From an uncultured Candidatus Saccharibacteria bacterium (lineage in GTDB: Bacteria > Patescibacteriota > JACMRA01): DNA of 64,000 nt. The stretch spans positions 26,206-90,205 of the forward strand of contig CAZVWQ010000002.1 of assembly GCA_964631275.1 (NCBI GenBank), read 5' to 3'. Within the stretch, counting starts at the first letter, position 1; the number at the start of each line of letters is the position of its first letter. Position numbers and translations under genes: made by a program. The notes below the pieces were generated by a model. That model was not told where the DNA came from, did no database searches, and saw nothing but the letters and a program-made list of their open reading frames with translations. This document shows positions 1 to 64,000 of this stretch, in pieces.

Positions 1-385
1 TATTGATGCAAACTTAACTTTGGAAGAACAAAAAGATTTGATTTTAGAAACTTCGCATAGTCGCTTACCTGTTTTTGACGGGGATTATGACAATATTATA
101 GGCTTTTTACTAACTAGAGTAGCTCTAGAAAATCTAGCCAAAAAGAAAAATTACATCAAACCAGTCGAAATTATACATCAAATAATCAAAATTAAAGAAA
201 CTACCAAAGTTGATTCTCTTTTGATTATGTTCCAAAAAAAACAAGCTCACATGGCTATTGTTGTAGATGAATTTGGTGGCACAGGTGGTCTAGTAACTCT
301 TGAAGATGCTATTGAAGAAATTGTTGGCGAAATAGTAGATGAAACTGATGAAGTTGTGGATATGAGAGAAGTTAACGAATTTTAA
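1..385 (+). CDS. CBS-pair protein of the CNNM/HlyC-CorC (TlyC-like) family, C-terminal part; the 5' end lies outside the window
   Basis: Frame is open from nt 2. SHSRLPVFDGDYDNIIGFL and AHMAIVVDEFGGTGGLVTLEDAIEEIVGEIVDE match the CBS pair and linker of this family. The usual CorC_HlyC tail is absent. Confidence 0.7.
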   Translation, partial: IDANLTLEEQKDLILETSHSRLPVFDGDYDNIIGFLLTRVALENLAKKKNYIKPVEIIHQIIKIKETTKVDSLLIMFQKKQAHMAIVVDEFGGTGGLVTLEDAIEEIVGEIVDETDEVVDMREVNEF

Positions 386-453
386 CTTGACCAAAAACTT
401 ACGAAAATTAAGTTTATTCTCTATTAAAGATTATAATTAATTTATCTATTTAA

Positions 454-750
454 CTTTTTACATGTTTACATTTTACAAAAATTACAGCTACTTTTAGTTT
501 AGTCATTATACTTGGGTTTACGTTTATAGTGGCTTTAGCTCAAGAAAATACTAATTATAGGTCTAATAATTTAGATTAAGTTTCAGATCAAAATGATATT
601 CCGCTAGAAATCCTTAAAGAAATTCAAATCAAAAAAACCAAGCTCAAACAAAATTGAACAACACTACACAAAGAGTTATAAAAATTAATAATTTCTTTAG
701 AGATCAACTAAAATCTGAAATAGACAAATTACAAAGCTAACTTAAAATTT
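454..750 (+). pseudogene. decayed ORF (signal-peptide-like start, then coiled-coil-like text broken by stops)
   Basis: One frame reads ..KITATFSLVIILGFTFIVALAQENTNYRSNNLD*VSDQNDIPLEILKEIQIKKTKLKQN*TTLHKEL*.. with TAA, TGA and TAG stops and no start codon. Confidence 0.3.
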
Positions 751-887
751 TAATATTACAATGTCAGATAAAGAAAAAAAATAGAAAATAGCACTCCAAA
801 AAAATATCCAATAATAATTCTAAAAAAAATAAAAGTGAAAACCAACCATTTAGAAAATTAGTAATTACTATAATCGTTTTTTTTGCT

Positions 888-1121
888 TTGATTATTGTTC
901 TTAGAGTAGCCTTTAGTCAACAAAATAATAGCAATGATTTTGATCAAAATAAAATTTCTGAATCAAGCCAATCTTCTGTATTTTTTTCTTCGCCATCCCC
1001 AGAAGAAGATCCAAATCTAACTCTAGAAGATTTTGAAAACTTAGAAACTAACATAAAAATACAAAATTTAGTTAAAGATAGACACAAATCTAGACCAATT
1101 AAAAGCAGAGATATACTATGA
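888..1121 (+). CDS. small hypothetical protein (hydrophobic N-terminus); doubtful
   Basis: ORF track only. TTG start; the frame is open upstream to 792 without an ATG. Confidence 0.25.
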   Translation: MIIVLRVAFSQQNNSNDFDQNKISESSQSSVFFSSPSPEEDPNLTLEDFENLETNIKIQNLVKDRHKSRPIKSRDIL

Positions 1122-1250
1122 TATGAGTGTTTTAGATAATAAGAATCTTAGGATCGAAGAATAGATTCACCTTTATAGAGACTATTTAATTATTTATCTT
1201 TTAAAACAAAGATTTTTAGGTTTTAGTTGTTTCAAAAATTGTAATCTATA

Positions 1251-1365
1251 CTTAATTCACTTTCAAAATTTACATTTTTTAATTTAAAAAGTTATAAAAT
1301 AGGTTTAAAATTAATTAAATTTTAGTTCTAAGTGTTTAATTTGATTATGGAATAGGTATAGAATT
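1251..1365. repeat. dispersed repeat family E (core ..ttcactttcaaaatttacatttt..)
   Basis: Related copies at 2641-2674, 14765-14830, 22690-22757, 49285-49375 and, inverted, 38370-38450. Confidence 0.6.
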
Positions 1366-1479
1366 ACTCTTGCCTGCTATTTTAGATTTTCTTATTCAAA
1401 ATCAGCTATAAATGATTCTTTAATTTTTACTTTTAAATTGATAAAAAATTTCAAACAAGTTTTATAAAAACCAAACTTT

Positions 1480-2346
1480 ATGTACAATCCTCGAGGAGTC
1501 GAATTAGCACAAATGCTCAAAGGTGGAGTTATTATGGATGTCTCTAACCCTGAACAAGCCAAAATTGCCGAAAAGGCAGGGGCTGTAGCAGTTATGGCCT
1601 TAGAAAGAATCCCTTCAGAAATTCGTAAACAAGGAGGTGTAGCCAGGATGAGCAATCCTAAGATGATTAAAGAAATCAAAAATTCTGTAAGTATTCCTGT
1701 AATGGCTAAATGCCGTATCGGACACATCACTGAAGCTCAAATTTTGGAAGCAGTGGCCATTGATTTTGTTGACGAATCTGAAGTTTTGACTCCAGCAGAC
1801 GAGATTAACCATCTAGATAAGACTAAGTTTCAGATACCTTTTGTTTGTGGCTGTCGTAATCTTGGAGAAGCTATCCGTCGAATTTCCGAAGGAGCTAGTA
1901 TGATCCGCACCAAAGGTGAAGCTGGTACAGGTAACATTGTTGAAGCTGTAAAACATCAGAGACAGATCCGTAACGAAATTAAAAAAGTAACTTTACTTAA
2001 CTATGAAGAATTGGTTGTTTATTCTAAAGAAATTGGAGTTTCGATAGAAATTTTAGTCAAAATTAAAGAGCTAGGCAAATTACCAGTAGTTAATTTTGCT
2101 GCCGGTGGAATTGCTACCCCTGCTGATGCCGCTCTAATGATGGCCCTAGGTAGTGATGGAGTTTTTGTTGGGTCTGGTATATTTAATTCTAGTGATCCAG
2201 CCAAAATGGCTAAAGCTATTGTTCAGGCTACAACTTTTTGGGATGATCCAATGCGATTAGCTGAACTCAGTGAAGATATTGGAGAACCTATGTCAGGATT
2301 AGAGATCGATACTCTAGAAACTAAGATGGCGGGGAGGGGAGGGTAG
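1480..2346 (+). CDS. pdxS: pyridoxal 5'-phosphate synthase subunit PdxS
   Basis: [38 protein letters not shown] and the remaining sequence are collinear with PdxS. 288 aa. Confidence 0.95.
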
Positions 2347-2348
2347 TT

Positions 2349-2525
2349 ATATCCAAACTCGTACCAATTTTTATTTTAGATTATAGAATATTTTTTATAC
2401 GTTAACCAATTCAAATTAGGACTTTTTTAATTTTTAACAATAATTTTTGATATTAATTAGATCAAACTAAAACCGAAATTTAAACTTCTAAAAAACTAAA
2501 ACTTGCTTTGCGGTAAGTTATATAC
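2349..2525. repeat. dispersed repeat family D (composite; ..ccaaactcgtaccaattttt.. plus ..gatcaaactaaaaccgaaatttaaacttc..ttgctttgcggt..)
   Basis: Sub-modules recur at 13266-13384, 51284-51455 and 53082-53147, and inverted at 11971-12058, 14860-14930 and 49176-49258. Confidence 0.6.
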
Positions 2526-2674
2526 TAGTTATATGCAACTTTAATAATTATCTTTTAGCGCCCAACAATTAGCTTTTTTAAGGGTTAATTTTGCATAAAA
2601 GCTTGCATAATTTAATACGAAAATGAGTTTAACGGCCATAATTAATTCACTTTCAAAATTTATATTTTTTATCT

Positions 2675-2787
2675 TATACCAATCCGTTTACTATTGCCCA
2701 AAATTTTACTCTTCATAAGTAAATAAATTTTTTATTAAACTAAATTCTTAACAGGTAATTACTGTAACGATTAGCCCAAAGAGTATA
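2675..2787 (+). repeat. repeat family A (about 113 bp, ends TATACC..GTATA, core GGTAATTAC)
   Basis: Aligns along its length with 6257-6369 and, inverted, with 11015-11118, 24495-24608 and 63774-63898. Confidence 0.75.
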
Positions 2788-2908
2788 AGACAATACTATT
2801 GACTAAAATTTTAACTAACAATAGAGTCAAGTAGACTGTTTTTTAAGTTTTGTAGTTTTGTAATAACTTATAAATACAAAAATCTTTAATAAATTTTAAT
2901 TACCAAGG

Positions 2909-3841
2909 ATGCTCAATCAGACTTACGATCCCAAAAAATACGAATCAGAAATATACAATAACTGGCAATCTCAGAGTTTAGGTAAGATTGAAATCCAAGA
3001 TGAAACTCAATTAAAATATATAATTTTTGATTTTGATGGGGTTTTGGCTGATAGTTATGAGGCTGAAATATACGCACTACAAAAAACAGGTAAATTTAGT
3101 GAAATAGATTCGGTTAAAGAATATCTTCAAGAAAAATTTCTTAACCCATCTGTAAAAAATTTTGATGACGTTGAAGAAGTGGCAGTAGAAACGCAAAAAA
3201 TCAGAAAAATCTGTCAGTATAAATTAGAATATGGATTTCATCTTTTTATGGGCTTTATTTATGAACTCAAAAAGCTTAAAAATTTTAGATTTGCTATCAA
3301 TACAACTGCTGACCACTCAAATGTAGACCATCTTTTAGCTGATATTGATCTGAGTTTTGATAACATTCAAACATTAGAAGAAAGCCTAAGTAAAAATCAA
3401 AAAAATAAAGTTATAATCAAAGATTGGAATCTATCTAGTAATCAGAATGTTTATTTTATTACCGATACTGTCAGAGATTATTTAGAAGTTAAAGAAACTA
3501 TAAAAGAGCAAAACATCTTAGCTGTTGATTGGGGCTGGCAAGGTTATCAAACCTTGATTAAATATATGCCAGAAAAGCAAATCCTCAAAAACTATCAAGA
3601 TATTCATAGAATTTTTCCAAGGCATTCAATCTTAATGCCACCGCCAAATTTAACTGGTAAAATGCACGCTGGGCATTCTTTTCAGCATTTTTTGATGGAT
3701 ACACTATCACGAATTAATAGACAAAAAGGTAATCCTAGTCTCTGGTATCCAGGAGTTGATCATGCTGGCATCCAGTTAGAAGGTGTTATCGATAAGTTAA
3801 TTAGAAAAGGTGAATTTGATGAAGAATTAAAAAATAAATAG
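2909..3841 (+). pseudogene. valS: valyl-tRNA synthetase N-terminal fragment with an in-frame HAD-like insert; truncated about 70 aa after the HIGH motif
   Basis: YDPKKYESEIYNNWQ opens as ValRS does. PPPNLTGKMHAGH..WYPGVDHAGI is the HIGH region. FDFDGVLADS..AINTTAD..ITDTVRD between them is HAD-like. TAG at 3839 is followed by multiple stops. Confidence 0.7.
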
Positions 3842-4273
3842 ACTGCTGTTTAAAAGATAGATGGTTTAGCTTAAGCCCAAATCCTGTAATTTTTATAATA
3901 TGGCTATGGCAAATTCGTGGTTTAAAGTTTGTTTACTTATTTTTAGATAAAAAGTAGTCAAAATTAGCTTATTTTGAGATACAATTAATAAACGATTGGT
4001 CCAAAAGATAAAAAAATAATTAAAAATATCTAAAATTAGTTTTTAAGTTTGAATTAAGTTGTAAAAAATTAAAATGGTTGTTATAATTCATTTATAGATA
4101 GTCCTTATAAAGATTTTCGAAACTTCTTATAGTATAAAGTATTTTACCAAATTTTAGCTAAGCTATACAGCTATAATTTTATTTTCAAACAAAACTTATA
4201 GTAGGTCTAAAATCTCTAACTTATGCTTAGATGCCTATTAATAAACAAATAAGTTTTAATTTATTTTTGTAAA

Positions 4274-5598
4274 ATGAATTTTGAATATCCAGTTAGTCCT
4301 GATAGTAAGCATAATCCTGACATAACTGAAAAAATTAGGAGTCTGCTAAATGCAATTTTTACAGATCATCCAAGTTTTGAAGAGTTAAGTTTTGAAGAGT
4401 TAAAAGAATTAAAAGAATTAATTACTAGACTACGATCAAAATTATTAGAAGTTATTAAAGAATTTGCAATAAGTGAAAGTAATCAAGGTTTTATCTTTAT
4501 CGATAATAATGATAATGATAATACATTCTCTATTAATCCTGATAGGTATGCTAGCATACCAAATGATAAAAATTCTAAATTTCAATACAGGGGTTGCCAG
4601 ATTTATTTTGGGGAAAAAATTCAAGATTAAATGCTTGTGTAGACAATGAATTATTAGATAAGCTTAAAAATGGGGAAAGAATTGAATTTGCTAACCTAGG
4701 CCCAATTTCAAAAATATTTATTTTGCAGTATGTTTTTAGTTTAATTTTAGAATTAGCATCTGAAAAACTAGACTTGGAAAATGCTATAAATTTTTATGAG
4801 TTTCTTTTAAATCTTAAAGAGAGTGATAATGATAATGATAATGATAATAGTTTTAATCTTTTAGAAGGTTTTAAATTATCTGATTTAAGACCTCCCTATC
4901 TATATCATATAAAACAAAAATATTCTGATAAAATGATTCCTTTTGTTGCAAGGGTTGTTGGATTTAACCTTAGTAGGCTTGAAATTCCTCATCTACCTTT
5001 TGCTGTTGTATCTTTAAATTTTAAATCATCATTGGAGATTACTACTATGACTTCTCGTGAAGTTGATCCTAACTTTGCTTTTGAAGGACCTGACTTTATA
5101 ATCCTTATTTCAGGAAAAAAGACAGATGAAGGGTATAAAGCTTTTTTATATAAAAAAGATAGTAGTAATAATAATTATAAATTTACTAAAGTTAATGAAG
5201 GCTACTTATATCTAACTGAAGCCCTTTACCTCTGTTACGATAACGAACTTATTAGTAAACTTAATAGCGACATTCAAGATTCGCTTACTATAGATAGTAT
5301 TAAAACTCTTTTAAGAAGAATATTTGACGAAGATAATAATACTAGAATTCCTAACGCTTTACTACTTCATAGAGCAATAACACTGAGGTTTCCTCCTTTT
5401 ATGAAAATATTAGAAGAAGCAAGAGATGAGCTACCTGTAGAAAGCCATGGGTGGGAACCTAAACCTCCAAGTCATTTATTTGAAAAGTTTATTATTCCTA
5501 TTATTATTGCACTTGTGTTTTATATTTTTTTTTACTTTTCTTCTAGAGAAGAAGTCCCCTCTTTACAAGAACCTCCAACTAACACACAAACACAATAA
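4274..5598 (+). pseudogene. hypothetical protein with a C-terminal TM helix; two overlapping ORFs consistent with one gene frameshifted at a G-run near 4590
   Basis: ORFs 4274-4630 and 4594-5598 overlap. Both contain DNDNDN tracts. GGGG at 4590-4593 lies in the overlap. FIIPIIIALVFYIFFYF is near the C-terminus. Confidence 0.4.
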
Positions 5599-5867
5599 AA
5601 ATAATATTTGCATGTTTATACTGAGTTTAGCTTTGACTTTTATTTATATTTAGAAAACCTATTTGATTGCTTGTCTTTTAAAACAAAGATTTTTAGTTGT
5701 TAGATATTAAATCAGCTTGTTTTTAAGGAATTTGAGAATACCTAAAATGTCTAAATTGTGCATAGATTAAGTATATTTTTGATTTTCGTATTCAAAATCA
5801 ACTACCAACGATTTCTTAATTTTTTACTTTTAAACTGCTAAAAATTTCAAACATGTCTATAGTCTAT

Positions 5868-6179
5868 TTATTCAAAAATAGAGCTAGAAGAATTTTGGAT
5901 AGCCTCTAAAGATTTAGATTCACTCTTAGGTAAGGATTGTTGAAATCGGGTCTCTAGATTTATATTTTTAGGTAGCTCTTTTGCTCTAATATTTATTTCT
6001 GGTTCAGAATATTCAGGAGAAAAAGGCCCAAAAACAGACATGGCCCCAAAAACAGCAAGGAATAATATTGTTACAAGCATAGTAACTACAGATAAGATAG
6101 TTCTAAAATCAGTTTTTCTTTTTTCTGGTTGTTTTTGCATTTGCTGAAGTGGTTGTATTTGTATTTGTTGTTGTGACAT
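5868..6179 (-). CDS. small single-pass membrane protein (hypothetical)
   Basis: ORF with a Q-rich N-terminus and the TM helix ILSVVTMLVTILFLAVFGAMSVF. Confidence 0.45.
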   Translation of the reverse strand: MSQQQIQIQPLQQMQKQPEKRKTDFRTILSVVTMLVTILFLAVFGAMSVFGPFSPEYSEPEINIRAKELPKNINLETRFQQSLPKSESKSLEAIQNSSSSIFE

Positions 6180-6256
6180 GTTATAATTATACTTTATATA
6201 ATTAAAGTTATCAACCTTGGCTAGCTATTTATAAATAATCTTAGTTGCTTTTTATC

Positions 6257-6369
6257 TTAATTCAATCCGTAGTATTACCCTAAATTTAGCCTTTCATAAG
6301 TAAATAAATTCTTTATTTAAGGTAAATTCTTAATGGGTAATTACTGCAATGATTAGCCCAAAGGGTATA
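6257..6369 (+). repeat. repeat family A
   Basis: ..caatccgtagtattaccctaaatttagcctttcataagtaaataaatt..ggtaattactgcaatgattagcccaaagggtata. It lies about 65 nt beyond the gltX stop. Confidence 0.75.
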
Positions 6370-6435
6370 AAAATAAACAAAAAATAGTTTGCTCTTTTTA
6401 TAGTTTAAAACTATTAACCCAAAAGATAAGTTAGT

Positions 6436-7410
6436 TTAAATTTCTGTATTCTCCAAATACACCTCTTTATCAGTACCTGGATTCCAACCAAGAAAAACTA
6501 AATAATTAAGGATAGCTTCTGGTAAAAATCCTTCATCTAAATAGCTCTGCATATCTACATTACCATCTCTTTTGGATAATTTTTTGTTCCCAGTTTCACC
6601 TAAAATAAAAGGTAAATGAATATAAGCAGGAACTTGACCCCAATAGTCAAAAAACATAGCTGTGTGCCTAGCAATACTTGGATACCACTCTTGAGCTCTA
6701 ATTACCAAAGTAGTTTTCATTAAGTAATCATCAACTAGATGTGCCAAGTGATAGGTTGGATATCCATCAGACTTTAGAATTGTGAAATCTTCTTCTAGGT
6801 TAAGATCAAATTTGGTCTTGCCAAGTAACTCGTCCTTGCACTCAATAGTTTTATCCCTTTGTAGCTTGTATTTGAGTACTGGTTTGGATTGATCTTTCAG
6901 ACCATCTTTTAGACTTTGAGTTAGTTTTTGTTGGTTAAATCTTTCTTGGCAAATTTTATAATAATTAATTGCTTTTTTGTTGATTTTTTTAATTTCTAAT
7001 AATTCTTGTTTATCTTCTTCGGTTAGATAACTCCAGTAAGCTAAACCCTTATCAAGCAAATTTTGAGCATGTTCGTGATATATATCTAATCTTTTGGATT
7101 GAATGTAAGGCCCAAAGTCTCCTTTTTCGTAGATATCATAAAATTCATCATAAACTCCACCCTGTGAATCATCAGAAATAGGATCAAGTAAAGTAATACC
7201 TTCTTTGGGTAATAAATGTAGCTGATCTAGAGTTTCTAGAAGCTTACGAGCTGAGTCACTTTGCAAACGGTTGCGATCTGTATCTTCTAGCCTGAGATAC
7301 CACTGACCTTGATTTTTGTTAGCAAATAAAGCTGTAAAGAGTATTTGTCGAGTTGTACCTAAATGCAAGTATCCAGTAGGTGAGGGTGCCTGCCTAGTTC
7401 TAAAAGTCAT
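6436..7410 (-). CDS. gltX: glutamyl-tRNA synthetase catalytic core, lacking the anticodon-binding domain (truncated)
   Basis: APSPTGYLHLG (HIGH-like), LRLEDTDRNR, KLSKR (KMSKS) and GFLPEAILNYLVFLGWNPG. TAA follows 14 aa later. Start chosen at ATG 7410; the ORF track starts at TTG 7446. Confidence 0.8.
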   Translation of the reverse strand: MTFRTRQAPSPTGYLHLGTTRQILFTALFANKNQGQWYLRLEDTDRNRLQSDSARKLLETLDQLHLLPKEGITLLDPISDDSQGGVYDEFYDIYEKGDFGPYIQSKRLDIYHEHAQNLLDKGLAYWSYLTEEDKQELLEIKKINKKAINYYKICQERFNQQKLTQSLKDGLKDQSKPVLKYKLQRDKTIECKDELLGKTKFDLNLEEDFTILKSDGYPTYHLAHLVDDYLMKTTLVIRAQEWYPSIARHTAMFFDYWGQVPAYIHLPFILGETGNKKLSKRDGNVDMQSYLDEGFLPEAILNYLVFLGWNPGTDKEVYLENTEI

Positions 7411-7577
7411 ACTCACAAAGTTTTTTTGATTAAATAATTTAGTCAAGAATATTTTTAGACCATGATGTAATTCTTATAACTTTATAAATTTTTCATAAGC
7501 TTACTTGACTAGATTTGTTTTTGTTACAAGTTGTGTTTACTAGATTTAATTTCGACTAGTGAGTCAGTTTTATCGGT

Positions 7578-7695
7578 ATTAATCTTGTCTCAAAATAAGT
7601 TAAAAATAACTAGTTTATATCTTGAAATAAAAAAATTCATTATTTTAGCTGAATTGGCAGTTTTTTATTATTTGTATAAATAAAAGGTAAATCGA
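7578..7695 (+). repeat. repeat family C, divergent copy (terminus attaatcttgtctcaaaa)
   Basis: Shares its terminus with families B and C; the interior is only loosely similar. Confidence 0.35.
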
Positions 7696-7799
7696 TTATT
7701 TTTTCTAATTACGGAACAAGCCCATTGAATGACTTTTTGATTAACATTTATTATTTTTTTTGCCTTTTTTGATTTTTTAATCTAGACTCTATAATCTAT

Positions 7800-10220
7800 A
7801 TGCTAATTATCGTTGAGTCCCCAGCTAAAGCTAAAACTATCTCTCACATCGTCGGTAAGAATTATACCGTCAAAGCTTCTATTGGCCATATCAGGCAACT
7901 CTCAGATGATAAAAAAACTAAAGATGGTAAGCCTTTAGAAATCAATGGCATTGATATTCAAAATAACTTTAGACCAATCTACGAAATCGACGAAGACAAA
8001 AAAAAAGTAGTTAACGAACTAAAAAAATTAGCTAAAGAAAGTAAGGAAATCTTATTTGCTACTGATGAAGATCGTGAAGGAGAAGCTATTAGTTGGCACT
8101 TAGCTAAGGTATTAAATCTAGATCCAGCTAAAATCAAAAGATTAGTTTTTCATGAAATTACAAAATCAGCCTTAGAAAAAGCTCTTAAAGAAACTAGAAA
8201 CTTGGATTTGAATTTAGTTTCAGCTCAACAAGCTAGGCAAGTGTTAGATAAGATCGTTGGATACAAATTATCTCCGGTTTTATGGTCAGTAATGAGCAAT
8301 TATCGATTGTCAGCAGGTCGAGTACAATCTCCAGCTCTAAAGATAATCGTTGACAGAGAAAATGAAATTGAAGCTTTTATAGCCGAAGAGTATTGGGAAA
8401 TTTATGGTCAACTGCAACCAAATAAATCGCCTGAAACACAAGTTAATAAATATTTAGATAAAACTGAAGAAAAAACCGAATTCAAAAAAAAGTTAGATGA
8501 AGAAGGATTTTTAAAATTAACTTATAGTCAAGGTAAAAAAGCTTCAGAAATTCTCAAAGACGAAAAAACTACTGATAAAGTTACAGATAGTTTGACCAAA
8601 AATCCAGAATTTAGAGTTCAGGAGGTTCAATCCAAAACTGAAAGAGTTAAGCCTAAACCACCTTTTATTACTTCTACTCTCCAGCAAGCAGCTAGCTCTA
8701 AGCTTGGATTTACTCCCAAAAGTACTATGAGAGCAGCCCAAAAACTTTATGAAGGAGTAGCTATAGATGGTCAGCAACAAGCTCTAATTACCTACATGAG
8801 AACAGACAGCGTAAATCTATCGGCTGAATCAATTCTTAAAGCTAGAAGCTATATTAAATCTAAATATCCAAAGTTTCTTCCAGAAAAGCCAAATCATTAT
8901 ACCTCTAAATCTCGTAACGCTCAAGAAGCTCACGAAGCTATTAGGCCTGTTGACCCGACTCTCTCTCCAGATAGGCTTAAAGGTAAAATTGATTCCAACC
9001 TTTTTAGACTTTACGAACTAATATGGAAAAGAATGATTAGCAGCCAGATGACTTCAGAGGTTCGTCAAAGATTTACTTTTGAATTAGAAAATCAAGTCAA
9101 AGATAAATTCCAAGGGTCTGTGGCCTGGACTACTGAACCTGGTTTTCAGGCGGTATGGTCAAATAAAAAAGTCGAAGAAGCTAGTGAGTTAGATAAACTT
9201 TACCAAAAAAATCAAAAATTTAATCTTAGAGAATTAAACCTTTTACAAAATTTTACTAGCCCACCTAGCCGCTACTCTCCAGCAAGTTTAATAAAAAAAA
9301 TGGAAGAGTTAGGAATTGGACGTCCGAGTACTTATGCTACGATCATTTCTACGCTTCACGATAGGCAATATGTCGAAGATAACCCTAAGACCCTAATCCC
9401 AACTTTTTTAGGACGTAAAGTTTGTGAAGTATTAGTTGATAATTTTGAACAGGTAACTAATAGCGAATTAACTGCTGAATTAGAAAATAATTTAGATAAA
9501 ATTTCTCGAGGTGAAAGTAAATACGAAAAAGTTTTAGATGAGTTTTGGTCAGAGTTTAAGAAGCAAGTAGAAGAACGAGAACCAAAGATAATTGAAAATA
9601 AAAACAAATATAGAGAAAGTCAAACTAAGGTTAAAGATCCTAAATATGGCAATGAAATGGTCTTGAAGTTTGGTAGATTTGGGGCTTATTATGAAAATCC
9701 TAATTATCCCGAATCTCGCTATCCAGTTGATTTTAGAGAAAAAGCTGAAAAATTAGAACAAACTAAAAAAGAACTAGGCGAAGATCTAGAAAATATTAAG
9801 TGTCCTGAATGTGGAGCTGAAATGGAACTTAAAGTTGGTAGATTTGGTGAGTATTTTCAGTGCTTAGATGTCAAAGATCATAAATTCCCAAAAAACTTTA
9901 GGGAATATAATATTGCTCTTAAAGAAGCTAAAGATAAATTTAGCAGCCAAACAAAAAATAAAACCTGCGAAGTGTGTGGCAAAGATTTGATCGTTAGAGT
10001 TTCTAAATCTAGTCTTAAACCATATATTGCTTGCCCAGATTATAAAGTAGGTAATAAACATACTGTAATTAACGTAAACTACGGAGATTGTCCAGAATGT
10101 CAAAAGCATGGTCGAAAAGGCAAATTAGAACTAAAGAATTCCAAAAAAGGAAACTTTTTAGTGTGCAATTTACCCAAAAAAGAGTGTGGCTATGTTGAAA
10201 TTTACAGTCCAAAAAATTGA
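7800..10220 (+). CDS. topA: DNA topoisomerase I with C-terminal CxxC zinc-ribbon repeats
   Basis: MLIIVESPAKAKTISHIVG (Toprim), ATDEDREGEAISWH, YMRTDS (active-site Tyr region) and four CxxC..CxxC pairs in the tail. Confidence 0.95.
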   Translation: MLIIVESPAKAKTISHIVGKNYTVKASIGHIRQLSDDKKTKDGKPLEINGIDIQNNFRPIYEIDEDKKKVVNELKKLAKESKEILFATDEDREGEAISWHLAKVLNLDPAKIKRLVFHEITKSALEKALKETRNLDLNLVSAQQARQVLDKIVGYKLSPVLWSVMSNYRLSAGRVQSPALKIIVDRENEIEAFIAEEYWEIYGQLQPNKSPETQVNKYLDKTEEKTEFKKKLDEEGFLKLTYSQGKKASEILKDEKTTDKVTDSLTKNPEFRVQEVQSKTERVKPKPPFITSTLQQAASSKLGFTPKSTMRAAQKLYEGVAIDGQQQALITYMRTDSVNLSAESILKARSYIKSKYPKFLPEKPNHYTSKSRNAQEAHEAIRPVDPTLSPDRLKGKIDSNLFRLYELIWKRMISSQMTSEVRQRFTFELENQVKDKFQGSVAWTTEPGFQAVWSNKKVEEASELDKLYQKNQKFNLRELNLLQNFTSPPSRYSPASLIKKMEELGIGRPSTYATIISTLHDRQYVEDNPKTLIPTFLGRKVCEVLVDNFEQVTNSELTAELENNLDKISRGESKYEKVLDEFWSEFKKQVEEREPKIIENKNKYRESQTKVKDPKYGNEMVLKFGRFGAYYENPNYPESRYPVDFREKAEKLEQTKKELGEDLENIKCPECGAEMELKVGRFGEYFQCLDVKDHKFPKNFREYNIALKEAKDKFSSQTKNKTCEVCGKDLIVRVSKSSLKPYIACPDYKVGNKHTVINVNYGDCPECQKHGRKGKLELKNSKKGNFLVCNLPKKECGYVEIYSPKN

Positions 10221-10420
10221 CAAATACACTAAAATAAAAGAACTATTTAACTAATTCTGATTTTTAGAATTTTTTTTAGAAAAACTCTTAGGTTTTTTCT
10301 TTGGCTAAATTGTTTTACAGCTAATCCACATAGGCAGCTTAGATATTTTGTACCTCTAAAGCTGCTTTTTATACCAGTTATGTTCGTTTTGTAATCAAAA
10401 CTGACAGAGTAGTTAAACTT

Positions 10421-10545
10421 AATTAGTCTTGTCCCATAACTCAGATTTACAAAACTTTAATCCTATAAATAAGTACTTAAATAAAGAAAACACAGTTAGA
10501 AAAACTCACTGAGTAGTTAACAGTTTAGTATATAGACCACATTTG
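10421..10545 (-). repeat. composite repeat (half of family B plus module J), left arm of a large inverted pair
   Basis: 10421-10478 matches the right half of family B in reverse complement. 10480-10545 is the reverse complement of 12052-12118. Confidence 0.6.
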
Positions 10546-10640
10546 TAATTTTTTGTTTATTTAAAAATAAAAACTAAGAAATCTTTTGTAGCTAATTTTT
10601 AATAAAAAATCTAAGATATAGCTAACCCATACACTAGCTA

Positions 10641-10717
10641 GACATTTTGAGTATCCTAAATTGTACTTTAAAACAAACTTAATATCTAATAACTTATCTA
10701 AGTTGAATGTGAAATTC
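10641..10717 (+). repeat. repeat family F
   Basis: gacattttgagtatcctaaattgtactttaaaacaaacttaatatctaataacttatctaagttgaatg matches the reverse complement of 40100-40176 closely. Confidence 0.7.
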
Positions 10718-10923
10718 TTATACTAGGTTAAGAGTAGTTCAAGTTACAATTTTTGAAACAACTAAACAAAGCTTCCGCAGATACTACTATATTTTGTATT
10801 TAAATACTTAACTAAAGCTACATTTAGTAGTAAAATTCAATTTTTGCGGAAGTCTTGTAAAACCTAAATTTTTTATTTTAAGATATAAATAATCAAATAG
10901 GTTCTAATAAATACAAAAGTTTT

Positions 10924-10999
10924 GGATCTGTAGCTCAGTTGGTAGAGCAGGAGACTCTTAATCTCTTGGTCCTGGGTTCGAGTCCCAGCGGGTCCACCA
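10924..10999 (+). tRNA. tRNA-Lys (anticodon CUU), CCA encoded
   Basis: Hand-folded cloverleaf: GGATCTG/TA/GCTC-AGTTGGTA-GAGC/A/GGAGA-CTCTTAA-TCTCT/TGGTC/CTGGG-TTCGAGT-CCCAG/CGGGTCC/A/CCA. Confidence 0.95.
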
Positions 11000-11014
11000 A
11001 ATTAAATAGTCTCT

Positions 11015-11118
11015 TATATCCTTTCCACTAATCGTTACGGTAATTACCCGTTAAGAATTTAGTTTAAATATATGAAAAGCTAAATTTAGGGCAAGCAAAA
11101 AGTAACAGATCAGGTATA
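11015..11118 (-). repeat. repeat family A
   Basis: ..ctaatcgttacggtaattacccgttaagaatttag.. It starts 16 nt after tRNA-Lys. Confidence 0.75.
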
Positions 11119-11145
11119 AATATTCTTAAAAATAGATTTAACAGG

Positions 11146-11240
11146 CAATAAACTTGCTCCATAACTCAGATTTACAAAACTTTAATCCCATAAATAAGTA
11201 CTAATCAACAGTAAAATAGGTTTTGAGACATGAATTAATA
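11146..11240 (-). repeat. repeat family B (MITE-like)
   Basis: Reverse complement of the 12352-12458 consensus. Confidence 0.7.
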
Positions 11241-11318
11241 ACTTAGCAAAGTTAATCCATTATTACTACACACATATCTTAAAGATAATTTTGTTAGGTT
11301 ATAAACTAGCTTACAATA

Positions 11319-11837
11319 TTACTCCTCCCCTCTAATACCCTCTCTATCATTAGCTGTATTATCACGATCTTCCCCAGATTCTAGGTATATCTGATCAATT
11401 TTAGATGAGTTTTGATCTCTTTCGGCAGAATTTTCTTCTCCTATTTTTTGGAGTTCGCTGGCTGATTGGTTAAAGTTATTTTTGTTTTCTAAAAACTCTT
11501 GCTCATTTATAGATGGTAGTATTTGAGCTTGGCCATTAATAAATCTGATTCCAGATTCAATATAATTAATAAAAGCATTAGCTGTATTAACTAATCTTCT
11601 TTGTTCGTTAACTAAATCGTCGTTTAGCGAGGCTTGATCATCAAAAATATTAGCAATTTGGTTTTTCTGTCTTCTTTGTAGTTTGATTTCATCATTTTGA
11701 GAAGCTTTTAATTCTATAATTTCTTGAGTGTAATTTTCTCTTAGTTTTTGATTTTCAAAATACAAATAGCCACTAAGACCGATACCACTAATAGATAGCA
11801 GCATTAATAAAATAATTACGATATATTGTAATTTCAT
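11319..11837 (-). CDS. membrane-anchored coiled-coil protein (hypothetical)
   Basis: N-terminal TM helix IVIILLMLLSISGIGLSGYLYF, followed by a charged helical region. Confidence 0.5.
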   Translation of the reverse strand: MKLQYIVIILLMLLSISGIGLSGYLYFENQKLRENYTQEIIELKASQNDEIKLQRRQKNQIANIFDDQASLNDDLVNEQRRLVNTANAFINYIESGIRFINGQAQILPSINEQEFLENKNNFNQSASELQKIGEENSAERDQNSSKIDQIYLESGEDRDNTANDREGIRGEE

Positions 11838-11970
11838 GTATAATATTATATATAGCTTTTTATATTTAGTTTAGACATTTTTACCTTACGCACTTTTATT
11901 TTATTTAATCGAAAAATTTGAAATATTTTACCAGATTTTCAGAAAGTCTAGTATGGTAATTCGAGCCACT

Positions 11971-12058
11971 TTCGTTTTGTAAATAAAACCTAGTTTAACC
12001 CTAACTAAAAAGCTTATTCATTAATCTAAAAGTAAAAATTGCTGTGAGCTTTGGTATA
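11971..12058 (-). repeat. repeat family D module (..aaacctagtttaac..aaaagtaaaaattgctgtgagctttggtata)
   Basis: Matches 14860-14930 and 49176-49258. Confidence 0.55.
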
Positions 12059-12118
12059 ATTTATATACCAAACTGTTAGCTACTCAGTGAGTTTTTCTAA
12101 CTGTGTTTTTTTATTTAA
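12052..12118 (+). repeat. repeat module J, right arm partner of 10480-10545
   Basis: ..ataccaaactgttagctactcagtgagtttttctaactgtgttt.. is the reverse complement of 10480-10545. Confidence 0.65.
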
Positions 12119-12351
12119 CCAAAATAAAACCTTCAGTTAAATCATAATTTAGTTAGTATCTGGTATACAAGTAAAAATTATACCATTTCGCCATAAATTA
12201 TTTATTACGATATGAGACGGTTTTACCTTAAAAAGCTAAATTTTTCTCTGAATTTTTTGGAATAGTTTTATAGTAAATTGGTATTAGTTGAATATCCTTA
12301 CTTGGTATAGAAGCTTTCTTTAGGTAAAGAGTTTCTGAGATTTTTAAATTT

Positions 12352-12458
12352 ATTAATCATGTCTCAAAAATGTCTCAAAACCTATTTTTACTGTTGATTA
12401 GTACTTATTTATGGAGTTAAAGTTTTGTAAATCTGAGTTATGGGACAAGGCTATTAAT
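12352..12458 (+). repeat. repeat family B, full copy (MITE-like, imperfect termini attaatcatgtctc / gacaaggctattaat)
   Basis: Termini are mutually reverse-complementary. Copies at 16385-16478 and 11146-11240; halves at 10421-10478 and 38456-38494; a fused-termini relic at 53293-53313. Confidence 0.7.
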
Positions 12459-12534
12459 TTTTTAAGGTAGTTTAAATAAAAAAGATAACCCAGGAATAGC
12501 AAATATAATATCGACTAGGTATAAACTAAAGCTG

Positions 12535-12978
12535 TTAGTCTTCCTTGATAGAAACCTCAATTGCCTCTTGAGATTCAATATTTCCGCCTAATTTTTGGAA
12601 AGTATCGGCATCAACTACCAATATCGCTTCTTCAGGCATTGGAGTTTCAGTATCAGCTACTACTAAGTTAAGCTTATTATCGTTATGAGTAACAGTAATC
12701 CCAGTAGCCAAACTGAATTTGTTGCTGGCTACTCCAGATTCTAAATTTTTATTTAAAACAGCCTTTCCTTTGATCTCTTCGGTTTCAATTAAATCTTCAC
12801 TACTACCCTTAGAGTCTACGACTCCACCAGCAATTTCACCAGAGGTATAATCAATTGAGCCACTGCGGTCATCGATTGCTCCAAGAACATTTCCGTTACC
12901 AGAATTTGGCAAAGTTAGAAACGGCAAAGTCAGTAAAATTAACAATAAAAGACTTAATAATTTTGTTTTTCCAGACAT
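12535..12978 (-). CDS. secreted hypothetical protein
   Basis: Signal-peptide-like N-terminus KTKLLSLLLLILLTLPFLTLPNSG. Confidence 0.55.
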   Translation of the reverse strand: MSGKTKLLSLLLLILLTLPFLTLPNSGNGNVLGAIDDRSGSIDYTSGEIAGGVVDSKGSSEDLIETEEIKGKAVLNKNLESGVASNKFSLATGITVTHNDNKLNLVVADTETPMPEEAILVVDADTFQKLGGNIESQEAIEVSIKED

Positions 12979-13265
12979 ATGCTTGATTTATATTTTTGTT
13001 ATAGTGGGTATCTAGCTACTATATCTAGAGTAATTATGATTAAAAAAATATATTTTGGCAAATAAAAACAAATTAAATCCTTCTACACTCCAATCATGAA
13101 ACTCCCAGTTTTAAAAATATTAACTTTAGAAATTGTATCTACTTAATTTAAATTTACCTCAAAACCTTCTAAAATATCCGAACTTTTTTTTAAATGAGCA
13201 TAAAGTAGATTATTTTTGAATCTCGAAACAAAACTATTTAGTAGTTTTTTATGCAGTTATATTCA

Positions 13266-13384
13266 ATTAGTCCAAATTTGGACTTTTTTAATTTTTAAGA
13301 TTACTTTTTGATGCTGATTAGGTCAAATTAAAGCGGAAATTTAAACTTCAAAAAAACTAAAATTTGCTTTGCGGTGACTATAAA
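13266..13384 (+). repeat. repeat family D sub-module
   Basis: ggacttttttaatttttaag..gatgctgattaggtcaaattaaagcggaaatttaaacttc..tttgctttgcggtgac matches 2407-2525. Confidence 0.65.
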
Positions 13385-13427
13385 TCTACAGAAAGTATTT
13401 TTTATCAATTTTGTGAAAGTTGAATAC

Positions 13428-14390
13428 TTATAAAAATCCACTCAAGATCATTAAACCTAAAGGAATAAAAAGTAAACCGAAAATATAACTAAGAAAAACT
13501 GTGATTGAAACTGTTTTTGGATAAGTATCGTACTCTGTAGCTAAGGCTACAACATTAGCTCCCATAGGGACTAAACTAAGGACTATAAAAGTTTTATAAA
13601 CTAAATTTGGATTAGGGTTACCGTTTATCAAAAAATTATTAAAAACATTCAAAAAATTTCTATCTAAAGTAATTAATCCAAGAACTATAACTGGCCAAAT
13701 CAAAAATTTAGCTAAAAAACTAATACTAATAAATTTAAAATCAAGTTCAAAGTTTTTAACCTTAGACAAGCCCAAGCCAATTAGCATAATTCCAAGTAAA
13801 GAGTAAGCTCCAGTAAAACCTTTTATAAAATTAACATATTCTTGAGTTTTATTAATTTCTTGAAACAATCCTAGAGCATTAAACAAAAAACCAATTATTG
13901 CCATAGGCAGCATTGGATTAGTAAAAACAATTTTGAGTGACTCTTGAAGACTAAAATTACCTTGAGAAACTATATACATCCCTATCGTAGCAAAAAAAAT
14001 CTGAATTCCTAAGACAGCTAGAATTACAATATTTCCAGCTTCCTCGCCAAGTATTCCAATTGCCAGTGGTAGTCCAAAATAACCTAAATTACCCCAAGCA
14101 GCTGAAAAAGCCAAAATATTTCTTCTCGAGTCGACAAATACAAAGGCTAATAAAAAATAAGCTAACAAACAAATCAAAGTACAAAGTAAGAAAAAAGTAA
14201 TACTAATAGCGAAGGTATTAAAACTTAAGTTAACTGTAAAAGTTGTATTAAAAATAACTAAAGGAGTAATAGAATAAATTAAAATTTTGGCTATGCTTTT
14301 GTTTTCTATAGTTAAAAATTTACCCGAAAGGTAGCCAATAAAAATTATTAAATACAAAGGAATAATATTAAAGAAGATATCTAAATTCAT
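13428..14390 (-). CDS. AEC (auxin efflux carrier) family permease
   Basis: About 10 TM segments. The N-terminus IIPLYLIIFIGYLSGKF and overall layout are typical of the AEC family. Confidence 0.8.
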   Translation of the reverse strand: MNLDIFFNIIPLYLIIFIGYLSGKFLTIENKSIAKILIYSITPLVIFNTTFTVNLSFNTFAISITFFLLCTLICLLAYFLLAFVFVDSRRNILAFSAAWGNLGYFGLPLAIGILGEEAGNIVILAVLGIQIFFATIGMYIVSQGNFSLQESLKIVFTNPMLPMAIIGFLFNALGLFQEINKTQEYVNFIKGFTGAYSLLGIMLIGLGLSKVKNFELDFKFISISFLAKFLIWPVIVLGLITLDRNFLNVFNNFLINGNPNPNLVYKTFIVLSLVPMGANVVALATEYDTYPKTVSITVFLSYIFGLLFIPLGLMILSGFL

Positions 14391-14764
14391 TTTGGCTAGA
14401 GATTATAATTACACTTTATAAAAATTTAAGTTATACTCTTAAGTTAGGCTTTTCTAATTCAGAATTTACATATTTCCTAATTGCCTTATTACCTATACCT
14501 AGAGTTTTTGGGATAATCTTCAAAGTGTGACCAGAATTAAGAAATAACAAAGCTGCTACTCTTATATATTTCCAGTTATGAATTTTTAGCAAGCACTATT
14601 TTTTTGGATTAATGATGCCTCAAAGCTTCGCAAAATATTTTAGTTTTCTTGATTAAATAAAATAGTAGTTTTTCCTAATTTGTTACTTTTTTTATAAAAT
14701 AAATAAAAAGGAGCTTGCTTCTTTAAAGGTTTATTTCTCTAAGTATTGGGATAAGATTATTGGG

Positions 14765-14930
14765 CATAGCTTCCAAATTTAATTAAGTTTAGTTTTATTG
14801 TTCAATTCGATTATGGGACGGATGTAATACTGTATCCAAACCCGTTTCATTTTTAAAAAACCTAGTTTAGTTTTAATTAAAAAGCTAATTTTTAGTCAAA
14901 AAGTAAAAATTGGTACGAGCTTGGGTATTA
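14765..14930. repeat. composite of repeat families E and D
   Basis: catagcttccaaatttaattaagtttag.. then ..aaacctagtttagttttaattaaaaagc..aaaagtaaaaattggtacgagcttgggtat. Confidence 0.6.
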
Positions 14931-14951
14931 AATTACCAAGTGTAAAGGTAA

Positions 14952-16340
14952 TTAAATAGATTTATTTTGCTTAAAAACTTCTTTCCAGACTTGTCTTTCA
15001 TCCCAGGCCATTCTCCCTCCTGGTTGAGTTAGAGATTGCTCGGTGCCGACTCCAGTACTAACTATCAGAATTTTATCAGTTTCCTTTTTGTTAGTTTTTG
15101 CTATTTCTAGAGCTTTTTGAAAAGATTTCCTTCGATCTATAATAGATGTTATTTTTTTATTTTTTAGGGCTTGTTTTTTTATTTTTTGTGAAAGCAAGTT
15201 AATAATTTCTTTAGGGTTGTCATTTTCGTCGTAATTGTCTGTAGTTATTACGGTATGATCAGCGTATTTATAGCTTATTTCTCCCATTATTGGTTTTTTC
15301 CAGTTATCCCTACCAGCTCCATCACAGGATAAGATGTGGATAACTTGTGTATAGTATTTTTGATCCCTCCAATTAGCTAGATTAGTTAGAAGTTTTTCCA
15401 TACTTTTTGGCTCGTGAGCATAGTCTACCATTATCGATATATCAGGATTTGTAGAGTAAATTTTTGTTTCTTTTATTGGCCAAATAACTTGATTATGTTT
15501 AACTACAAATTCCATTCTTCCTGGTAAATTTCCAACTTTGTCTATAATTTGAGTAACTTTTTTTTCTATCGATGGCTCTAAAATTCGACCAATTTCTAGA
15601 GCAAAAGCTAGGTTTTTAATTTCAAAGTCGGTTGTAAAATGAGTTTTGGCTATAGTTCCGCTCCAGCTGATAGATTTTTCTAAAGTTCCTGGTTCTTCAA
15701 TAATTTCGTAATCAAGATTGTTTTTGAGCGGAATTTTATGTGTATTAATTTTGTCGGAAACTAGTGACCATAAATAATTTTTAATTTCTTGCTGGTCTTT
15801 ATCATCATTACAAACAAAATAACCTCCAGATCTAAGATTTCTAAATAAAACACCTTTTGCAATTTTATATTTTTCCCAATCTCCATGGTAGTCAATATGT
15901 TCTGGATACATGTTCAGGATAGTAGCTATATCAAATTTTTTTAAACCTTTATGCCTACCTTGTTCCAAGCCAATACTGGACATTTCAAGAACTGCAACTT
16001 GGCAATTATTAGCTTTAATTTTGGCTAAAAATTTATGCATCAAAAAACCATCCAAGGTTGTGTTTTTGTAGGTGTTAATAAATTCGTTTTCCTGCTTACC
16101 TTCCAGGTTCAAAATGGCTGTAGAAATATAGCCTGTTCTAATACCTAATAGATTTAAGACTCTACCAACTAGTATAGTGGTTGAAGTTTTACCTTTGGTT
16201 CCAGTGACTCCTATTAAAAATAGGTTATCTGAAGGCCTCCTAAAATAAAGACTAGCTAGATAACTTTTTGAGCCATGATAAAATAATCTGGCAATTCGAA
16301 GCAGGCTTTTACCTAGAATTTTTTCAATTTTTTTTTTCAT
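14952..16340 (-). CDS. Mur ligase family protein (MurE/MurT-like), with a short N-terminus
   Basis: GVTGTKGKTSTT P-loop, central and C-terminal Mur ligase layout (DYAHEP). Only about 40 aa precede the P-loop. Confidence 0.8.
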   Translation of the reverse strand: MKKKIEKILGKSLLRIARLFYHGSKSYLASLYFRRPSDNLFLIGVTGTKGKTSTTILVGRVLNLLGIRTGYISTAILNLEGKQENEFINTYKNTTLDGFLMHKFLAKIKANNCQVAVLEMSSIGLEQGRHKGLKKFDIATILNMYPEHIDYHGDWEKYKIAKGVLFRNLRSGGYFVCNDDKDQQEIKNYLWSLVSDKINTHKIPLKNNLDYEIIEEPGTLEKSISWSGTIAKTHFTTDFEIKNLAFALEIGRILEPSIEKKVTQIIDKVGNLPGRMEFVVKHNQVIWPIKETKIYSTNPDISIMVDYAHEPKSMEKLLTNLANWRDQKYYTQVIHILSCDGAGRDNWKKPIMGEISYKYADHTVITTDNYDENDNPKEIINLLSQKIKKQALKNKKITSIIDRRKSFQKALEIAKTNKKETDKILIVSTGVGTEQSLTQPGGRMAWDERQVWKEVFKQNKSI

Positions 16341-16384
16341 TATAAATACTGATTAAGTTTTAATTGAGGACCTTAAAGTAAACA

Positions 16385-16478
16385 GTAATCATGTCTCAAA
16401 ACCTATTTTTACTGTTGATTAATATCTATTTTATAGGGTTAAGTTTTGTAGATTTGAGTTATAAGACAAGACTAATAA
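16385..16478 (+). repeat. repeat family B
   Basis: gtaatcatgtctcaaaacctatttttactgttgatta..gtagatttgagttataagacaagactaataa. Confidence 0.7.
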
Positions 16479-16536
16479 CCTCGTCTTTAAACTTTTCAAA
16501 AACCTTTATTTAAAAAGATAAGTAATCAAATAGATT

Positions 16537-17820
16537 CTATATCCAGCCTCTAAGTTTGATCGCTTCAGCAACTCTTCTAAGAGCTAGAATATAAGCCCCT
16601 TGTCTATTATCGACGCCATACTCTTGGCTAATACTCCAAACTTCATTAAAGGCTTTAATCACTCTAGAACGCAATTTTTGTAAAACTTCTTCTTCTGACC
16701 AGTAATAATTACTAGCATTCTGCACTTGTTCGAAATAGCTAACTGTTACTCCTCCAGCGTTAGCTAGAATATCAGGAAGTACAGTTATTCCTTTTTCAAA
16801 TAAAATTTTATCAGCTTCTGGAGTTAGAGGTCCGTTAGCTAATTCTACTATTAAATTTGTGTTTAGATTATCTGCGTTATTAATAGTTACCACGCTTTCT
16901 AGAGCAGCTAAAACTAAAACATCTACCTTTTCTTTTAGAATAGAATATTCAGGGCTTTGGATATGCTTGAAACTACTTTGATCACCTATATTAGCTTCAT
17001 AGTATTGCTCTAAGCTACCGTTAGTAGTTTTGTGGTTAATTAGATCAGGAATATTTAAGCCTTGAATATTGCGGACTACGCTTTTAGAATCAGCAATAGC
17101 TATAATTTGGCAGTCAAATTCTTTATCTTCAGCACAAAATCTAGCAAATTCCATTCCAGCATTACCAAATCCTTGAATGGCAATTTTTAATTTTTGGTTT
17201 GATTTACCGATATTTTTGACAGCTTCTTTAAGAACAAAAAAACCTCCCTGAGCAGTAGCTCTGCTACGACCTTCAGAGCCTCCCAAAATCAAGGGCTTAC
17301 CAGTAATTACCCCTCCAGCATACTGGCTTTGGTTTAGTTTCTCGTATTCATCTCTCATCCAACTCATAATTTGGCTATTAGTATAAACATCTGGAGCTGG
17401 AATATCTTGATTAGGTCCGATTAACTTATGAATTTTTTGAATAAAACCCCTGCTTAATTTTTCTAATTCGACCTCTGAAAGTTCTCTAGGATTAACAATT
17501 ATTCCACCTTTTCCTCCTCCAAGTGGCAAATCCATAACTGCACATTTCCAGGTCATCCACATAGATAAAGCCATAACTTCTTCTTTATTTACTTCTGGAT
17601 GAAAACGGATACCACCTTTATATGGACCTAAGGCATTACAATGTTGAGAACGAAAACCTGTAAAAACTTTAACCTCTCCAGAGTCCATTTTAACCGGAAT
17701 ATTAACTTCTATTATTTGTTGCGGTTTAGACAAAAAAGTTATGATATTAGGTTCTAAGCCTATTTTTTTAGATGCTAATTCTAGCTGATTAACCGCTATT
17801 TCATAAGGATTATTTGGCAT
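16537..17820 (-). CDS. gdhA: glutamate dehydrogenase (Glu/Leu/Phe/Val dehydrogenase family)
   Basis: KGGIRFHP, LPLGGGKGGI, GFGNAG Rossmann motif. 427 aa. Confidence 0.93.
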   Translation of the reverse strand: MPNNPYEIAVNQLELASKKIGLEPNIITFLSKPQQIIEVNIPVKMDSGEVKVFTGFRSQHCNALGPYKGGIRFHPEVNKEEVMALSMWMTWKCAVMDLPLGGGKGGIIVNPRELSEVELEKLSRGFIQKIHKLIGPNQDIPAPDVYTNSQIMSWMRDEYEKLNQSQYAGGVITGKPLILGGSEGRSRATAQGGFFVLKEAVKNIGKSNQKLKIAIQGFGNAGMEFARFCAEDKEFDCQIIAIADSKSVVRNIQGLNIPDLINHKTTNGSLEQYYEANIGDQSSFKHIQSPEYSILKEKVDVLVLAALESVVTINNADNLNTNLIVELANGPLTPEADKILFEKGITVLPDILANAGGVTVSYFEQVQNASNYYWSEEEVLQKLRSRVIKAFNEVWSISQEYGVDNRQGAYILALRRVAEAIKLRGWI

Positions 17821-17993
17821 TTTTTGATGTTACTTAAAGCTTTTTAAAATTTTTTAATTAAAAACTTTTAGAGTCCATGTTGTCAATTATCCTTATCAAT
17901 AGTAAAATTTCTTCTTGCCAAAAAGTTAAATTCTTTCTTAAAGATTATATACTTTTAAATTTTTGATATTTTCATTATTTTATTTATTTATTT

Positions 17994-18284
17994 ATGGCTA
18001 ACAACAATAAAGTTACAAAAACTCAACTTATTGAAATTCTAGCTTCTGACTTAGATATTTCTAAGGCTCAAGCTGAAAAATTTCTGAGCTCTTTTATTGA
18101 CACAATTACTAAGAACCTAAAATCAGGAAAAGAAGTAACTATTACTGGTTTTGGTACTTTTAAGAAGACTAAAAGAAAAGCCAGGAATGGTGTAAATCCT
18201 AAGACAGGTGAAAAGATTAAAATTGCAGCTTCTGTAAATGCTTCTTTCAAACCTGGTAAAAACCTAAAAGAAAATATTTCTTAG
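17994..18284 (+). CDS. hup: HU-family DNA-binding protein
   Basis: ITGFGTFKKTKRKARNGVNPKTGEKIKIAASVNASFKPGK is the HU/IHF arm signature. Confidence 0.93.
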   Translation: MANNNKVTKTQLIEILASDLDISKAQAEKFLSSFIDTITKNLKSGKEVTITGFGTFKKTKRKARNGVNPKTGEKIKIAASVNASFKPGKNLKENIS

Positions 18285-18346
18285 CCTGGTAATTTATAGA
18301 GTTTTATAGAGCCAGTTTGATTATTTTTTATAACTGGTATTTAATA

Positions 18347-18462
18347 AACCTCCTGCTTTGAAATTATTTTTAGTTAATAAAACTAGCAACAATTTTTTTA
18401 AAAATAAAGATTATTTGTATTTAGTTCAAAATATAATTTAAAAGTTTTCATTGCAGGAGGTG
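18347..18462. mobile_element. MITE (116 bp) with IS630/Tc1-type termini and a TA..TA flank
   Basis: Left end aacctcctgctttgaaa. Right end ttcattgcaggaggtg. TA at 18345-18346 and 18463-18464. Confidence 0.6.
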
Positions 18463-18995
18463 TAAGCTGTGTGTTTTCGAGTTCTATTTATATTTTCTGA
18501 TAAGTTAGTTTTTCCCTAAAACAAAATACTTCCTGAAATACAAAGTTTTCTGGTAAGATTTTTACTCTAAAATATCAACAAAATTAGATTTTAATCTAAA
18601 AGTTATACCCAAACTATTTCAAAAATTTACATTTTGCAAAACATTTTTTAATTCTTTAAGTGTGACTTGATAAGAATACTTTTTATTTTTGGATGTTAAA
18701 ATTGGTAAGGCTTCTATAATATAGTTTAAAACTTCTAAAATCTTTCAATAATCAAATTTTTAGAGGTTTTTTTGTTTGAAAATGTAAATAGTGCTTGAGG
18801 TTTCATACCTAAGTTATATATCAGCTATACTATACTCATTCCATATCAACTAGTATTACAAACTTTTAGGCAAAATTAACTCGTAAACAAGCCACTTGTT
18901 TGATTACTAAAAAATAATTATAAAAGTTGTAAGCGAATTGGCGCATAATAAGTTTTTGTTTTGTTGCAAGTTAATTATAGATGGTATAAAAAAAT

Positions 18996-19110
18996 GATGG
19001 ATTTTTGAAAATTCAATTTTTTTTGACAAAATAAACAAAAAATAATTATTATCTTAAGTTGTAAGATAAGGCTAACATACAAAAAGTATTTGAAAATTCA
19101 AAAATTCTGA
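18996..19110 (+). promoter_or_regulatory. promoter-bearing repeat (TTGACA 19023-19028, TATTAT 19047-19052) with palindrome ATCTTA-N5-TAAGAT at 19051-19067
   Basis: Inverted twin at 21066-21176. Lies upstream of ORF 19238. Confidence 0.4.
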
Positions 19111-19237
19111 ATTTTTAGATCTTATTAAAAATTTTTAGTTTTTAAAGAAATCTTACAAACAATTAAATCAAGATTATAAAGAAAAATAATTTTCTTATAA
19201 ACATCTTATAAAATAATATTAATTAATAACATATACT

Positions 19238-19456
19238 ATGAATAATTTAGATTTGTCTTTAGAGTCAATTTTAGGTAATTGGATTCCTTTAGGTTTTGGC
19301 TTAATTGGGATATTTATGCTTTTAGTTGGTGTATTAAACATGGTTAGTGGCAAAGACAAGGCATTTAATAATATTTTTGGTGGCTTATTTGTGATCTTAG
19401 TTGCCGTTGGTCTAGCTTGGTTAATGAGAGAAATTGTGATTCCAACATTATTATAA
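19238..19456 (+). CDS. small two-TM membrane protein (hypothetical)
   Basis: Two hydrophobic helices (WIPLGFGLIGIFMLLVGVL and IFGGLFVILVAVGLAWL). Confidence 0.45.
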   Translation: MNNLDLSLESILGNWIPLGFGLIGIFMLLVGVLNMVSGKDKAFNNIFGGLFVILVAVGLAWLMREIVIPTLL

Positions 19457-19702
19457 AATAACCGACTTATTGTTTAAAGATTATTGTCTATAGAACCATT
19501 TATACTGGTAACTTTAGTGTTTATCTTTTAGCAATCAAACAATCGAATAATTTATCTTAATTGGATCTTTTTACAGAACCTTCCAAAACAACTGTTAAAC
19601 CTGCTTTTAATATTATCGAGCTTAAGAATATATACTTGCAAATCCAGTAACTTCTACAAAGAAACAGCTAAAGTATTCGGTTAATCAATATCTACAATTC
19701 AT

Positions 19703-19953
19703 AGATATGGAAAAAAGTTTGGTGTAACTAGAAAAAAATTTAAGACTGTCTACAAAGAATCTAATCCTGAATTAAAAAAAAGTTCTTAGAAGAGTTAGAT
19801 AAATTGATTATCGAATACGGTTTACATAACACCTACTATCAAGATGAACCTGGTTTTTTTTATGAATACTTCTATAAAAAATATGGTTATGTACCAGAAC
19901 TTAACATTATTAAAAATACATGGGGTACAATAAAACAGAATCTTAGAAATTAG
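19703..19953 (+). pseudogene. IS630/Tc1-mariner family transposase relic (frameshifted, internally deleted)
   Basis: ..YYQDEPGFF.. (DDE region) and ..YVPELNIIKNTWGTIKQNLRN* (C-terminal P-E-L-N-x-I-E/K-x-x-W motif). Frameshift in the A-run at 19774-19781. Confidence 0.65.
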
Positions 19954-20076
19954 ACCTCCTGCACTGAAATTTTTATTCGTTTGATTGAGTAAACAAAAAA
20001 TTAGAAATTGTAAGTTTTTAAAAATTCTGAATTATTGTTTTTAATTAGAGGTTAAACAGCTTTACTGCAAGGAGTC
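19953..20076. mobile_element. MITE (124 bp) with the same termini as 18347-18462
   Basis: Left end gacctcctgcactgaaa. Right end ctttactgcaaggagtc. TA at 19951-19952 and 20077-20078. Confidence 0.55.
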
Positions 20077-20168
20077 TATTATTATAACTATAATACCAAT
20101 GACTTAAAAGAAAATCTAAGTTGTTAGATATGCCAGCATTGCGTAAGTGTTGGTTGTGTATTAGCGGT

Positions 20169-20427
20169 ACCCCTGCACAAAATTGTGTCTGGAGTGTTCA
20201 ATCTAAGTTAGGTTGAGTACGAGGTTCAGTAAGATTTTAGGAACTCATCTAAAGACAAGCTTGTTAGATTTTATGCAGATTATTTATGCCTGAACTAAGT
20301 AGTTTTTCGGCATTTGTTTGCTTTTGAGTAATTCTTAGCTGAGTAACTCTTGTTTTATTTTGAGTAGACATGTATCAGACAATAAATTAAAAATAGTTTT
20401 TATGTCAGACACAATTTTTGTAGGGGT
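20169..20427. mobile_element. 259-bp element bounded by 23-nt inverted repeats (non-autonomous)
   Basis: Left end acccctgcacaaaattgtgtctg. The right end reads acccctacaaaaattgtgtctg in reverse complement. No ORF inside. Locally GC-richer. Confidence 0.55.
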
Positions 20428-20454
20428 CTCAAGTTGGCAGGGGTTTGAGTATAA

Positions 20455-20745
20455 TTATTCAAATTTAATTCCTTTATCAAAGACTTTAGTAAGCCACAAA
20501 GAAGCTCTAGATTTTAGCCTAGAGGCTTTATTTTTGTGAATAAAGTTGGTTTTAGTAGCTTTATCAAGAGCTGAAAAATACTTAGACATTTCTTTTTCAG
20601 TTTCTTTTTTATTTGGCTTTTCGGCTTTTAAAGCTTTGTGAAAGGCTCTTCTAGAAAGTTTTATTTTTTTGATTTTTTCTAGATTAACTAGCCTTTTCCG
20701 TAAAGAAACTCTTAGGGCTTTTTTAGAAGCTTTGGTATTAGGCAT
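20455..20745 (-). CDS. rpsT: 30S ribosomal protein S20
   Basis: MPNTKASKKALRVSLRKR..FIHKNKASRLKSR. Confidence 0.9.
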   Translation of the reverse strand: MPNTKASKKALRVSLRKRLVNLEKIKKIKLSRRAFHKALKAEKPNKKETEKEMSKYFSALDKATKTNFIHKNKASRLKSRASLWLTKVFDKGIKFE

Positions 20746-20747
20746 AA

Positions 20748-20963
20748 TTATTTTTGGTTGTATTTGGTATTAAAATCTTCATCGCTCATAACTAAAAGCA
20801 TAATAAATTCTACAAAAGAAATTATTCCAGTGATAAGTCCTAAACTAAAAATTGTTATTACAATATAAATTATCCCAGTAACAGTCTTACCTAAATAAAA
20901 TTTGTGAGCTCCAAAAACTCCTAAGAAAAAAGCTAAAAGAGCAGCTGTAGTTTTGTTTTTCAT
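20748..20963 (-). CDS. TM2 domain-containing membrane protein
   Basis: TAALLAFFLGVFGAHKFYLGK is the TM2 signature. Confidence 0.8.
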   Translation of the reverse strand: MKNKTTAALLAFFLGVFGAHKFYLGKTVTGIIYIVITIFSLGLITGIISFVEFIMLLVMSDEDFNTKYNQK

Positions 20964-21065
20964 AAAAATAGTTAAAAGTTTGCAAAAATAAAAATATTAC
21001 AAGCGTTATTTATTAACAAAATCAATTATTAAATCAAATTTAAATTACACTTAAACTAATTTAAG

Positions 21066-21176
21066 TCAGATTTTTTGAATTTTTAAATACTTTTTTAATA
21101 ATTAACTTTGTATTATTACAAAGATAAAATAATTATTTTTTATTTATTTTGTCAAAAAAAATTTCAAATGGATTCG
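21066..21176 (-). promoter_or_regulatory. promoter-bearing repeat, twin of 18996-19110 (TTGACA at 21150-21155 on the minus strand), with palindrome CTTTGTA-N4-TACAAAG at 21106-21123
   Basis: The reverse complement aligns with 18996-19110. Lies upstream of the TM2-rpsT pair. Confidence 0.4.
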
Positions 21177-21200
21177 ATGGATTCTATAGAGATTTAAATA

Positions 21201-21274
21201 TGGAGCGGATAAGGGGAATCGAACCCCTGTTTCAACCATGGCAAGGTCGTGTTCTACCATTAAACTATATCCGC
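21201..21274 (-). tRNA. tRNA-Gly (anticodon GCC), CCA encoded
   Basis: Hand-folded: GCGGATA/TA/GTTT-AATGGTA-GAAC/A/CGACC-TTGCCAT-GGTTG/AAAC/AGGGG-TTCGATT-CCCCT/TATCCGC/T/CCA. Confidence 0.95.
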
Positions 21275-21538
21275 AAATTTTTATTTTAATGCTTAAAGAA
21301 AAGAACCTAGCAAAGGATTTTTGTCAAGCAGATTATACTTTTTAAGTTTTTAACTTGTAACGTCTTTAACTTTTTTAACGTCTTTAACTTTAACCAAAAA
21401 TTTAACCAAAAAAACTTTTAAAATATGGAATAGTCATCGCTGGAATAATGCAATTAATTATTGCCGTGATTTTTATGCAATTGACATATTTTTAAATCAA
21501 CATTAAAACTTAAAAATATAAATTTTAAATATAAATTT

Positions 21539-22570
21539 TTGTCCAAAAAAGCTTTTATTACAGGAATTAATGGTCAGGATGGAGCTTGGCTGGCTAAATT
21601 ACTTTTGCAAAAAGGTTACGAAGTCTACGGCGGTATTAGACGTAGTAGCCACAATCTAACCCCTAGTTTAGATTTTTTAGAAATTACAGACAAGGTCAAA
21701 CTAGTTGATTTTGACTTATTAGACTATTCAAATATTTATAAAAACATTACAGAAATTAAACCTGATGAATTTTATAATTTAGCTGCCCAGAGTCATGTTG
21801 GAATAAGCTTTAAGCAACCTTTATCTACTTTTCAGATTGATTCAGTTGGAGTTAATTATGTTCTAGATATATTGTATACTTTTTTGCCGGAAACTAAGTT
21901 TTATCAAGCTTCAACTAGTGAAATGTTTGGTGGTTTGGATTATAATCGACCCAAAAACGGATATACTGAAGTGTCTCCATTTCACCCACGGTCACCTTAT
22001 GGTGTAGCCAAACTAGCAGCTCACTGGATGACGGTTAATTATCGTGAAAGTTATAATTTTTTTGGTGCTTCTGGAATTTTGTTTAATCATGAAAGTGAGT
22101 TAAGAGGTCCAAAATTTGTTACCCGCAAAATTACTTTGCATGCAGCTACCTGGGCTAATAACCAAAAAGGTAAGCTTCTAGAATTAGGAAATATGAAAGC
22201 TAAAAGAGATTGGGGCTATGCTAAAGAATATGTAGAGTGTATGTATTTGATGCTTCAGCAAAATAAACCTGACACTTTTGTGATTGCTACTGGCGAGACC
22301 ACTACAGTTAAAGACTTTGTTGAGTACTCCTTCGAGGCGGTTAATAGACATATTCGGTGGGAAGGAGAAGGAGTGGATGAAAAAGGCTACGATATCAAAA
22401 CTGGAGAACAATTAGTCGGTGTTAATTCTGATTTTTATCGCCCAGCAGAGGTGGATTTGTTAGTTGGAGACTCTACTAAAGCCAAAGAAGTTTTAGATTG
22501 GGAACCCAAAATAAAAGCAAGAGAGTTAGCAGAAATTATGGTTAGGCATGATATAGAGGTTGTTTCGTAA
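21539..22570 (+). CDS. gmd: GDP-mannose 4,6-dehydratase
   Basis: ITGINGQDGAWLAKLLLQKGYEVYGGIRRSS, SPYGVAKL, FNHESELRG. TTG start. Confidence 0.93.
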   Translation: MSKKAFITGINGQDGAWLAKLLLQKGYEVYGGIRRSSHNLTPSLDFLEITDKVKLVDFDLLDYSNIYKNITEIKPDEFYNLAAQSHVGISFKQPLSTFQIDSVGVNYVLDILYTFLPETKFYQASTSEMFGGLDYNRPKNGYTEVSPFHPRSPYGVAKLAAHWMTVNYRESYNFFGASGILFNHESELRGPKFVTRKITLHAATWANNQKGKLLELGNMKAKRDWGYAKEYVECMYLMLQQNKPDTFVIATGETTTVKDFVEYSFEAVNRHIRWEGEGVDEKGYDIKTGEQLVGVNSDFYRPAEVDLLVGDSTKAKEVLDWEPKIKARELAEIMVRHDIEVVS

Positions 22571-22627
22571 AGTTCATTTAAGATTTTTTAAATATCTTAA
22601 TTAACCTAATTATACTTCAACATATTT

Positions 22628-22757
22628 CACTTTACAAATAAAACCTAGTTTAGTTCTAATTAAAAGACTTATTTTTAAGCTAAAAGTCATACATAGCTTC
22701 AAAATTTAATTAAGTTTAGATCTAATGTCGTCTAATTTCGATATGGAATAGACATAA
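22628..22757. repeat. composite of repeat families D and E
   Basis: ..caaataaaacctagtttagttctaattaaaag.. then ..agcttcaaaatttaattaagtttagatc..gatatggaatagac. Confidence 0.55.
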
Positions 22758-22806
22758 AACAAGTAAAAACAGGTTTTTTTTGAGCAGAGGATTGGATTAT
22801 ATTAGT

Positions 22807-24477
22807 TTATTTTGAGATAATATTATTAGCCAATTCGGCTTTAGCCATTTCCATGCTACATTCTAAGATTGATTTAACCTCAAACCCTAACCAATTTTCT
22901 TGATCTAATAAATCTAGATGTTTGGATTTAATTTTTTTTAGCTCTAACAAACAAAACTTTACTGAATCTATATCCCTCTTAATACTCATGTTTTCCCACA
23001 TTAAATTTTTAATTTTTAATTCGATTTCTTTGAGTTTACTTCTTTGAGATAATTTAGTTTCTACTAATTTTTCTAATTTAATTTTTGCAATTTTTTGCAA
23101 TTTTTTAGAAGATTTTTTGGAATTAATTTTTTTAGCCAATCTCTGAGCAAAAACTAATCCTTCAAGTAAAGAATTAGAAGCTAAGCGATTAGCCCCATGC
23201 ACTCCTGTGTGACTAACTTCTCCGACTGCATAGCAGTTCTTTAGATTTGTTTGCGAGTCTAGATTGACTGAAATTCCTCCTATTTGGTAATGGGCTGAAG
23301 GTGAAATCGGAATTAGATCCTTAGACATGTCTATGCCAAATTTTTGACACTTATCATAGATTGAAGGGAACCTTTTTTTTAAGTAATGAGAATTTTTATG
23401 AGAAATATCTAAATAAATTTTTTGTTTTTTGTGTTGCAATTGATCCCAAATTGCCCAGGCTACTAGATCTCTTGGAGCTAACTCTAATCTAGGATCATAA
23501 TTTTTCATAAATCTTTGCCCATTAGAATTAACTAAAATCCCGCCCTCTCCTCTAACTGCTTCAGAGATTAAAAATTCTTGATTTCTGAAGTTATATTTTA
23601 ATTCTTTACGAGTTGTGTTTTTTATATCTAAAGCTGTCGGATGAAACTGATAATAATTAAAATTTTCAATTTTTAGGTTTAATTTTTTAGCTAAAAAAAT
23701 TCCGTCTCCTGTTGCCGTTATAGGGTTAGTTGTATGTTTATAAATTTGCCCCGAGCCTCCAGTAGCAATAACTAAATTATTAGCTTTGAGATCTGTTTTG
23801 TAATATCTAAATTTAGTTTTGTCATTCTTATTACTTGATTTTTGCTGAAATATTTTTTTTACTAAAATAAATAAGTTTGTTGCTACCTTTTTCCATAAAA
23901 AATTAAAAAATCTAGAGCGATTTTCTTTTTTAATTATTAATTTTACATAAAATCTACTATTTTCTTTTTTAAGGTCATAAACTAAAGTATTTTCTAAAAA
24001 ATAAATATTTTGTCTTTTGTATAATTCTTGAATTAGAAATTTTTGTAATTTGATACCAGTTTGATCTCCTCCAGCATGAATAATTCTATTTTCGGTGTGA
24101 GCTGCTTCTCTAGTTAAAGCTAGTTTTGGTAAGTTTGCCAAAGTCAAATTAGAACTACTAGCCGATAAATCGAACTTCATACCTAAAGAAATTAAATCTT
24201 TAATCCTTTCTGGGCCTTCAGTAACTAAAATTTTAACAGCTTCTGTATTATTTAAATTTCTTCCTGCTATTAAAGTATCTTCATAGTGCTTTTGAGGTGA
24301 GTCAATATTAGATAAACTTGCAGCAATACCACCTTGAGCCCAACGAGTCGAACCAGACAACAACTTGGATTTGGTTATAACCAGTACTTGCAAGTTAGAT
24401 TCTAAATTTAAAGCAACCCATAGCCCAGCTACCCCAGAGCCGATAATTATAACATCGTAATGATCAAAAATTTTCAT
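22807..24477 (-). CDS. nadB: L-aspartate oxidase with a lineage-specific basic insert
   Basis: DVIIIGSGVAGL, RWAQGGIAA, HPTAL, EAVRGEGG, HGANRLASNSLLE. Extra K/F-rich segment around aa 180-225. Confidence 0.88.
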   Translation of the reverse strand: MKIFDHYDVIIIGSGVAGLWVALNLESNLQVLVITKSKLLSGSTRWAQGGIAASLSNIDSPQKHYEDTLIAGRNLNNTEAVKILVTEGPERIKDLISLGMKFDLSASSSNLTLANLPKLALTREAAHTENRIIHAGGDQTGIKLQKFLIQELYKRQNIYFLENTLVYDLKKENSRFYVKLIIKKENRSRFFNFLWKKVATNLFILVKKIFQQKSSNKNDKTKFRYYKTDLKANNLVIATGGSGQIYKHTTNPITATGDGIFLAKKLNLKIENFNYYQFHPTALDIKNTTRKELKYNFRNQEFLISEAVRGEGGILVNSNGQRFMKNYDPRLELAPRDLVAWAIWDQLQHKKQKIYLDISHKNSHYLKKRFPSIYDKCQKFGIDMSKDLIPISPSAHYQIGGISVNLDSQTNLKNCYAVGEVSHTGVHGANRLASNSLLEGLVFAQRLAKKINSKKSSKKLQKIAKIKLEKLVETKLSQRSKLKEIELKIKNLMWENMSIKRDIDSVKFCLLELKKIKSKHLDLLDQENWLGFEVKSILECSMEMAKAELANNIISK

Positions 24478-24494
24478 ATTAATTTTTATTCAAT

Positions 24495-24608
24495 TATACC
24501 CTTTTAAATAAGTCATTATGGCAATTACCTGTTAAGAATTTAGCCTAAGTAAGAGATTTATTTGCTCATGAAGTTAATTTAGGGCAGTAGTAAATTGGAC
24601 TGGGTATA
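24495..24608 (-). repeat. repeat family A
   Basis: tatacccttttaaataagtcattatggcaattacctgttaagaatttagcc..gggtata. It begins 18 nt upstream of the nadB start. Confidence 0.75.
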
Positions 24609-24789
24609 GTCGTATAAGTTTGTATAATTTTAGTCGATCAAGAAATCTTACATAACCAAGATCTTTTATTTTTTATTTAATAAGATTTGTCTATATTAGA
24701 AATTTTAATTAGATTTTAGATTAACACTACCTATTTGTTGAAATCAAAAAAATTAGAATTTTATACTAAATTGCTTGATATTTTCAAAC

Positions 24790-24920
24790 TTGACAAAGAT
24801 TAATTTTGAGATTAACATATGTTTATGTTTAAAGTGTTAACAATTACAACCATGCCTTTACTCCAATAGGGGCTATTTGTGTTGTTATATTCTTAAGCCC
24901 CGAAAGGGGTTTATTTTTTT
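24790..24920 (+). promoter_or_regulatory. candidate leader-peptide attenuator or small RNA unit
   Basis: TTGACA 24790-24795, 17-nt spacer, TAACAT 24813-24818. Mini-ORF ATG 24825..TAG 24869 (MFKVLTITTMPLLQ). GGGGCT 24869-24874 can pair with AGCCCC 24896-24901, which alternatively forms a 7-bp GAAA-loop hairpin with 24906-24912 followed by a T-run. Confidence 0.35.
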
Positions 24921-25013
24921 GCACTTATTCTTTACAACTTAACTTAAAACTAAAAATTAATAATCAAAGGCAATCAATTCTAAATTAAAAATTATTATTT
25001 ATTAACTAAAAAT

Positions 25014-25496
25014 ATGTCCATTCCAAAAAACTCACAAAAATTACCTATAAAAATCTATGAGGATCAAGAGTTTGGTTTGGAGATTAGAATCGATGAGCAG
25101 GGCGAGACTCTATGGCTAAGTCAATCTCAGATTGCCGAACTTTTTGGTAAAAACAGGTCAGTTATTAACAAGCATATTAAAAATATCTATTTAGAAGAAG
25201 AGCTGATGGAAAAATCAACCTGTGCAAATTTTACACAAGTTCAAACCGAAGGAGCAAGAAAGGTAAAAAGAAGTATTCCTCATTACAATTTAGACGTTGT
25301 CTTATCAGTTGGATACAGGGTCAATTCCAAAAAAGCTACCAGATTCCGCCAGTGGGCTAATTCCATACTCAAAGATTATCTCCTCAAAGGTTATAACATT
25401 CCTAGTATTGAAGATTTGCAAAGTTATCCTTGGGGTCACACGAGTTTTTCAATTGAAGACCCAGATCAAAACAAACTTAAATTCTTTACACAATAA
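25014..25496 (+). pseudogene. RhuM-family N-terminal fragment fused to a VOC/glyoxalase-like C-terminal tail (chimeric relic)
   Basis: LWLSQSQIAELFGKNRSVINKHIKNIY..LSVGYRVNSKKATRFRQWANSILKDYLLKGY is the RhuM N-half. The tail YPWGHTSFSIEDPDQNKLKFF resembles a VOC C-terminus. Confidence 0.6.
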
Positions 25497-25538
25497 AATA
25501 TTTAAATTAAAGATTAATTAGAATTTAAAACATACCTT

Positions 25539-26261
25539 ATGCCCATATCAAAAAATTCAGAAACCAAACTAAAATATTTTGAAGACACTTATTTATTCCA
25601 GTCTCAAGCTACTGTACTTGATATAATTGAAGATGGAAACTTCCCTGATAAGCAGATTTTAATTTTGGATCAAACTATTTTTTATCCACAAGGTGGTGGT
25701 CAGCCCAGTGATACTGGAATTATAGAGTCTAAAGATGGTAATTTTGTTTTTAAAGTTGAAAAAGTTGCTTTTAATTCAAATGGACAAGTCTACCACATTG
25801 GAGAATTTATAAAAAATAAATTTAAAATTGGAGAGTCAGTTAAACTTAAAATAGATAAAGAAAAAAGGGTTTTAAATGCAAAAAACCATACAGCTGGGCA
25901 TTTGATTGATTGGACAGTTGAAAGTTTGAATTTAAATTTGAAAGCTAAAAAAGGTTTTCATTTTCCCCAAGGTTCATATGTGGAATATCAGGGGGAATTA
26001 AGTGAAGATAAAGAAGAGCTAGCTAAGAAAATTGAAAAAAGAGCAAATCAGATTATCTCAGAAAATCCTAAAATTGAATTTGTATTTGAAAATAACAAGC
26101 ATGAAAGCGGTAAACCAATGCGAATTATGAAAATTGAAGGCTATCAAAATTGCCCTTGTGGAGGAACCCATGTTAAAGAAGCTAAAGAAATTGGTATTCT
26201 TACAATTAGAAAAATTAAAGCTAAAAAAGGGAATATTAAAATTTCCTATCAGGTAGGCTAA
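25539..26261 (+). CDS. alaX: AlaX-type alanyl-tRNA editing protein
   Basis: HTAGHLI and CPCGGTHV zinc/editing motifs. 240 aa. Confidence 0.85.
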   Translation: MPISKNSETKLKYFEDTYLFQSQATVLDIIEDGNFPDKQILILDQTIFYPQGGGQPSDTGIIESKDGNFVFKVEKVAFNSNGQVYHIGEFIKNKFKIGESVKLKIDKEKRVLNAKNHTAGHLIDWTVESLNLNLKAKKGFHFPQGSYVEYQGELSEDKEELAKKIEKRANQIISENPKIEFVFENNKHESGKPMRIMKIEGYQNCPCGGTHVKEAKEIGILTIRKIKAKKGNIKISYQVG

Positions 26262-26330
26262 AGCCACTCATTACAAAGAAAAATTATTCATTATTCACTA
26301 TTATTTATTAACTATTAATTAAAAAACACT

Positions 26331-28742
26331 ATGTCTATCTCAAAAAACTCAAAAAACTTACAACTAGATACTAAACGTCACTCTTTTGCTCATTTAATGG
26401 CAGCTGCCGTAGGGAAAATGTTTCCAGAAGCTCAATTTGGAGTCGGTCCAGTTATTGAAAATGGCTGTTATTACGACTTTATTTTACCCAGAACTTTAAT
26501 CCCAGAAGATTTACCACTACTTGAAAACAAAATCAAGGAAATGTTAAAACAACCTCTGGTTTTTAAAGTCCAAGAAATGGAATTACAGGAAGCTGTTTTA
26601 CTTTTTGAAAAAATGAATCAACCACTAAAAGTTGAACTCTTAAACGATCTTGCAACTCGTGGAACAACTGCTATGAGTGAGGAGGAGAAAGAGTCCTTCC
26701 TTGAGGAAGGTGCCCGTAGGGCGGAAGGTGTTAACACTTCATCAAAAAACAAACTAGGAATTTTACCTTACAATCCAGAATTAAAAGAAAAAGCCAAGGA
26801 ACTTAGAAAAAATTCTTCTAAAATAGAGGTTAGGTTTTGGTGCGAATTAAAAAATCACCCAGAATTATCCAAAATTGATTTTCATAGGCAAAAACCAGTT
26901 TTAAATTATATTTTAGATTTTTATATTCCAGAATTTGGAATTGCTGTTGAACTAGATGGCGAGAGTCATAACGAACAGATTGAATATGATGAAAAAAGAA
27001 CTCAAGAATTAGAAAATTTAGGTTTGAAAGTGCTTAGATTTACAAACGAAGAGATAAAAAATAACTTAGATGGGGTTTTTGCAGAAGTTAATAAAGAAAT
27101 TGATTTAATTAAAAAAACAGATACTGTCTCTGATAGTCCTTCCAAGAGAACACACCCCGTCAGCTCCGCTGACACCCCTCTGGAGAATAACACACCCCGC
27201 CCTACGGGCACCCCTCTCAAGAGGGGACTTCCTAAAATTACCATCTACCGTCTGGAGAATGAAAAAACTGGCGAGGATTTGTTTGTAGATTTATGCAAAG
27301 GTCCGCATGTGGAAGATGTTAAAGAGCTTAAAGGCTTAGGTTTTTCTCTAGACAAATTTAGTGGCTCCTACTGGCGAGGGGATCAAGCCCGCAACATCCA
27401 AATGCAACGAATTTATGCCTTGGTTTTTGATACAAAAGAGGAGTTAAAAGAGTTTCAAGAAAAAAGGAAGCTAGCCCAAGAAAGAGATCACCGCAAACTC
27501 GGTCAAGAGTTAGAAATTTTTATGGTCTCTGATGAAGTTGGTTCTGGACTGCCACTTTATCTGCCAAACGGAGCGGCGATTAGGCAACTTTTAGAAAAAT
27601 ATTGTTATCAAGAAGCCAAAAAATCAGGTTATCAGTATGTTTATACCCCGCATATCGGAAAGGAGGATTTGTTCAAAAAATCTGGGCATTTAGATCACTA
27701 TCGCGACGGAATGTTTGCACCGATTGATATGGTCAATCTGGATGGTGAAGGTGCGGATGAGTCTGGTAAAACTGAGAAGTTTTATCTAAAACCGATGAAT
27801 TGCCCAATGCACCATAATATTTATTTAAATACTCCAAAAAGCTACCGTGACCTGCCTTATCGTTTGTATGAATACGGCACCGTGTATCGCTACGAGGAGT
27901 CTGGAACTTTGTCTGGGATGATCAGAGTGCGAGGTTTTACTCAAAATGATGCCCATGTTTATTGCCAGCGAACTCAGCTAAAAGAGGTGATCGGCGAGGC
28001 ACTTAACCGCTTCATCAAGGCTTACAACGACATCGGAATCACTGATTATAAAATGAGGTTTAGCCTTCCTGATTTTGTGAATGAAAAAGAGAAATTTGGG
28101 GAAGAGACTCAAGAATGGGTTGAGGCGGTTAGTGCTATGAGACAGGCACTAGATGAGCTGGGTGTGGATTATTATGATGCGGTTGGTGAAGCAGCTTTTT
28201 ATGGACCAAAAATTGATATTCAGGTTAAAAATGTGAACGGCAAAGAGGATTCACTTTCAACTATTCAAGTGGATTACTCCATCGCTCCAAAGTTTGGAAT
28301 TACCTTTAAAAACGACAAAGGCGAGGAGGAAGTGCCAGCGATTATTCATATGGCTTTGATGGGATCCGTGGACAGGTTTATGGCATTTATGCTGGAGATG
28401 ACCGGTGGAAGATTACCTCTCTGGCTAGCTCCAACTCAAGTCAAGATTTTGACTATTAATAATGAAGAGGAGACTTTGGAATATGTAGCTAAAATCAAAG
28501 CAATCCTGGATGAGACAGTGCTTATGAAACCGCTAAAATATAATGAAATAAGGTATGAAGTAGATGATAGACAAGAATCACTTGGCAAAAAAATCCGAGA
28601 AGCTACGATGATGAAAATCCCAGTGCAATTAATCGTCGGGCCAAAAGATGTTCAGGCAGGTGAGGTTAGTGTCAGGACACAACAGGGGGAGAGTAAGGTT
28701 GGGTTGGAAAGTTTACAAGAATATTTAAGAAATTTAGAGTAA
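26331..28742 (+). CDS. thrS: threonyl-tRNA synthetase (no TGS domain) with a 179-codon in-frame insertion in the editing domain
   Basis: HSFAHLM, DLCKGPHV, YWRGD, RDHRKLG, class II motifs (FYLKPMNCPMH, GMIRVRGFTQNDAH) and an anticodon-binding C-terminus. Confidence 0.95.
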   Translation: MSISKNSKNLQLDTKRHSFAHLMAAAVGKMFPEAQFGVGPVIENGCYYDFILPRTLIPEDLPLLENKIKEMLKQPLVFKVQEMELQEAVLLFEKMNQPLKVELLNDLATRGTTAMSEEEKESFLEEGARRAEGVNTSSKNKLGILPYNPELKEKAKELRKNSSKIEVRFWCELKNHPELSKIDFHRQKPVLNYILDFYIPEFGIAVELDGESHNEQIEYDEKRTQELENLGLKVLRFTNEEIKNNLDGVFAEVNKEIDLIKKTDTVSDSPSKRTHPVSSADTPLENNTPRPTGTPLKRGLPKITIYRLENEKTGEDLFVDLCKGPHVEDVKELKGLGFSLDKFSGSYWRGDQARNIQMQRIYALVFDTKEELKEFQEKRKLAQERDHRKLGQELEIFMVSDEVGSGLPLYLPNGAAIRQLLEKYCYQEAKKSGYQYVYTPHIGKEDLFKKSGHLDHYRDGMFAPIDMVNLDGEGADESGKTEKFYLKPMNCPMHHNIYLNTPKSYRDLPYRLYEYGTVYRYEESGTLSGMIRVRGFTQNDAHVYCQRTQLKEVIGEALNRFIKAYNDIGITDYKMRFSLPDFVNEKEKFGEETQEWVEAVSAMRQALDELGVDYYDAVGEAAFYGPKIDIQVKNVNGKEDSLSTIQVDYSIAPKFGITFKNDKGEEEVPAIIHMALMGSVDRFMAFMLEMTGGRLPLWLAPTQVKILTINNEEETLEYVAKIKAILDETVLMKPLKYNEIRYEVDDRQESLGKKIREATMMKIPVQLIVGPKDVQAGEVSVRTQQGESKVGLESLQEYLRNLE
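26694..27230 (+). mobile_element. inverted-repeat-bounded element encoding a DUF559/Vsr-like endonuclease domain, translated in frame within thrS
   Basis: Left repeat 26694-26732 tccttccttgaggaaggtgcccgtagggcggaaggtgtt. Right repeat 27189-27230 aacacaccccgccctacgggcacccctctcaagaggggactt. Core FHRQKPVLNYILDFYIPEFGIAVELDGESH..LRFTNEEI. 537 bp = 3 x 179. Confidence 0.7.
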
Positions 28743-28745
28743 ATT

Positions 28746-29612
28746 ATGTTTTTATTAGACAATCATACAGACATTTTGTTAGGGGATTGTCTGCAGGAAC
28801 TTAAGAAAATTGAAGATGAATCTGTTCAACTCATTATAACCTCTCCGCCATATGCAGATCAACGAGCTAAAACTTATGGTGGAATTCATCCTGACAAATA
28901 TGTAGAGTGGTTTTCACCAATTGCTAAAGAAATGTTACGGGTACTTAAACCTGATGGAACTTTTATTCTAAATATTAAAGAAAAAGTAGTTGAAGGGGAA
29001 AGGCATACCTATGTTTTAGAGTTAATTTTAGAGATGAAAAAGCAAGGCTGGTTATGGACAGAAGAATTTATCTGGCATAAAAAAAATTGCTATCCTGGCA
29101 AATGGCCAAATAGATTTAGAGATAGTTGGGAAAGACTTTTACAGTTTAATAAAAATAAAAAGTTTTCCATGTACCAAGATGAGGTTATGGTACCTATGGG
29201 TGATTGGGCAAAAACTAGATTGAAAAATTTAAGTAAAACTGATAAAATTAGAGATAATTCTAAAGTTGGTAGTGGTTTTGGTAAAAATATTTCTAATTGG
29301 GTTGGTAGAAATATGGCCTACCCAAGTAATGTTTTGCATTTAGCTACAGAAACTAGTAACAAAAATCATAGTGCTACTTTTCCTAAAGAGCTACCAAGTT
29401 GGTTTATCAAGCTTTTTACAAAAAAAGGAGACTTGGTCTTAGATCCATTTTTGGGTAGTGGAACAACTTGCCTTGCTTCGCTTGAACTTGAAAGGAATTC
29501 AATTGGGATTGAGATTAAAAAAGAGTATTATGAACTTGCTTTAGAAAACATCCATATTAAAAGAGAAGAGTTATTTACAAAAAATAAACAAAATGAATTA
29601 TGTCTAATTTAG
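28746..29612 (+). CDS. type II DNA methyltransferase (beta-class, SPPY motif; N4-C or N6-A)
   Basis: IITSPPYADQ (motif IV) precedes DPFLGSGTTCLAS (motif I). Starts 3 nt after the thrS stop. Confidence 0.88.
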   Translation: MFLLDNHTDILLGDCLQELKKIEDESVQLIITSPPYADQRAKTYGGIHPDKYVEWFSPIAKEMLRVLKPDGTFILNIKEKVVEGERHTYVLELILEMKKQGWLWTEEFIWHKKNCYPGKWPNRFRDSWERLLQFNKNKKFSMYQDEVMVPMGDWAKTRLKNLSKTDKIRDNSKVGSGFGKNISNWVGRNMAYPSNVLHLATETSNKNHSATFPKELPSWFIKLFTKKGDLVLDPFLGSGTTCLASLELERNSIGIEIKKEYYELALENIHIKREELFTKNKQNELCLI

Positions 29613-30334
29613 ATTATCAAAAAGTTGAAACTTTTATTCAAAACAATATTATTACAGTTTTTTATGATAAAAGAATAATAAATTTAGAAAAAATTCAACT
29701 CAATAAAATACTCAAGTCTAAAAATCCATACCTTCTTAAAGCCAAAAATATTGAAACTGCTAGTGACTTAATTAAATCAGTTTTAGATGCTGTAATCTCT
29801 TCTTCTGAAGAAACTATTTTTGGAAATTTATTAGAAGAATTGGCTATATTTGTAAATGAGATTGTTTACGATGGTAAAAAATCAACTGCTAAAGGAATAG
29901 ACTTGGAGTTTGAAAAAGGTGGTATTTTATATTTAGTAGCTATTAAATCAAGACCAAATTGGGGTAATAGTAGCCAAATTAAAAAAATGATATCAGATTT
30001 TATTTCTGCTAAAAAAACTTTAAGAACTAGTAATTCTAACAATAAACAAATTGAATTTATTAATGGTTGCTGTTATGGCAAAGATAACAATCCTGATAAA
30101 GGAAATTATTTAAAATTGTGTGGTCATAAATTTTGGAGTATAATTTCTGGGGACGAGGAATTTTATTTAAAAATTATCAAACCCATTGATAAGCAGAGCA
30201 AACAAAAAGATGAGGTTTTTAAAGAAAAATATGCAATGAAGTTAAATTTATTGACAGGGGAACTATTAGAAAATTATTGCATAAATGGAAAAATAAATTG
30301 GGAACAAATTTTAGAATTTAACAGTGGTAGCTAA
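29600..30334 (+). CDS. putative type II restriction endonuclease (family not recognised)
   Basis: Overlaps the methyltransferase gene by 13 nt. GIDLEFEKGG..VAIKS could be a PD-(D/E)xK-like core. Confidence 0.45.
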   Translation: MSNLDYQKVETFIQNNIITVFYDKRIINLEKIQLNKILKSKNPYLLKAKNIETASDLIKSVLDAVISSSEETIFGNLLEELAIFVNEIVYDGKKSTAKGIDLEFEKGGILYLVAIKSRPNWGNSSQIKKMISDFISAKKTLRTSNSNNKQIEFINGCCYGKDNNPDKGNYLKLCGHKFWSIISGDEEFYLKIIKPIDKQSKQKDEVFKEKYAMKLNLLTGELLENYCINGKINWEQILEFNSGS

Positions 30335-30352
30335 GTATTGTATTATCTAAAT

Positions 30353-30484
30353 ATCCCAGTTCAGCTCATCGTCGGGCCAAAGGATGTTCAGGCAGGTGAG
30401 GTTAGTGTCAGGACACAACAGGGGGAGAGTAAGGTTGGGTTGGAAGAATTAAATCAATTTTTAACAAATTTAAGTCAAAAATAA
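30353..30484 (+). pseudogene. displaced copy of the thrS 3' end (copy 2)
   Basis: 30368-30445 differs from 28632-28709 at 1 of 78 nt. Reads IPVQLIVGPKDVQAGEVSVRTQQGESKVGLEE..* in frame. Confidence 0.88.
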
Positions 30485-30487
30485 TTT

Positions 30488-30982
30488 ATGAATGATGTAA
30501 TCTTTATAACTGGCTGTCCGACTAGTGGTAAGTCCACTATTTCCAGTTTGTTGCAACAAAAGCTACAATCTCCAATGTTTGAATTTGGCTGGATTCCAGA
30601 ATTTCGTCTTTTGGAGGTTGATCAAAAATATGAAGATGAGGAGAAATTAAGTTTTGAAAATCTAAATTTGGTTGTAAAAAATTATGTTAAACACGGCTAT
30701 TCCAATATAATTATAACGGATATACGGGATGACCTATTGAAACAAGTACCGACAATTTATAATGAATATTCATACAAAATATTTACCCTAATCCTATCTG
30801 AAGAAGAGATAAAATTTAGAATAGACAAAAGAAAAATCGAAAAAAATGGTTTTAGTAACCTTCAATTAGCGATTAAGTCAAATCAATTTTGGAGTGATTC
30901 AAACTTTAAAAATCAAACTAAAATATTTGCCGAGAATATGAATCCTGAGAAAATATTGAATATTATTTTGAATCAATTATAA
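30488..30982 (+). CDS. P-loop NTPase / small kinase-like protein
   Basis: ITGCPTSGKSTIS Walker A at the N-terminus. 164 aa. Starts 3 nt after the copy-2 stop. Confidence 0.65.
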   Translation: MNDVIFITGCPTSGKSTISSLLQQKLQSPMFEFGWIPEFRLLEVDQKYEDEEKLSFENLNLVVKNYVKHGYSNIIITDIRDDLLKQVPTIYNEYSYKIFTLILSEEEIKFRIDKRKIEKNGFSNLQLAIKSNQFWSDSNFKNQTKIFAENMNPEKILNIILNQL

Positions 30983-31240
30983 AGATTTTGCTTTTGAGGT
31001 TTGGTGTTAGGTGGTTGACAACTTAGGCGAGTTTTTAGAGGGTTTAGATTTATAATATCTAATCACATTACAAAGTTAGGAAAGAGTACATTTTCTGAAT
31101 AAGTTATTTGAATTAATTGTATTTTTAAGGTGCTGGTTTTTTTAATTCCTACCCAAATTATCTAATAAATTTATCAGTAATTTTGTTTATCTATGAAGGA
31201 TTTTTTAAAATAAAACATTTTTTAACTAACTATCAATTAT

Positions 31241-31528
31241 ATGTATCAAGACTTAATAAATCAAGCACCTCAACTTTCATCAGAGTTTATAGCTGCAATT
31301 GCTGCCTCATCTCCTTGGGCCTTGCAAAAGGCTGGAGAGTCTGCGGTTGGAGAAGTTGTCAAAGACGGCTGGAGCTGGCTAAAGAGTGTTTTTAGCAAAA
31401 AGGGTAAAGATCAGGAATTGGATAATTTAGTTGAAAGACCAAAAGATCCCAAGATCCAGGGCAGGTTAGAACTTATTTTGGAAGATTATCTTAAGGAAAA
31501 TCCAGAAGAAATGGACTATACCCATTAG
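31241..31528 (+). CDS. small helical hypothetical protein (possibly an orphan N-terminal adaptor-like domain)
   Basis: ORF only. GWSWLKSVFSKKGKDQELDNLVERPKDPKIQGRLELILEDYLKENPE. Confidence 0.4.
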   Translation: MYQDLINQAPQLSSEFIAAIAASSPWALQKAGESAVGEVVKDGWSWLKSVFSKKGKDQELDNLVERPKDPKIQGRLELILEDYLKENPEEMDYTH

Positions 31529-31659
31529 AAACTGGGGTCAAGTTTTAAATCAATTGACAATTATCTTTGAAGAAAGGATTACTAAATACATTAATCTTAG
31601 TGATGTCTGAAACTAAGAACTTACACGGAATTGGTTAGGGTCTCTATTAAAATCATCTT

Positions 31660-32220
31660 ATGAAAAAATTGTACTCGTATAAAATTATCGCTGTATTATT
31701 TATTATACCATTTTTAGTAAATTGGGTGTTTTTGTTATTTTTTGGCAAACCTTATTTATTCATTTTTATGCCTAAATATATATTACACCCTTTAATTTCA
31801 GGTTTTTATACTCAATTTATTTATAGCTTAATTATTCTGGTTTTATTTCTTTTGTTAGTATTCAAAGCTAAACTAAAACTAACTTTAATTTCTAGTCTGT
31901 TTATTGCAATTTCTGTATTTATTGCAATTTTTAACTTACTTGGATCAACTTCTTTCTTCCATGAAAAAGGGTGTTCAGATGCAGTTTACCAATCAGGCCT
32001 TTCAAGAGATATCAACTATGATGTTTTTGTACCAACCAACAATCGTTTAATTTATCAAAGAATTGCAACATGGGAAGATGTAAATGGTACTATTTTAGTT
32101 AGGATAAGCAATAATGAAGAACTCTTAAAACAGGATCAAAAATTAGAATTAGTAAAATGTTCAGTTGAAGCCGCAGTCGATAGCTATGGAGATTATGATA
32201 TTGAGCAAATAGATTTTTAG
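31660..32220 (+). CDS. multi-pass membrane protein (hypothetical)
   Basis: Four hydrophobic helices followed by a soluble tail. Confidence 0.5.
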   Translation: MKKLYSYKIIAVLFIIPFLVNWVFLLFFGKPYLFIFMPKYILHPLISGFYTQFIYSLIILVLFLLLVFKAKLKLTLISSLFIAISVFIAIFNLLGSTSFFHEKGCSDAVYQSGLSRDINYDVFVPTNNRLIYQRIATWEDVNGTILVRISNNEELLKQDQKLELVKCSVEAAVDSYGDYDIEQIDF

Positions 32221-32251
32221 TTATGCAGTTTTACCAAACTCTAGCTATATT

Positions 32252-32350
32252 ATCGCCGTGCTAGAATATATTCAGGCAGGGGAGGCTAGTGTAAGGACAC
32301 AAGAGGGAGAGAGTAAGGTTGAGTTGGAGGAGCTACAAAGCTATTTATAA
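32252..32350 (+). pseudogene. displaced, diverged copy of the thrS 3' end (copy 3)
   Basis: atcgccgtgctagaatatattcaggcaggggaggctagtgtaaggacacaagagggagagagtaaggttgagttggag.. Reads ..IQAGEASVRTQEGESKVELEELQSYL*. Confidence 0.7.
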
Positions 32351-32366
32351 GGTTTAAAATAACAAA

Positions 32367-33968
32367 ATGTTTGGATATAATTTATTAGAAACGATAGTAA
32401 TCTTTTTTGTAGGGATCTTGAATTTTGGTTTCTTTTTTTCTATTTTTGGTATTATATTGTACAAATTATTTAAAGTAGTTTCTAAAACACCAGAAACTCT
32501 CAGCTTTTGGTTTTTTATAAGATATTTAATTTATGTTTCAGCTTTTAGCATTTATAATCTAGTTATCATTATTTTGATGATATTCTTGTTGTTTAACCCA
32601 GCTGTTCCAGTAGTATTTTATGTAGTTAATAGACCTTGGATAGATTCTTTTATTAATAACACTCCAATAATTGCAAATTTTATTAATTTCATTTCCAATC
32701 ACCCACAAAATAGACTTATAGGAATGTTATTTTTTATAAATTTTGTCTTATTTGGTTGGTTTGTACTAGTCTTATCACCATTCAAACTAGAAAATCCTTT
32801 AGATTTTAATAATCCTAAAAAGACTAATTTTTTGACTAGATTTTTAGATAAATTACTAAACTTTTTTCTAAAAGTTAGACCAGAAATAGATCTTAAAAAA
32901 TACCAATTAGAATTAGATATAAACTTACAGAATAATTTAAAATTTGATAAAGAATTGCTGGAAAGATTAGAAAGATATGAAAGTTTTAGATTCAAACATT
33001 ATTTGGAGTTATTTAAGTTTCCCTTACAAAAAAGATTTTTTTTAGAAATAGTAATTGGATGTTTATTACTTGTTAGTGGGGTTATAGGCTTTTGGTTGTA
33101 TCCTTTTGAGAATACTGGGAATAGCGATTTGGATGACTTTTTTATTTTACTATATTTTTTTGGAATGATTTTTTTATTTATATTTTTTTATGTTAAAAGA
33201 AGGAATATAAATTTTAGTAAAAAGAACAGTGTTGTTACAGAAAAACTAACTAAAAGTTATTTACCATTAGTTCAAAATAGATATAAAACAGAAATTTTAA
33301 ATTATATTTTTAGTAAATCAGTTTTAAAACGTAACGCCGCAACAAGTTACTTACTTGGAGAAGAACTGAAACAAGATCAATTTTTAAATTCATCTCATAA
33401 TAATTTTAAAGTTAGTGATTTTTTAGAAAGTCAATATGCAAATCTAGATATAAAATTCTATGATTTGAAAACATCTCCAATTGATAGCAAAAAAGAAGAG
33501 TTGAGAGAAAGTTCTGGTATTTATATAAAAACTAGTTTTCAGGAAAAATTTAAAGGCGTGATTTTTGTGACGACTAAAAATAAAAAGTTTTTCACAAAAC
33601 AGCTGGTTAATTATCCAGATATTAAACAAAGTTTAAAATTTGAGACAGAAAGCTTGGATTTTAATCTTCAATTTAGCGTTTATACTAGGAATCAAATAGA
33701 GGCTCGGCTGGCATTAAAAACTAATATTATGTATGCTTTATTGCAGCTAGCCAATTTAAATAAAAATATTTATCTCAAATTAGAAAGCAATTCAGCTTAT
33801 TTATTTTTAGAAACAGAAAAAGACTTTTTTGAATATGATTATTTTGCCAAACAAAGATTAAGTTCTACCACCACCTTTAACAGCTTACAAAATGAGATTT
33901 ATAACCAATATCAGTTACCAATTATAATTTCTTTGTTACTAAACCCAAGAAAAAAAGCGATTCTTTAG
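32367..33968 (+). CDS. membrane protein with a DUF3137-like C-terminal domain
   Basis: N-terminal TM helices. C-terminus FETESLDFNLQFSVYTRNQIEARLALKTNIMYALLQL resembles the DUF3137 signature (F-x-V-Y-x-x-x-Q-x-E-A-R); this is from memory, not searched. Confidence 0.55.
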   Translation: MFGYNLLETIVIFFVGILNFGFFFSIFGIILYKLFKVVSKTPETLSFWFFIRYLIYVSAFSIYNLVIIILMIFLLFNPAVPVVFYVVNRPWIDSFINNTPIIANFINFISNHPQNRLIGMLFFINFVLFGWFVLVLSPFKLENPLDFNNPKKTNFLTRFLDKLLNFFLKVRPEIDLKKYQLELDINLQNNLKFDKELLERLERYESFRFKHYLELFKFPLQKRFFLEIVIGCLLLVSGVIGFWLYPFENTGNSDLDDFFILLYFFGMIFLFIFFYVKRRNINFSKKNSVVTEKLTKSYLPLVQNRYKTEILNYIFSKSVLKRNAATSYLLGEELKQDQFLNSSHNNFKVSDFLESQYANLDIKFYDLKTSPIDSKKEELRESSGIYIKTSFQEKFKGVIFVTTKNKKFFTKQLVNYPDIKQSLKFETESLDFNLQFSVYTRNQIEARLALKTNIMYALLQLANLNKNIYLKLESNSAYLFLETEKDFFEYDYFAKQRLSSTTTFNSLQNEIYNQYQLPIIISLLLNPRKKAIL

Positions 33969-34245
33969 TCGGTAATGCTGATACATATTTGATATAAAAT
34001 GCTTGATTTAAGAATGTAAATAGATATTATGTTAGATAAGATAAAACCTTACTCTAGGAGGTCTAAACAAGAAATTCTAAAAGATGTCTGTGAGCTAATT
34101 TTATTACATCAAAAAGGGCTTTAGAGCAGGAATAACTTTAAAACTCCGTTGACAGAAAAAGGAGGAGAAGTTTAGTTCGGCGGGATTATTAATTTATCTA
34201 AAGAATTTAAAGTACTAATATACATGAAGAAACAAACTTTTGGTA

Positions 34246-34274
34246 TTGACAAATTACCCTACAATTAGTATACT
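34246..34274 (+). promoter_or_regulatory. sigma70-type promoter (TTGACA, 17-nt spacer, TATACT) 9 nt upstream of the antitoxin ATG
   Basis: ttgacaaattaccctacaattagtatact. Start codon at 34284. Confidence 0.5.
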
Positions 34275-34283
34275 TACCTTACC

Positions 34284-34583
34284 ATGACTTACAAAGTAAA
34301 ACTTAGTAAAAAAAATCAAGGTACTCTTCCAGTTGCTTTACTAAAAACTCTTGGCTTGAGTCCCAACACTGAAAATACATTAATTATTTATGAGGATATA
34401 AATGGTAATTTTGTCATACAAACACTTAAGCATATGGTTAATAGTATCCAAGGATCGCTTGGAAAAAAGCTATCTTCTAAGACAAAAACCAAGCTAGCAA
34501 AAATGACTCCTGAAGAAATTATTGAAGCTGAAAAAAATGCAAAATACGATCATCTTAAAACCAAGAAAAAAGATAAGGTATGA
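34284..34583 (+). CDS. vapB: AbrB/SpoVT-fold antitoxin
   Basis: YKVKLSKKNQGTLPVALLKTLGL. Overlaps the PIN gene by 4 nt. Confidence 0.7.
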   Translation: MTYKVKLSKKNQGTLPVALLKTLGLSPNTENTLIIYEDINGNFVIQTLKHMVNSIQGSLGKKLSSKTKTKLAKMTPEEIIEAEKNAKYDHLKTKKKDKV

Positions 34584-34975
34584 TTTTTGTAGATACTAAT
34601 TATATCAATCGTTTTTTATTGCAAGACATTCCTGAGCAGTCTAAAATAGTAAATCAACTTTTTGAAAAAGCCTCCAAAAAGGAAGTTACTTTAGTGAGTA
34701 CAGATCTAGTATTTTTTGAAGTTTGTTGGAGCTTGGGCCAATTTTACGAGTTACAAGAAAAAGAGGTTTTGAGCGAATTATACAAGATTATTTCTAGCGG
34801 TCTGATCAATTTTCAATCCAATGAATTATTGTTAGCAAGTATTTTGCAAAGCCTCCAAAATAATTTGGGAATAGAGGATAATTACAATTTGTTATTTGCT
34901 AAAACAGAGGCTGAAGATTTTGCTACTTTTGATAAAAAGCTTTTAAACTTTTACAAAAAATTTCGCAAAGATTAA
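34580..34975 (+). CDS. vapC: PIN-domain toxin
   Basis: MIFVDTNYI (first acidic residue) and later E/D positions. 131 aa. Confidence 0.78.
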   Translation: MIFVDTNYINRFLLQDIPEQSKIVNQLFEKASKKEVTLVSTDLVFFEVCWSLGQFYELQEKEVLSELYKIISSGLINFQSNELLLASILQSLQNNLGIEDNYNLLFAKTEAEDFATFDKKLLNFYKKFRKD

Positions 34976-34988
34976 TACATCAAACCAA

Positions 34989-35522
34989 ATGACAAACTTA
35001 CCACAAGATATAAAAGAAAAATTTTACAAAACAATTGCTAGTGATATTTCAGCTAATGACTTTGAACAGTGGTTGTATGAGGACAAAGAACTTGAAAAGT
35101 ATTTAAATGTTAATGATTATCTTGAATTAATTTCTTTTAGTTTCAAGCAAGACGAAGTTGAATACGAGTTTTGTAAATTACTAAAAAAGCATATTGATCT
35201 TGGAGAATTTGAAACCTACAAAATCCTGGCACTTTTAAACGAAGCAAAACAAAAGACTGAGAGGCTCGCATATATTTTAATGAAGTTTTATGATTTATAT
35301 TGTGGAGGGTATAGCTTTCTTCAGGATCTTGGGGTTGCGTTTGGGTCTGCGGTTGAAGTTGTGAATGCGTGGGAAAAATTAACCAAAGAACAACAACAAA
35401 AACTCTTAGACAGTTTTTCGCCTGACCTTGAAGAATATATAGAAAAAGTTATTTATTGGCTTGAAACCAAGAGAATTATTTTGACAGGAGGAAGTATATG
35501 TAATTGGTCTTTACAGTTATAA
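34989..35522 (+). CDS. hypothetical protein
   Basis: ORF only. Confidence 0.45.
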   Translation: MTNLPQDIKEKFYKTIASDISANDFEQWLYEDKELEKYLNVNDYLELISFSFKQDEVEYEFCKLLKKHIDLGEFETYKILALLNEAKQKTERLAYILMKFYDLYCGGYSFLQDLGVAFGSAVEVVNAWEKLTKEQQQKLLDSFSPDLEEYIEKVIYWLETKRIILTGGSICNWSLQL

Positions 35523-35825
35523 AGATTTGCGGACAGAAGAGGAGAAAAAACCAAAATTTTTTAGACTTGGTTAATAAAAATAGAAAATAAGGGTTTTAAA
35601 ACAAACCTCCATATTTAGGGAGATTGTCAAAAGAGATTATAGAGAAGTTATAGTAAATCAGTCAATTGAAGTATCACTCAAAATCACTCTTGACCAGTTT
35701 GTTAAGAAAAGCTAAACTTAAACAATTAGCAACAAATGTTACTTAAATTTTGATTCGTAATCATTGGCTATTACATTTGGCTAGCGAGTTTTAGCATAGA
35801 GTATTCCTATTCGCTGTTACCGGTG

Positions 35826-35883
35826 TGGTCATGGATTCGAGTCCCACCATTTCCGCAAGGAAATGTAGCTCAGTTGGTAGAGC
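35826..35883 (+). other. tRNA-like relic in permuted order (T-arm plus 3' acceptor strand, 1 nt, then 5' acceptor strand plus D-arm)
   Basis: ggtc-atgga-ttcgagt-cccac-catttcc-gca a ggaaatg-ta-gctc-agttggta-gagc-a. The acceptor strands are complementary. The T-stem has 2 mismatches. Confidence 0.5.
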
Positions 35884-35951
35884 ACACTTATACTTCGCTA
35901 AAACAAAAATTCAGCACAGAAAGTTCCTTAAATCTGTTTCTACTTTCCGCT

Positions 35952-36699
35952 ATGTCAACTATAAAATTATTTAACAAGGCTTTTAAAAGCCAAGAAATTG
36001 ACTATAGAGTCATTGCCCAGTTGGCTACAAAAGTTGGTTACTTGATCCATCCTGAATGCTGCAGTCAAGAAGTTTTAGAATTTTTAAAGCAACAAAAAAT
36101 AGACTTTAATTCTACTTTTTATCAAGCTTGGGAAGATATAACTTCCAAAAGTAGATAGGAATTATTTATTGACCAAATCATCCACTACACTTCTACATAT
36201 GGTACGAACTTTGAAGGTCAACCTTATTTACCCCAAAAAACTGACCAAATTCCTGAATTTACAAATTTTAAAATCATTTTACCAATAGAAAAATAAGAGG
36301 CTGCTAAGAGATGTGAAGCAAAGCTTAGCTCTGGGATTGCCCTAGCTCAAGAAACAATTAATGATATTTTTAGGATTTTTAAGCAATGCAATTATCAAGT
36401 AAATCTTGAGATTATAAAAAACAAAGAGGCTAAGATGCTGATAGCCAAAGAGCAAGGTATTTTACCAAACAATCCAGTAGAATTTGTTAGATATTTGATT
36501 TATTTTAGCTACTGAAAAAACTTTACTAATCAGAGATAAACAAACTTTAGCAGCTATTAAAGAGTCTGAATTAAATATTACTGATTTAGTTAATCAATTT
36601 GGAATTACTCAATTATCTTCTGTTTTTTTGAGATACAAGCCAATTTTTCTAGCTTTTAAAAAGGCAAATAGGGCTGATTTTTTTACACCTTATAAATAA
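35952..36699 (+). pseudogene. disrupted gene of unknown family (in-frame TAG and TAA plus one frameshift)
   Basis: MSTIKLFNKAF..YQAWEDITSKSR*ELFIDQIIHYTSTYGTNFEGQPYLPQ..PIEK*EAAKRCEAKLSSGIALAQE..VRYLIYF, frameshift, ATEKTLLIRDKQTLAAIKES..FLRYKPIFLAFKKANRADFF. Confidence 0.55.
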
Positions 36700-36771
36700 A
36701 ACTCTAAAAATATAAAATGTAGCTATTTCGTAATCAAATTAGATAGTAGAGATAAATTGAATTTTGAAATC

Positions 36772-36900
36772 ATTAATCATGTCTTAAAATCTTTCAAAAA
36801 TCTTTATTTTTTTGTTAAACAAAGTAAAACTATTAAGTTTCCAAAAATTCAGTACTTTTTAGTTTAAAATAAACAAAAATTAACTTATTTCTTTATACTA
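36772..36900 (+). repeat. repeat family C (shares the family B terminus)
   Basis: attaatcatgtcttaaaatctttcaaaaatc..aaaattcagtactttttagtttaaaataaac.. Confidence 0.6.
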
Positions 36901-37512
36901 AAAAAACATACCAAAAAACCTTGTAGGTAATACACCGACAAGGCTGTTCTTTACAAAACTAAAAATTTATGTAAGATAATGAGGAGCTAGACCCCTGCAT
37001 ACAAAAAACCTGGGTACTGCCCCTCATTGTTAGGTAAGTTTAGCTACAGCTGTTCACAACATCATGGATGCTGTAGACAACTAATGAACTTCATACCCCT
37101 GTTGGAACCAATACGTCCTTAACTATTCACCCTCCCCTTTTTGTTTTTGTTAAAACTTTTGTTTTTGTTTGCGTGTAGAGTATTGGTGTCTTACACACGT
37201 AAGAGAAGGTGAATAAAAAAACCCTCCTCTTGACTTTTGTTTTTGTTTACCATTTTTATTTTTGTTGAAATAAACGGTAAAGGGCTTTGTTATATTTGGA
37301 CAATTGCGTTATTAAGTGCTTCAACTTAGCTCCAACAAAGAAATTATACAGCAACTTTTGAGTGTGGTCAAATTACTAGCTCCAAAATAATGTTTTTACT
37401 TTTTATATGACATTAATTCTGTCTTAAGGCTAAACACAGCCTCTACAAAATTAATCAAAAAATAGTTCTATCCTAAAACTTAAAGAAAAAAGTAAATAAA
37501 TAAAGAAGTAAG

Positions 37513-37664
37513 TTAATAGTCTTGTCTCAAACTTGTCTCAAAACCTTTCAAAAATTATTTTTTTTGATTGACTAAAATAAAAGTAATTATTTTCCATAAA
37601 TTCAACACTTTTTACTTTAGAATAAACAAAAAATAGGTTATTTTTTTTGAGTAATAAGGTAGGT
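37513..37664 (+). repeat. repeat family C
   Basis: ttaatagtcttgtctcaaacttgtctcaaaacctttcaaaaatt..ttcaacactttttactttagaataaac..gagtaataaggtagg. Confidence 0.6.
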
Positions 37665-38051
37665 TTACTTTTTTATTTAAAGCAATTTCACAACACTAAA
37701 CTTTAACATGTACATTTCTGAGCTTATTTAGATTTTCTGACAGGCTAGTTTTACCCTTAAAATAAACCACTTTTTGAAATAGAAAATTTTTACTAACATT
37801 TTTATTCTAAGATATCAACAAAATTAGATTTGAATTAAAAATAGCATGAAATTTCTAAAACCTTTTAATAATCAAGTTTTTAGAGTTTTTTGTGATTAAT
37901 TTGTGATTAAAAATATAAATGCTTAATAAGTTTACATTATTGGCTATTTTTGTTAGTTATTGGCATGACCTTAGTAAATATAAAAAACAACTTGTCAAAA
38001 ATCATTATTTGATTTTCAATTATTGTGCAATTTACAATTTTCCAAAAACTA

Positions 38052-38306
38052 ATGGCCAAAAAAGAAAACACAAAAAAAAGCTCTATATACTTAATTGTTG
38101 CTGGTATAGCTCTCATAGTTGTAGTTATGGTATTTATTATTGTTGCTTTAACAAGATCTAACGAAAATATAATAGATACTGATAACGATAGCTCTTCTGT
38201 TTCTTCACTTTCTATGTCTCCTGAAAGTCTTAACCCAAATTTTGAAGAAGCCCCACAATCACCAGAAAATTTACCTAGTGTACCTATACCAGGTGAAGAT
38301 CAGTAA
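38052..38306 (+). CDS. small single-pass membrane protein (hypothetical)
   Basis: MAKKENTKKSSIYLIVAGIALIVVVMVFIIVAL followed by a S/D/P-rich tail. ATG 38052 preferred over the track's GTG 38025. Confidence 0.45.
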   Translation: MAKKENTKKSSIYLIVAGIALIVVVMVFIIVALTRSNENIIDTDNDSSSVSSLSMSPESLNPNFEEAPQSPENLPSVPIPGEDQ

Positions 38307-38529
38307 TATGGAAGTTTTTAAGTACTATACCCATTCCATAACCAAATTCAACATTAAAGCTAAGCTTAATTCGACTTTAAAGGTATTTTGTAGCTTTTTA
38401 GGATTTAAAAATGTAAATTTTGAAGCTGAATTAAATATACCTATTTTAGGAGATCAAAATTTTGTAAATCTGAGTTATAGAACAAGACTAATAATCAAAC
38501 AGCTTATATAATCATGAGATAGGGACCTA

Positions 38530-40047
38530 TTAGCTAGTCGTAATTAATTCATTCCATTGATTTTTAGGTTTCTCGCTAATTTTGGCCTTTGGGTAAGTTT
38601 TTTTGAATTCTTCTTCATCAACAGAAAATGGTTCTATGCTCTCTAAGGCGTGAATTTTGATTCCGTCAACTTCGGTTATGCCAGAGCGATTAATAGTCAA
38701 AAATATTCCTAAAATTTCAGCTTCTGCCTTTTTTAAAACTTTGATTAGTTTGGCTAAGGTTGTTCCTTGGGTAACTAAGTCTTCAGTAATTACTACTTTT
38801 TGACCTGGTTTAACTTTATGCCTTTTGAAGACGAATTCTGTTTCATGAGCTTTTTTGTTTGCTTCTTCTTTCTCAGCATATAGACTAGGAATATCTAAAA
38901 AGCTAGCCACGTAACTAGAGAGCCTAACTGAACCCATCATAGCTCCTATTGTTAGTTCTGGTTCTAGATTTAGATTTCTAATTAGGCTAGCCATGTCTTG
39001 AGCTAACCTAGATAGGATTTTGGGATTACCGTCTATAGCTCCTCCAATATTTATATAGAATGGACTTAAACGACCAGAAGTTAATCTGCACCAAGTTCCA
39101 TCAGCTTTGTTTTTTTCTTCTAGATAATACACGGCTCCAACTGAACGGAAGAGTTCTACTGGATTAAGGCAGGCGATCTTTTGATCAGAAGTTAAACTTG
39201 ATACAATATCTTTGCCAATGTCGTTTGTTTTTTTGGATAGACTTGACTGATTTTGCAAGTTTTCTTTTTGAGTAGATTTAGAAAATTTTTTGTAGGAATT
39301 TTGTTTATTTATTTGTGTATCTAAAATCTCTGCTAGAATTTTTTCGGTAGCTTTTTTTGGATCTTTGTCATCAATAATAGCCGTACCTACTACCAAACTA
39401 TCAGCTCCATTCTGAATAGCTTCTTTGGGAGTTGTGATACGATTTTGAGTAGAATTACTAACGGCCCAGGTTGGTCTGATGCCTGGGGTTATGATTTTGA
39501 TTTTGGAATTATTTTTATCAATTAAATATTTAGCCATGCTAGCCTCTTTGCCAGAACAAACCAAGCCGTCTAGTTGAGATTCTATAGCTATTTGCATTAG
39601 ATTTTTTACTGCCAAATCTTTGTTTATGCCAGTTTGTAAGGAATATTTTTGAGAGTCTTTGGAGGTTAGGATAGTGACTCCAATCAGCTTGAGATATTTT
39701 CCAGTTTGTTGGTATATTTTGTCTCTAACTTCACTAGCTGCTAAAGCTCCTTCTAGCCCGCAAGATTCTAATTGAATAGTTAAATAATCAAAATACTTAG
39801 CCAAAACTAAAACTCTTTTTGTTATCGTTGAAGGAATATCAGCTAACTTGGCGTCGTACCAGAGTTTGTTTTCTAATCCTTTGAGTCTATCCAGCCCATC
39901 AGCAAAAACTAACTCATCAAAGACAGAATGTATCTTTAGCCCGAGATTCGGGTTTGTTTTAACTATTTCGATAATTTCGTCTACCTTAGAATCTCTGGAT
40001 TCTAGATCAAGAGAAATAAATAGTTGAGGGAAAATAGTAAGAGACAT
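38530..40047 (-). CDS. pyrF-pyrE: fused OMP decarboxylase (N-terminal) and orotate phosphoribosyltransferase (C-terminal)
   Basis: LFISLDLE, WYDAKLADIPST, ITPGIRP (PyrF). VVITEDLVTQGTTLAKL PRPP loop (PyrE). Low-complexity linker in between. Confidence 0.88.
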   Translation of the reverse strand: MSLTIFPQLFISLDLESRDSKVDEIIEIVKTNPNLGLKIHSVFDELVFADGLDRLKGLENKLWYDAKLADIPSTITKRVLVLAKYFDYLTIQLESCGLEGALAASEVRDKIYQQTGKYLKLIGVTILTSKDSQKYSLQTGINKDLAVKNLMQIAIESQLDGLVCSGKEASMAKYLIDKNNSKIKIITPGIRPTWAVSNSTQNRITTPKEAIQNGADSLVVGTAIIDDKDPKKATEKILAEILDTQINKQNSYKKFSKSTQKENLQNQSSLSKKTNDIGKDIVSSLTSDQKIACLNPVELFRSVGAVYYLEEKNKADGTWCRLTSGRLSPFYINIGGAIDGNPKILSRLAQDMASLIRNLNLEPELTIGAMMGSVRLSSYVASFLDIPSLYAEKEEANKKAHETEFVFKRHKVKPGQKVVITEDLVTQGTTLAKLIKVLKKAEAEILGIFLTINRSGITEVDGIKIHALESIEPFSVDEEEFKKTYPKAKISEKPKNQWNELITTS

Positions 40048-40099
40048 AAGTTGGCTTCTGTTATATTATTGATTACTTTATGATTGTAATATCAGTTAT

Positions 40100-40176
40100 A
40101 GCAATTTTACATTTAACTTAGATAAGTTATTAGATATTAAGTTTGTTTTAAAGTAAGTTTAGGATGCCCAAAATAT
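40100..40176 (-). repeat. repeat family F
   Basis: Reverse complement of 10641-10717. Confidence 0.7.
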
Positions 40177-40569
40177 CTAACTGGGATATGGATTAGCTAG
40201 TAGATCATCAACTGGTCTTTCTTCACTTAACTCAAAGTCTATCAAATTTGTTAAAACTAAAAATTTTGAGTATAGGAGTTTTATAGTTTTATTGTCCTCA
40301 ACGAAATATTCTAATATTAAATAAAGATCATAAGAACCTTCTCGAAGATAGTTTATAATGATATTATCGATAATTAAGTTAATCTTAATAGGCTTGTGAC
40401 CTTCTATTATAAGTTTTTCATTTTCAAGTCTTATTTTATGATAAATTTCCCAAAAATATGAATTTCTTTGTAAGGATCTCTTAGCCTTAAAAAATCTATC
40501 AAAATTACGCTCTAATCTAATTTCCTCAATCCTCTCTATGAACTTACGACTTAGATCGATTCCATCCAT
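40177..40569 (-). CDS. hypothetical protein
   Basis: ORF only. Confidence 0.45.
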   Translation of the reverse strand: MDGIDLSRKFIERIEEIRLERNFDRFFKAKRSLQRNSYFWEIYHKIRLENEKLIIEGHKPIKINLIIDNIIINYLREGSYDLYLILEYFVEDNKTIKLLYSKFLVLTNLIDFELSEERPVDDLLANPYPS

Positions 40570-40578
40570 ACTGCATAT

Positions 40579-41898
40579 TTACTTCTCATTTTCTTTTTCA
40601 ACCATTTCTTTTTGGCTGACTTTAAAGTTGGCTTTTAATTTATTCTCGTTTTTTCTTCTAACTTCTTCGGAGATCTTCATCTGCAAGGTATGGATTTCGG
40701 TAAATCCAGCCGAAGCGTTGGTATTGAATTTATAACCCTTAGAATTGCTAAAGCTAGCATGCCCCATACCCCAGGCTGAATCGATAGCCACAGGAGTGGC
40801 TCTACCCTTAAAGAGTTTGACTGTCACTGTGCCGGTAGCTCTTTCGTTGACTTTATCATTAAAAGCATTAATTGCCTCCATACCTGGATCGAACCATTGA
40901 GCAGCGTAGCACAAATAGCCCCACTTGATATCTAGCATGGCTTTAATTTCGTTAGTAGCTCTAGTAGATACATACCTTTCCAATTCTTCATGAGCTCTGA
41001 TAATTATATGCCCTCCTGGGAGTTCATAGACGCCACGATCTTTGAGTCCGATCATTCTGTCTTCAAGCAACTCAACTACTCCAACTCCGTGCTTACCACC
41101 AATTAGGTTTAACTTTTCAATTAATTTTGATAATTTGAGTTTCTCTCCATTCAAGCTAATTGGTAGTCCATGCTCGAATTCTAGCTTGACATACTCTGGT
41201 TCGTCTGGAGCGTTCTCTGGTAGGGTATAGGTAGTTAAGAATCTGTGAAACTGTGGAATCTCGGCTGGGTCTTCTATCTCTCCACCTTCCCAGGTCATTC
41301 CCCACATGTTATCATCAACAGAGTAAGGGAAATCCTCTCTAACAAAGATAGGAATACCATTTTTTTGGGCATATTTGATCTGTTCGTCTCTATCCATATT
41401 CCATTCTCTAACTGGAGCGATAATCTTGATATCTGGGTCGATAGCTAGAGCATAGCCTTCGAATCTAACTTGATCGTTACCCTTACCGGTGGATCCATGA
41501 GCTATAGCGTCACAACCTTCTTGTTTGGCAACTTCCACTCCAATCTGAGAAGTAATTACTCTACCCATAGGGGTCGATAGATGATAGTCACCCTGGTATC
41601 TAGCATTAGCCTTGATTCCTTTGGCGATTACTTCGTCAGCAAATCTATCCTTAGCGTCGTAAACTATAGCTTTTGAAGCTCCAAACTTTAGGGCTTTTTG
41701 CTTGATTGCTTCTAAGTCGTCTCCTTGTTGACCAATGTCTAGAGTTAGAGCTACAATCTCGACTTCGTACATTTCTCGTAGCCAGATAAGCATGGTAGAA
41801 GTGTCCAAACCTCCAGAATATAGCAATAAGACTTTGTTAACATCTCCTTTTTCGGGTTCGTAAGTTGTGATTTTTTTGTAATTAGTTGTAGTTTGCAT
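40579..41898 (-). CDS. argG: argininosuccinate synthase with a K/E-rich C-terminal tail
   Basis: VLLLYSGGLDTS, collinear ArgG throughout, plus about 30 extra aa at the C-terminus. Confidence 0.95.
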   Translation of the reverse strand: MQTTTNYKKITTYEPEKGDVNKVLLLYSGGLDTSTMLIWLREMYEVEIVALTLDIGQQGDDLEAIKQKALKFGASKAIVYDAKDRFADEVIAKGIKANARYQGDYHLSTPMGRVITSQIGVEVAKQEGCDAIAHGSTGKGNDQVRFEGYALAIDPDIKIIAPVREWNMDRDEQIKYAQKNGIPIFVREDFPYSVDDNMWGMTWEGGEIEDPAEIPQFHRFLTTYTLPENAPDEPEYVKLEFEHGLPISLNGEKLKLSKLIEKLNLIGGKHGVGVVELLEDRMIGLKDRGVYELPGGHIIIRAHEELERYVSTRATNEIKAMLDIKWGYLCYAAQWFDPGMEAINAFNDKVNERATGTVTVKLFKGRATPVAIDSAWGMGHASFSNSKGYKFNTNASAGFTEIHTLQMKISEEVRRKNENKLKANFKVSQKEMVEKENEK

Positions 41899-41955
41899 AG
41901 TAAAATAATTAATAAAAATGTTTAAAAAAATAAGTTAGTTTTTTAGTTTTCATAT

Positions 41956-42411
41956 CTACAATGGTAAGGTTTGAAATTGTTGAAAATCTTCAAAATCCTT
42001 AGTATTTTGTGTGAATAAAAAATCAATGTCATTTTCTATTAAAATTGCTGCTAAAACCACATCATGAATATATTTGCTCGTTTTACTAGAAATATTTTCA
42101 AGTAATTCTTGAACCACAAGAACTGTTTTTGTAGAACTTGTTATAATAGAAACACTTCTACTATTTAAAAGTCTTTTGAAAGAGTCTAAGGCTGATTCTG
42201 TAGATTTCATTTTTTTCTTTTGGATAAGATTTTGCATAACTGCATAAAATTCGTATAAAGTTTTATCAGCCAAATAAATTTTAGCATTGAATTGTTTGGC
42301 TTTTTGAAATATTTCCATGCTATTTTTATAATAAAGACTGTCAGGGTTAAGCATATAAACTAGAACATTCGTATCAATAGCCACTTTTTCGTTAAATATA
42401 TTTTTCTTCAT
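41956..42411 (-). CDS. PIN-domain toxin
   Basis: VAIDTNVLVYML and a later D. Overlaps the upstream small gene by 20 nt. Confidence 0.75.
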   Translation of the reverse strand: MKKNIFNEKVAIDTNVLVYMLNPDSLYYKNSMEIFQKAKQFNAKIYLADKTLYEFYAVMQNLIQKKKMKSTESALDSFKRLLNSRSVSIITSSTKTVLVVQELLENISSKTSKYIHDVVLAAILIENDIDFLFTQNTKDFEDFQQFQTLPL

Positions 42412-42637
42412 ATAAATCTTTTTTAGTTAATTTAGTGATATTATGCTTAATTACAGGAAAAGAATCAATAATATCATCCTGATCAATTTTAGCTTGTTTC
42501 ATAGAAGTATCTTCTGGAGTTATCATAAACAAAAAATTACCATGTTTATAAACTTTTACTTTAAACCCTTTTTTTATATAGGATTCTACTTGCCGATAAT
42601 TACGAAAAAGTTGAGTTAAATTGATTTCTTTAAACAT
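42392..42637 (-). CDS. putative antitoxin (Phd/YefM-like size and position)
   Basis: 81 aa, immediately upstream of and overlapping the PIN gene. Confidence 0.55.
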   Translation of the reverse strand: MFKEINLTQLFRNYRQVESYIKKGFKVKVYKHGNFLFMITPEDTSMKQAKIDQDDIIDSFPVIKHNITKLTKKDLYEEKYI

Positions 42638-42649
42638 ATTAAAGAATTT

Positions 42650-42697
42650 GATTTTGTAGTATGATTTTGTAGTATGATTTTAAAACACAATTGTCAA
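42650..42697 (-). promoter_or_regulatory. promoter with a tandem 13-nt direct repeat (candidate operator) upstream of the toxin-antitoxin pair
   Basis: Minus-strand TTGACA (42692-42697). ATACTACAAAATC occurs twice (42650-42675) and overlaps the -10 position. Confidence 0.45.
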
Positions 42698-42765
42698 GAA
42701 GTATTTAGTATAAATAATTTTAAAAGTTATATTTTATAGCCACATTAGGTATAGCAAATAAAAAC

Positions 42766-42975
42766 CTAATAGGCAACCAAATAAATCCAAAAATTGATAT
42801 TTAGATTAAAGTTATTAAACTCAGAGCCAAGTAAAAAAGTTAAGTTTATTAGGATCATTCCTAAGCTAATCCCAAAAATAAAGGTATAAATATCCATCTT
42901 GATAGCTAGGCTTTTGGCCATGGCATCCTTTATGGATTGTAAAAAAGCACTTAATAGAACCAGTAATACAAACAT
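42766..42975 (-). pseudogene. N-terminal fragment of a DMT/EamA-like transporter (truncated)
   Basis: 69 aa with two TM helices and nothing further. Confidence 0.3.
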
Positions 42976-42977
42976 AA

Positions 42978-43961
42978 TTAATCATTTATCCCCAAGGCTT
43001 TTCTACCGTTTATAGTGGCAATTTCTACTAATTCTTGAATTTCTAAGAACCTGTTTCCTTGAGCTAGTAATCTAAGTTCTGGCCACATATCACCATCATT
43101 AAAAGGTAGCATATAGTCTGCGATGTTGTCCGTTCCTATAGCTACAGGAATGCCATATTCATACATTTCATCAACAGGAGTGAGAGCGTTATGAAAAGGC
43201 TGTAGAGTTTCATTTCTGTTAGCGTCAATCCAGGCAAAAGGACAAGCAATCACTATAATGTCAGCCTCTTTCAATTTCTGATAAACTTTCTTTCTATAAT
43301 CTAGAGGGTGAGATGCTACCGAAATACTGTGAATAGCACAAACTCTAGACTGCATTTCATGCTGTATAGTTTTTTCTGCTAAAAGCATGGTTTCAGTATC
43401 TTCGACAATATTGAACTGATCTACGTGAACATGAACTAATTTGTTTAAATTTTTACCAGTTTCTAAAACTAAATCTAAATGCTTAGCTCCATACCCGGGA
43501 CCAAAGTCTCTTTCATCTCGCCTAGGTAAACTACCTATTATATCGCACATCTGGGAACCTATCTCAAACCACTTTCTAGCTTCTTTTTCAAAGACCCCTT
43601 TTAAAGTTTGATTGATATATTTAATTTCTAACTTATCTTTGTAGATTTCTCTAGCTTTTAAGGCACCTTTGATAGCTCTATCTTCAGCTACAGGATCAAC
43701 ATCAACAAAAGATCCAACCACTGTCACCCCTTGTTGTATCATCAACTCAAAAGCCATACAATATCTCTCACAATACTGATCCACACTAGCATCTTTAACC
43801 TCATCCACGATATCCCATTTTTCATAGAGATGTTTAGTTTTGTAAATATCTAGCTTATCAGGATTAATTGTAAATGCCCTATCAGCATGGACGTGAGCAT
43901 TCACCCAACCACCATTTTTTTTGATTTCTTGAAGTATTAAATTTTTAAAATTCCAATTCAT
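42978..43961 (-). CDS. amidohydrolase-superfamily deaminase (cytosine deaminase-like)
   Basis: NAHVHADRAF (HxH), VHVHVDQ, AIHSIS and IGTDN metal-ligand pattern. Confidence 0.78.
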   Translation of the reverse strand: MNWNFKNLILQEIKKNGGWVNAHVHADRAFTINPDKLDIYKTKHLYEKWDIVDEVKDASVDQYCERYCMAFELMIQQGVTVVGSFVDVDPVAEDRAIKGALKAREIYKDKLEIKYINQTLKGVFEKEARKWFEIGSQMCDIIGSLPRRDERDFGPGYGAKHLDLVLETGKNLNKLVHVHVDQFNIVEDTETMLLAEKTIQHEMQSRVCAIHSISVASHPLDYRKKVYQKLKEADIIVIACPFAWIDANRNETLQPFHNALTPVDEMYEYGIPVAIGTDNIADYMLPFNDGDMWPELRLLAQGNRFLEIQELVEIATINGRKALGIND

Positions 43962-44003
43962 AAAAACTTTTTATAAAAATAAAGTTAAATCAATAATTTT
44001 ATA

Positions 44004-44030
44004 CAAAAAAAACTAGCCAATTAGGCTAGT
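44004..44030 (-). terminator. rho-independent terminator
   Basis: Minus strand reads ACTAGCC-TAATT-GGCTAGT followed by a run of nine T. Confidence 0.5.
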
Positions 44031-44154
44031 ATGTTGAGTATTATTGTGTATGTCAAGCTAGTAGATTATTACTCAAATTAACTTAAACTAAGCTTTTTTA
44101 ATTTACAAATTCTTTTTGATGTTGGTTAAACCTATCTAAAACCAAAAATTTATA

Positions 44155-44282
44155 ATTAATCTTGTCTCAAAACTTTTTAAAAACTTTTTTGATTAAATAA
44201 AACAAAAGTAGCAAATTTTTATAAATTCAGTACTTTTTACTTTAAAATAAAAAGAAATTGTTTTTTTGAGTAAATGGTAAGG
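44155..44282 (+). repeat. repeat family C
   Basis: attaatcttgtctcaaaactttttaaaaac..aaattcagtactttttactttaaaataaaa..gagtaaatggtaagg. Confidence 0.6.
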
Positions 44283-44341
44283 CCTAAAAATCAGGCAAAC
44301 CATAGGCTATAATTAATTTTACATCTAATTAGCTAAGCAAT

Positions 44342-45679
44342 TTAGCAAAAATCAAATGCGGCTTTTATTTCTTTAATTACTTGACTTCTAGTTAATCCAT
44401 ACCAAAAAGCTAGTTCATCAAGGCTGTCAGAATCTTGCAAAATGTGAGATAGCTGTTCGTAATTTTGTATTTCGTAGCAAGGAATCGCAGTAGTTAAAAA
44501 GTCAGATTTTGGGTTAATAATACCTGAATTTTGAGAAATTGAGTTATTTTCGAGTTCAGTATTTTGTATTGGCTGGGCAGATTTTCTTTCTTTTTGTTGA
44601 GATTTAGAGCTTGTATTCCTTGAATTTTTTATAAAAGCATTGCTTTTTGATTCGGAGTTATTACTTTTGGTAGAAGTGCTAGACTGGCTGCTAGTCTCTT
44701 TGGTTAGTTCTTTTTCTGTAGCTCTTAGAATCATAGGAGGAAGTTTACTTAAAGATTCTTCTTTGGCTTGATTAGCTTTGGTAGTATCTTTAGATTCTGA
44801 ACTTTTTGTTTCTTCCTGTTTTTCCTCACCTTTGAAGGTAGGGTTTTCTATAGGCTTAATTTTTTGGCAATTTTCTTTGCTTAATTTTAGTTTTTTGAAT
44901 TCTTCTCTTAATCCTATGAATCGACTAGAAATACCCTCAAGTTCTTCTTTATGACCTTCGCCAAACATGAACTGAACTCTTAGATCCCATTCGCTACAAC
45001 CATCTTCTTCAGATAGAGAGATTTTTTCTAGAATTTGTCGATCTTCAGTTATAATTATAGTTTCGTTAGCTTTCAAAATTTTTTCTTTGTTTAGAGCACC
45101 TTCAGATTGAATCTCATGTTCGGGCAGTTTTTGGGAAATACCAACTGCACCTTCTAGTACTTTAATGACTGATTCTTGCAAATCATTACTAATTTTAAAA
45201 CTAGTGCCTTTGACTTTGGCTATGGCGGTAGAGGTTTCTATTTCGTAGGTTTTATTTTCTACTAACTTCTGAACATTGTGCCAAGTACTGCCAAAAAATT
45301 GCCGAATAGAAGTTTTTCCATCTTGGTAACTAATTTGCAATTCTGTATTTTTGTCTATCGAAATTAAAGAATTATCAGGTAAAAGAACTTCAGCATAAGC
45401 TAAGCTTGTCTTAATAAAAGTATCAGAAACCACAAGTTTTTCAGCAGAATTGATCTGCTCATAATTATCTTGAGTTGGCTCTCTAAAATAAACCTCTCCA
45501 CCTTGCGGATAGACGCTAATATTTCCTTCAGTAATACTAGCTCCTAAGACGGTTCTTTCCTGGGGTGGGAAGTTTTGACTAGTCCTAATCAGTAATCCAA
45601 TTGTAACAAAGGTGATTATAGAAATTATTAAGATTAAACTATAAGCTGACCAATTGTTTTTATTTTTTTGTAGCATCAT
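44342..45679 (-). CDS. membrane-anchored FecR-domain protein with a S/K/E-rich region
   Basis: N-terminal TM helix. ..AEVLLPDNSLISIDKNTELQISY..IETSTAIAKVKGTSFKIS resembles the FecR fold signature. Confidence 0.6.
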   Translation of the reverse strand: MMLQKNKNNWSAYSLILIISIITFVTIGLLIRTSQNFPPQERTVLGASITEGNISVYPQGGEVYFREPTQDNYEQINSAEKLVVSDTFIKTSLAYAEVLLPDNSLISIDKNTELQISYQDGKTSIRQFFGSTWHNVQKLVENKTYEIETSTAIAKVKGTSFKISNDLQESVIKVLEGAVGISQKLPEHEIQSEGALNKEKILKANETIIITEDRQILEKISLSEEDGCSEWDLRVQFMFGEGHKEELEGISSRFIGLREEFKKLKLSKENCQKIKPIENPTFKGEEKQEETKSSESKDTTKANQAKEESLSKLPPMILRATEKELTKETSSQSSTSTKSNNSESKSNAFIKNSRNTSSKSQQKERKSAQPIQNTELENNSISQNSGIINPKSDFLTTAIPCYEIQNYEQLSHILQDSDSLDELAFWYGLTRSQVIKEIKAAFDFC

Positions 45680-46115
45680 ACTATTTCACTTAAATTTTTA
45701 ATAAGTAAGATAGCTGTTTGATTGTGTTTTTAAGCTATACATTTTTTGATGTACTATAAGGATACTTCTATTTACTTAGGATGTAAAATTTTTTCAAAAA
45801 ATACTTAATAAATCTATTAAAACAAACTATTTACCCTATTTGCTAACCAAAAAAATATGGAGTGAATTATATCTTTTTTGTTATTTATACTTAAAATATA
45901 AAGTGTAAATTTTTTATAACTAGCTAGCTTGGGTTACAAATTTGCAAAAAAACAAAAGCCATGATATACTTAAAATTATAAAATACTTGTTAGGTATATC
46001 TAGCAAATTAATTTTATTAGTATTAAATATACAACTTGCCTTTTTTAATTTAAAATAAATTGATTCAGGCAAATAGCTTGTTTTGGAGAACAAAACAAAA
46101 TAAAAATAAATAATT

Positions 46116-47870
46116 ATGTTCGGTTTTGGAAAAAATAAAGGTTCCACCCCTATTCAAAATACTCAAGGAGACCAAATTCAATTTGATCCTAGTCAGGTAA
46201 ATTATGATCCTAATTCTCAAGGTTCGGATCAAGCAGCTATACCTAATCTTGGCATGGCACCTCAGTTTTCACCTTCAGGCCAGACGCAAAATCAAAATTT
46301 TACTGCCTTAAGTCAAAACACTGCTAGTCAGTCACAAGCTGACCAATTTAATCCTGCTGACCAAAGTCAAGTTTTTTTAGAAAATCAAAATACAAACAAC
46401 TTTAACCCTCAAGTAGGAGCCCAGGTTCAACCAGCTTACCAACAGGGTCAACCTTCGATATCTAACCAAAGCAATCCAAATCCTGTTATTAACCCTAATC
46501 CCGAAATGCAGGAAGGGCGAGATGAAAATATCGTAAATACTGGTAATTTTAGTCAGTATAATTCTAATCTAAACTTAGAACCTACAACTACTGTGACTAA
46601 CCTCCAGCCTAGCCAAGGACTCCCTCAGTTTGATGAAAACAATTTTAATCAAGAGCTTCAAGGTAATCTAAACGGTAATTTACAAACCAGTACTCCTCTT
46701 ACAGATCAAAATTTAGATACTCAGACGCTTAATACTAGTTTTGAAAATTCTAATTTTCCATTAGAGCAGCAATTTCCGTCAAATAATCCTCAGGATTTTG
46801 GATCTCAACCAGAGTTTAATATTGATCAACAAACGAATTCTCAAACCTTACCAGAGTCTAATTTGCAATTGCAGAGAGATAGTCAACAAACCAGCCAAGA
46901 TCAAGGTCAACCGCAACCTTTAGATCCTCAAAATGATTTTCAACCCCAGCAGAATTTAGACATAGAGGCTAGTCAGGATTTACAAAATCCAGGATTTCAA
47001 AATGAAAATTACAATCAAAACTTTACAGACTTTAATCAAACAGGTCAAAACCTAGCTTCTCAGAATTTTCAAACTGAAATGCAATCTAATCAATCGCAAA
47101 TTGATTCTAGTCAGTTTGGAGGAAATTCCCAAGATTTTCAGAATTTTCAGTTATCACCTACTGCTATAGATCCAGAAGCTATCAAAAAAGTCAATGAAAT
47201 ACTCGATTTATTAACTGAGGGTATTTCAGAAGATCAAAAAGAAAAAGAAAAAGCTAAAAAAGCTACTCAGATAGCTCAAGGCTTAGGTATTTTTAGCACA
47301 GAAAATTTCGGTAGCGAAGATAAAAGTTTAGAATTTTTTATTCAAGAAATTAGTCAGATATATCAAGTTGGTTTAGAAACAAAAACATACGTATTTAATA
47401 ATTTTTATTTACAAAATTCTAGTCAGTTAGGAATTGATATAAATACTAACGCACTAGAACAAAGCCCAAAAGATCAAGAAATAATAGACTTTTTAAGAAT
47501 CTTAGCAAAAGGTAAATTTGTAGAAGTTTATAAAGAGATTCGATCCAAATCAAAGTTAACTGCAAATACAGATACAGGAGAAGAAGTTAATTATCTAAGG
47601 GTTTTAGAAGAGCTAGAGAGGCAAAATCCAAACGATACAATGATAGAAAGTATTATAAATAAAGTTAAAAATATCCAAGAATTCAAAGATTTATTTAGTG
47701 GGTGTGAAAACTATCTCAAATCTCATAATTTTGAACTTAATAAAAATGAAAGCCAACTAAAATTAATTCTTACTACATCTGACATTATAGCTTTAGATGG
47801 TAATAATAAGGCTGCTTTTATAGAACAACTTAACCAAGTCAACCAAAAGATTGCACAGATCCTAGATTAG
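46116..47870 (+). CDS. Q/N/P-rich low-complexity protein with a globular C-terminal domain
   Basis: About 350 aa dominated by Q, N, P and S, then about 230 aa of ordinary composition. Confidence 0.65.
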   Translation: MFGFGKNKGSTPIQNTQGDQIQFDPSQVNYDPNSQGSDQAAIPNLGMAPQFSPSGQTQNQNFTALSQNTASQSQADQFNPADQSQVFLENQNTNNFNPQVGAQVQPAYQQGQPSISNQSNPNPVINPNPEMQEGRDENIVNTGNFSQYNSNLNLEPTTTVTNLQPSQGLPQFDENNFNQELQGNLNGNLQTSTPLTDQNLDTQTLNTSFENSNFPLEQQFPSNNPQDFGSQPEFNIDQQTNSQTLPESNLQLQRDSQQTSQDQGQPQPLDPQNDFQPQQNLDIEASQDLQNPGFQNENYNQNFTDFNQTGQNLASQNFQTEMQSNQSQIDSSQFGGNSQDFQNFQLSPTAIDPEAIKKVNEILDLLTEGISEDQKEKEKAKKATQIAQGLGIFSTENFGSEDKSLEFFIQEISQIYQVGLETKTYVFNNFYLQNSSQLGIDINTNALEQSPKDQEIIDFLRILAKGKFVEVYKEIRSKSKLTANTDTGEEVNYLRVLEELERQNPNDTMIESIINKVKNIQEFKDLFSGCENYLKSHNFELNKNESQLKLILTTSDIIALDGNNKAAFIEQLNQVNQKIAQILD

Positions 47871-47878
47871 GATAGTCT

Positions 47879-48862
47879 CTATTTATCATGGTTCAAAAAG
47901 CTGTATTTTTTGGCATTTTTAATTACTTCTTTAATTTGTTTTTCGGTTAAGATTTCTTTTTCGTGTAGAGTTTCTAGCTCTTTTTTTACGTTAGTATTAT
48001 AAAACACTGGTCCATCAGAATTAATTGTAAACTTAACTCCACGTTGCAAAAAGGTCTCCAAGATCTGATGCACCTCGAGCCAGTTGCGGACAATACTCAA
48101 GATCACGTTGGATGTTGGACAAACCTCCAGACAAATATCTCTTTTTGTTAATTCTTCCATTAGCTTGTCATCGCCAGCTGCCTTTATTCCATGTCCAATC
48201 CTATCAGGGTCAAACAGCTTAATTACTTCCCACATCTCTTCTACTGGCTGAGCCTCGCCAGTGTGGATAGTTACCCCAAGACCATAATTTTTGGCTTTTT
48301 CGATTGATTTTTTTATACTAGTCATCTCGAAACTTTTGACATTTGGCCCGCTTAGATCTACTCCAACTATACCTTCATTTCTGAATTTTATAGCCTTGTC
48401 GACAATAATAGCGTTTTGTTTTTCGGTAAATCTTCTATCCATCTCTAAAATAATTCCAGCCTTAACTGGATAAATCATGCAGGCTTTTTTCATACCCACA
48501 ATACTACTAAAGATAATTCTATCCAGGTCGTAGGTTTTGTCACTATTTCTTCTCATTGGATTAAAGCGGATCTCGACAATTTCGGCATTAGCTTTACGAT
48601 AAGATAAAGAAATAGCCTCCTGCACTGAGGTTTCAACCGCATCTGGACTGGACTGGATTAGCTGAGTCATATCAAAATATCCATGATAACTCTGAAAATC
48701 GATCTTATGGTCAATTTTTACTAATTCTAGAAACTTCCAATAATCCTTTTCAGGTAAAGCGACCCCACGATGATGAGCTAACTCCCAAAGTAAATGTGCT
48801 GTAGAAGCTGATCCTAGGTGCATATGTAGGTCAACTGTGCTTCCGAGTGATAGTCCGGCCAT
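47879..48862 (-). CDS. add: adenosine/adenine deaminase family protein
   Basis: VDLHMHLGSA, HTGE, INSDGP. ATG 48862 preferred over the track's TTG 48898. Confidence 0.85.
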   Translation of the reverse strand: MAGLSLGSTVDLHMHLGSASTAHLLWELAHHRGVALPEKDYWKFLELVKIDHKIDFQSYHGYFDMTQLIQSSPDAVETSVQEAISLSYRKANAEIVEIRFNPMRRNSDKTYDLDRIIFSSIVGMKKACMIYPVKAGIILEMDRRFTEKQNAIIVDKAIKFRNEGIVGVDLSGPNVKSFEMTSIKKSIEKAKNYGLGVTIHTGEAQPVEEMWEVIKLFDPDRIGHGIKAAGDDKLMEELTKRDICLEVCPTSNVILSIVRNWLEVHQILETFLQRGVKFTINSDGPVFYNTNVKKELETLHEKEILTEKQIKEVIKNAKKYSFLNHDK

Positions 48863-49175
48863 ATTGGATTTAACTGCATAGATTCCTGACTTTGTCAAAG
48901 TTGACAGGAGGGGTTTATTTGGATTTGATTAAATAAGTTAAGATTTATACAAAATACAAAATACTTTATTAGATCTTTTGCATAACCTAGCAGTAAATCT
49001 CCTTTTAAAAAAATTTGAAGTCTCTTTAAACATGTAATGCAAGAATTTTATTTTATATTTGGTTTACAGAATTCGTTTGTGTGTTTTTAATTTATGCTCA
49101 ACGCAAGACAAATCTCAGTTTTTTTAGAATCTAAATTTTTGTTTTTAGTTTTTTATCTTTATTCAAACCTATTTT

Positions 49176-49375
49176 GTTTTATAAATACAACCTAGTTAAG
49201 TTTTAATTAAAAAAACTTGTTCTTAATCCAAAAGTAAAAATTGGTACGAGCTTATGCCTAATCCATTTACTATTATCTAAATTCAGCTTCAAAATTTACA
49301 TTTTTAAATCTTAAAAAGCTGCAAAATACGTTTAAAATCGAATTAAGCTTAAATTTGGTTATGAAATGGATATAA
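49176..49375. repeat. composite of repeat families D and E
   Basis: ..acaacctagttaagttttaattaaaaaaac..aaaagtaaaaattggtacgagctta.. then ..agcttcaaaatttacatttttaaatc.. Confidence 0.6.
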
Positions 49376-49719
49376 ATTTCCTTACTCCAAAAAAAACAAA
49401 GTCATTGACTTAAAAGTATATCCAGATTAATCCAAACTAAACCTTTATCAATTTGCAAGTATTTGCTTTATTCTGATTAAATATAGATAAATTTATAAGC
49501 AAAAATACTATTTATTAAGAGTTTTTAAGTGTAGATAAAAGTTATAATTAGTTTGATAATTTTACAGAAACTATATATAGTTCAACCAAAAATTAGACTT
49601 CAAAAAACTGAAATTTGTTTTATACTCGATGTAAATTTTAGCAGATTTAGGCAAACAAAGAGCTAGTTCAAAGTGCTTAAAGAGGTTTCAAAATATTAAT
49701 TACTTTATTAACACTGCTT

Positions 49720-51276
49720 ATGATTACCAAAATTTTAACAGCAACTAATTTAGGACTGCAAACTCAACTAGTAGAATGTGAGATTGATATTTCACCTGGT
49801 ATGCCGGCTATGGTTGTAGTTGGTTTGCCAGATAAAGCTGTTCAGGAAAGTAGAGAAAGAATCAGAGCAGCAATTAAGCAGAGTGGATATGACTTCCCTT
49901 TAGGAAAAATCACAATAAACCTGGCTCCAGCTGGAATTGCTAAGTCTGGATCTAGTTTTGATTTGCCAGTTGCTTTAGGAATTTTACATTCGATTGGATT
50001 TGTACTAAAAGAAATTAGCAACAAGAGTCTCTTTTTGGGCGAGTTATCTCTAGATGGTAAACTTAGGCCAATTAAAGGTGTTCTGACTTTGTGTTTATGG
50101 GCTAGCCAAAATGGGTACACAGAAATATTTATCCCCAAAGCTAATTTTCAAGAAGGTTCTTTGGTTAAAAATATTAATATTTATGCGGTAGAGACTTTAA
50201 CTGAAATTGTTGATTATTTGAACCAAAAAATAAAATTAAAAAAACTAGAACCGGTAGATCTAAAAGACTTTTCTCAAAAAATTAATTTAGATAAGATTAT
50301 AGATGAAAATGGTTTATATCTCAATGATTTGGCCTACGTTCGAGGACAAAAAGTAGCCAAAAGAGGCTTAGAAATAGCGGCTAGTGGTGGGCATAATGTG
50401 CTGTTTATAGGACAGCCCGGAAGTGGAAAAACTTTATTAGCCAAAAGCTATCCAACAATTTTACCACGTATGACCGAGAGAGAAATTTTAGAAGTAACTC
50501 AGCTTTATTCTATTAGTGGCCTGCTTGATGATGGAGAAATTATTACTCAAAGGCCTTTCCGTTCACCACATCACTCTAGCTCTCATATCGCTTTAGTAGG
50601 AGGTGGGTCAAAACTTAGGCCAGGAGAGATTAGTCTTGCCCATCGAGGAGTTTTATTTTTGGATGAATTTCCAGAATTTAGCCGAGAGACTTTAGAAGCT
50701 CTAAGGCAACCTTTAGAAGATGGTAGGGTCACCATTTCTCGTGCTTCAGGATCGGTGGAATATCCAAGTAGGTTTTATTTACTGGCCGCAGCCAACCCCA
50801 CACCTAGCGGATTTGATCCAGATAATCCAGATGCTCTTAGTAGGCCTCAAAATCGCTCGGCTATTAACCGTTATCAAGCTAAGTTTAGTGGGCCTATCTT
50901 AGATCGAATAGATATCCAAGTAGAAGTTAATAGGCCAAAAAAAGAAGAATTACAAAACAAAGAAATGTCTGAACCTAGCTCGCAAGTAGCTAGTAGAGTT
51001 CAAAAAGCTAGGGATATACAAAGTCAAAGGTTTCAGAACGAAACTATCTTTACTAACGCAGAGATGAGCCTTAAATTAATTGAAAAATATTGCCAACTCG
51101 ATGTAGAAAGTAAAAATCTCTTAGATGCTGCTATCGATAAGTTCAGAATGTCAGCTCGTAGTTACATGCGAATTCTAAAACTATCTCGAACAATTGCTGA
51201 TTTAGATGGTTCTGAAAATATCTTATCTAAACATTTAGCTGAGAGCTTGCAGTACCGAGGTAGGTGGGGAGGTTAA
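49720..51276 (+). CDS. comM: YifB/ComM family Mg-chelatase-like AAA+ ATPase
   Basis: Lon-like N-domain, GQPGSGKT, VLFLDEFPEF, C-terminal helical domain. 518 aa. Confidence 0.93.
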   Translation: MITKILTATNLGLQTQLVECEIDISPGMPAMVVVGLPDKAVQESRERIRAAIKQSGYDFPLGKITINLAPAGIAKSGSSFDLPVALGILHSIGFVLKEISNKSLFLGELSLDGKLRPIKGVLTLCLWASQNGYTEIFIPKANFQEGSLVKNINIYAVETLTEIVDYLNQKIKLKKLEPVDLKDFSQKINLDKIIDENGLYLNDLAYVRGQKVAKRGLEIAASGGHNVLFIGQPGSGKTLLAKSYPTILPRMTEREILEVTQLYSISGLLDDGEIITQRPFRSPHHSSSHIALVGGGSKLRPGEISLAHRGVLFLDEFPEFSRETLEALRQPLEDGRVTISRASGSVEYPSRFYLLAAANPTPSGFDPDNPDALSRPQNRSAINRYQAKFSGPILDRIDIQVEVNRPKKEELQNKEMSEPSSQVASRVQKARDIQSQRFQNETIFTNAEMSLKLIEKYCQLDVESKNLLDAAIDKFRMSARSYMRILKLSRTIADLDGSENILSKHLAESLQYRGRWGG

Positions 51277-51283
51277 GGTAAAT

Positions 51284-51455
51284 ATATACCAAGCTCGTAT
51301 CAACTTTTAGTTTTAGATTAAAAATAAGTCTTTTATAATTAGATCAGCTAAAATTAGGACTTTTTGAGTTTTTAAATATTTTCTTTTAATCTTTATTAAA
51401 TCTAGCTTAAATCAAAAATTTAGATTTTAAATTAAATTAAACTTGTCTTAGGTGA
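51284..51455. repeat. repeat family D (composite)
   Basis: atataccaagctcgtatcaacttttagttttagatt..attaggactttttgagtttttaaat.. parallels 2349-2525. Confidence 0.55.
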
Positions 51456-51491
51456 TGTGATTTCAACATAAATACTTGACTAATTAAAAAC

Positions 51492-51520
51492 TTGACTTAA
51501 TTATACTTTTTAAGTATGAT
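51492..51520 (+). promoter_or_regulatory. sigma70-type promoter (TTGACT, 17-nt spacer, TATGAT)
   Basis: ttgacttaattatactttttaagtatgat. ATG at 51538. Confidence 0.4.
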
Positions 51521-51537
51521 ATATGTCATATTTTTGT

Positions 51538-53079
51538 ATGACAGTAAAAAATCTAAAAATTGGTTTAAATATCTTAGGCTTTGGTTTACTTTGTCTTGGA
51601 TTAGTAGTTTTTGGTCTAACCATGGAAGCTCAATATATTGATGATGATAATCATAATGTAGCTTGTTATGCTGTGGCTGATAATGGGGTAAATGACGGCC
51701 CCGACCAACTAGTCAGAATATTTCAAAACGAAATTGTAGTAATTGGTGATTATACTGGCACTCAAGGCATCGAAGGCATGGCTATTAACAGGGCTACAGG
51801 GGAGGTTTATGCAGCTGATGCTGGCAGGTTAGGAAGATTAAATTTGCAAACTGGACTTTTTAGTTTTGTAGCTAATTTTGGTAGCGGTAGAGGTAGTATT
51901 GGCGACAGACAATTTAGAGATGTTGATGCTTTAGTAATTGACTCAGAAACTAATATTTTATTTGGAGTTAATAAAATTTCTGAAACCAGAGAACACTTGT
52001 TATTTCAGTTTGATCTTAATACTAATCAATTAATCAGAGATGCTTATGGGCCTGGAGCTGACTATGTAGTAGTTAGGCATCAAGGAGTCAGTCAAGGAGT
52101 TAATGATTTAACATGGTATCAAGGAGATTTGATTGGAGTCGGATACTATAACAACATGGCAAATAATGGCTCAAACAAAGTTTATAGGATTTTTAATCTT
52201 AATCGATATACTGGCGAGGTAAGCGAGAGCTACAATACAGAAATTAGAGATATAGAGGCTATTAATACTGACCCTTTTGGCCAATTATACGGAATTGTGT
52301 CTGCTCAAGGGTTTAGTCATGCAGATACTATTTTTAAGATGACTAGATTTGGTCAAATTGACCTAAATAGTAGCAGGTCAATTACTGTAGGCTTTGATTA
52401 TGAGGCTGTAGTTTGCATCGAATACTATCCTACTGATGACTCTTCTTCGTCAAGTGAAGACAGCAACTTTAGCTCTAGTACTTCTGAGCAAAGTTCAGTT
52501 AGCTCTGTGGATTCTTCTGATTCGTCAGAAGATAGTGAAGATAGTGAAGATAGTGATTTATCTGATTCTAATAATTCTAGCTCAGAAATTAGTTTATCTA
52601 GTGATAATAGTATCCAAAGCTCATTGTCTAGTGATTACTCAAGCTCGTTTAGTAATTCTGATAGTTCTAACTCTTCTCAGTTAAATCAAAATACTGATAA
52701 TAATTCTAGCTCTTCAAATGACTCGGGTAACTTTAACTTTTCTCAATATATACCTGAAGACTATACTCCTACTATAATCCAAAATAGCTATCCAGGTCAT
52801 CCTAATTTTAAGCAGCTAAATAATCAAGATTTTTCAGAAAACAACACTAACATTATTGATGATAATGAAGCTATAATCACTCAAAACATTTCAGAATTAA
52901 ATAGTAACAGCACTGAAAATACACCTAGCTCACTTACATTAATTAGAACTGGAGGTCAAAATAGCTTTATTACGAGACTTGCTATTTCTATGATTTTGGT
53001 TTTATTTGGTATTAGCCTTTTGCTTATCAATATGAGGATTTCAGAAGAATCTATGAGATATACTAAAATCAACTTCTAA
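51538..53079 (+). CDS. cell-surface protein with signal/TM N-terminus, repeat-like globular domain, S/D-rich stalk and a sortase-type sorting-signal variant
   Basis: C-terminus reads LIRTGG, then hydrophobic ITRLAISMILVLFGISLLLI, then a charged tail. SSSSEDS.. stalk. Confidence 0.7.
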   Translation: MTVKNLKIGLNILGFGLLCLGLVVFGLTMEAQYIDDDNHNVACYAVADNGVNDGPDQLVRIFQNEIVVIGDYTGTQGIEGMAINRATGEVYAADAGRLGRLNLQTGLFSFVANFGSGRGSIGDRQFRDVDALVIDSETNILFGVNKISETREHLLFQFDLNTNQLIRDAYGPGADYVVVRHQGVSQGVNDLTWYQGDLIGVGYYNNMANNGSNKVYRIFNLNRYTGEVSESYNTEIRDIEAINTDPFGQLYGIVSAQGFSHADTIFKMTRFGQIDLNSSRSITVGFDYEAVVCIEYYPTDDSSSSSEDSNFSSSTSEQSSVSSVDSSDSSEDSEDSEDSDLSDSNNSSSEISLSSDNSIQSSLSSDYSSSFSNSDSSNSSQLNQNTDNNSSSSNDSGNFNFSQYIPEDYTPTIIQNSYPGHPNFKQLNNQDFSENNTNIIDDNEAIITQNISELNSNSTENTPSSLTLIRTGGQNSFITRLAISMILVLFGISLLLINMRISEESMRYTKINF

Positions 53080-53174
53080 TTAGGGTTTTTTTAATTTAAA
53101 AAATATTTTTTGATGCTGACCAGGTCAAACTAAAGTGAAATATATGGTTATATATAAAATACCCTGCTCATAAT

Positions 53175-53241
53175 TATAGTCAATCCCTATAAAACTTAAA
53201 CGTTTTATATATCTTACCATAACGATTAGCCCAAAAGGTAT
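53175..53241 (+). repeat. repeat family A, internally deleted copy
   Basis: tatagtcaatccctata..taccataacgattagcccaaaaggtat. Confidence 0.5.
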
Positions 53242-53340
53242 TTGATAATTTTTGTAATTCAAACCAAAATATAAAATCTAGAATTATTTTTAGTTTTGAG
53301 ACGAGACTAATAACTGCCATCTTATTAGTTATTAAACCTA

Positions 53341-54255
53341 TTAAACCTTCTTTTTGGCTAGTAATTTAGCCACTTCCAAAATCTTCTCCCGTTTACGAGT
53401 ATAAGCTCTTTTTGTTAAAACATTGTAATTGTTTTTTTCTATTTTATCTAAAATTTTAGAATAAATTAAGCAGGCAGATTTTAAACCAAATAAACCTTCA
53501 GGGTTTAAATATTCAAAGCCTACCCAATTATCTCGATACATTTTTTTAGTGATTTTTATGTAATTTTTGATTAATTCGATAAACTCAGGGTTAATTTTTT
53601 TTTGTTTTAAAGATTCTTCAGTCACTTTATATTTTTTGAGATCAGTTTCTGGTAAATAGATTCTATTGCGTTCAAATAAGTCTTCACCTACATCTCTAAG
53701 AATATTTGTCAGTTGTAGAGCAATTCCCATGTTTTTGGCATGCTTAATTACTCTCTCGTCAGTATACCCAATCAAATCGGTCATTATCAAACCTACAGTT
53801 CCAGCTACCCGGTAGCAATACAACTTCAGTTCTTTGAGATCTTTATATCTAGTTTTACTTAAATCCATCTCTACTCCTAGAAGAAGGTCATAAAACCATT
53901 TAGGGTTGATCAAACATTTATTAACAGTATCTAAAAAAGCTGGAAAAATTCTGAGCGTATCTTTTTTGTCCTCTGGGTGGAGTTTAGTTAAAAATTTCTG
54001 GTAATCTTTTTTTTCAATTCCTCTTTTGGTTACTTTTTGGAAAGTCTTTAAATTCTCGGTAATCTTTTTTTTGGTTTTATATCTAGGTTCGTCAGCTAAA
54101 CTATCAGCAAAGCGACAATAGGCATAAATTGCAAAAGCAGCTTTTCTTTTGTTTTTGTCTAAAAATTTACTAGCAAAATAAAAACTAGTGGCATTAGCTT
54201 TGGTTATCTGCTTACAAAAAGCATAAGATTCGGAAATAGAAACTAACTCTGACAC
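53341..54255 (-). CDS. squalene/phytoene synthase family protein
   Basis: YAYCRFADSLADE and NILRDVGEDL Asp-rich motifs. Confidence 0.85.
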   Translation of the reverse strand: MSELVSISESYAFCKQITKANATSFYFASKFLDKNKRKAAFAIYAYCRFADSLADEPRYKTKKKITENLKTFQKVTKRGIEKKDYQKFLTKLHPEDKKDTLRIFPAFLDTVNKCLINPKWFYDLLLGVEMDLSKTRYKDLKELKLYCYRVAGTVGLIMTDLIGYTDERVIKHAKNMGIALQLTNILRDVGEDLFERNRIYLPETDLKKYKVTEESLKQKKINPEFIELIKNYIKITKKMYRDNWVGFEYLNPEGLFGLKSACLIYSKILDKIEKNNYNVLTKRAYTRKREKILEVAKLLAKKKV

Positions 54256-54291
54256 TAATCAAAACTCAGAAAAATTGTTTTTTTTGTCTAA

Positions 54292-55029
54292 TTAGAACGG
54301 GCCAGAAGACCTAAAAGAAAATAAATCTAAAAGAAAATTATAAATCCAAAGCCCTAAGACCAAGATTAAAGCTATAGCTAAAATTATTATAAAAACTCGA
54401 TTACTAATTCCTAAATTAGAATTCTGAAAAACATTGACAATTCCTCTACTAAAAAAATCCTCCGACTGTCTCTTACCTGAATCTAGTTGGGCTAGAACCC
54501 GATGAAACTCAGAACCATGATCACGGACAAAGACATGAGCCAATTCGTGAGCAACTACGTGCCTAATATGTTTACCTGAGTCATATTTTATTAAATTCTG
54601 ATTAAAAAAAAGTATAAATTTTTTCTTTCTTGGATTAATCTGATTAATGCCCCATTCTTTTTCGTACTGACCGATTTTAAAATCAATTTGAGAAGAATAT
54701 TTTAGTTCTTTAAGATATTCATTAACCGAAAATTTAACTTGTTTAGCAAAAGTTTTTTTGCCGTCTGTATAATTCAGACTTACTGAAACTCTTTTGTCTC
54801 TAAGACTTGCGATTCCACTGCGAATAATTTTTTTTAACTCTCTAATACAAAATTTCTCATATTCTCTTTGGAACTTAGAAAAGTTTTTGGAGATTTCTGG
54901 TTTTACCCAGAATTTATTCCCATCAAAACTCAAACTAGCCCACTGCCGCCGAACCTCAACTTCTCGGATTTTGCCTTTAAAAGGAGCGGTTGCAAAGGGC
55001 ATCGGATTAGTTTGTATTAAAAGGATCAA
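54292..55029 (-). CDS. DUF45/YgjP-like zinc metallopeptidase with a C-terminal TM helix
   Basis: HVVAHELAHVFVRDHGSEFH and VFIIILAIALILVLGLWIY. Confidence 0.65.
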   Translation of the reverse strand: MILLIQTNPMPFATAPFKGKIREVEVRRQWASLSFDGNKFWVKPEISKNFSKFQREYEKFCIRELKKIIRSGIASLRDKRVSVSLNYTDGKKTFAKQVKFSVNEYLKELKYSSQIDFKIGQYEKEWGINQINPRKKKFILFFNQNLIKYDSGKHIRHVVAHELAHVFVRDHGSEFHRVLAQLDSGKRQSEDFFSRGIVNVFQNSNLGISNRVFIIILAIALILVLGLWIYNFLLDLFSFRSSGPF

Positions 55030-55801
55030 AAGGATTAAAGTTACGCTCTTCTTCCCATTCTGAGATTTTTTCAGCTAGGTTGATTGTGGTTTTTACTGGT
55101 TCAATCTGAGAAGTAATGTCTTTAAAATACTCTATTTCAAATATTGAGCCTTCGATTCTATTAATGCTTTCAATAAATTCATAATCGAAATCGACATTTA
55201 TTGAGTCGTTATCTACAAAATCAGGATAAGATAAAAAAATTCGATTATAGCTGTTAGTCTGAGCATAAAGAAATACCCAATAATCTTGATTCTGATAACT
55301 AAAAGAGTGTAAGTCCAAAACTCTTGGCCCAGCGTAATTGAGCTTTCCGTTTTCTTTGAGGACATATATGTTGTAATCATAATCTATCTGAGTATTCTCA
55401 TTTAAATATATATCGGTAAACTGATCTCCAATATAAAAATTATCATCTTCTTTGATTTTAATTACCTTTTCTCCAGTTACTAAATCTCTGATTACAAAAT
55501 CTTCTAGAGTTCTGATGTCTTCTTTTTCGGCAATATCGAATTGATTTTGGTAGATATTACCATTTAAGGCTCCTTCAGGGTCAATTATGCCTTCATCTAA
55601 ATTTCTTAACCCTTCAATTGTTTGATCAAATTCTCGCCTTCCTTCATCGATACTTTCGTTAATTTCTTCTTGAATAGCCTGTCTACCCTCTTGATTCAGA
55701 TTTTGGTTATTTTTAGAAGAAAAATTAAAGATAACAAAAAACACAGCTAAAAGAATTGTAGTTGCAATTAAAATTATGATTATTTGGTTTCTTTTAGTCA
55801 T
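55007..55801 (-). CDS. N-terminally anchored hypothetical protein
   Basis: TM helix IIIILIATTILLAVFFVIF. Overlaps the next gene by 23 nt and starts 4 nt after the giant gene. Confidence 0.6.
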   Translation of the reverse strand: MTKRNQIIIILIATTILLAVFFVIFNFSSKNNQNLNQEGRQAIQEEINESIDEGRREFDQTIEGLRNLDEGIIDPEGALNGNIYQNQFDIAEKEDIRTLEDFVIRDLVTGEKVIKIKEDDNFYIGDQFTDIYLNENTQIDYDYNIYVLKENGKLNYAGPRVLDLHSFSYQNQDYWVFLYAQTNSYNRIFLSYPDFVDNDSINVDFDYEFIESINRIEGSIFEIEYFKDITSQIEPVKTTINLAEKISEWEEERNFNPFDPFNTN

Positions 55802-55805
55802 ATTT

Positions 55806-58800
55806 TTATATTTTTACCCCTTCTCTAGTGCAAGTAGATTGGCCAGTTTTATTATTTGAAATATTAGTTATGCCTAGTTTTTTATAAGCATCAATAACAA
55901 ACTGTGTGCTATGTTCATAACCTCCATTACTACTTCCACCAGCTTTTATTTTTATGTCTACATGTGCACCATAGGATTCTCCTGTATTACCCATTATACC
56001 AATTATATTACCAGCTGAAACTCTATCACCTACTTTGAGGTTAGAAGGCTGTCTAAGATGATGAAACCTATATTCTTTACCATCTGCCCCTCTAATAAAG
56101 ATAGAATTACCCCCTGCTCCTCTAGAACCAACAAAACTAACTTCTCCAGCAATCGGTGAAGGAATAAAAGGGTCTCCATTTGGATTTCTTAAAACATAAT
56201 CCGTACCCCAATGAGTTCCGTTACGGTATTCTCTAGGAGAATAAAAACAATCTGTAATTATTAGCTGCCATCTGGATAGCTCATCTTTGCCTAAACAATC
56301 TTCTCCATCATTACAAATTGCACCTATGTTAGCTAAACTTGTTCCTGATAAATCAGCACTTGGATTAGGGCAATAAGCAGGTTTTTTTGAATTACTTGCC
56401 ATCTCAGAATTAGTTTCTACTGTATTTGTTTCTTTGGGCTGGTCTTTTTCATTTTCTGATCCCTCACCTTGTCCATCGTCAGCTTGAGCAAAATAAAATA
56501 AATTAGAATTATTATTAGTTAATTTGTTTCTTAATTCTATTTCAGTTAAAGCTTGTTGCTCAACCCCGCTAGCACAAGTAATTATCTGAAAGTTTTTAAA
56601 AGCCGCTTCACCGTAATCTCTATCACAGGTACCGTTACCATCACAGCCACTACCCAGCCATCTAGCTGTGGCTCCATAGATGGGGTGCTTATCTGGAAAA
56701 GCATTCATTCTTTTTTTGTCTTCATATCCGGCTTCTATCACAGCCATCTGCAAAGCTCTGTGGCTCAAGTTTTTGCCATTTTCGTCTGGACCACCACTGA
56801 CAGTAAATTGATTTATAGTTGGAATGTATCCTAGAGCAACCATGGCCCACCCTCCATTACCAAGACTTGAATCATAGCCGTGCCCAGGACATAATTGAGC
56901 TACTCCAAAGCATCCAATCCCATTGATAGTTCCAGGCCCCCAAATATCTTCTTTACCTCCAGTTTCGGTAGCCATTAGAGTAATAACAAAGGTTATAGTC
57001 TCTTGACTTACTCCAGCTTCATTACCAGCATTAATAACTTCTTTGATGTGTCTTACTGGAATTTGACCATCTTGACTAACTCGACCAGCATTACCTCTCC
57101 AAAGAGTAATTGTTTCATCATCTGATTTATCATCAATTAAAGCTTTTAAACACTGAGAAATTTCTCCAACATTAGCTGTCCTGCTAGAAGTTCCACCAGC
57201 CGCCAGAATACAGCCACAGTCGTCAGCTCCTGCAGACAAAAATTCGATAGATCCAGAAGACCCTTGAGTTTCTAGATCTTCTAATTTTGTACTACCACCA
57301 CTGTAATACCACTCCCAAGACTCATAGTCAGATCCGTTAGACCCATCATTAGATAATTCGAAGCCATAAGTCTCAGCATTATTTTGTAACGACCTAAAGG
57401 CTTGAGTATTTTGGAAAGAGTTATCTAGAGCGTTGTTGTTTTCGGAGGTTGTAAAATCAACTACCAAGCCTGTAGCATGTTTTGAAAAACCAGGAGGGGC
57501 AGAGACAGTAGCTCTGGCTAAGTAGGCTTCTTTAGCCGCTTCGTATTCAGGAGTACCTTCTGTCCAAGAATCTTGGAATATTCTATCGTTTGGGATTGGG
57601 TTAGTTACACTACTACTTGAATTAAAATAAGTTCCTACCTGGTCATTATAGCTTCGATACAAAGAAGTAGGGTTTAGATTAACTCCATCTCTATTTGCAG
57701 CAGCTATCATTTCGTTTAGTTTTGATTGTAACTCTGAGTTTACAGAGCCTGTATCTTCGTAGCCTTGATAACCTCTCTCAGCTCCTATTTCAGCTAAAAA
57801 CTGCTTATGCTTGTCACTCAGGGATTCGTAGCTACTTGGTCTAGTCTGAGCCTTAGTCTGTATCGGTCTGATTATTAGACTTGGATCAAGAAAGACTCCT
57901 TGAGAATCTTTTTCATCTGGATCATCTGAGCCTGAGGCATTTTCTTCGTCTCTGTCATCTTGATCAAAATCTGTACTAGTCTCTAAAATAGAGCTGTGAG
58001 CTTGGCCGATTGGGCAGCACCAGATATTAGAGAAATTACCTCCAACTCCACTACCTCCGCTAGGAGAAATTCCGTCAGAATATTTATAGTCGCCTTGCCT
58101 TTGAGCTACCATTGCCACATGAAAATGGTGTGTATGAGCCCAACCTTCGTTTATAAATATCCCTCCAATATCCCCATCATTTTGCACACTTCTAGAGCTA
58201 CTTCCAGTATCAGAAACTTTGGTCTTACCTTTTGAATTTAAATGATTCTTAAAATGTTTATTAGCTATAAACTGACTACCTACACCAGATCCGTAAGCAA
58301 TATCATAAACACCTTCAAACAAATTAGCAGCTTCTTGATCCACTATTCCAGCATCTGTAATATTACCAATATCAACATGCCGTCTAATTCTAGGATCGGG
58401 TGTATTCCCGTTATTAACCGCTTTGTCAGGATAACCACCAGCCCATCTAGCTCCTCTGCCACTAGTTTTAAAGCCTTTTATTGGTTCTCCCTTTATATCG
58501 CTTAATCTGCCAACACCCCAAATATCAACAGCCCGACTTGGGTTTACATGGTCTCCACTACCTCTTCCCCAATCTCTTGGGCCGGTAACCAAGGCAAAGC
58601 CCGCACGATGAACATTATCCAGGAATTGTACAATATTAAAGTCGAACTGCCCGTTTCTAATTGCACTCTCAGTATTGCTAGTAATTGGCCTAACTTGATA
58701 AAATTCACCGTTTTTGTAGTAGTCCGCTACACGATTTCTTACAGCTTGCTCATCCTCTTGAGCAGATACTTCTACAGGTCTTAAGAAATTAAGAGGGTTG

Positions 58801-61800
58801 AGATTAGATAAATTAAAATCATTAAAGCCAACCTGATTGTCAGCTATTTGTACGTCTGAACCACCACAGCCTTCTCTAATTCTCTCATAAGTATTACTGT
58901 TGAAATACTCTCTTAAAACTGGCTGGCCTCTTTGTTTTTTTCGGCAGATCTCATGAATGCCCGAACCGCAAGAGGCTCTATCTCCATATGCTTGATCGTA
59001 GTGATCAATAGCTTCTAATTGCCTTTCTACTTCTTGAGTCCAAGTGTTACCATTACTAGCCAAGGTAGACTCAATAATTCTTAAATGTTCAATCGGCTTG
59101 ACTCCACTACTGAATTGCAAACCTGACTGGTTAACCACTGATACTACATCAGTCCCAAAGTAGCTACGCAAAACACTTTCAGGTGCTGCTCCCCGAGTTA
59201 CTAGCCTAGCATACTGAGCTTTGTCTTGCATGACTTCATCTTTTTCATAGACTGACTGACATTGACTAATACTAATCTCTGGAAAAACTTGATTTGTTCG
59301 GTAACAAACCGAATCTGCAGCAGTACTGGTTAGTTCTCTAAGTGGAATTTGGTATTTACCGACACAAGGTCCACTACAATAATTAGCTCTCATACCCAAT
59401 CCAGCTCCACTAGTCTCCATAGCACTAATCATCGTTATATAAGCAGTAAAAGCTCTAGGAATATCGGAAGGAATCCAACTTGGGCTTCTTCCCTTAGCTC
59501 CACCAGTAGCGGTGACTAGTCTAGATCCGCAATCAAAGCCTTCTCCAGGTGTACCGCCAGCTACCCCACCCCCACCATTCTCCGCTAAAGTATACGTTCC
59601 ATCAGGATTTTTGATGTAGGCTACATATCCAGCCGGGCAGCTAAATCCCGGAGACTGATCTTTACAACCTAACTGATCTGCAAAAAACTTTTTGACTATA
59701 CTATCAGGTACTTCGATGCCAAAAAATCCATTAATAACCACTCTAGCTCCAGTAATTGCGTTATTTTTACCTCCAATAATTCTTTCAGCAGCATAAAAAG
59801 AAGGTTCAAAAACTTTATCTCTAACATTCTCTAAAGGTATACAATAGACTCCAATTACAGTTATAAAAAACAAAGCTAAAACTGCAGCTATTATCAAAAT
59901 CACAGCCAAGACCGGACCACCCACTGTAGTCAAAAAGCCACCAACAGCATTCACTGCCGCCGAAGTAGCCTGAATAGTCATTTTTTGAGCGGCCCTACCC
60001 GCTGTTCTTCCAACCTTCTTAACCCCTTCTGTAGCTAGATCTTTAGCTTTTTGGTAGGCTTGGTCTTTGAGATTGTCAGCTAGACTGCGATTATCAATTA
60101 ACCTTTCTTCGATTTCTGCTCTTTCTGAAGCAGTTAAGCTAGGATCATTAAGAGCTTCGTATTGTCTGATTTGCTCGTCTTTGCCTTCGACTTGTCTATC
60201 AATACCAACTTTATCTGTTTGTAGATTATCAAAGAATTCATCGTCTTTAGCCTGATCTCTGTCAATTCGAGCATCCTTGTAGCGAGTTGCTCTACCACCC
60301 AGGTCAGGGCCGTCAGTTCTATCTAAGTCCATAGGTCCGAGTTCTCCACCTTCGCCTTCTGACCTGTTTGGTAATCTGTACCTACCTAGAGGACTTAAGT
60401 TTAGCATAGCTGGAGTTGTTCTACCAGTTGCCGCTTGAGCCCTATAAGCATCATTATCTAATTTGTTACCTGCTAGAACTTCATTTCTTTGATCTTGGTA
60501 TTCTCCATTAAGTTGTTGATCACCTGGACTAGCAGAATCAAAATTCTCTTGCCCTCGCCAATAAGTATCTAATTCATAAGGATCTAAGATACTTTTGTTA
60601 CCATTATCATCAACTATTTGTTCTAAAGCCTCATCTTCTTTCCTTAGTTTTTCTAAATCTAAAGATGCAACCTCTTTAGCCTGACGTCTCTTTGAATCTC
60701 TAATTTCACCTTGCAAATCAGCTGTTTTTCTACGAAATGTGCTTGGCTCAAACCTATCTTCTTGATTTATGTCTCTGCCTAATTGTTGATAAACTGGATC
60801 ACTAGGATCCGGACCTTCGGACGGCAAGACTATAATTGGAGGCTTAACAAACGGTGGTATGATCTCTTGCTCTGGTATTTGTGATACTTTTTCATCTGGA
60901 GAGACAGAAATTGTGCCAACTGGAGAAAGTTGAGGATTCAAACTTGAGCTTCGTCGCCTTCGTCTACGTTCCCCTCCTTGATCTACTCTTGAGGTAGGAC
61001 TTTGAGATATTCCTGGACTCGGAATATTACTAACTCCTTGAGAATTAACACCAGCAGCAGAAGATGGCTTAGAAACTACCGTATTAGCTTCGTCGGTCGG
61101 ACCAGCCACAGCACTAACAACACCCAAAGCTAGAGCTGCTTGAACTAACCTAGCTCCTAAGTCAAAATTTGACGGAGTAGTTGAAACACCACCGTTTATG
61201 TTTATATCAAATTCACTAACTCTAGCCGCAACTTGTTGTTGCATATACCCAAAACCCTCTCGATCCTTAGGAATTGAAACTCCAGCTTTTTGGTAGTTTT
61301 GTTCCAATCTTTGCCTGATAATCTCTTCGATTTCATTTTGATCAAAGTCTTTAGCCTGCACTTCTCTAGCTACTTGAGCAGTTGTACATTCTTCAATCAC
61401 CTGATTTACTTGATCCGGAGTTAAAACTCCAACAGCAACTTTAACCTGGTTTCGCTTAAATCTATCAGTAACTTGTTCAACTCTTTGCAAAGCAAACTCC
61501 GGGCTAAGAGCCTTTTTACTTGCCTTTTTTTGTTGGTTAATTAATTTCAAAGCCGTAGCCCTAACAAAATCTTCAGAAACCTGAGAAGCCCTTTCTTGGT
61601 TTTGAGGTTGCTGAGGGTCTTCGGATTCTTGTTTTTTTACAATTTCCTGTCTGATTCTTTGATCTAACTCTTGAGCTAAATTATCTATTTCCTTTTCTTC
61701 ATCTTGCCTTAGCTTTTCTAATCTTTGGTCAATTGGGTTATCCTGAGAGTCTGGTTCTTCTTTTGGTAAACTAGTAGAAATTACTTCTGGACTGCTATTT

Positions 61801-62864
61801 GCTTCTGGATCCGAATTCAAAGTTTCAGTTTGATCTAGGATACCGCCCGCCGCTGGAGTTTGCTCAGAAACTTGCCCCTGAGATTCTTGTCCAGTTGGAA
61901 TAGGTTCTAAAATTTGACCTTCCTTATTTTGCCCAAAATTAGTTGGCTCCATATTTGGACTTTTTGGATCCTTAGAAGTAGTTGTTTGCACTCTTCGAGT
62001 TTTTTGATCTAAACTTGTTTGAGAAGCTTTCATCGCAGCTGTTACCGCAGCACCCGCAGCTAAACCTCCTGTTCCAGCCATGGCTTTGCGAGCAAATTCT
62101 ACAGCTTCATTTTGACCTTCTTCTTGCTCATTTTTATCACCTTCTTCTACCTTTCTCAAAAGCTCCAAAATCCTATCACTAACTTCTTTTTCTTGTTCTT
62201 TATAAAAAACGTTAGCTAAATACTTAGTAAATAAAATTTCAATTATAGCTTGAGACTCAAAAAATTCGAGATCTAATCCCTGTCTAGTTGAATTAAGACT
62301 GACCTTTAGAGTATTTTCTAAAGCTTCAAGAACTATTTCTTTTGTTCCTTCTAGATTAATCTGTCTACTAATCTCAAGAATTCTAACAGCTCTCAAGTCT
62401 TTCTCTAACTCCAAAAGACTATTTACCTGACTGCTAAGATCTAAATTTTTTAATTTGGTTTTAAATAAACTAAATAATTGATTAACGAAAAGTAAGAAGG
62501 TCTCGTTAATTTTTTGTTGGTCACTATTTCCACCTGAGTTATTAGCCTGTTTGCCAGTGACATTACTATTGATAAAAATATAAAACAAAGCGGCTTTAAT
62601 CTGATTTAGATTATCAGCTCCTTCGCTACCTACCAGAAGACTTAGTTGATTTCCATTATTAATTGTATTTAGGACAGACTCAACAAATCGATATTCGAAT
62701 AAATAATCTTCTTTAGAAGTAATCCTATCGTTTTGTATTTTGAGTATCTCTAACAAAGCTTCAGAGTTAGAACCAACATAAAAATCAAATCTATACTCAC
62801 CAAAGCCAAAGCTCTCTGGAGAATTTGTTTTTAATTCGGTAATTTTTGTAGTGTTTTGAAGCAC
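55806..62864 (-). CDS. giant (2352 aa) membrane-anchored multi-domain murein hydrolase-like protein
   Basis: No signal peptide. About 965 aa of charged/coiled N-region. TM stretch near 59838-59965. Then ISAMETSG (SLT-like), GDHVNPSRAVDI..HTHHFHV (LAS-like), SKHATGLVVDF..ESWEWYY (VanY-like), LMATETGG (SLT-like) and THWGTDY..FHHL..GNTGESYGAHVDI (M23). GTG start. Confidence 0.9.
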   Translation of the reverse strand: MLQNTTKITELKTNSPESFGFGEYRFDFYVGSNSEALLEILKIQNDRITSKEDYLFEYRFVESVLNTINNGNQLSLLVGSEGADNLNQIKAALFYIFINSNVTGKQANNSGGNSDQQKINETFLLFVNQLFSLFKTKLKNLDLSSQVNSLLELEKDLRAVRILEISRQINLEGTKEIVLEALENTLKVSLNSTRQGLDLEFFESQAIIEILFTKYLANVFYKEQEKEVSDRILELLRKVEEGDKNEQEEGQNEAVEFARKAMAGTGGLAAGAAVTAAMKASQTSLDQKTRRVQTTTSKDPKSPNMEPTNFGQNKEGQILEPIPTGQESQGQVSEQTPAAGGILDQTETLNSDPEANSSPEVISTSLPKEEPDSQDNPIDQRLEKLRQDEEKEIDNLAQELDQRIRQEIVKKQESEDPQQPQNQERASQVSEDFVRATALKLINQQKKASKKALSPEFALQRVEQVTDRFKRNQVKVAVGVLTPDQVNQVIEECTTAQVAREVQAKDFDQNEIEEIIRQRLEQNYQKAGVSIPKDREGFGYMQQQVAARVSEFDININGGVSTTPSNFDLGARLVQAALALGVVSAVAGPTDEANTVVSKPSSAAGVNSQGVSNIPSPGISQSPTSRVDQGGERRRRRRSSSLNPQLSPVGTISVSPDEKVSQIPEQEIIPPFVKPPIIVLPSEGPDPSDPVYQQLGRDINQEDRFEPSTFRRKTADLQGEIRDSKRRQAKEVASLDLEKLRKEDEALEQIVDDNGNKSILDPYELDTYWRGQENFDSASPGDQQLNGEYQDQRNEVLAGNKLDNDAYRAQAATGRTTPAMLNLSPLGRYRLPNRSEGEGGELGPMDLDRTDGPDLGGRATRYKDARIDRDQAKDDEFFDNLQTDKVGIDRQVEGKDEQIRQYEALNDPSLTASERAEIEERLIDNRSLADNLKDQAYQKAKDLATEGVKKVGRTAGRAAQKMTIQATSAAVNAVGGFLTTVGGPVLAVILIIAAVLALFFITVIGVYCIPLENVRDKVFEPSFYAAERIIGGKNNAITGARVVINGFFGIEVPDSIVKKFFADQLGCKDQSPGFSCPAGYVAYIKNPDGTYTLAENGGGGVAGGTPGEGFDCGSRLVTATGGAKGRSPSWIPSDIPRAFTAYITMISAMETSGAGLGMRANYCSGPCVGKYQIPLRELTSTAADSVCYRTNQVFPEISISQCQSVYEKDEVMQDKAQYARLVTRGAAPESVLRSYFGTDVVSVVNQSGLQFSSGVKPIEHLRIIESTLASNGNTWTQEVERQLEAIDHYDQAYGDRASCGSGIHEICRKKQRGQPVLREYFNSNTYERIREGCGGSDVQIADNQVGFNDFNLSNLNPLNFLRPVEVSAQEDEQAVRNRVADYYKNGEFYQVRPITSNTESAIRNGQFDFNIVQFLDNVHRAGFALVTGPRDWGRGSGDHVNPSRAVDIWGVGRLSDIKGEPIKGFKTSGRGARWAGGYPDKAVNNGNTPDPRIRRHVDIGNITDAGIVDQEAANLFEGVYDIAYGSGVGSQFIANKHFKNHLNSKGKTKVSDTGSSSRSVQNDGDIGGIFINEGWAHTHHFHVAMVAQRQGDYKYSDGISPSGGSGVGGNFSNIWCCPIGQAHSSILETSTDFDQDDRDEENASGSDDPDEKDSQGVFLDPSLIIRPIQTKAQTRPSSYESLSDKHKQFLAEIGAERGYQGYEDTGSVNSELQSKLNEMIAAANRDGVNLNPTSLYRSYNDQVGTYFNSSSSVTNPIPNDRIFQDSWTEGTPEYEAAKEAYLARATVSAPPGFSKHATGLVVDFTTSENNNALDNSFQNTQAFRSLQNNAETYGFELSNDGSNGSDYESWEWYYSGGSTKLEDLETQGSSGSIEFLSAGADDCGCILAAGGTSSRTANVGEISQCLKALIDDKSDDETITLWRGNAGRVSQDGQIPVRHIKEVINAGNEAGVSQETITFVITLMATETGGKEDIWGPGTINGIGCFGVAQLCPGHGYDSSLGNGGWAMVALGYIPTINQFTVSGGPDENGKNLSHRALQMAVIEAGYEDKKRMNAFPDKHPIYGATARWLGSGCDGNGTCDRDYGEAAFKNFQIITCASGVEQQALTEIELRNKLTNNNSNLFYFAQADDGQGEGSENEKDQPKETNTVETNSEMASNSKKPAYCPNPSADLSGTSLANIGAICNDGEDCLGKDELSRWQLIITDCFYSPREYRNGTHWGTDYVLRNPNGDPFIPSPIAGEVSFVGSRGAGGNSIFIRGADGKEYRFHHLRQPSNLKVGDRVSAGNIIGIMGNTGESYGAHVDIKIKAGGSSNGGYEHSTQFVIDAYKKLGITNISNNKTGQSTCTREGVKI

Positions 62865-62967
62865 TTTTTTTTAATTTTGGTTTTTGTTAGAGTGTTTTGA
62901 CCAAACTTCTAAAAATCTTTATTCCAACTAAAAAATATTAATAGTCTGTATATTTTTTTGTAATTGC

Positions 62968-62996
62968 AGTATATTACACAAAATTAGTTTTTACAA
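62968..62996 (-). promoter_or_regulatory. sigma70-type promoter for the giant gene (TTGTAA, 17-nt spacer, TATACT on the minus strand)
   Basis: The reverse complement reads ttgtaaaaactaattttgtgtaatatact. It lies about 100 nt upstream of the GTG start. Confidence 0.4.
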
Positions 62997-63038
62997 GAGT
63001 CAAAATTACTGCAGTACAAGTAAATACTATATAGCCAA

Positions 63039-63064
63039 ATAAAAAACCAGCCTTTTAGGGCTGG
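63039..63064 (-). terminator. rho-independent terminator
   Basis: Minus strand reads CCAGCC-CTAAAA-GGCTGG followed by TTTTTT. Confidence 0.55.
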
Positions 63065-63106
63065 AAACATAAAATAGAGAGACTTATTTTAAGTGTTTAT
63101 CTGGTT

Positions 63107-63359
63107 CTAACTTTCTAAATTCTCTAACATACTTTTTAAATTCTTTAATTCCTCTGACATCCTAGTTATTGTTTCTCTCATCTTTTTGGCTTTTTCGCTA
63201 TCTAATTTCAATTTCCCATTGGCAATCATATTGTCATACATTTTCAAGTATCTAATATATATTTTCTTTTTGGGTACCAATTTTACCTTTTAATCTATCA
63301 ATTTCGCTTGCATTTGGATTGTCGTTAAGCCAAGCACGACCTTTTTCTATTTTAGCCAT
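63107..63359 (-). pseudogene. small coiled-coil protein gene with a 1-nt frameshift at an A-run
   Basis: MAKIEKGRAWLNDNPNASEIDRLKGKIGTQK, frameshift, IYIRYLKMYDNMIANGKLKLDSEKAKKMRETITRMSEELKNLKSMLENLES*. Confidence 0.35.
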
Positions 63360-63773
63360 AAAAATTATATTTTTGTTTTTATTTAAAATTTTTTATGCAG
63401 AACTGCACAGGCTAATTATTTTTTATATATATAATAGTCAAATATATCCATCTTCTATGCTTTTTTAGCTTTGTTTCAAGGTTTGTGGGGTCGTGGAGAG
63501 AGTTATTACCATCAAATCTCAGATTTTTACTCAGTAGGTCTACAACCGTTACGGTTTCAAATTCTGTACAATTTTCTGTATTCTTTTGTTTAACAAACAA
63601 TTATTTTATTAACACTTGACATGTTTTTTGGTTTGTTTTAGAGATTTTACTCCAATTAAATAAATTACTAAACTTAATATCAATTACTTAATTTCTCTAA
63701 ATCTAATATCAACTTCCATAAATATATACTTTTTAGATTAATTATGAGTTCTGATTTTTGCTAAAATTTTTTT

Positions 63774-63898
63774 TATACACTTTGAACTAATCATTACGAT
63801 AATTACCCGTTAAGAGTTTAACTTAAATAAAAAGATTTATTTTTTATGAAGGGCTAAGTCTAAGGTAATAATGAACAGATTAAATATAAAAAAACGGA
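63774..63898 (-). repeat. repeat family A
   Basis: tatacactttgaactaatcattacgataattacccgttaagagtttaac.. Confidence 0.7.
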
Positions 63899-64000
63899 AA
63901 ATCGTTACTTGCAAAAAAGATTTACTTGGTTTTTGTAATAAATAATATTTTCTCTAAATTGTGAAATAAAAATGAAAAGTTTTTCAAAGCCTTTAATCTC

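Follow-up and report, generated by a model that had tools for sequence, protein, structure and literature searches.

A membrane-anchored protein with a long cytoplasmic region and several peptidoglycan-hydrolase modules from an uncultured Saccharibacteria bacterium

Membrane-anchored multi-domain hydrolases of monoderm T4SSs are the closest analogues of the giant protein described here. PrgK of pCF10, TraG of pIP501, and CwlT of ICEBs1 resemble it in having an N-terminal anchor, tandem hydrolase domains outside, and a monoderm envelope logic. These proteins contain two to three modules and a short cytoplasmic part, and their genes lie inside T4SS operons, whereas the giant protein has five candidate modules, an arm of ~960 aa and no CHAP domain, with no T4SS genes in the sequence examined. 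PrgK combines LytM, SLT, and CHAP domains, of which LytM is a degenerate, metal-free domain that acts, as CHAP does, to down-regulate SLT (PMC11323569). PrgK is also a precedent for an anchored multi-domain hydrolase that acts on the producer's own envelope (PMC11323569). The VirB1-like hydrolases of Patescibacteria are often encoded away from virB4 (PMC12102498), and, as summarized in the same paper, one epibiotic patescibacterium depends on its peptidase and lysozyme homologues for epibiotic growth, to which they are essential (PMC12102498).

Two further groups of large proteins invite comparison. Phage tape-measure proteins and virion lysins with M23 or SLT domains share great length, helical or low-complexity parts, hydrophobic segments, and lysin modules with the giant protein. 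The giant proteins of Omnitrophota exceed 30,000 aa and are implicated in cell-wall degradation (bioRxiv 10.1101/2023.11.21.568195); they too are of great size, come from uncultivated bacteria, are associated with the envelope, and contain domains that degrade walls or carbohydrates, but they are ten times longer and have many TM helices and SecA-like domains. None of them was among the 19 relatives recovered with HMMER. Both the Omnitrophota giants and the systems of the Lipocone paper were rejected as counterparts because their architectures differ.

The window, a 64,000-nucleotide stretch of genomic DNA, encodes the giant protein in one ORF of 2352 aa with a GTG start (55806–62864; this and all features below lie on the minus strand). 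At ~39% GC, where ~6.5% of random codons are stops, a run of 2352 stop-free codons has a chance probability of ~1e-68, and an identical 2352-aa product is annotated in two independent public assemblies and an NCBI record. The GC3 of the giant gene, 0.238, is within the norm for genes of the window, and we therefore judge the gene to be native. We rejected the idea that its 39–41% GC (~30% elsewhere) reflects recent horizontal transfer, since GC3 equals that of the neighbors and codon positions 1 and 2 account for the excess. A sequence scan found every motif string listed in an earlier note on this DNA where the note had placed it: GGFLTTVGG.. starts at aa 975, ISAMETSG at aa 1146, GDHVNPSRAVDI at aa 1437, HTHHFHV at aa 1577, LYRSYNDQ at aa 1735, SKHATGLVVDF at aa 1794, ESWEWYY at aa 1848, LMATETGG at aa 1963, THWGTDY at aa 2217, FHHL at aa 2267, and GAHVDI at aa 2299. 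The data support one polypeptide that is anchored in the membrane, keeps a long N-region in the cytoplasm, and exposes several peptidoglycan-hydrolase modules on the outside.

Hydropathy analysis revealed a single strong hydrophobic peak at aa 973–1006 (Kyte-Doolittle 19-residue mean up to 3.28) and no hydrophobic segment at the N-terminus, where the earlier note had seen no signal peptide. Hydropathy, flank charges, and an alignment of 20 anchors place the core of the TM helix at aa 984–1008 (59841–59915), inside an uncharged stretch (aa 962–1011). The helix ends at C1008 ('YC-xP'), a Cys common to the whole family when all 20 anchors are aligned. A second TM helix at aa 568–590 is unlikely: the hydropathy is only 1.75, and a 567-aa N-terminus would need to be exported without a signal peptide. 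The juxtamembrane segment (aa 1009–1094; 59583–59840), defined by phmmer and alignment, contains a conserved Cys pair (G-C...SCPAGY) and is matched by phmmer immediately past the TM helix in seven relatives.

The distribution of Cys residues defines the two sides of the membrane. The giant protein has one Cys in aa 1–1000 and 26 in aa 1001–2352; likewise, one TM helix is present in 20/20 family members, with 0–1 Cys on its N-side and 11–26 on its C-side. That all members are Cys-poor on the N-side and Cys-rich on the C-side indicates an N-in/C-out topology. K+R content is higher on the N-flank of the TM helix than on the C-flank in 18 of the 20 members, with two ties. The Cys partition and the positive-inside rule agree with the membrane-anchored protein with a ~965-aa cytoplasmic region proposed in the earlier note, the arm measuring ~960 aa. 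Judged by these features, the giant protein is a predicted type-II (N-in/C-out) single-pass protein with a Cys-rich chain of ~1340 aa opposite the arm. The arm (aa 1–961; 59982–62864), assigned to the cytoplasm by the same two criteria, is charged and of low complexity, with one Cys and an R6 tract at aa 633–638. It has no match in Pfam, NCBIfam, or PHROG and shows no homology to the corresponding part of any relative; the arms are not detectably homologous between family subgroups.

Two of the modules belong to established peptidase families. Module C is a VanY/M15B domain (57285–57797; Pfam span aa 1708–1856) that matches Pfam VanY (PF02557) with 88.4 bits against a gathering cutoff of 25 (E 4e-25). 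As in VanY/LdcB-type M15B carboxypeptidases, the zinc ligands of SxHxxGxxxD (S1794-K-H1796...D1803) and the catalytic Glu of ExxH (E1848) are kept. Unlike these enzymes, module C sits inside a multi-module chain and has a Glu for the third ligand His, its motif reading E1848-S-W-E1851. The 13 family relatives in the alignment all read E-x-W-H here; the replacement of the usual His by Glu, already pointed out in the earlier note, is thus correct and, in the family, confined to the giant protein. Module E (aa 2218–2310; 55935–56213) is an M23 (LytM-type) domain by Pfam (PF01551; 52.1 bits against a gathering cutoff of 28.7; E 8e-14), and its PDB sequence matches are M23 peptidases, LytM, and lysostaphin. 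It has the HxxxD motif (H2218-W-G-T-D2222) and the mid-domain His (H2269) in common with LytM/lysostaphin-type endopeptidases, but H2301-V-D2303 replaces HxH. The second His of HxH is a Zn ligand in LytM. H-L-H is kept in the three other M23 modules of the family (P0006, P0019, and P0020), and LytM also has H-x-H, so that the HxD noted previously holds and is found within the family only in the giant protein.

No other domain without a Pfam model is as widespread in the family as module B (aa 1357–1632; 57969–58796), which is clear and full-length in 16/20 members and partial in P0007. H1439, D1447, R1492, R1495, D1498, H1577, H1579, H1580, and H1582 are invariant in 14 aligned sequences, as is the metal-site pattern H-x(n)-D plus H-x-H, the latter part reading HxHHxH. 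Searches of Pfam, NCBIfam, and PHROG gave no match at E≤10, and so none to the M74, M15, or M23 families; PDB profiles gave His-tag artefacts only. When the AF2 model (pTM 0.77) was compared with the PDB using Foldseek, the top five matches were all MepA, although weak (E 6.6e-3 to 2.2e-2, probability 0.72–0.87, TM 0.29–0.40), and every non-MepA match had E>1. E. coli MepA, a LAS enzyme of peptidase family M74, shares H-x(n)-D plus H-x-H with module B. In contrast to MepA, which is a soluble periplasmic enzyme, module B is part of giant proteins, has the extra invariants R1492, R1495, D1498, and HxHHxH, and contains a terminal Cys-Cys-Pro motif. Alignment and structural modeling point to module B as a candidate LAS-type metallopeptidase, MepA-like.

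The remaining two modules, A and D, are conserved domains without a Pfam model. Module D (aa 1879–2129; 56478–57230), defined by alignment, has the invariants T1966-E1967 and C1985-x-G-x-x-Q1990-x-C1992 in six sequences, and its T1966-E1967-T and C-x-G1987-x-x-Q1990 align in register with ES..G.G.Q of SLT. Module D of the giant protein has no match among Pfam, NCBIfam, PHROG, or PDB profiles; in its relatives, matches below the cutoffs are seen to Transglycosylas (E 0.0085) and Phage_lysozyme2 (E 0.0084 and 0.13). Comparison with a three-sequence SLT profile by hhalign gave E 0.0097 at a probability of 4%, with controls at 0.47 and 0.57. The small SLT-like proteins encoded at two related loci (L009 and L010) did not match module D. 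Its motifs suggest that module D is probably lysozyme/SLT-like, a putative glycosidase.

Module A (aa 1095–1354; 58803–59582) is present in eight family members. E1150 of the E-T/S motif and G1169-x-Y1171-Q1172-x-P1174 (G-K-Y-Q-I-P) are invariant in an alignment of eight sequences. No match was found among Pfam and PDB profiles, and hhalign against SLT gave E 0.47. The best AF2 model reached a pTM of 0.79, the remaining four having mean pLDDT values of 55–62. In this model helix 42–57 ends at E56 and short strands come next, an arrangement faintly suggestive of the Glu/beta-hairpin/G-x-x-Q layout of SLT. A lysozyme-like fold was not found in the confident model, and Foldseek gave nothing significant against PDB (best E 0.28, an aldolase) or BFVD (best E 0.03). 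Its motifs leave module A perhaps a glycosidase on an SLT-like reading. An internal duplication linking A and D was rejected: BLASTP finds nothing, and hhalign aligns the short catalytic motif only, with 5% probability. Set against the five murein-hydrolase modules proposed in the earlier note, profile searches confirm two, VanY/M15B and M23, both past the Pfam thresholds. The LAS-type module stands as a conserved domain whose H/D and HxH residues are invariant, but with a weak, MepA-only fold match and no profile match. Neither SLT-like segment matched a Pfam, NCBIfam, PHROG, or PDB profile; the second (D) gained modest, indirect support from hhalign and the lysozyme-clan matches of its relatives, and the confident model of the first (A) showed no lysozyme-like fold.

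HMMER, run exhaustively against 1.84 billion representatives, returned 19 relatives only, so that the family, giant protein included, comprises 20 clusters at 50% identity; a scan of genome contigs added no relative. The relative P0024 is carried by assembly GCA_038751365.1, and P0009/P0011 and P0012/P0016 form close orthologue pairs. Literature tied to run, assembly, and contig accessions linked them to freshwater reservoirs only. All members are 1000–3000 aa long. VanY, M23, SLT, DPBB, Amidase_2, PBP-like, A, B, and D modules are shuffled among them, and the Pfam families present in the 20 members are all peptidoglycan-active (VanY 17, Beta-lactamase2 6, Amidase_2 5, M23 4, DPBB_1 3, Peptidase_S11 3, SLT 1). 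The family is small and apparently undescribed, and its members freely swap wall-cutting modules. A second large ORF at one related locus (L011) is polytopic and not a paralogue.

The giant gene appears to begin its own transcription unit, since a terminator-like hairpin with a T-run (63047–63064) ends the small ORFs upstream of it. A co-directional partner gene (55007–55801) starts 4 nt past the giant stop codon and encodes a 264-aa protein without a Pfam match, consisting of an N-terminal TM anchor and a ~230-aa ectodomain. At every locus examined, a small bitopic ORF begins ~1–14 nt downstream of the giant gene; sequence similarity among these ORFs is weak. The neighbors of the giant gene encode squalene/phytoene synthase, a SprT-like peptidase, ComM, and adenosine deaminase. 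At four distinct loci a divergent dnaK lies upstream, and murT and secE-nusG are close by, placing the gene in a chromosomal, partly syntenic context. The giant gene and its relatives are thus surrounded by chromosomal housekeeping genes at the loci covered. Between relatives, identity is 26–32% for the giant protein and ~20% for the partner, against 36–81% for neighbors, including a housekeeping EnvC-like M23 protein.

Several explanations can be weighed against these data. The giant protein could derive from a mobile element, either as a phage tape-measure protein or virion lysin or as a VirB1-like hydrolase of an integrated conjugative element. Its size and long helical low-complexity part would fit, tape-measure and endolysin families of PHROG match it, though nowhere outside the VanY and M23 domains, a T4SS_pilin gene lies ~5 kb off at one related locus, and the window, part of a 102-kb contig, stops 1.1 kb upstream of the giant gene. 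However, neither phage structural nor T4SS genes were found in the 55 kb downstream or at nine related loci (up to 10 kb on each side). The gene does not occupy a place between a tail-assembly chaperone and distal-tail/baseplate genes, nor does it lie inside a T4SS cluster (VirB4, coupling protein, VirB6, etc.) in the window or at the nine loci, a result to be read with the frequent separation of patescibacterial VirB1 homologues from virB4 in mind (PMC12102498). Chromosomal synteny with conserved dnaK, native codon usage by GC3, a neighborhood free of tail and head genes, and the N-in/C-out Cys partition further separate it from tape-measure proteins, and modules A and B are absent from a phage collection (tblastn), a plasmid collection (tblastn), and IMG/VR (scan). 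We regard a mobile-element origin as very improbable. A role against other bacteria deserves more weight, even if we think it rather unlikely: the tethered chain would digest the wall of a host or prey bacterium at contact, and the fast-evolving partner would be an immunity protein or inhibitor. Action on a host cell wall, in a small-genome and possibly episymbiotic organism, was the idea raised in the earlier note. The giant protein and its partner outpace their syntenic neighbors in divergence, which, combined with the shuffled module sets, is what one would sooner expect of conflict between organisms than of housekeeping. The non-homologous arms of the subgroups, the several bond specificities on one chain, as in lytic weapons, and the lineage-restricted distribution of the family point the same way, as do the ordinary small hydrolases (M23, SLT-like, YceG) that coexist with it in relatives' genomes and the essential peptidase and lysozyme homologues of an epibiotic patescibacterium, as summarized in PMC12102498. 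Against such a role, the chain stays fixed for good in the membrane of the cell that makes it, the Pfam content of the 20 members includes no adhesin or wall-binding domain, two metallopeptidase modules have ligand substitutions, and the window also encodes ArgG, PyrF-PyrE, PdxS, and glutamate dehydrogenase, so that metabolism is not obviously minimal.

Whichever wall is the target, only one or two modules may be catalytic, with the others, VanY (E1851) and M23 (D2303) in particular, serving as degenerate regulators or binders. PrgK, in which a degenerate, metal-free LytM domain and CHAP down-regulate SLT (PMC11323569), provides the model. The third Zn ligand is replaced in the giant protein only, the His being kept in 13/13 and 3/3 relatives, and A and D are candidate glycosidases. 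On the other hand, both domains score well above their Pfam thresholds and retain the remaining two ligands and catalytic residues (E1848; H2269 and H2301). Moreover, Glu and Asp are competent zinc ligands in general metalloprotease chemistry. We consider such a division of labor doubtful, though worth keeping in view. The reading we favor, at somewhat less than an even chance, is a tethered multi-module hydrolase whose substrate is the producer's own wall, used for local remodeling or space-making. In its favor we count the VanY and M23 matches, the evidence on modules B and D, the topology and peptidoglycan-active Pfam content common to the rare family, native codon usage, the chromosomal context, the absence of relatives from phage, plasmid, and IMG/VR collections, the PrgK precedent, and the frequent separation of VirB1-like hydrolases from virB4 in Patescibacteria. 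Counting against the own-wall view are the weak MepA match (TM 0.3–0.4), the model of A without a lysozyme fold, the candidate status of A and D as glycosidases, and the missing third His ligand in VanY and M23, as well as the fast divergence of giant protein and partner, the shuffled modules, and the small hydrolases already encoded in relatives' genomes.

On the own-wall reading, the late signal-anchor would emerge and the C-terminal chain would be exported and stabilized by disulfides. The modules, linked by acidic low-complexity linkers, would remain tethered to the producer's membrane and cut within a restricted radius: D, and perhaps A, would cleave glycan strands, while B, VanY, and M23 would cleave peptide stems or cross-links. 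The cytoplasmic arm and the co-transcribed partner could position or restrain cutting. Such local remodeling might serve, for example, growth, division, or envelope-spanning machines.

A bolder proposal, which we hold to be improbable but not far-fetched, is that the family is a wall-breaching organ of a lineage of ultrasmall episymbionts or predators, in which a membrane-rooted, disulfide-stabilized chain of interchangeable muralytic modules is extended at the contact site and opens the host sacculus, the hypervariable arm couples it to an attachment or feeding apparatus, the fast-evolving partner is a self-protecting inhibitor, A, B, and D are new enzyme families, and the acidic ligands of two modules adaptively change metal or specificity.

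These results bring to light three conserved, apparently wall-active domain families (A, B, and D) that have no Pfam model and go unseen by Pfam, NCBIfam, PHROG, and PDB sequence profiles. The catalogue of peptidoglycan hydrolases is thereby enlarged and enzymology gains concrete targets, among them a MepA-like candidate LAS peptidase in which the HxHHxH site is unusual. The paired His-to-acid changes in two unrelated LAS modules of one protein amount to a natural experiment on metal-ligand needs. Up to five or more wall-active modules of differing specificity are joined with a large arm on one anchored chain, and this stacking raises the question of how so dangerous an enzyme is controlled from inside the cell. 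If the carriers are episymbionts, the family would be a specific candidate for opening the host wall.

As the earlier note stated, the 2352-aa giant protein is encoded by a single ORF (55806..62864); the ORF is on the minus strand and has a GTG start. An identical product is recorded in a 102-kb NCBI contig and in two independent Logan assemblies, and by our own arithmetic the chance of 2352 stop-free codons at the given base composition is ~1e-68. A terminator-like hairpin (63064-63047) ends the upstream small ORFs, so the giant gene appears to be the first gene of a separate transcription unit. Every motif string listed in the earlier note was found where it had been placed, and the N-terminus lacks a hydrophobic segment, in line with the reported absence of a signal peptide. 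The protein has just one strong hydrophobic peak (aa 973-1006) and a weak one (1.75) at aa 568-590; 1 of its 27 cysteines lies before aa 1000.

This architecture is shared by the whole family (the query plus 19 relatives). One dominant TM helix is present in 20/20 members, preceded by an N-region that ranges from <200 aa in N-terminally truncated members to ~1420 aa. All members carry 0–1 Cys on the N-side of the helix and 11–26 on the C-side. Lys and Arg in the 20 residues flanking the helix number 2–9 before and 2–4 after it, with an N-flank excess in 18/20 members and two ties. In every member the helix terminates, on its outer side, in a Cys ('YC-xP'; C1008 in the giant protein, about nt 59841-59843), and a conserved Cys pair lies 50–90 aa beyond. 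Together, the single helix, Cys partition, charge bias and conserved Cys strongly suggest an N-in/C-out topology, in agreement with the proposed single membrane anchor and long cytoplasmic N-region. The C1008-type site does not fit a canonical lipobox; disulfide formation and acylation are candidate roles. N-regions are homologous within subgroups only, and neither phmmer nor hhalign matched the cytoplasmic arm of the giant protein to the N-regions of its relatives.

Pfam searches with the whole protein and seven segments matched only VanY (aa 1708-1856, 88 bits) and Peptidase_M23 (aa 2218-2310, 52 bits). NCBIfam and PHROGs concur, their tape-measure and endolysin matches being confined to these two domains. 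The N-region and modules A, B and D gave no match in Pfam, NCBIfam, PHROGs or PDB sequences (E up to 1–10); of the five murein-hydrolase modules proposed from motifs, profiles thus back VanY and M23 and leave the other three without a match. The VanY module keeps H1796, D1803 and E1848, but its third zinc ligand is E1851 (about nt 57312-57314) in place of His, which is part of an E-x-W-H motif in 13/13 aligned relatives. The M23 module keeps H2218-x3-D2222 and H2269, whereas H2301-V-D2303 (D2303, about nt 55956-55958) replaces the H-x-H retained in LytM and in the other three M23 modules of the family. Alignment therefore confirms both noted substitutions and places them in the giant protein alone, His being kept in 13/13 VanY and 3/3 M23 modules of relatives. 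Since Glu and Asp are competent zinc ligands, metal binding may be preserved. Alternatively, the replacements may mark modules turned regulatory, by analogy with the degenerate, regulatory LytM domain of PrgK (PMC11323569). That at least two of the five modules are non-catalytic, a question independent of the target, we consider doubtful.

Module D (aa 1879-2129) contains invariant T1966-E1967 and C-x-G-x-x-Q-x-C, and its relatives yield sub-threshold Transglycosylas and Phage_lysozyme2 matches across the motif region. D was also aligned with a small SLT profile that combines the Pfam-positive SLT domain of relative P0006 and two PDB Slt sequences; this gave E 0.0097 and brought the helix-ES...G.G.Q motifs into register (controls: A 0.47, B 0.57). 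On these grounds module D is probably lysozyme/SLT-like; its earlier SLT label thus gains a profile alignment, while family matches of its relatives stay below threshold. Module A (aa 1095-1354) has invariant E1150 and G-x-Y-Q-x-P. One of five models was confident; the predicted model places the invariant Glu at a helix end followed by short strands and had no significant Foldseek match in PDB or BFVD. The alignment between the motif regions of A and D is weak. Of the first SLT-like module, conservation and the invariant Glu stand, but A remains a conserved domain with no fold assigned.

Module B (aa 1357-1632) had been read as LAS-type. A 14-sequence alignment identifies H1439, D1447, R1492, R1495, D1498, H1577, H1579, H1580 and H1582 as invariant. 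The core of its AlphaFold model is confident (pTM 0.77), and the top five Foldseek matches in PDB are chains of E. coli MepA, a LAS-type murein endopeptidase (E 6.6e-3 to 2.2e-2, probability 0.72–0.87, TM 0.29–0.40); all others have E>1. B resembles MepA weakly in structure and is tied to it by no sequence profile, yet the shared H-x(n)-D and H-x-H pattern and the MepA-only match support the LAS reading and make B a candidate MepA-like LAS enzyme of a new family. The first ~100 residues of B (aa 1360-1455; R-x-R-V-A-G-Y...N-I-V-K-F-L-D) recur alone, with weak scores, in P0011 (2850-2926), P0013 (1294-1350), P0017 (1629-1697) and the giant protein of related locus L004 (aa 1130-1187), so B may comprise a separable helical subdomain and a metal-binding core. 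Of the modules that the giant protein presents outside the cell, at least two are bona fide metallopeptidases and another is probably one; one more is probably, and one possibly, glycosidase-like.

When aa 1007-1700 were searched exhaustively with HMMER in 1.84 billion cluster representatives, only 19 relatives were returned, of 1010–3062 aa. Four query modules recur in varying order and combination: A in 8 members, B clearly in 16 and partially in P0007, VanY in 17 by Pfam, and D in 6. In a Pfam scan of all 20 members only wall-active families appeared: VanY (17), Beta-lactamase2 (6), Amidase_2 (5), M23 (4), DPBB_1 (3), Peptidase_S11 (3), Peptidase_M15_4 (2) and SLT (1). Judged by these domain assignments, the giant proteins form a small family assembled from interchangeable peptidoglycan-active modules.

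An origin of the giant gene in a mobile element is highly improbable. The window is chromosomal, encoding topoisomerase I, ThrRS, Mur ligase, ArgG, PyrF-PyrE, PdxS, ComM and adenosine deaminase, among others, and housekeeping genes also flank the giant gene at nine related loci, with murT, secE-nusG, yidC, dnaG and clpB among them. A divergent dnaK lies directly upstream at four distinct loci (L005/L006, which hold the same gene, L009, L010 and L011); around the giant gene, L009 and L010 further have in common SNase, signal peptidase, an EnvC-like M23, murT, secE-nusG and a small gene of lysozyme-like type. According to the earlier note, phage structural or T4SS genes just outside the window would recast the protein as an ordinary tape-measure or VirB1-like one; in the window (up to position 64000) and at the nine loci, neither phage structural genes nor T4SS ATPases were seen, and a single T4SS_pilin gene lies ~5 kb from the giant gene in L004. 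Modules A and B had no relatives, at the sensitivity used, in GenBank phages, PLSDB plasmids, IMG/VR or GTDB representative genomes. Codon positions 1 and 2 account for the high GC of the giant gene; the gene's GC3 (0.238) is like that of the window's other genes, so by composition the gene is native.

Downstream and co-directional lie the partner, a 264-aa bitopic protein starting 4 nt past the giant-gene stop codon, a SprT/YgjP-like metallopeptidase whose TM helix is C-terminal, and a squalene/phytoene synthase. One or two small bitopic ORFs without Pfam match always occur 3' of the giant gene at the nine loci, with a gap of about 1–14 nt. In L011 (13095-22362) the giant gene is followed by two such proteins (246 and 276 aa), then by a polytopic protein of 1621 aa whose N-terminal ectodomain is Cys-rich and which has ~7 hydrophobic segments, and finally by 292-aa and 613-aa proteins, all without Pfam match; this run may be an extended operon. 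At three loci, genes related to DNA uptake or pili (ComM-like Mg-chelatase ATPase, DprA, T4SS_pilin) occur a few kb away from the giant gene (window, ComM-like, 49720-51276; L003, 18469-19569; L004, 12161-12688), a loose linkage that may be coincidence.

Other genes of the window are also of note. The 803-aa ThrRS (26331-28742, +) carries a DUF559/REase_MTES_1575 endonuclease-like domain as an insert at aa 151-257 that separates the N-terminal part from the tRNA_SAD and catalytic domains; directly after the ThrRS gene, a type II restriction-modification pair (28746-30334, +) consists of a 288-aa N6_N4 DNA methylase and, overlapping it, a 244-aa EcoO109I-like endonuclease. OMP decarboxylase and phosphoribosyltransferase domains form a single 505-aa PyrF-PyrE-like ORF (38530-40047, -). 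In a 310-aa ORF (2909-3841, +), a HAD hydrolase domain is joined to a class I aminoacyl-tRNA synthetase core of which only the first ~70 positions are present; splitting, fusion or a frameshift of the gene may explain this. A 518-aa Ser/Asp-rich protein without Pfam match (51523-53079, +) has an N-terminal hydrophobic signal and a C-terminal 'LIRTGG', hydrophobic segment and basic tail resembling a sortase-type sorting signal. The first ~400 residues of a 584-aa protein without family match (46116-47870, +) are extremely Gln/Asn/Ser/Pro-rich and of low complexity; such proteins seem common in the source genome.

Our data show a native, chromosomal, type-II anchored protein; the family to which it belongs is rare, shuffles its modules and has a conserved partner gene. 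The tethered chain would cleave both glycan bonds and peptide bonds as far as it reaches from the producer's membrane, and the cytoplasmic arm and partner could position or restrain its activity. We tentatively favor the producer's own wall as substrate because the protein is permanently anchored, its gene lies in chromosomal synteny and monoderms offer a precedent in PrgK, an anchored multi-domain hydrolase of the kind that makes space for envelope machines (PMC11323569); such hydrolases can be unlinked from virB4 in Patescibacteria (PMC12102498). Action on a host wall appears less likely, but module shuffling, the immunity-like partner, the coexistence of ordinary small hydrolases in the same genomes and fast evolution would fit it: between L009 and L010, neighboring proteins are 36–81% identical, giant proteins 26–32% (their module sets differ) and partners about 20%.

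No description of this family was found in the literature searched. Multi-domain anchored wall hydrolases are already known as a kind; what the giant protein adds is the number and variety of its stacked modules, a hypervariable cytoplasmic arm of very large size, three conserved domains that no Pfam model covers (A, B and D), a conserved partner gene, and paired acidic zinc-ligand substitutions.
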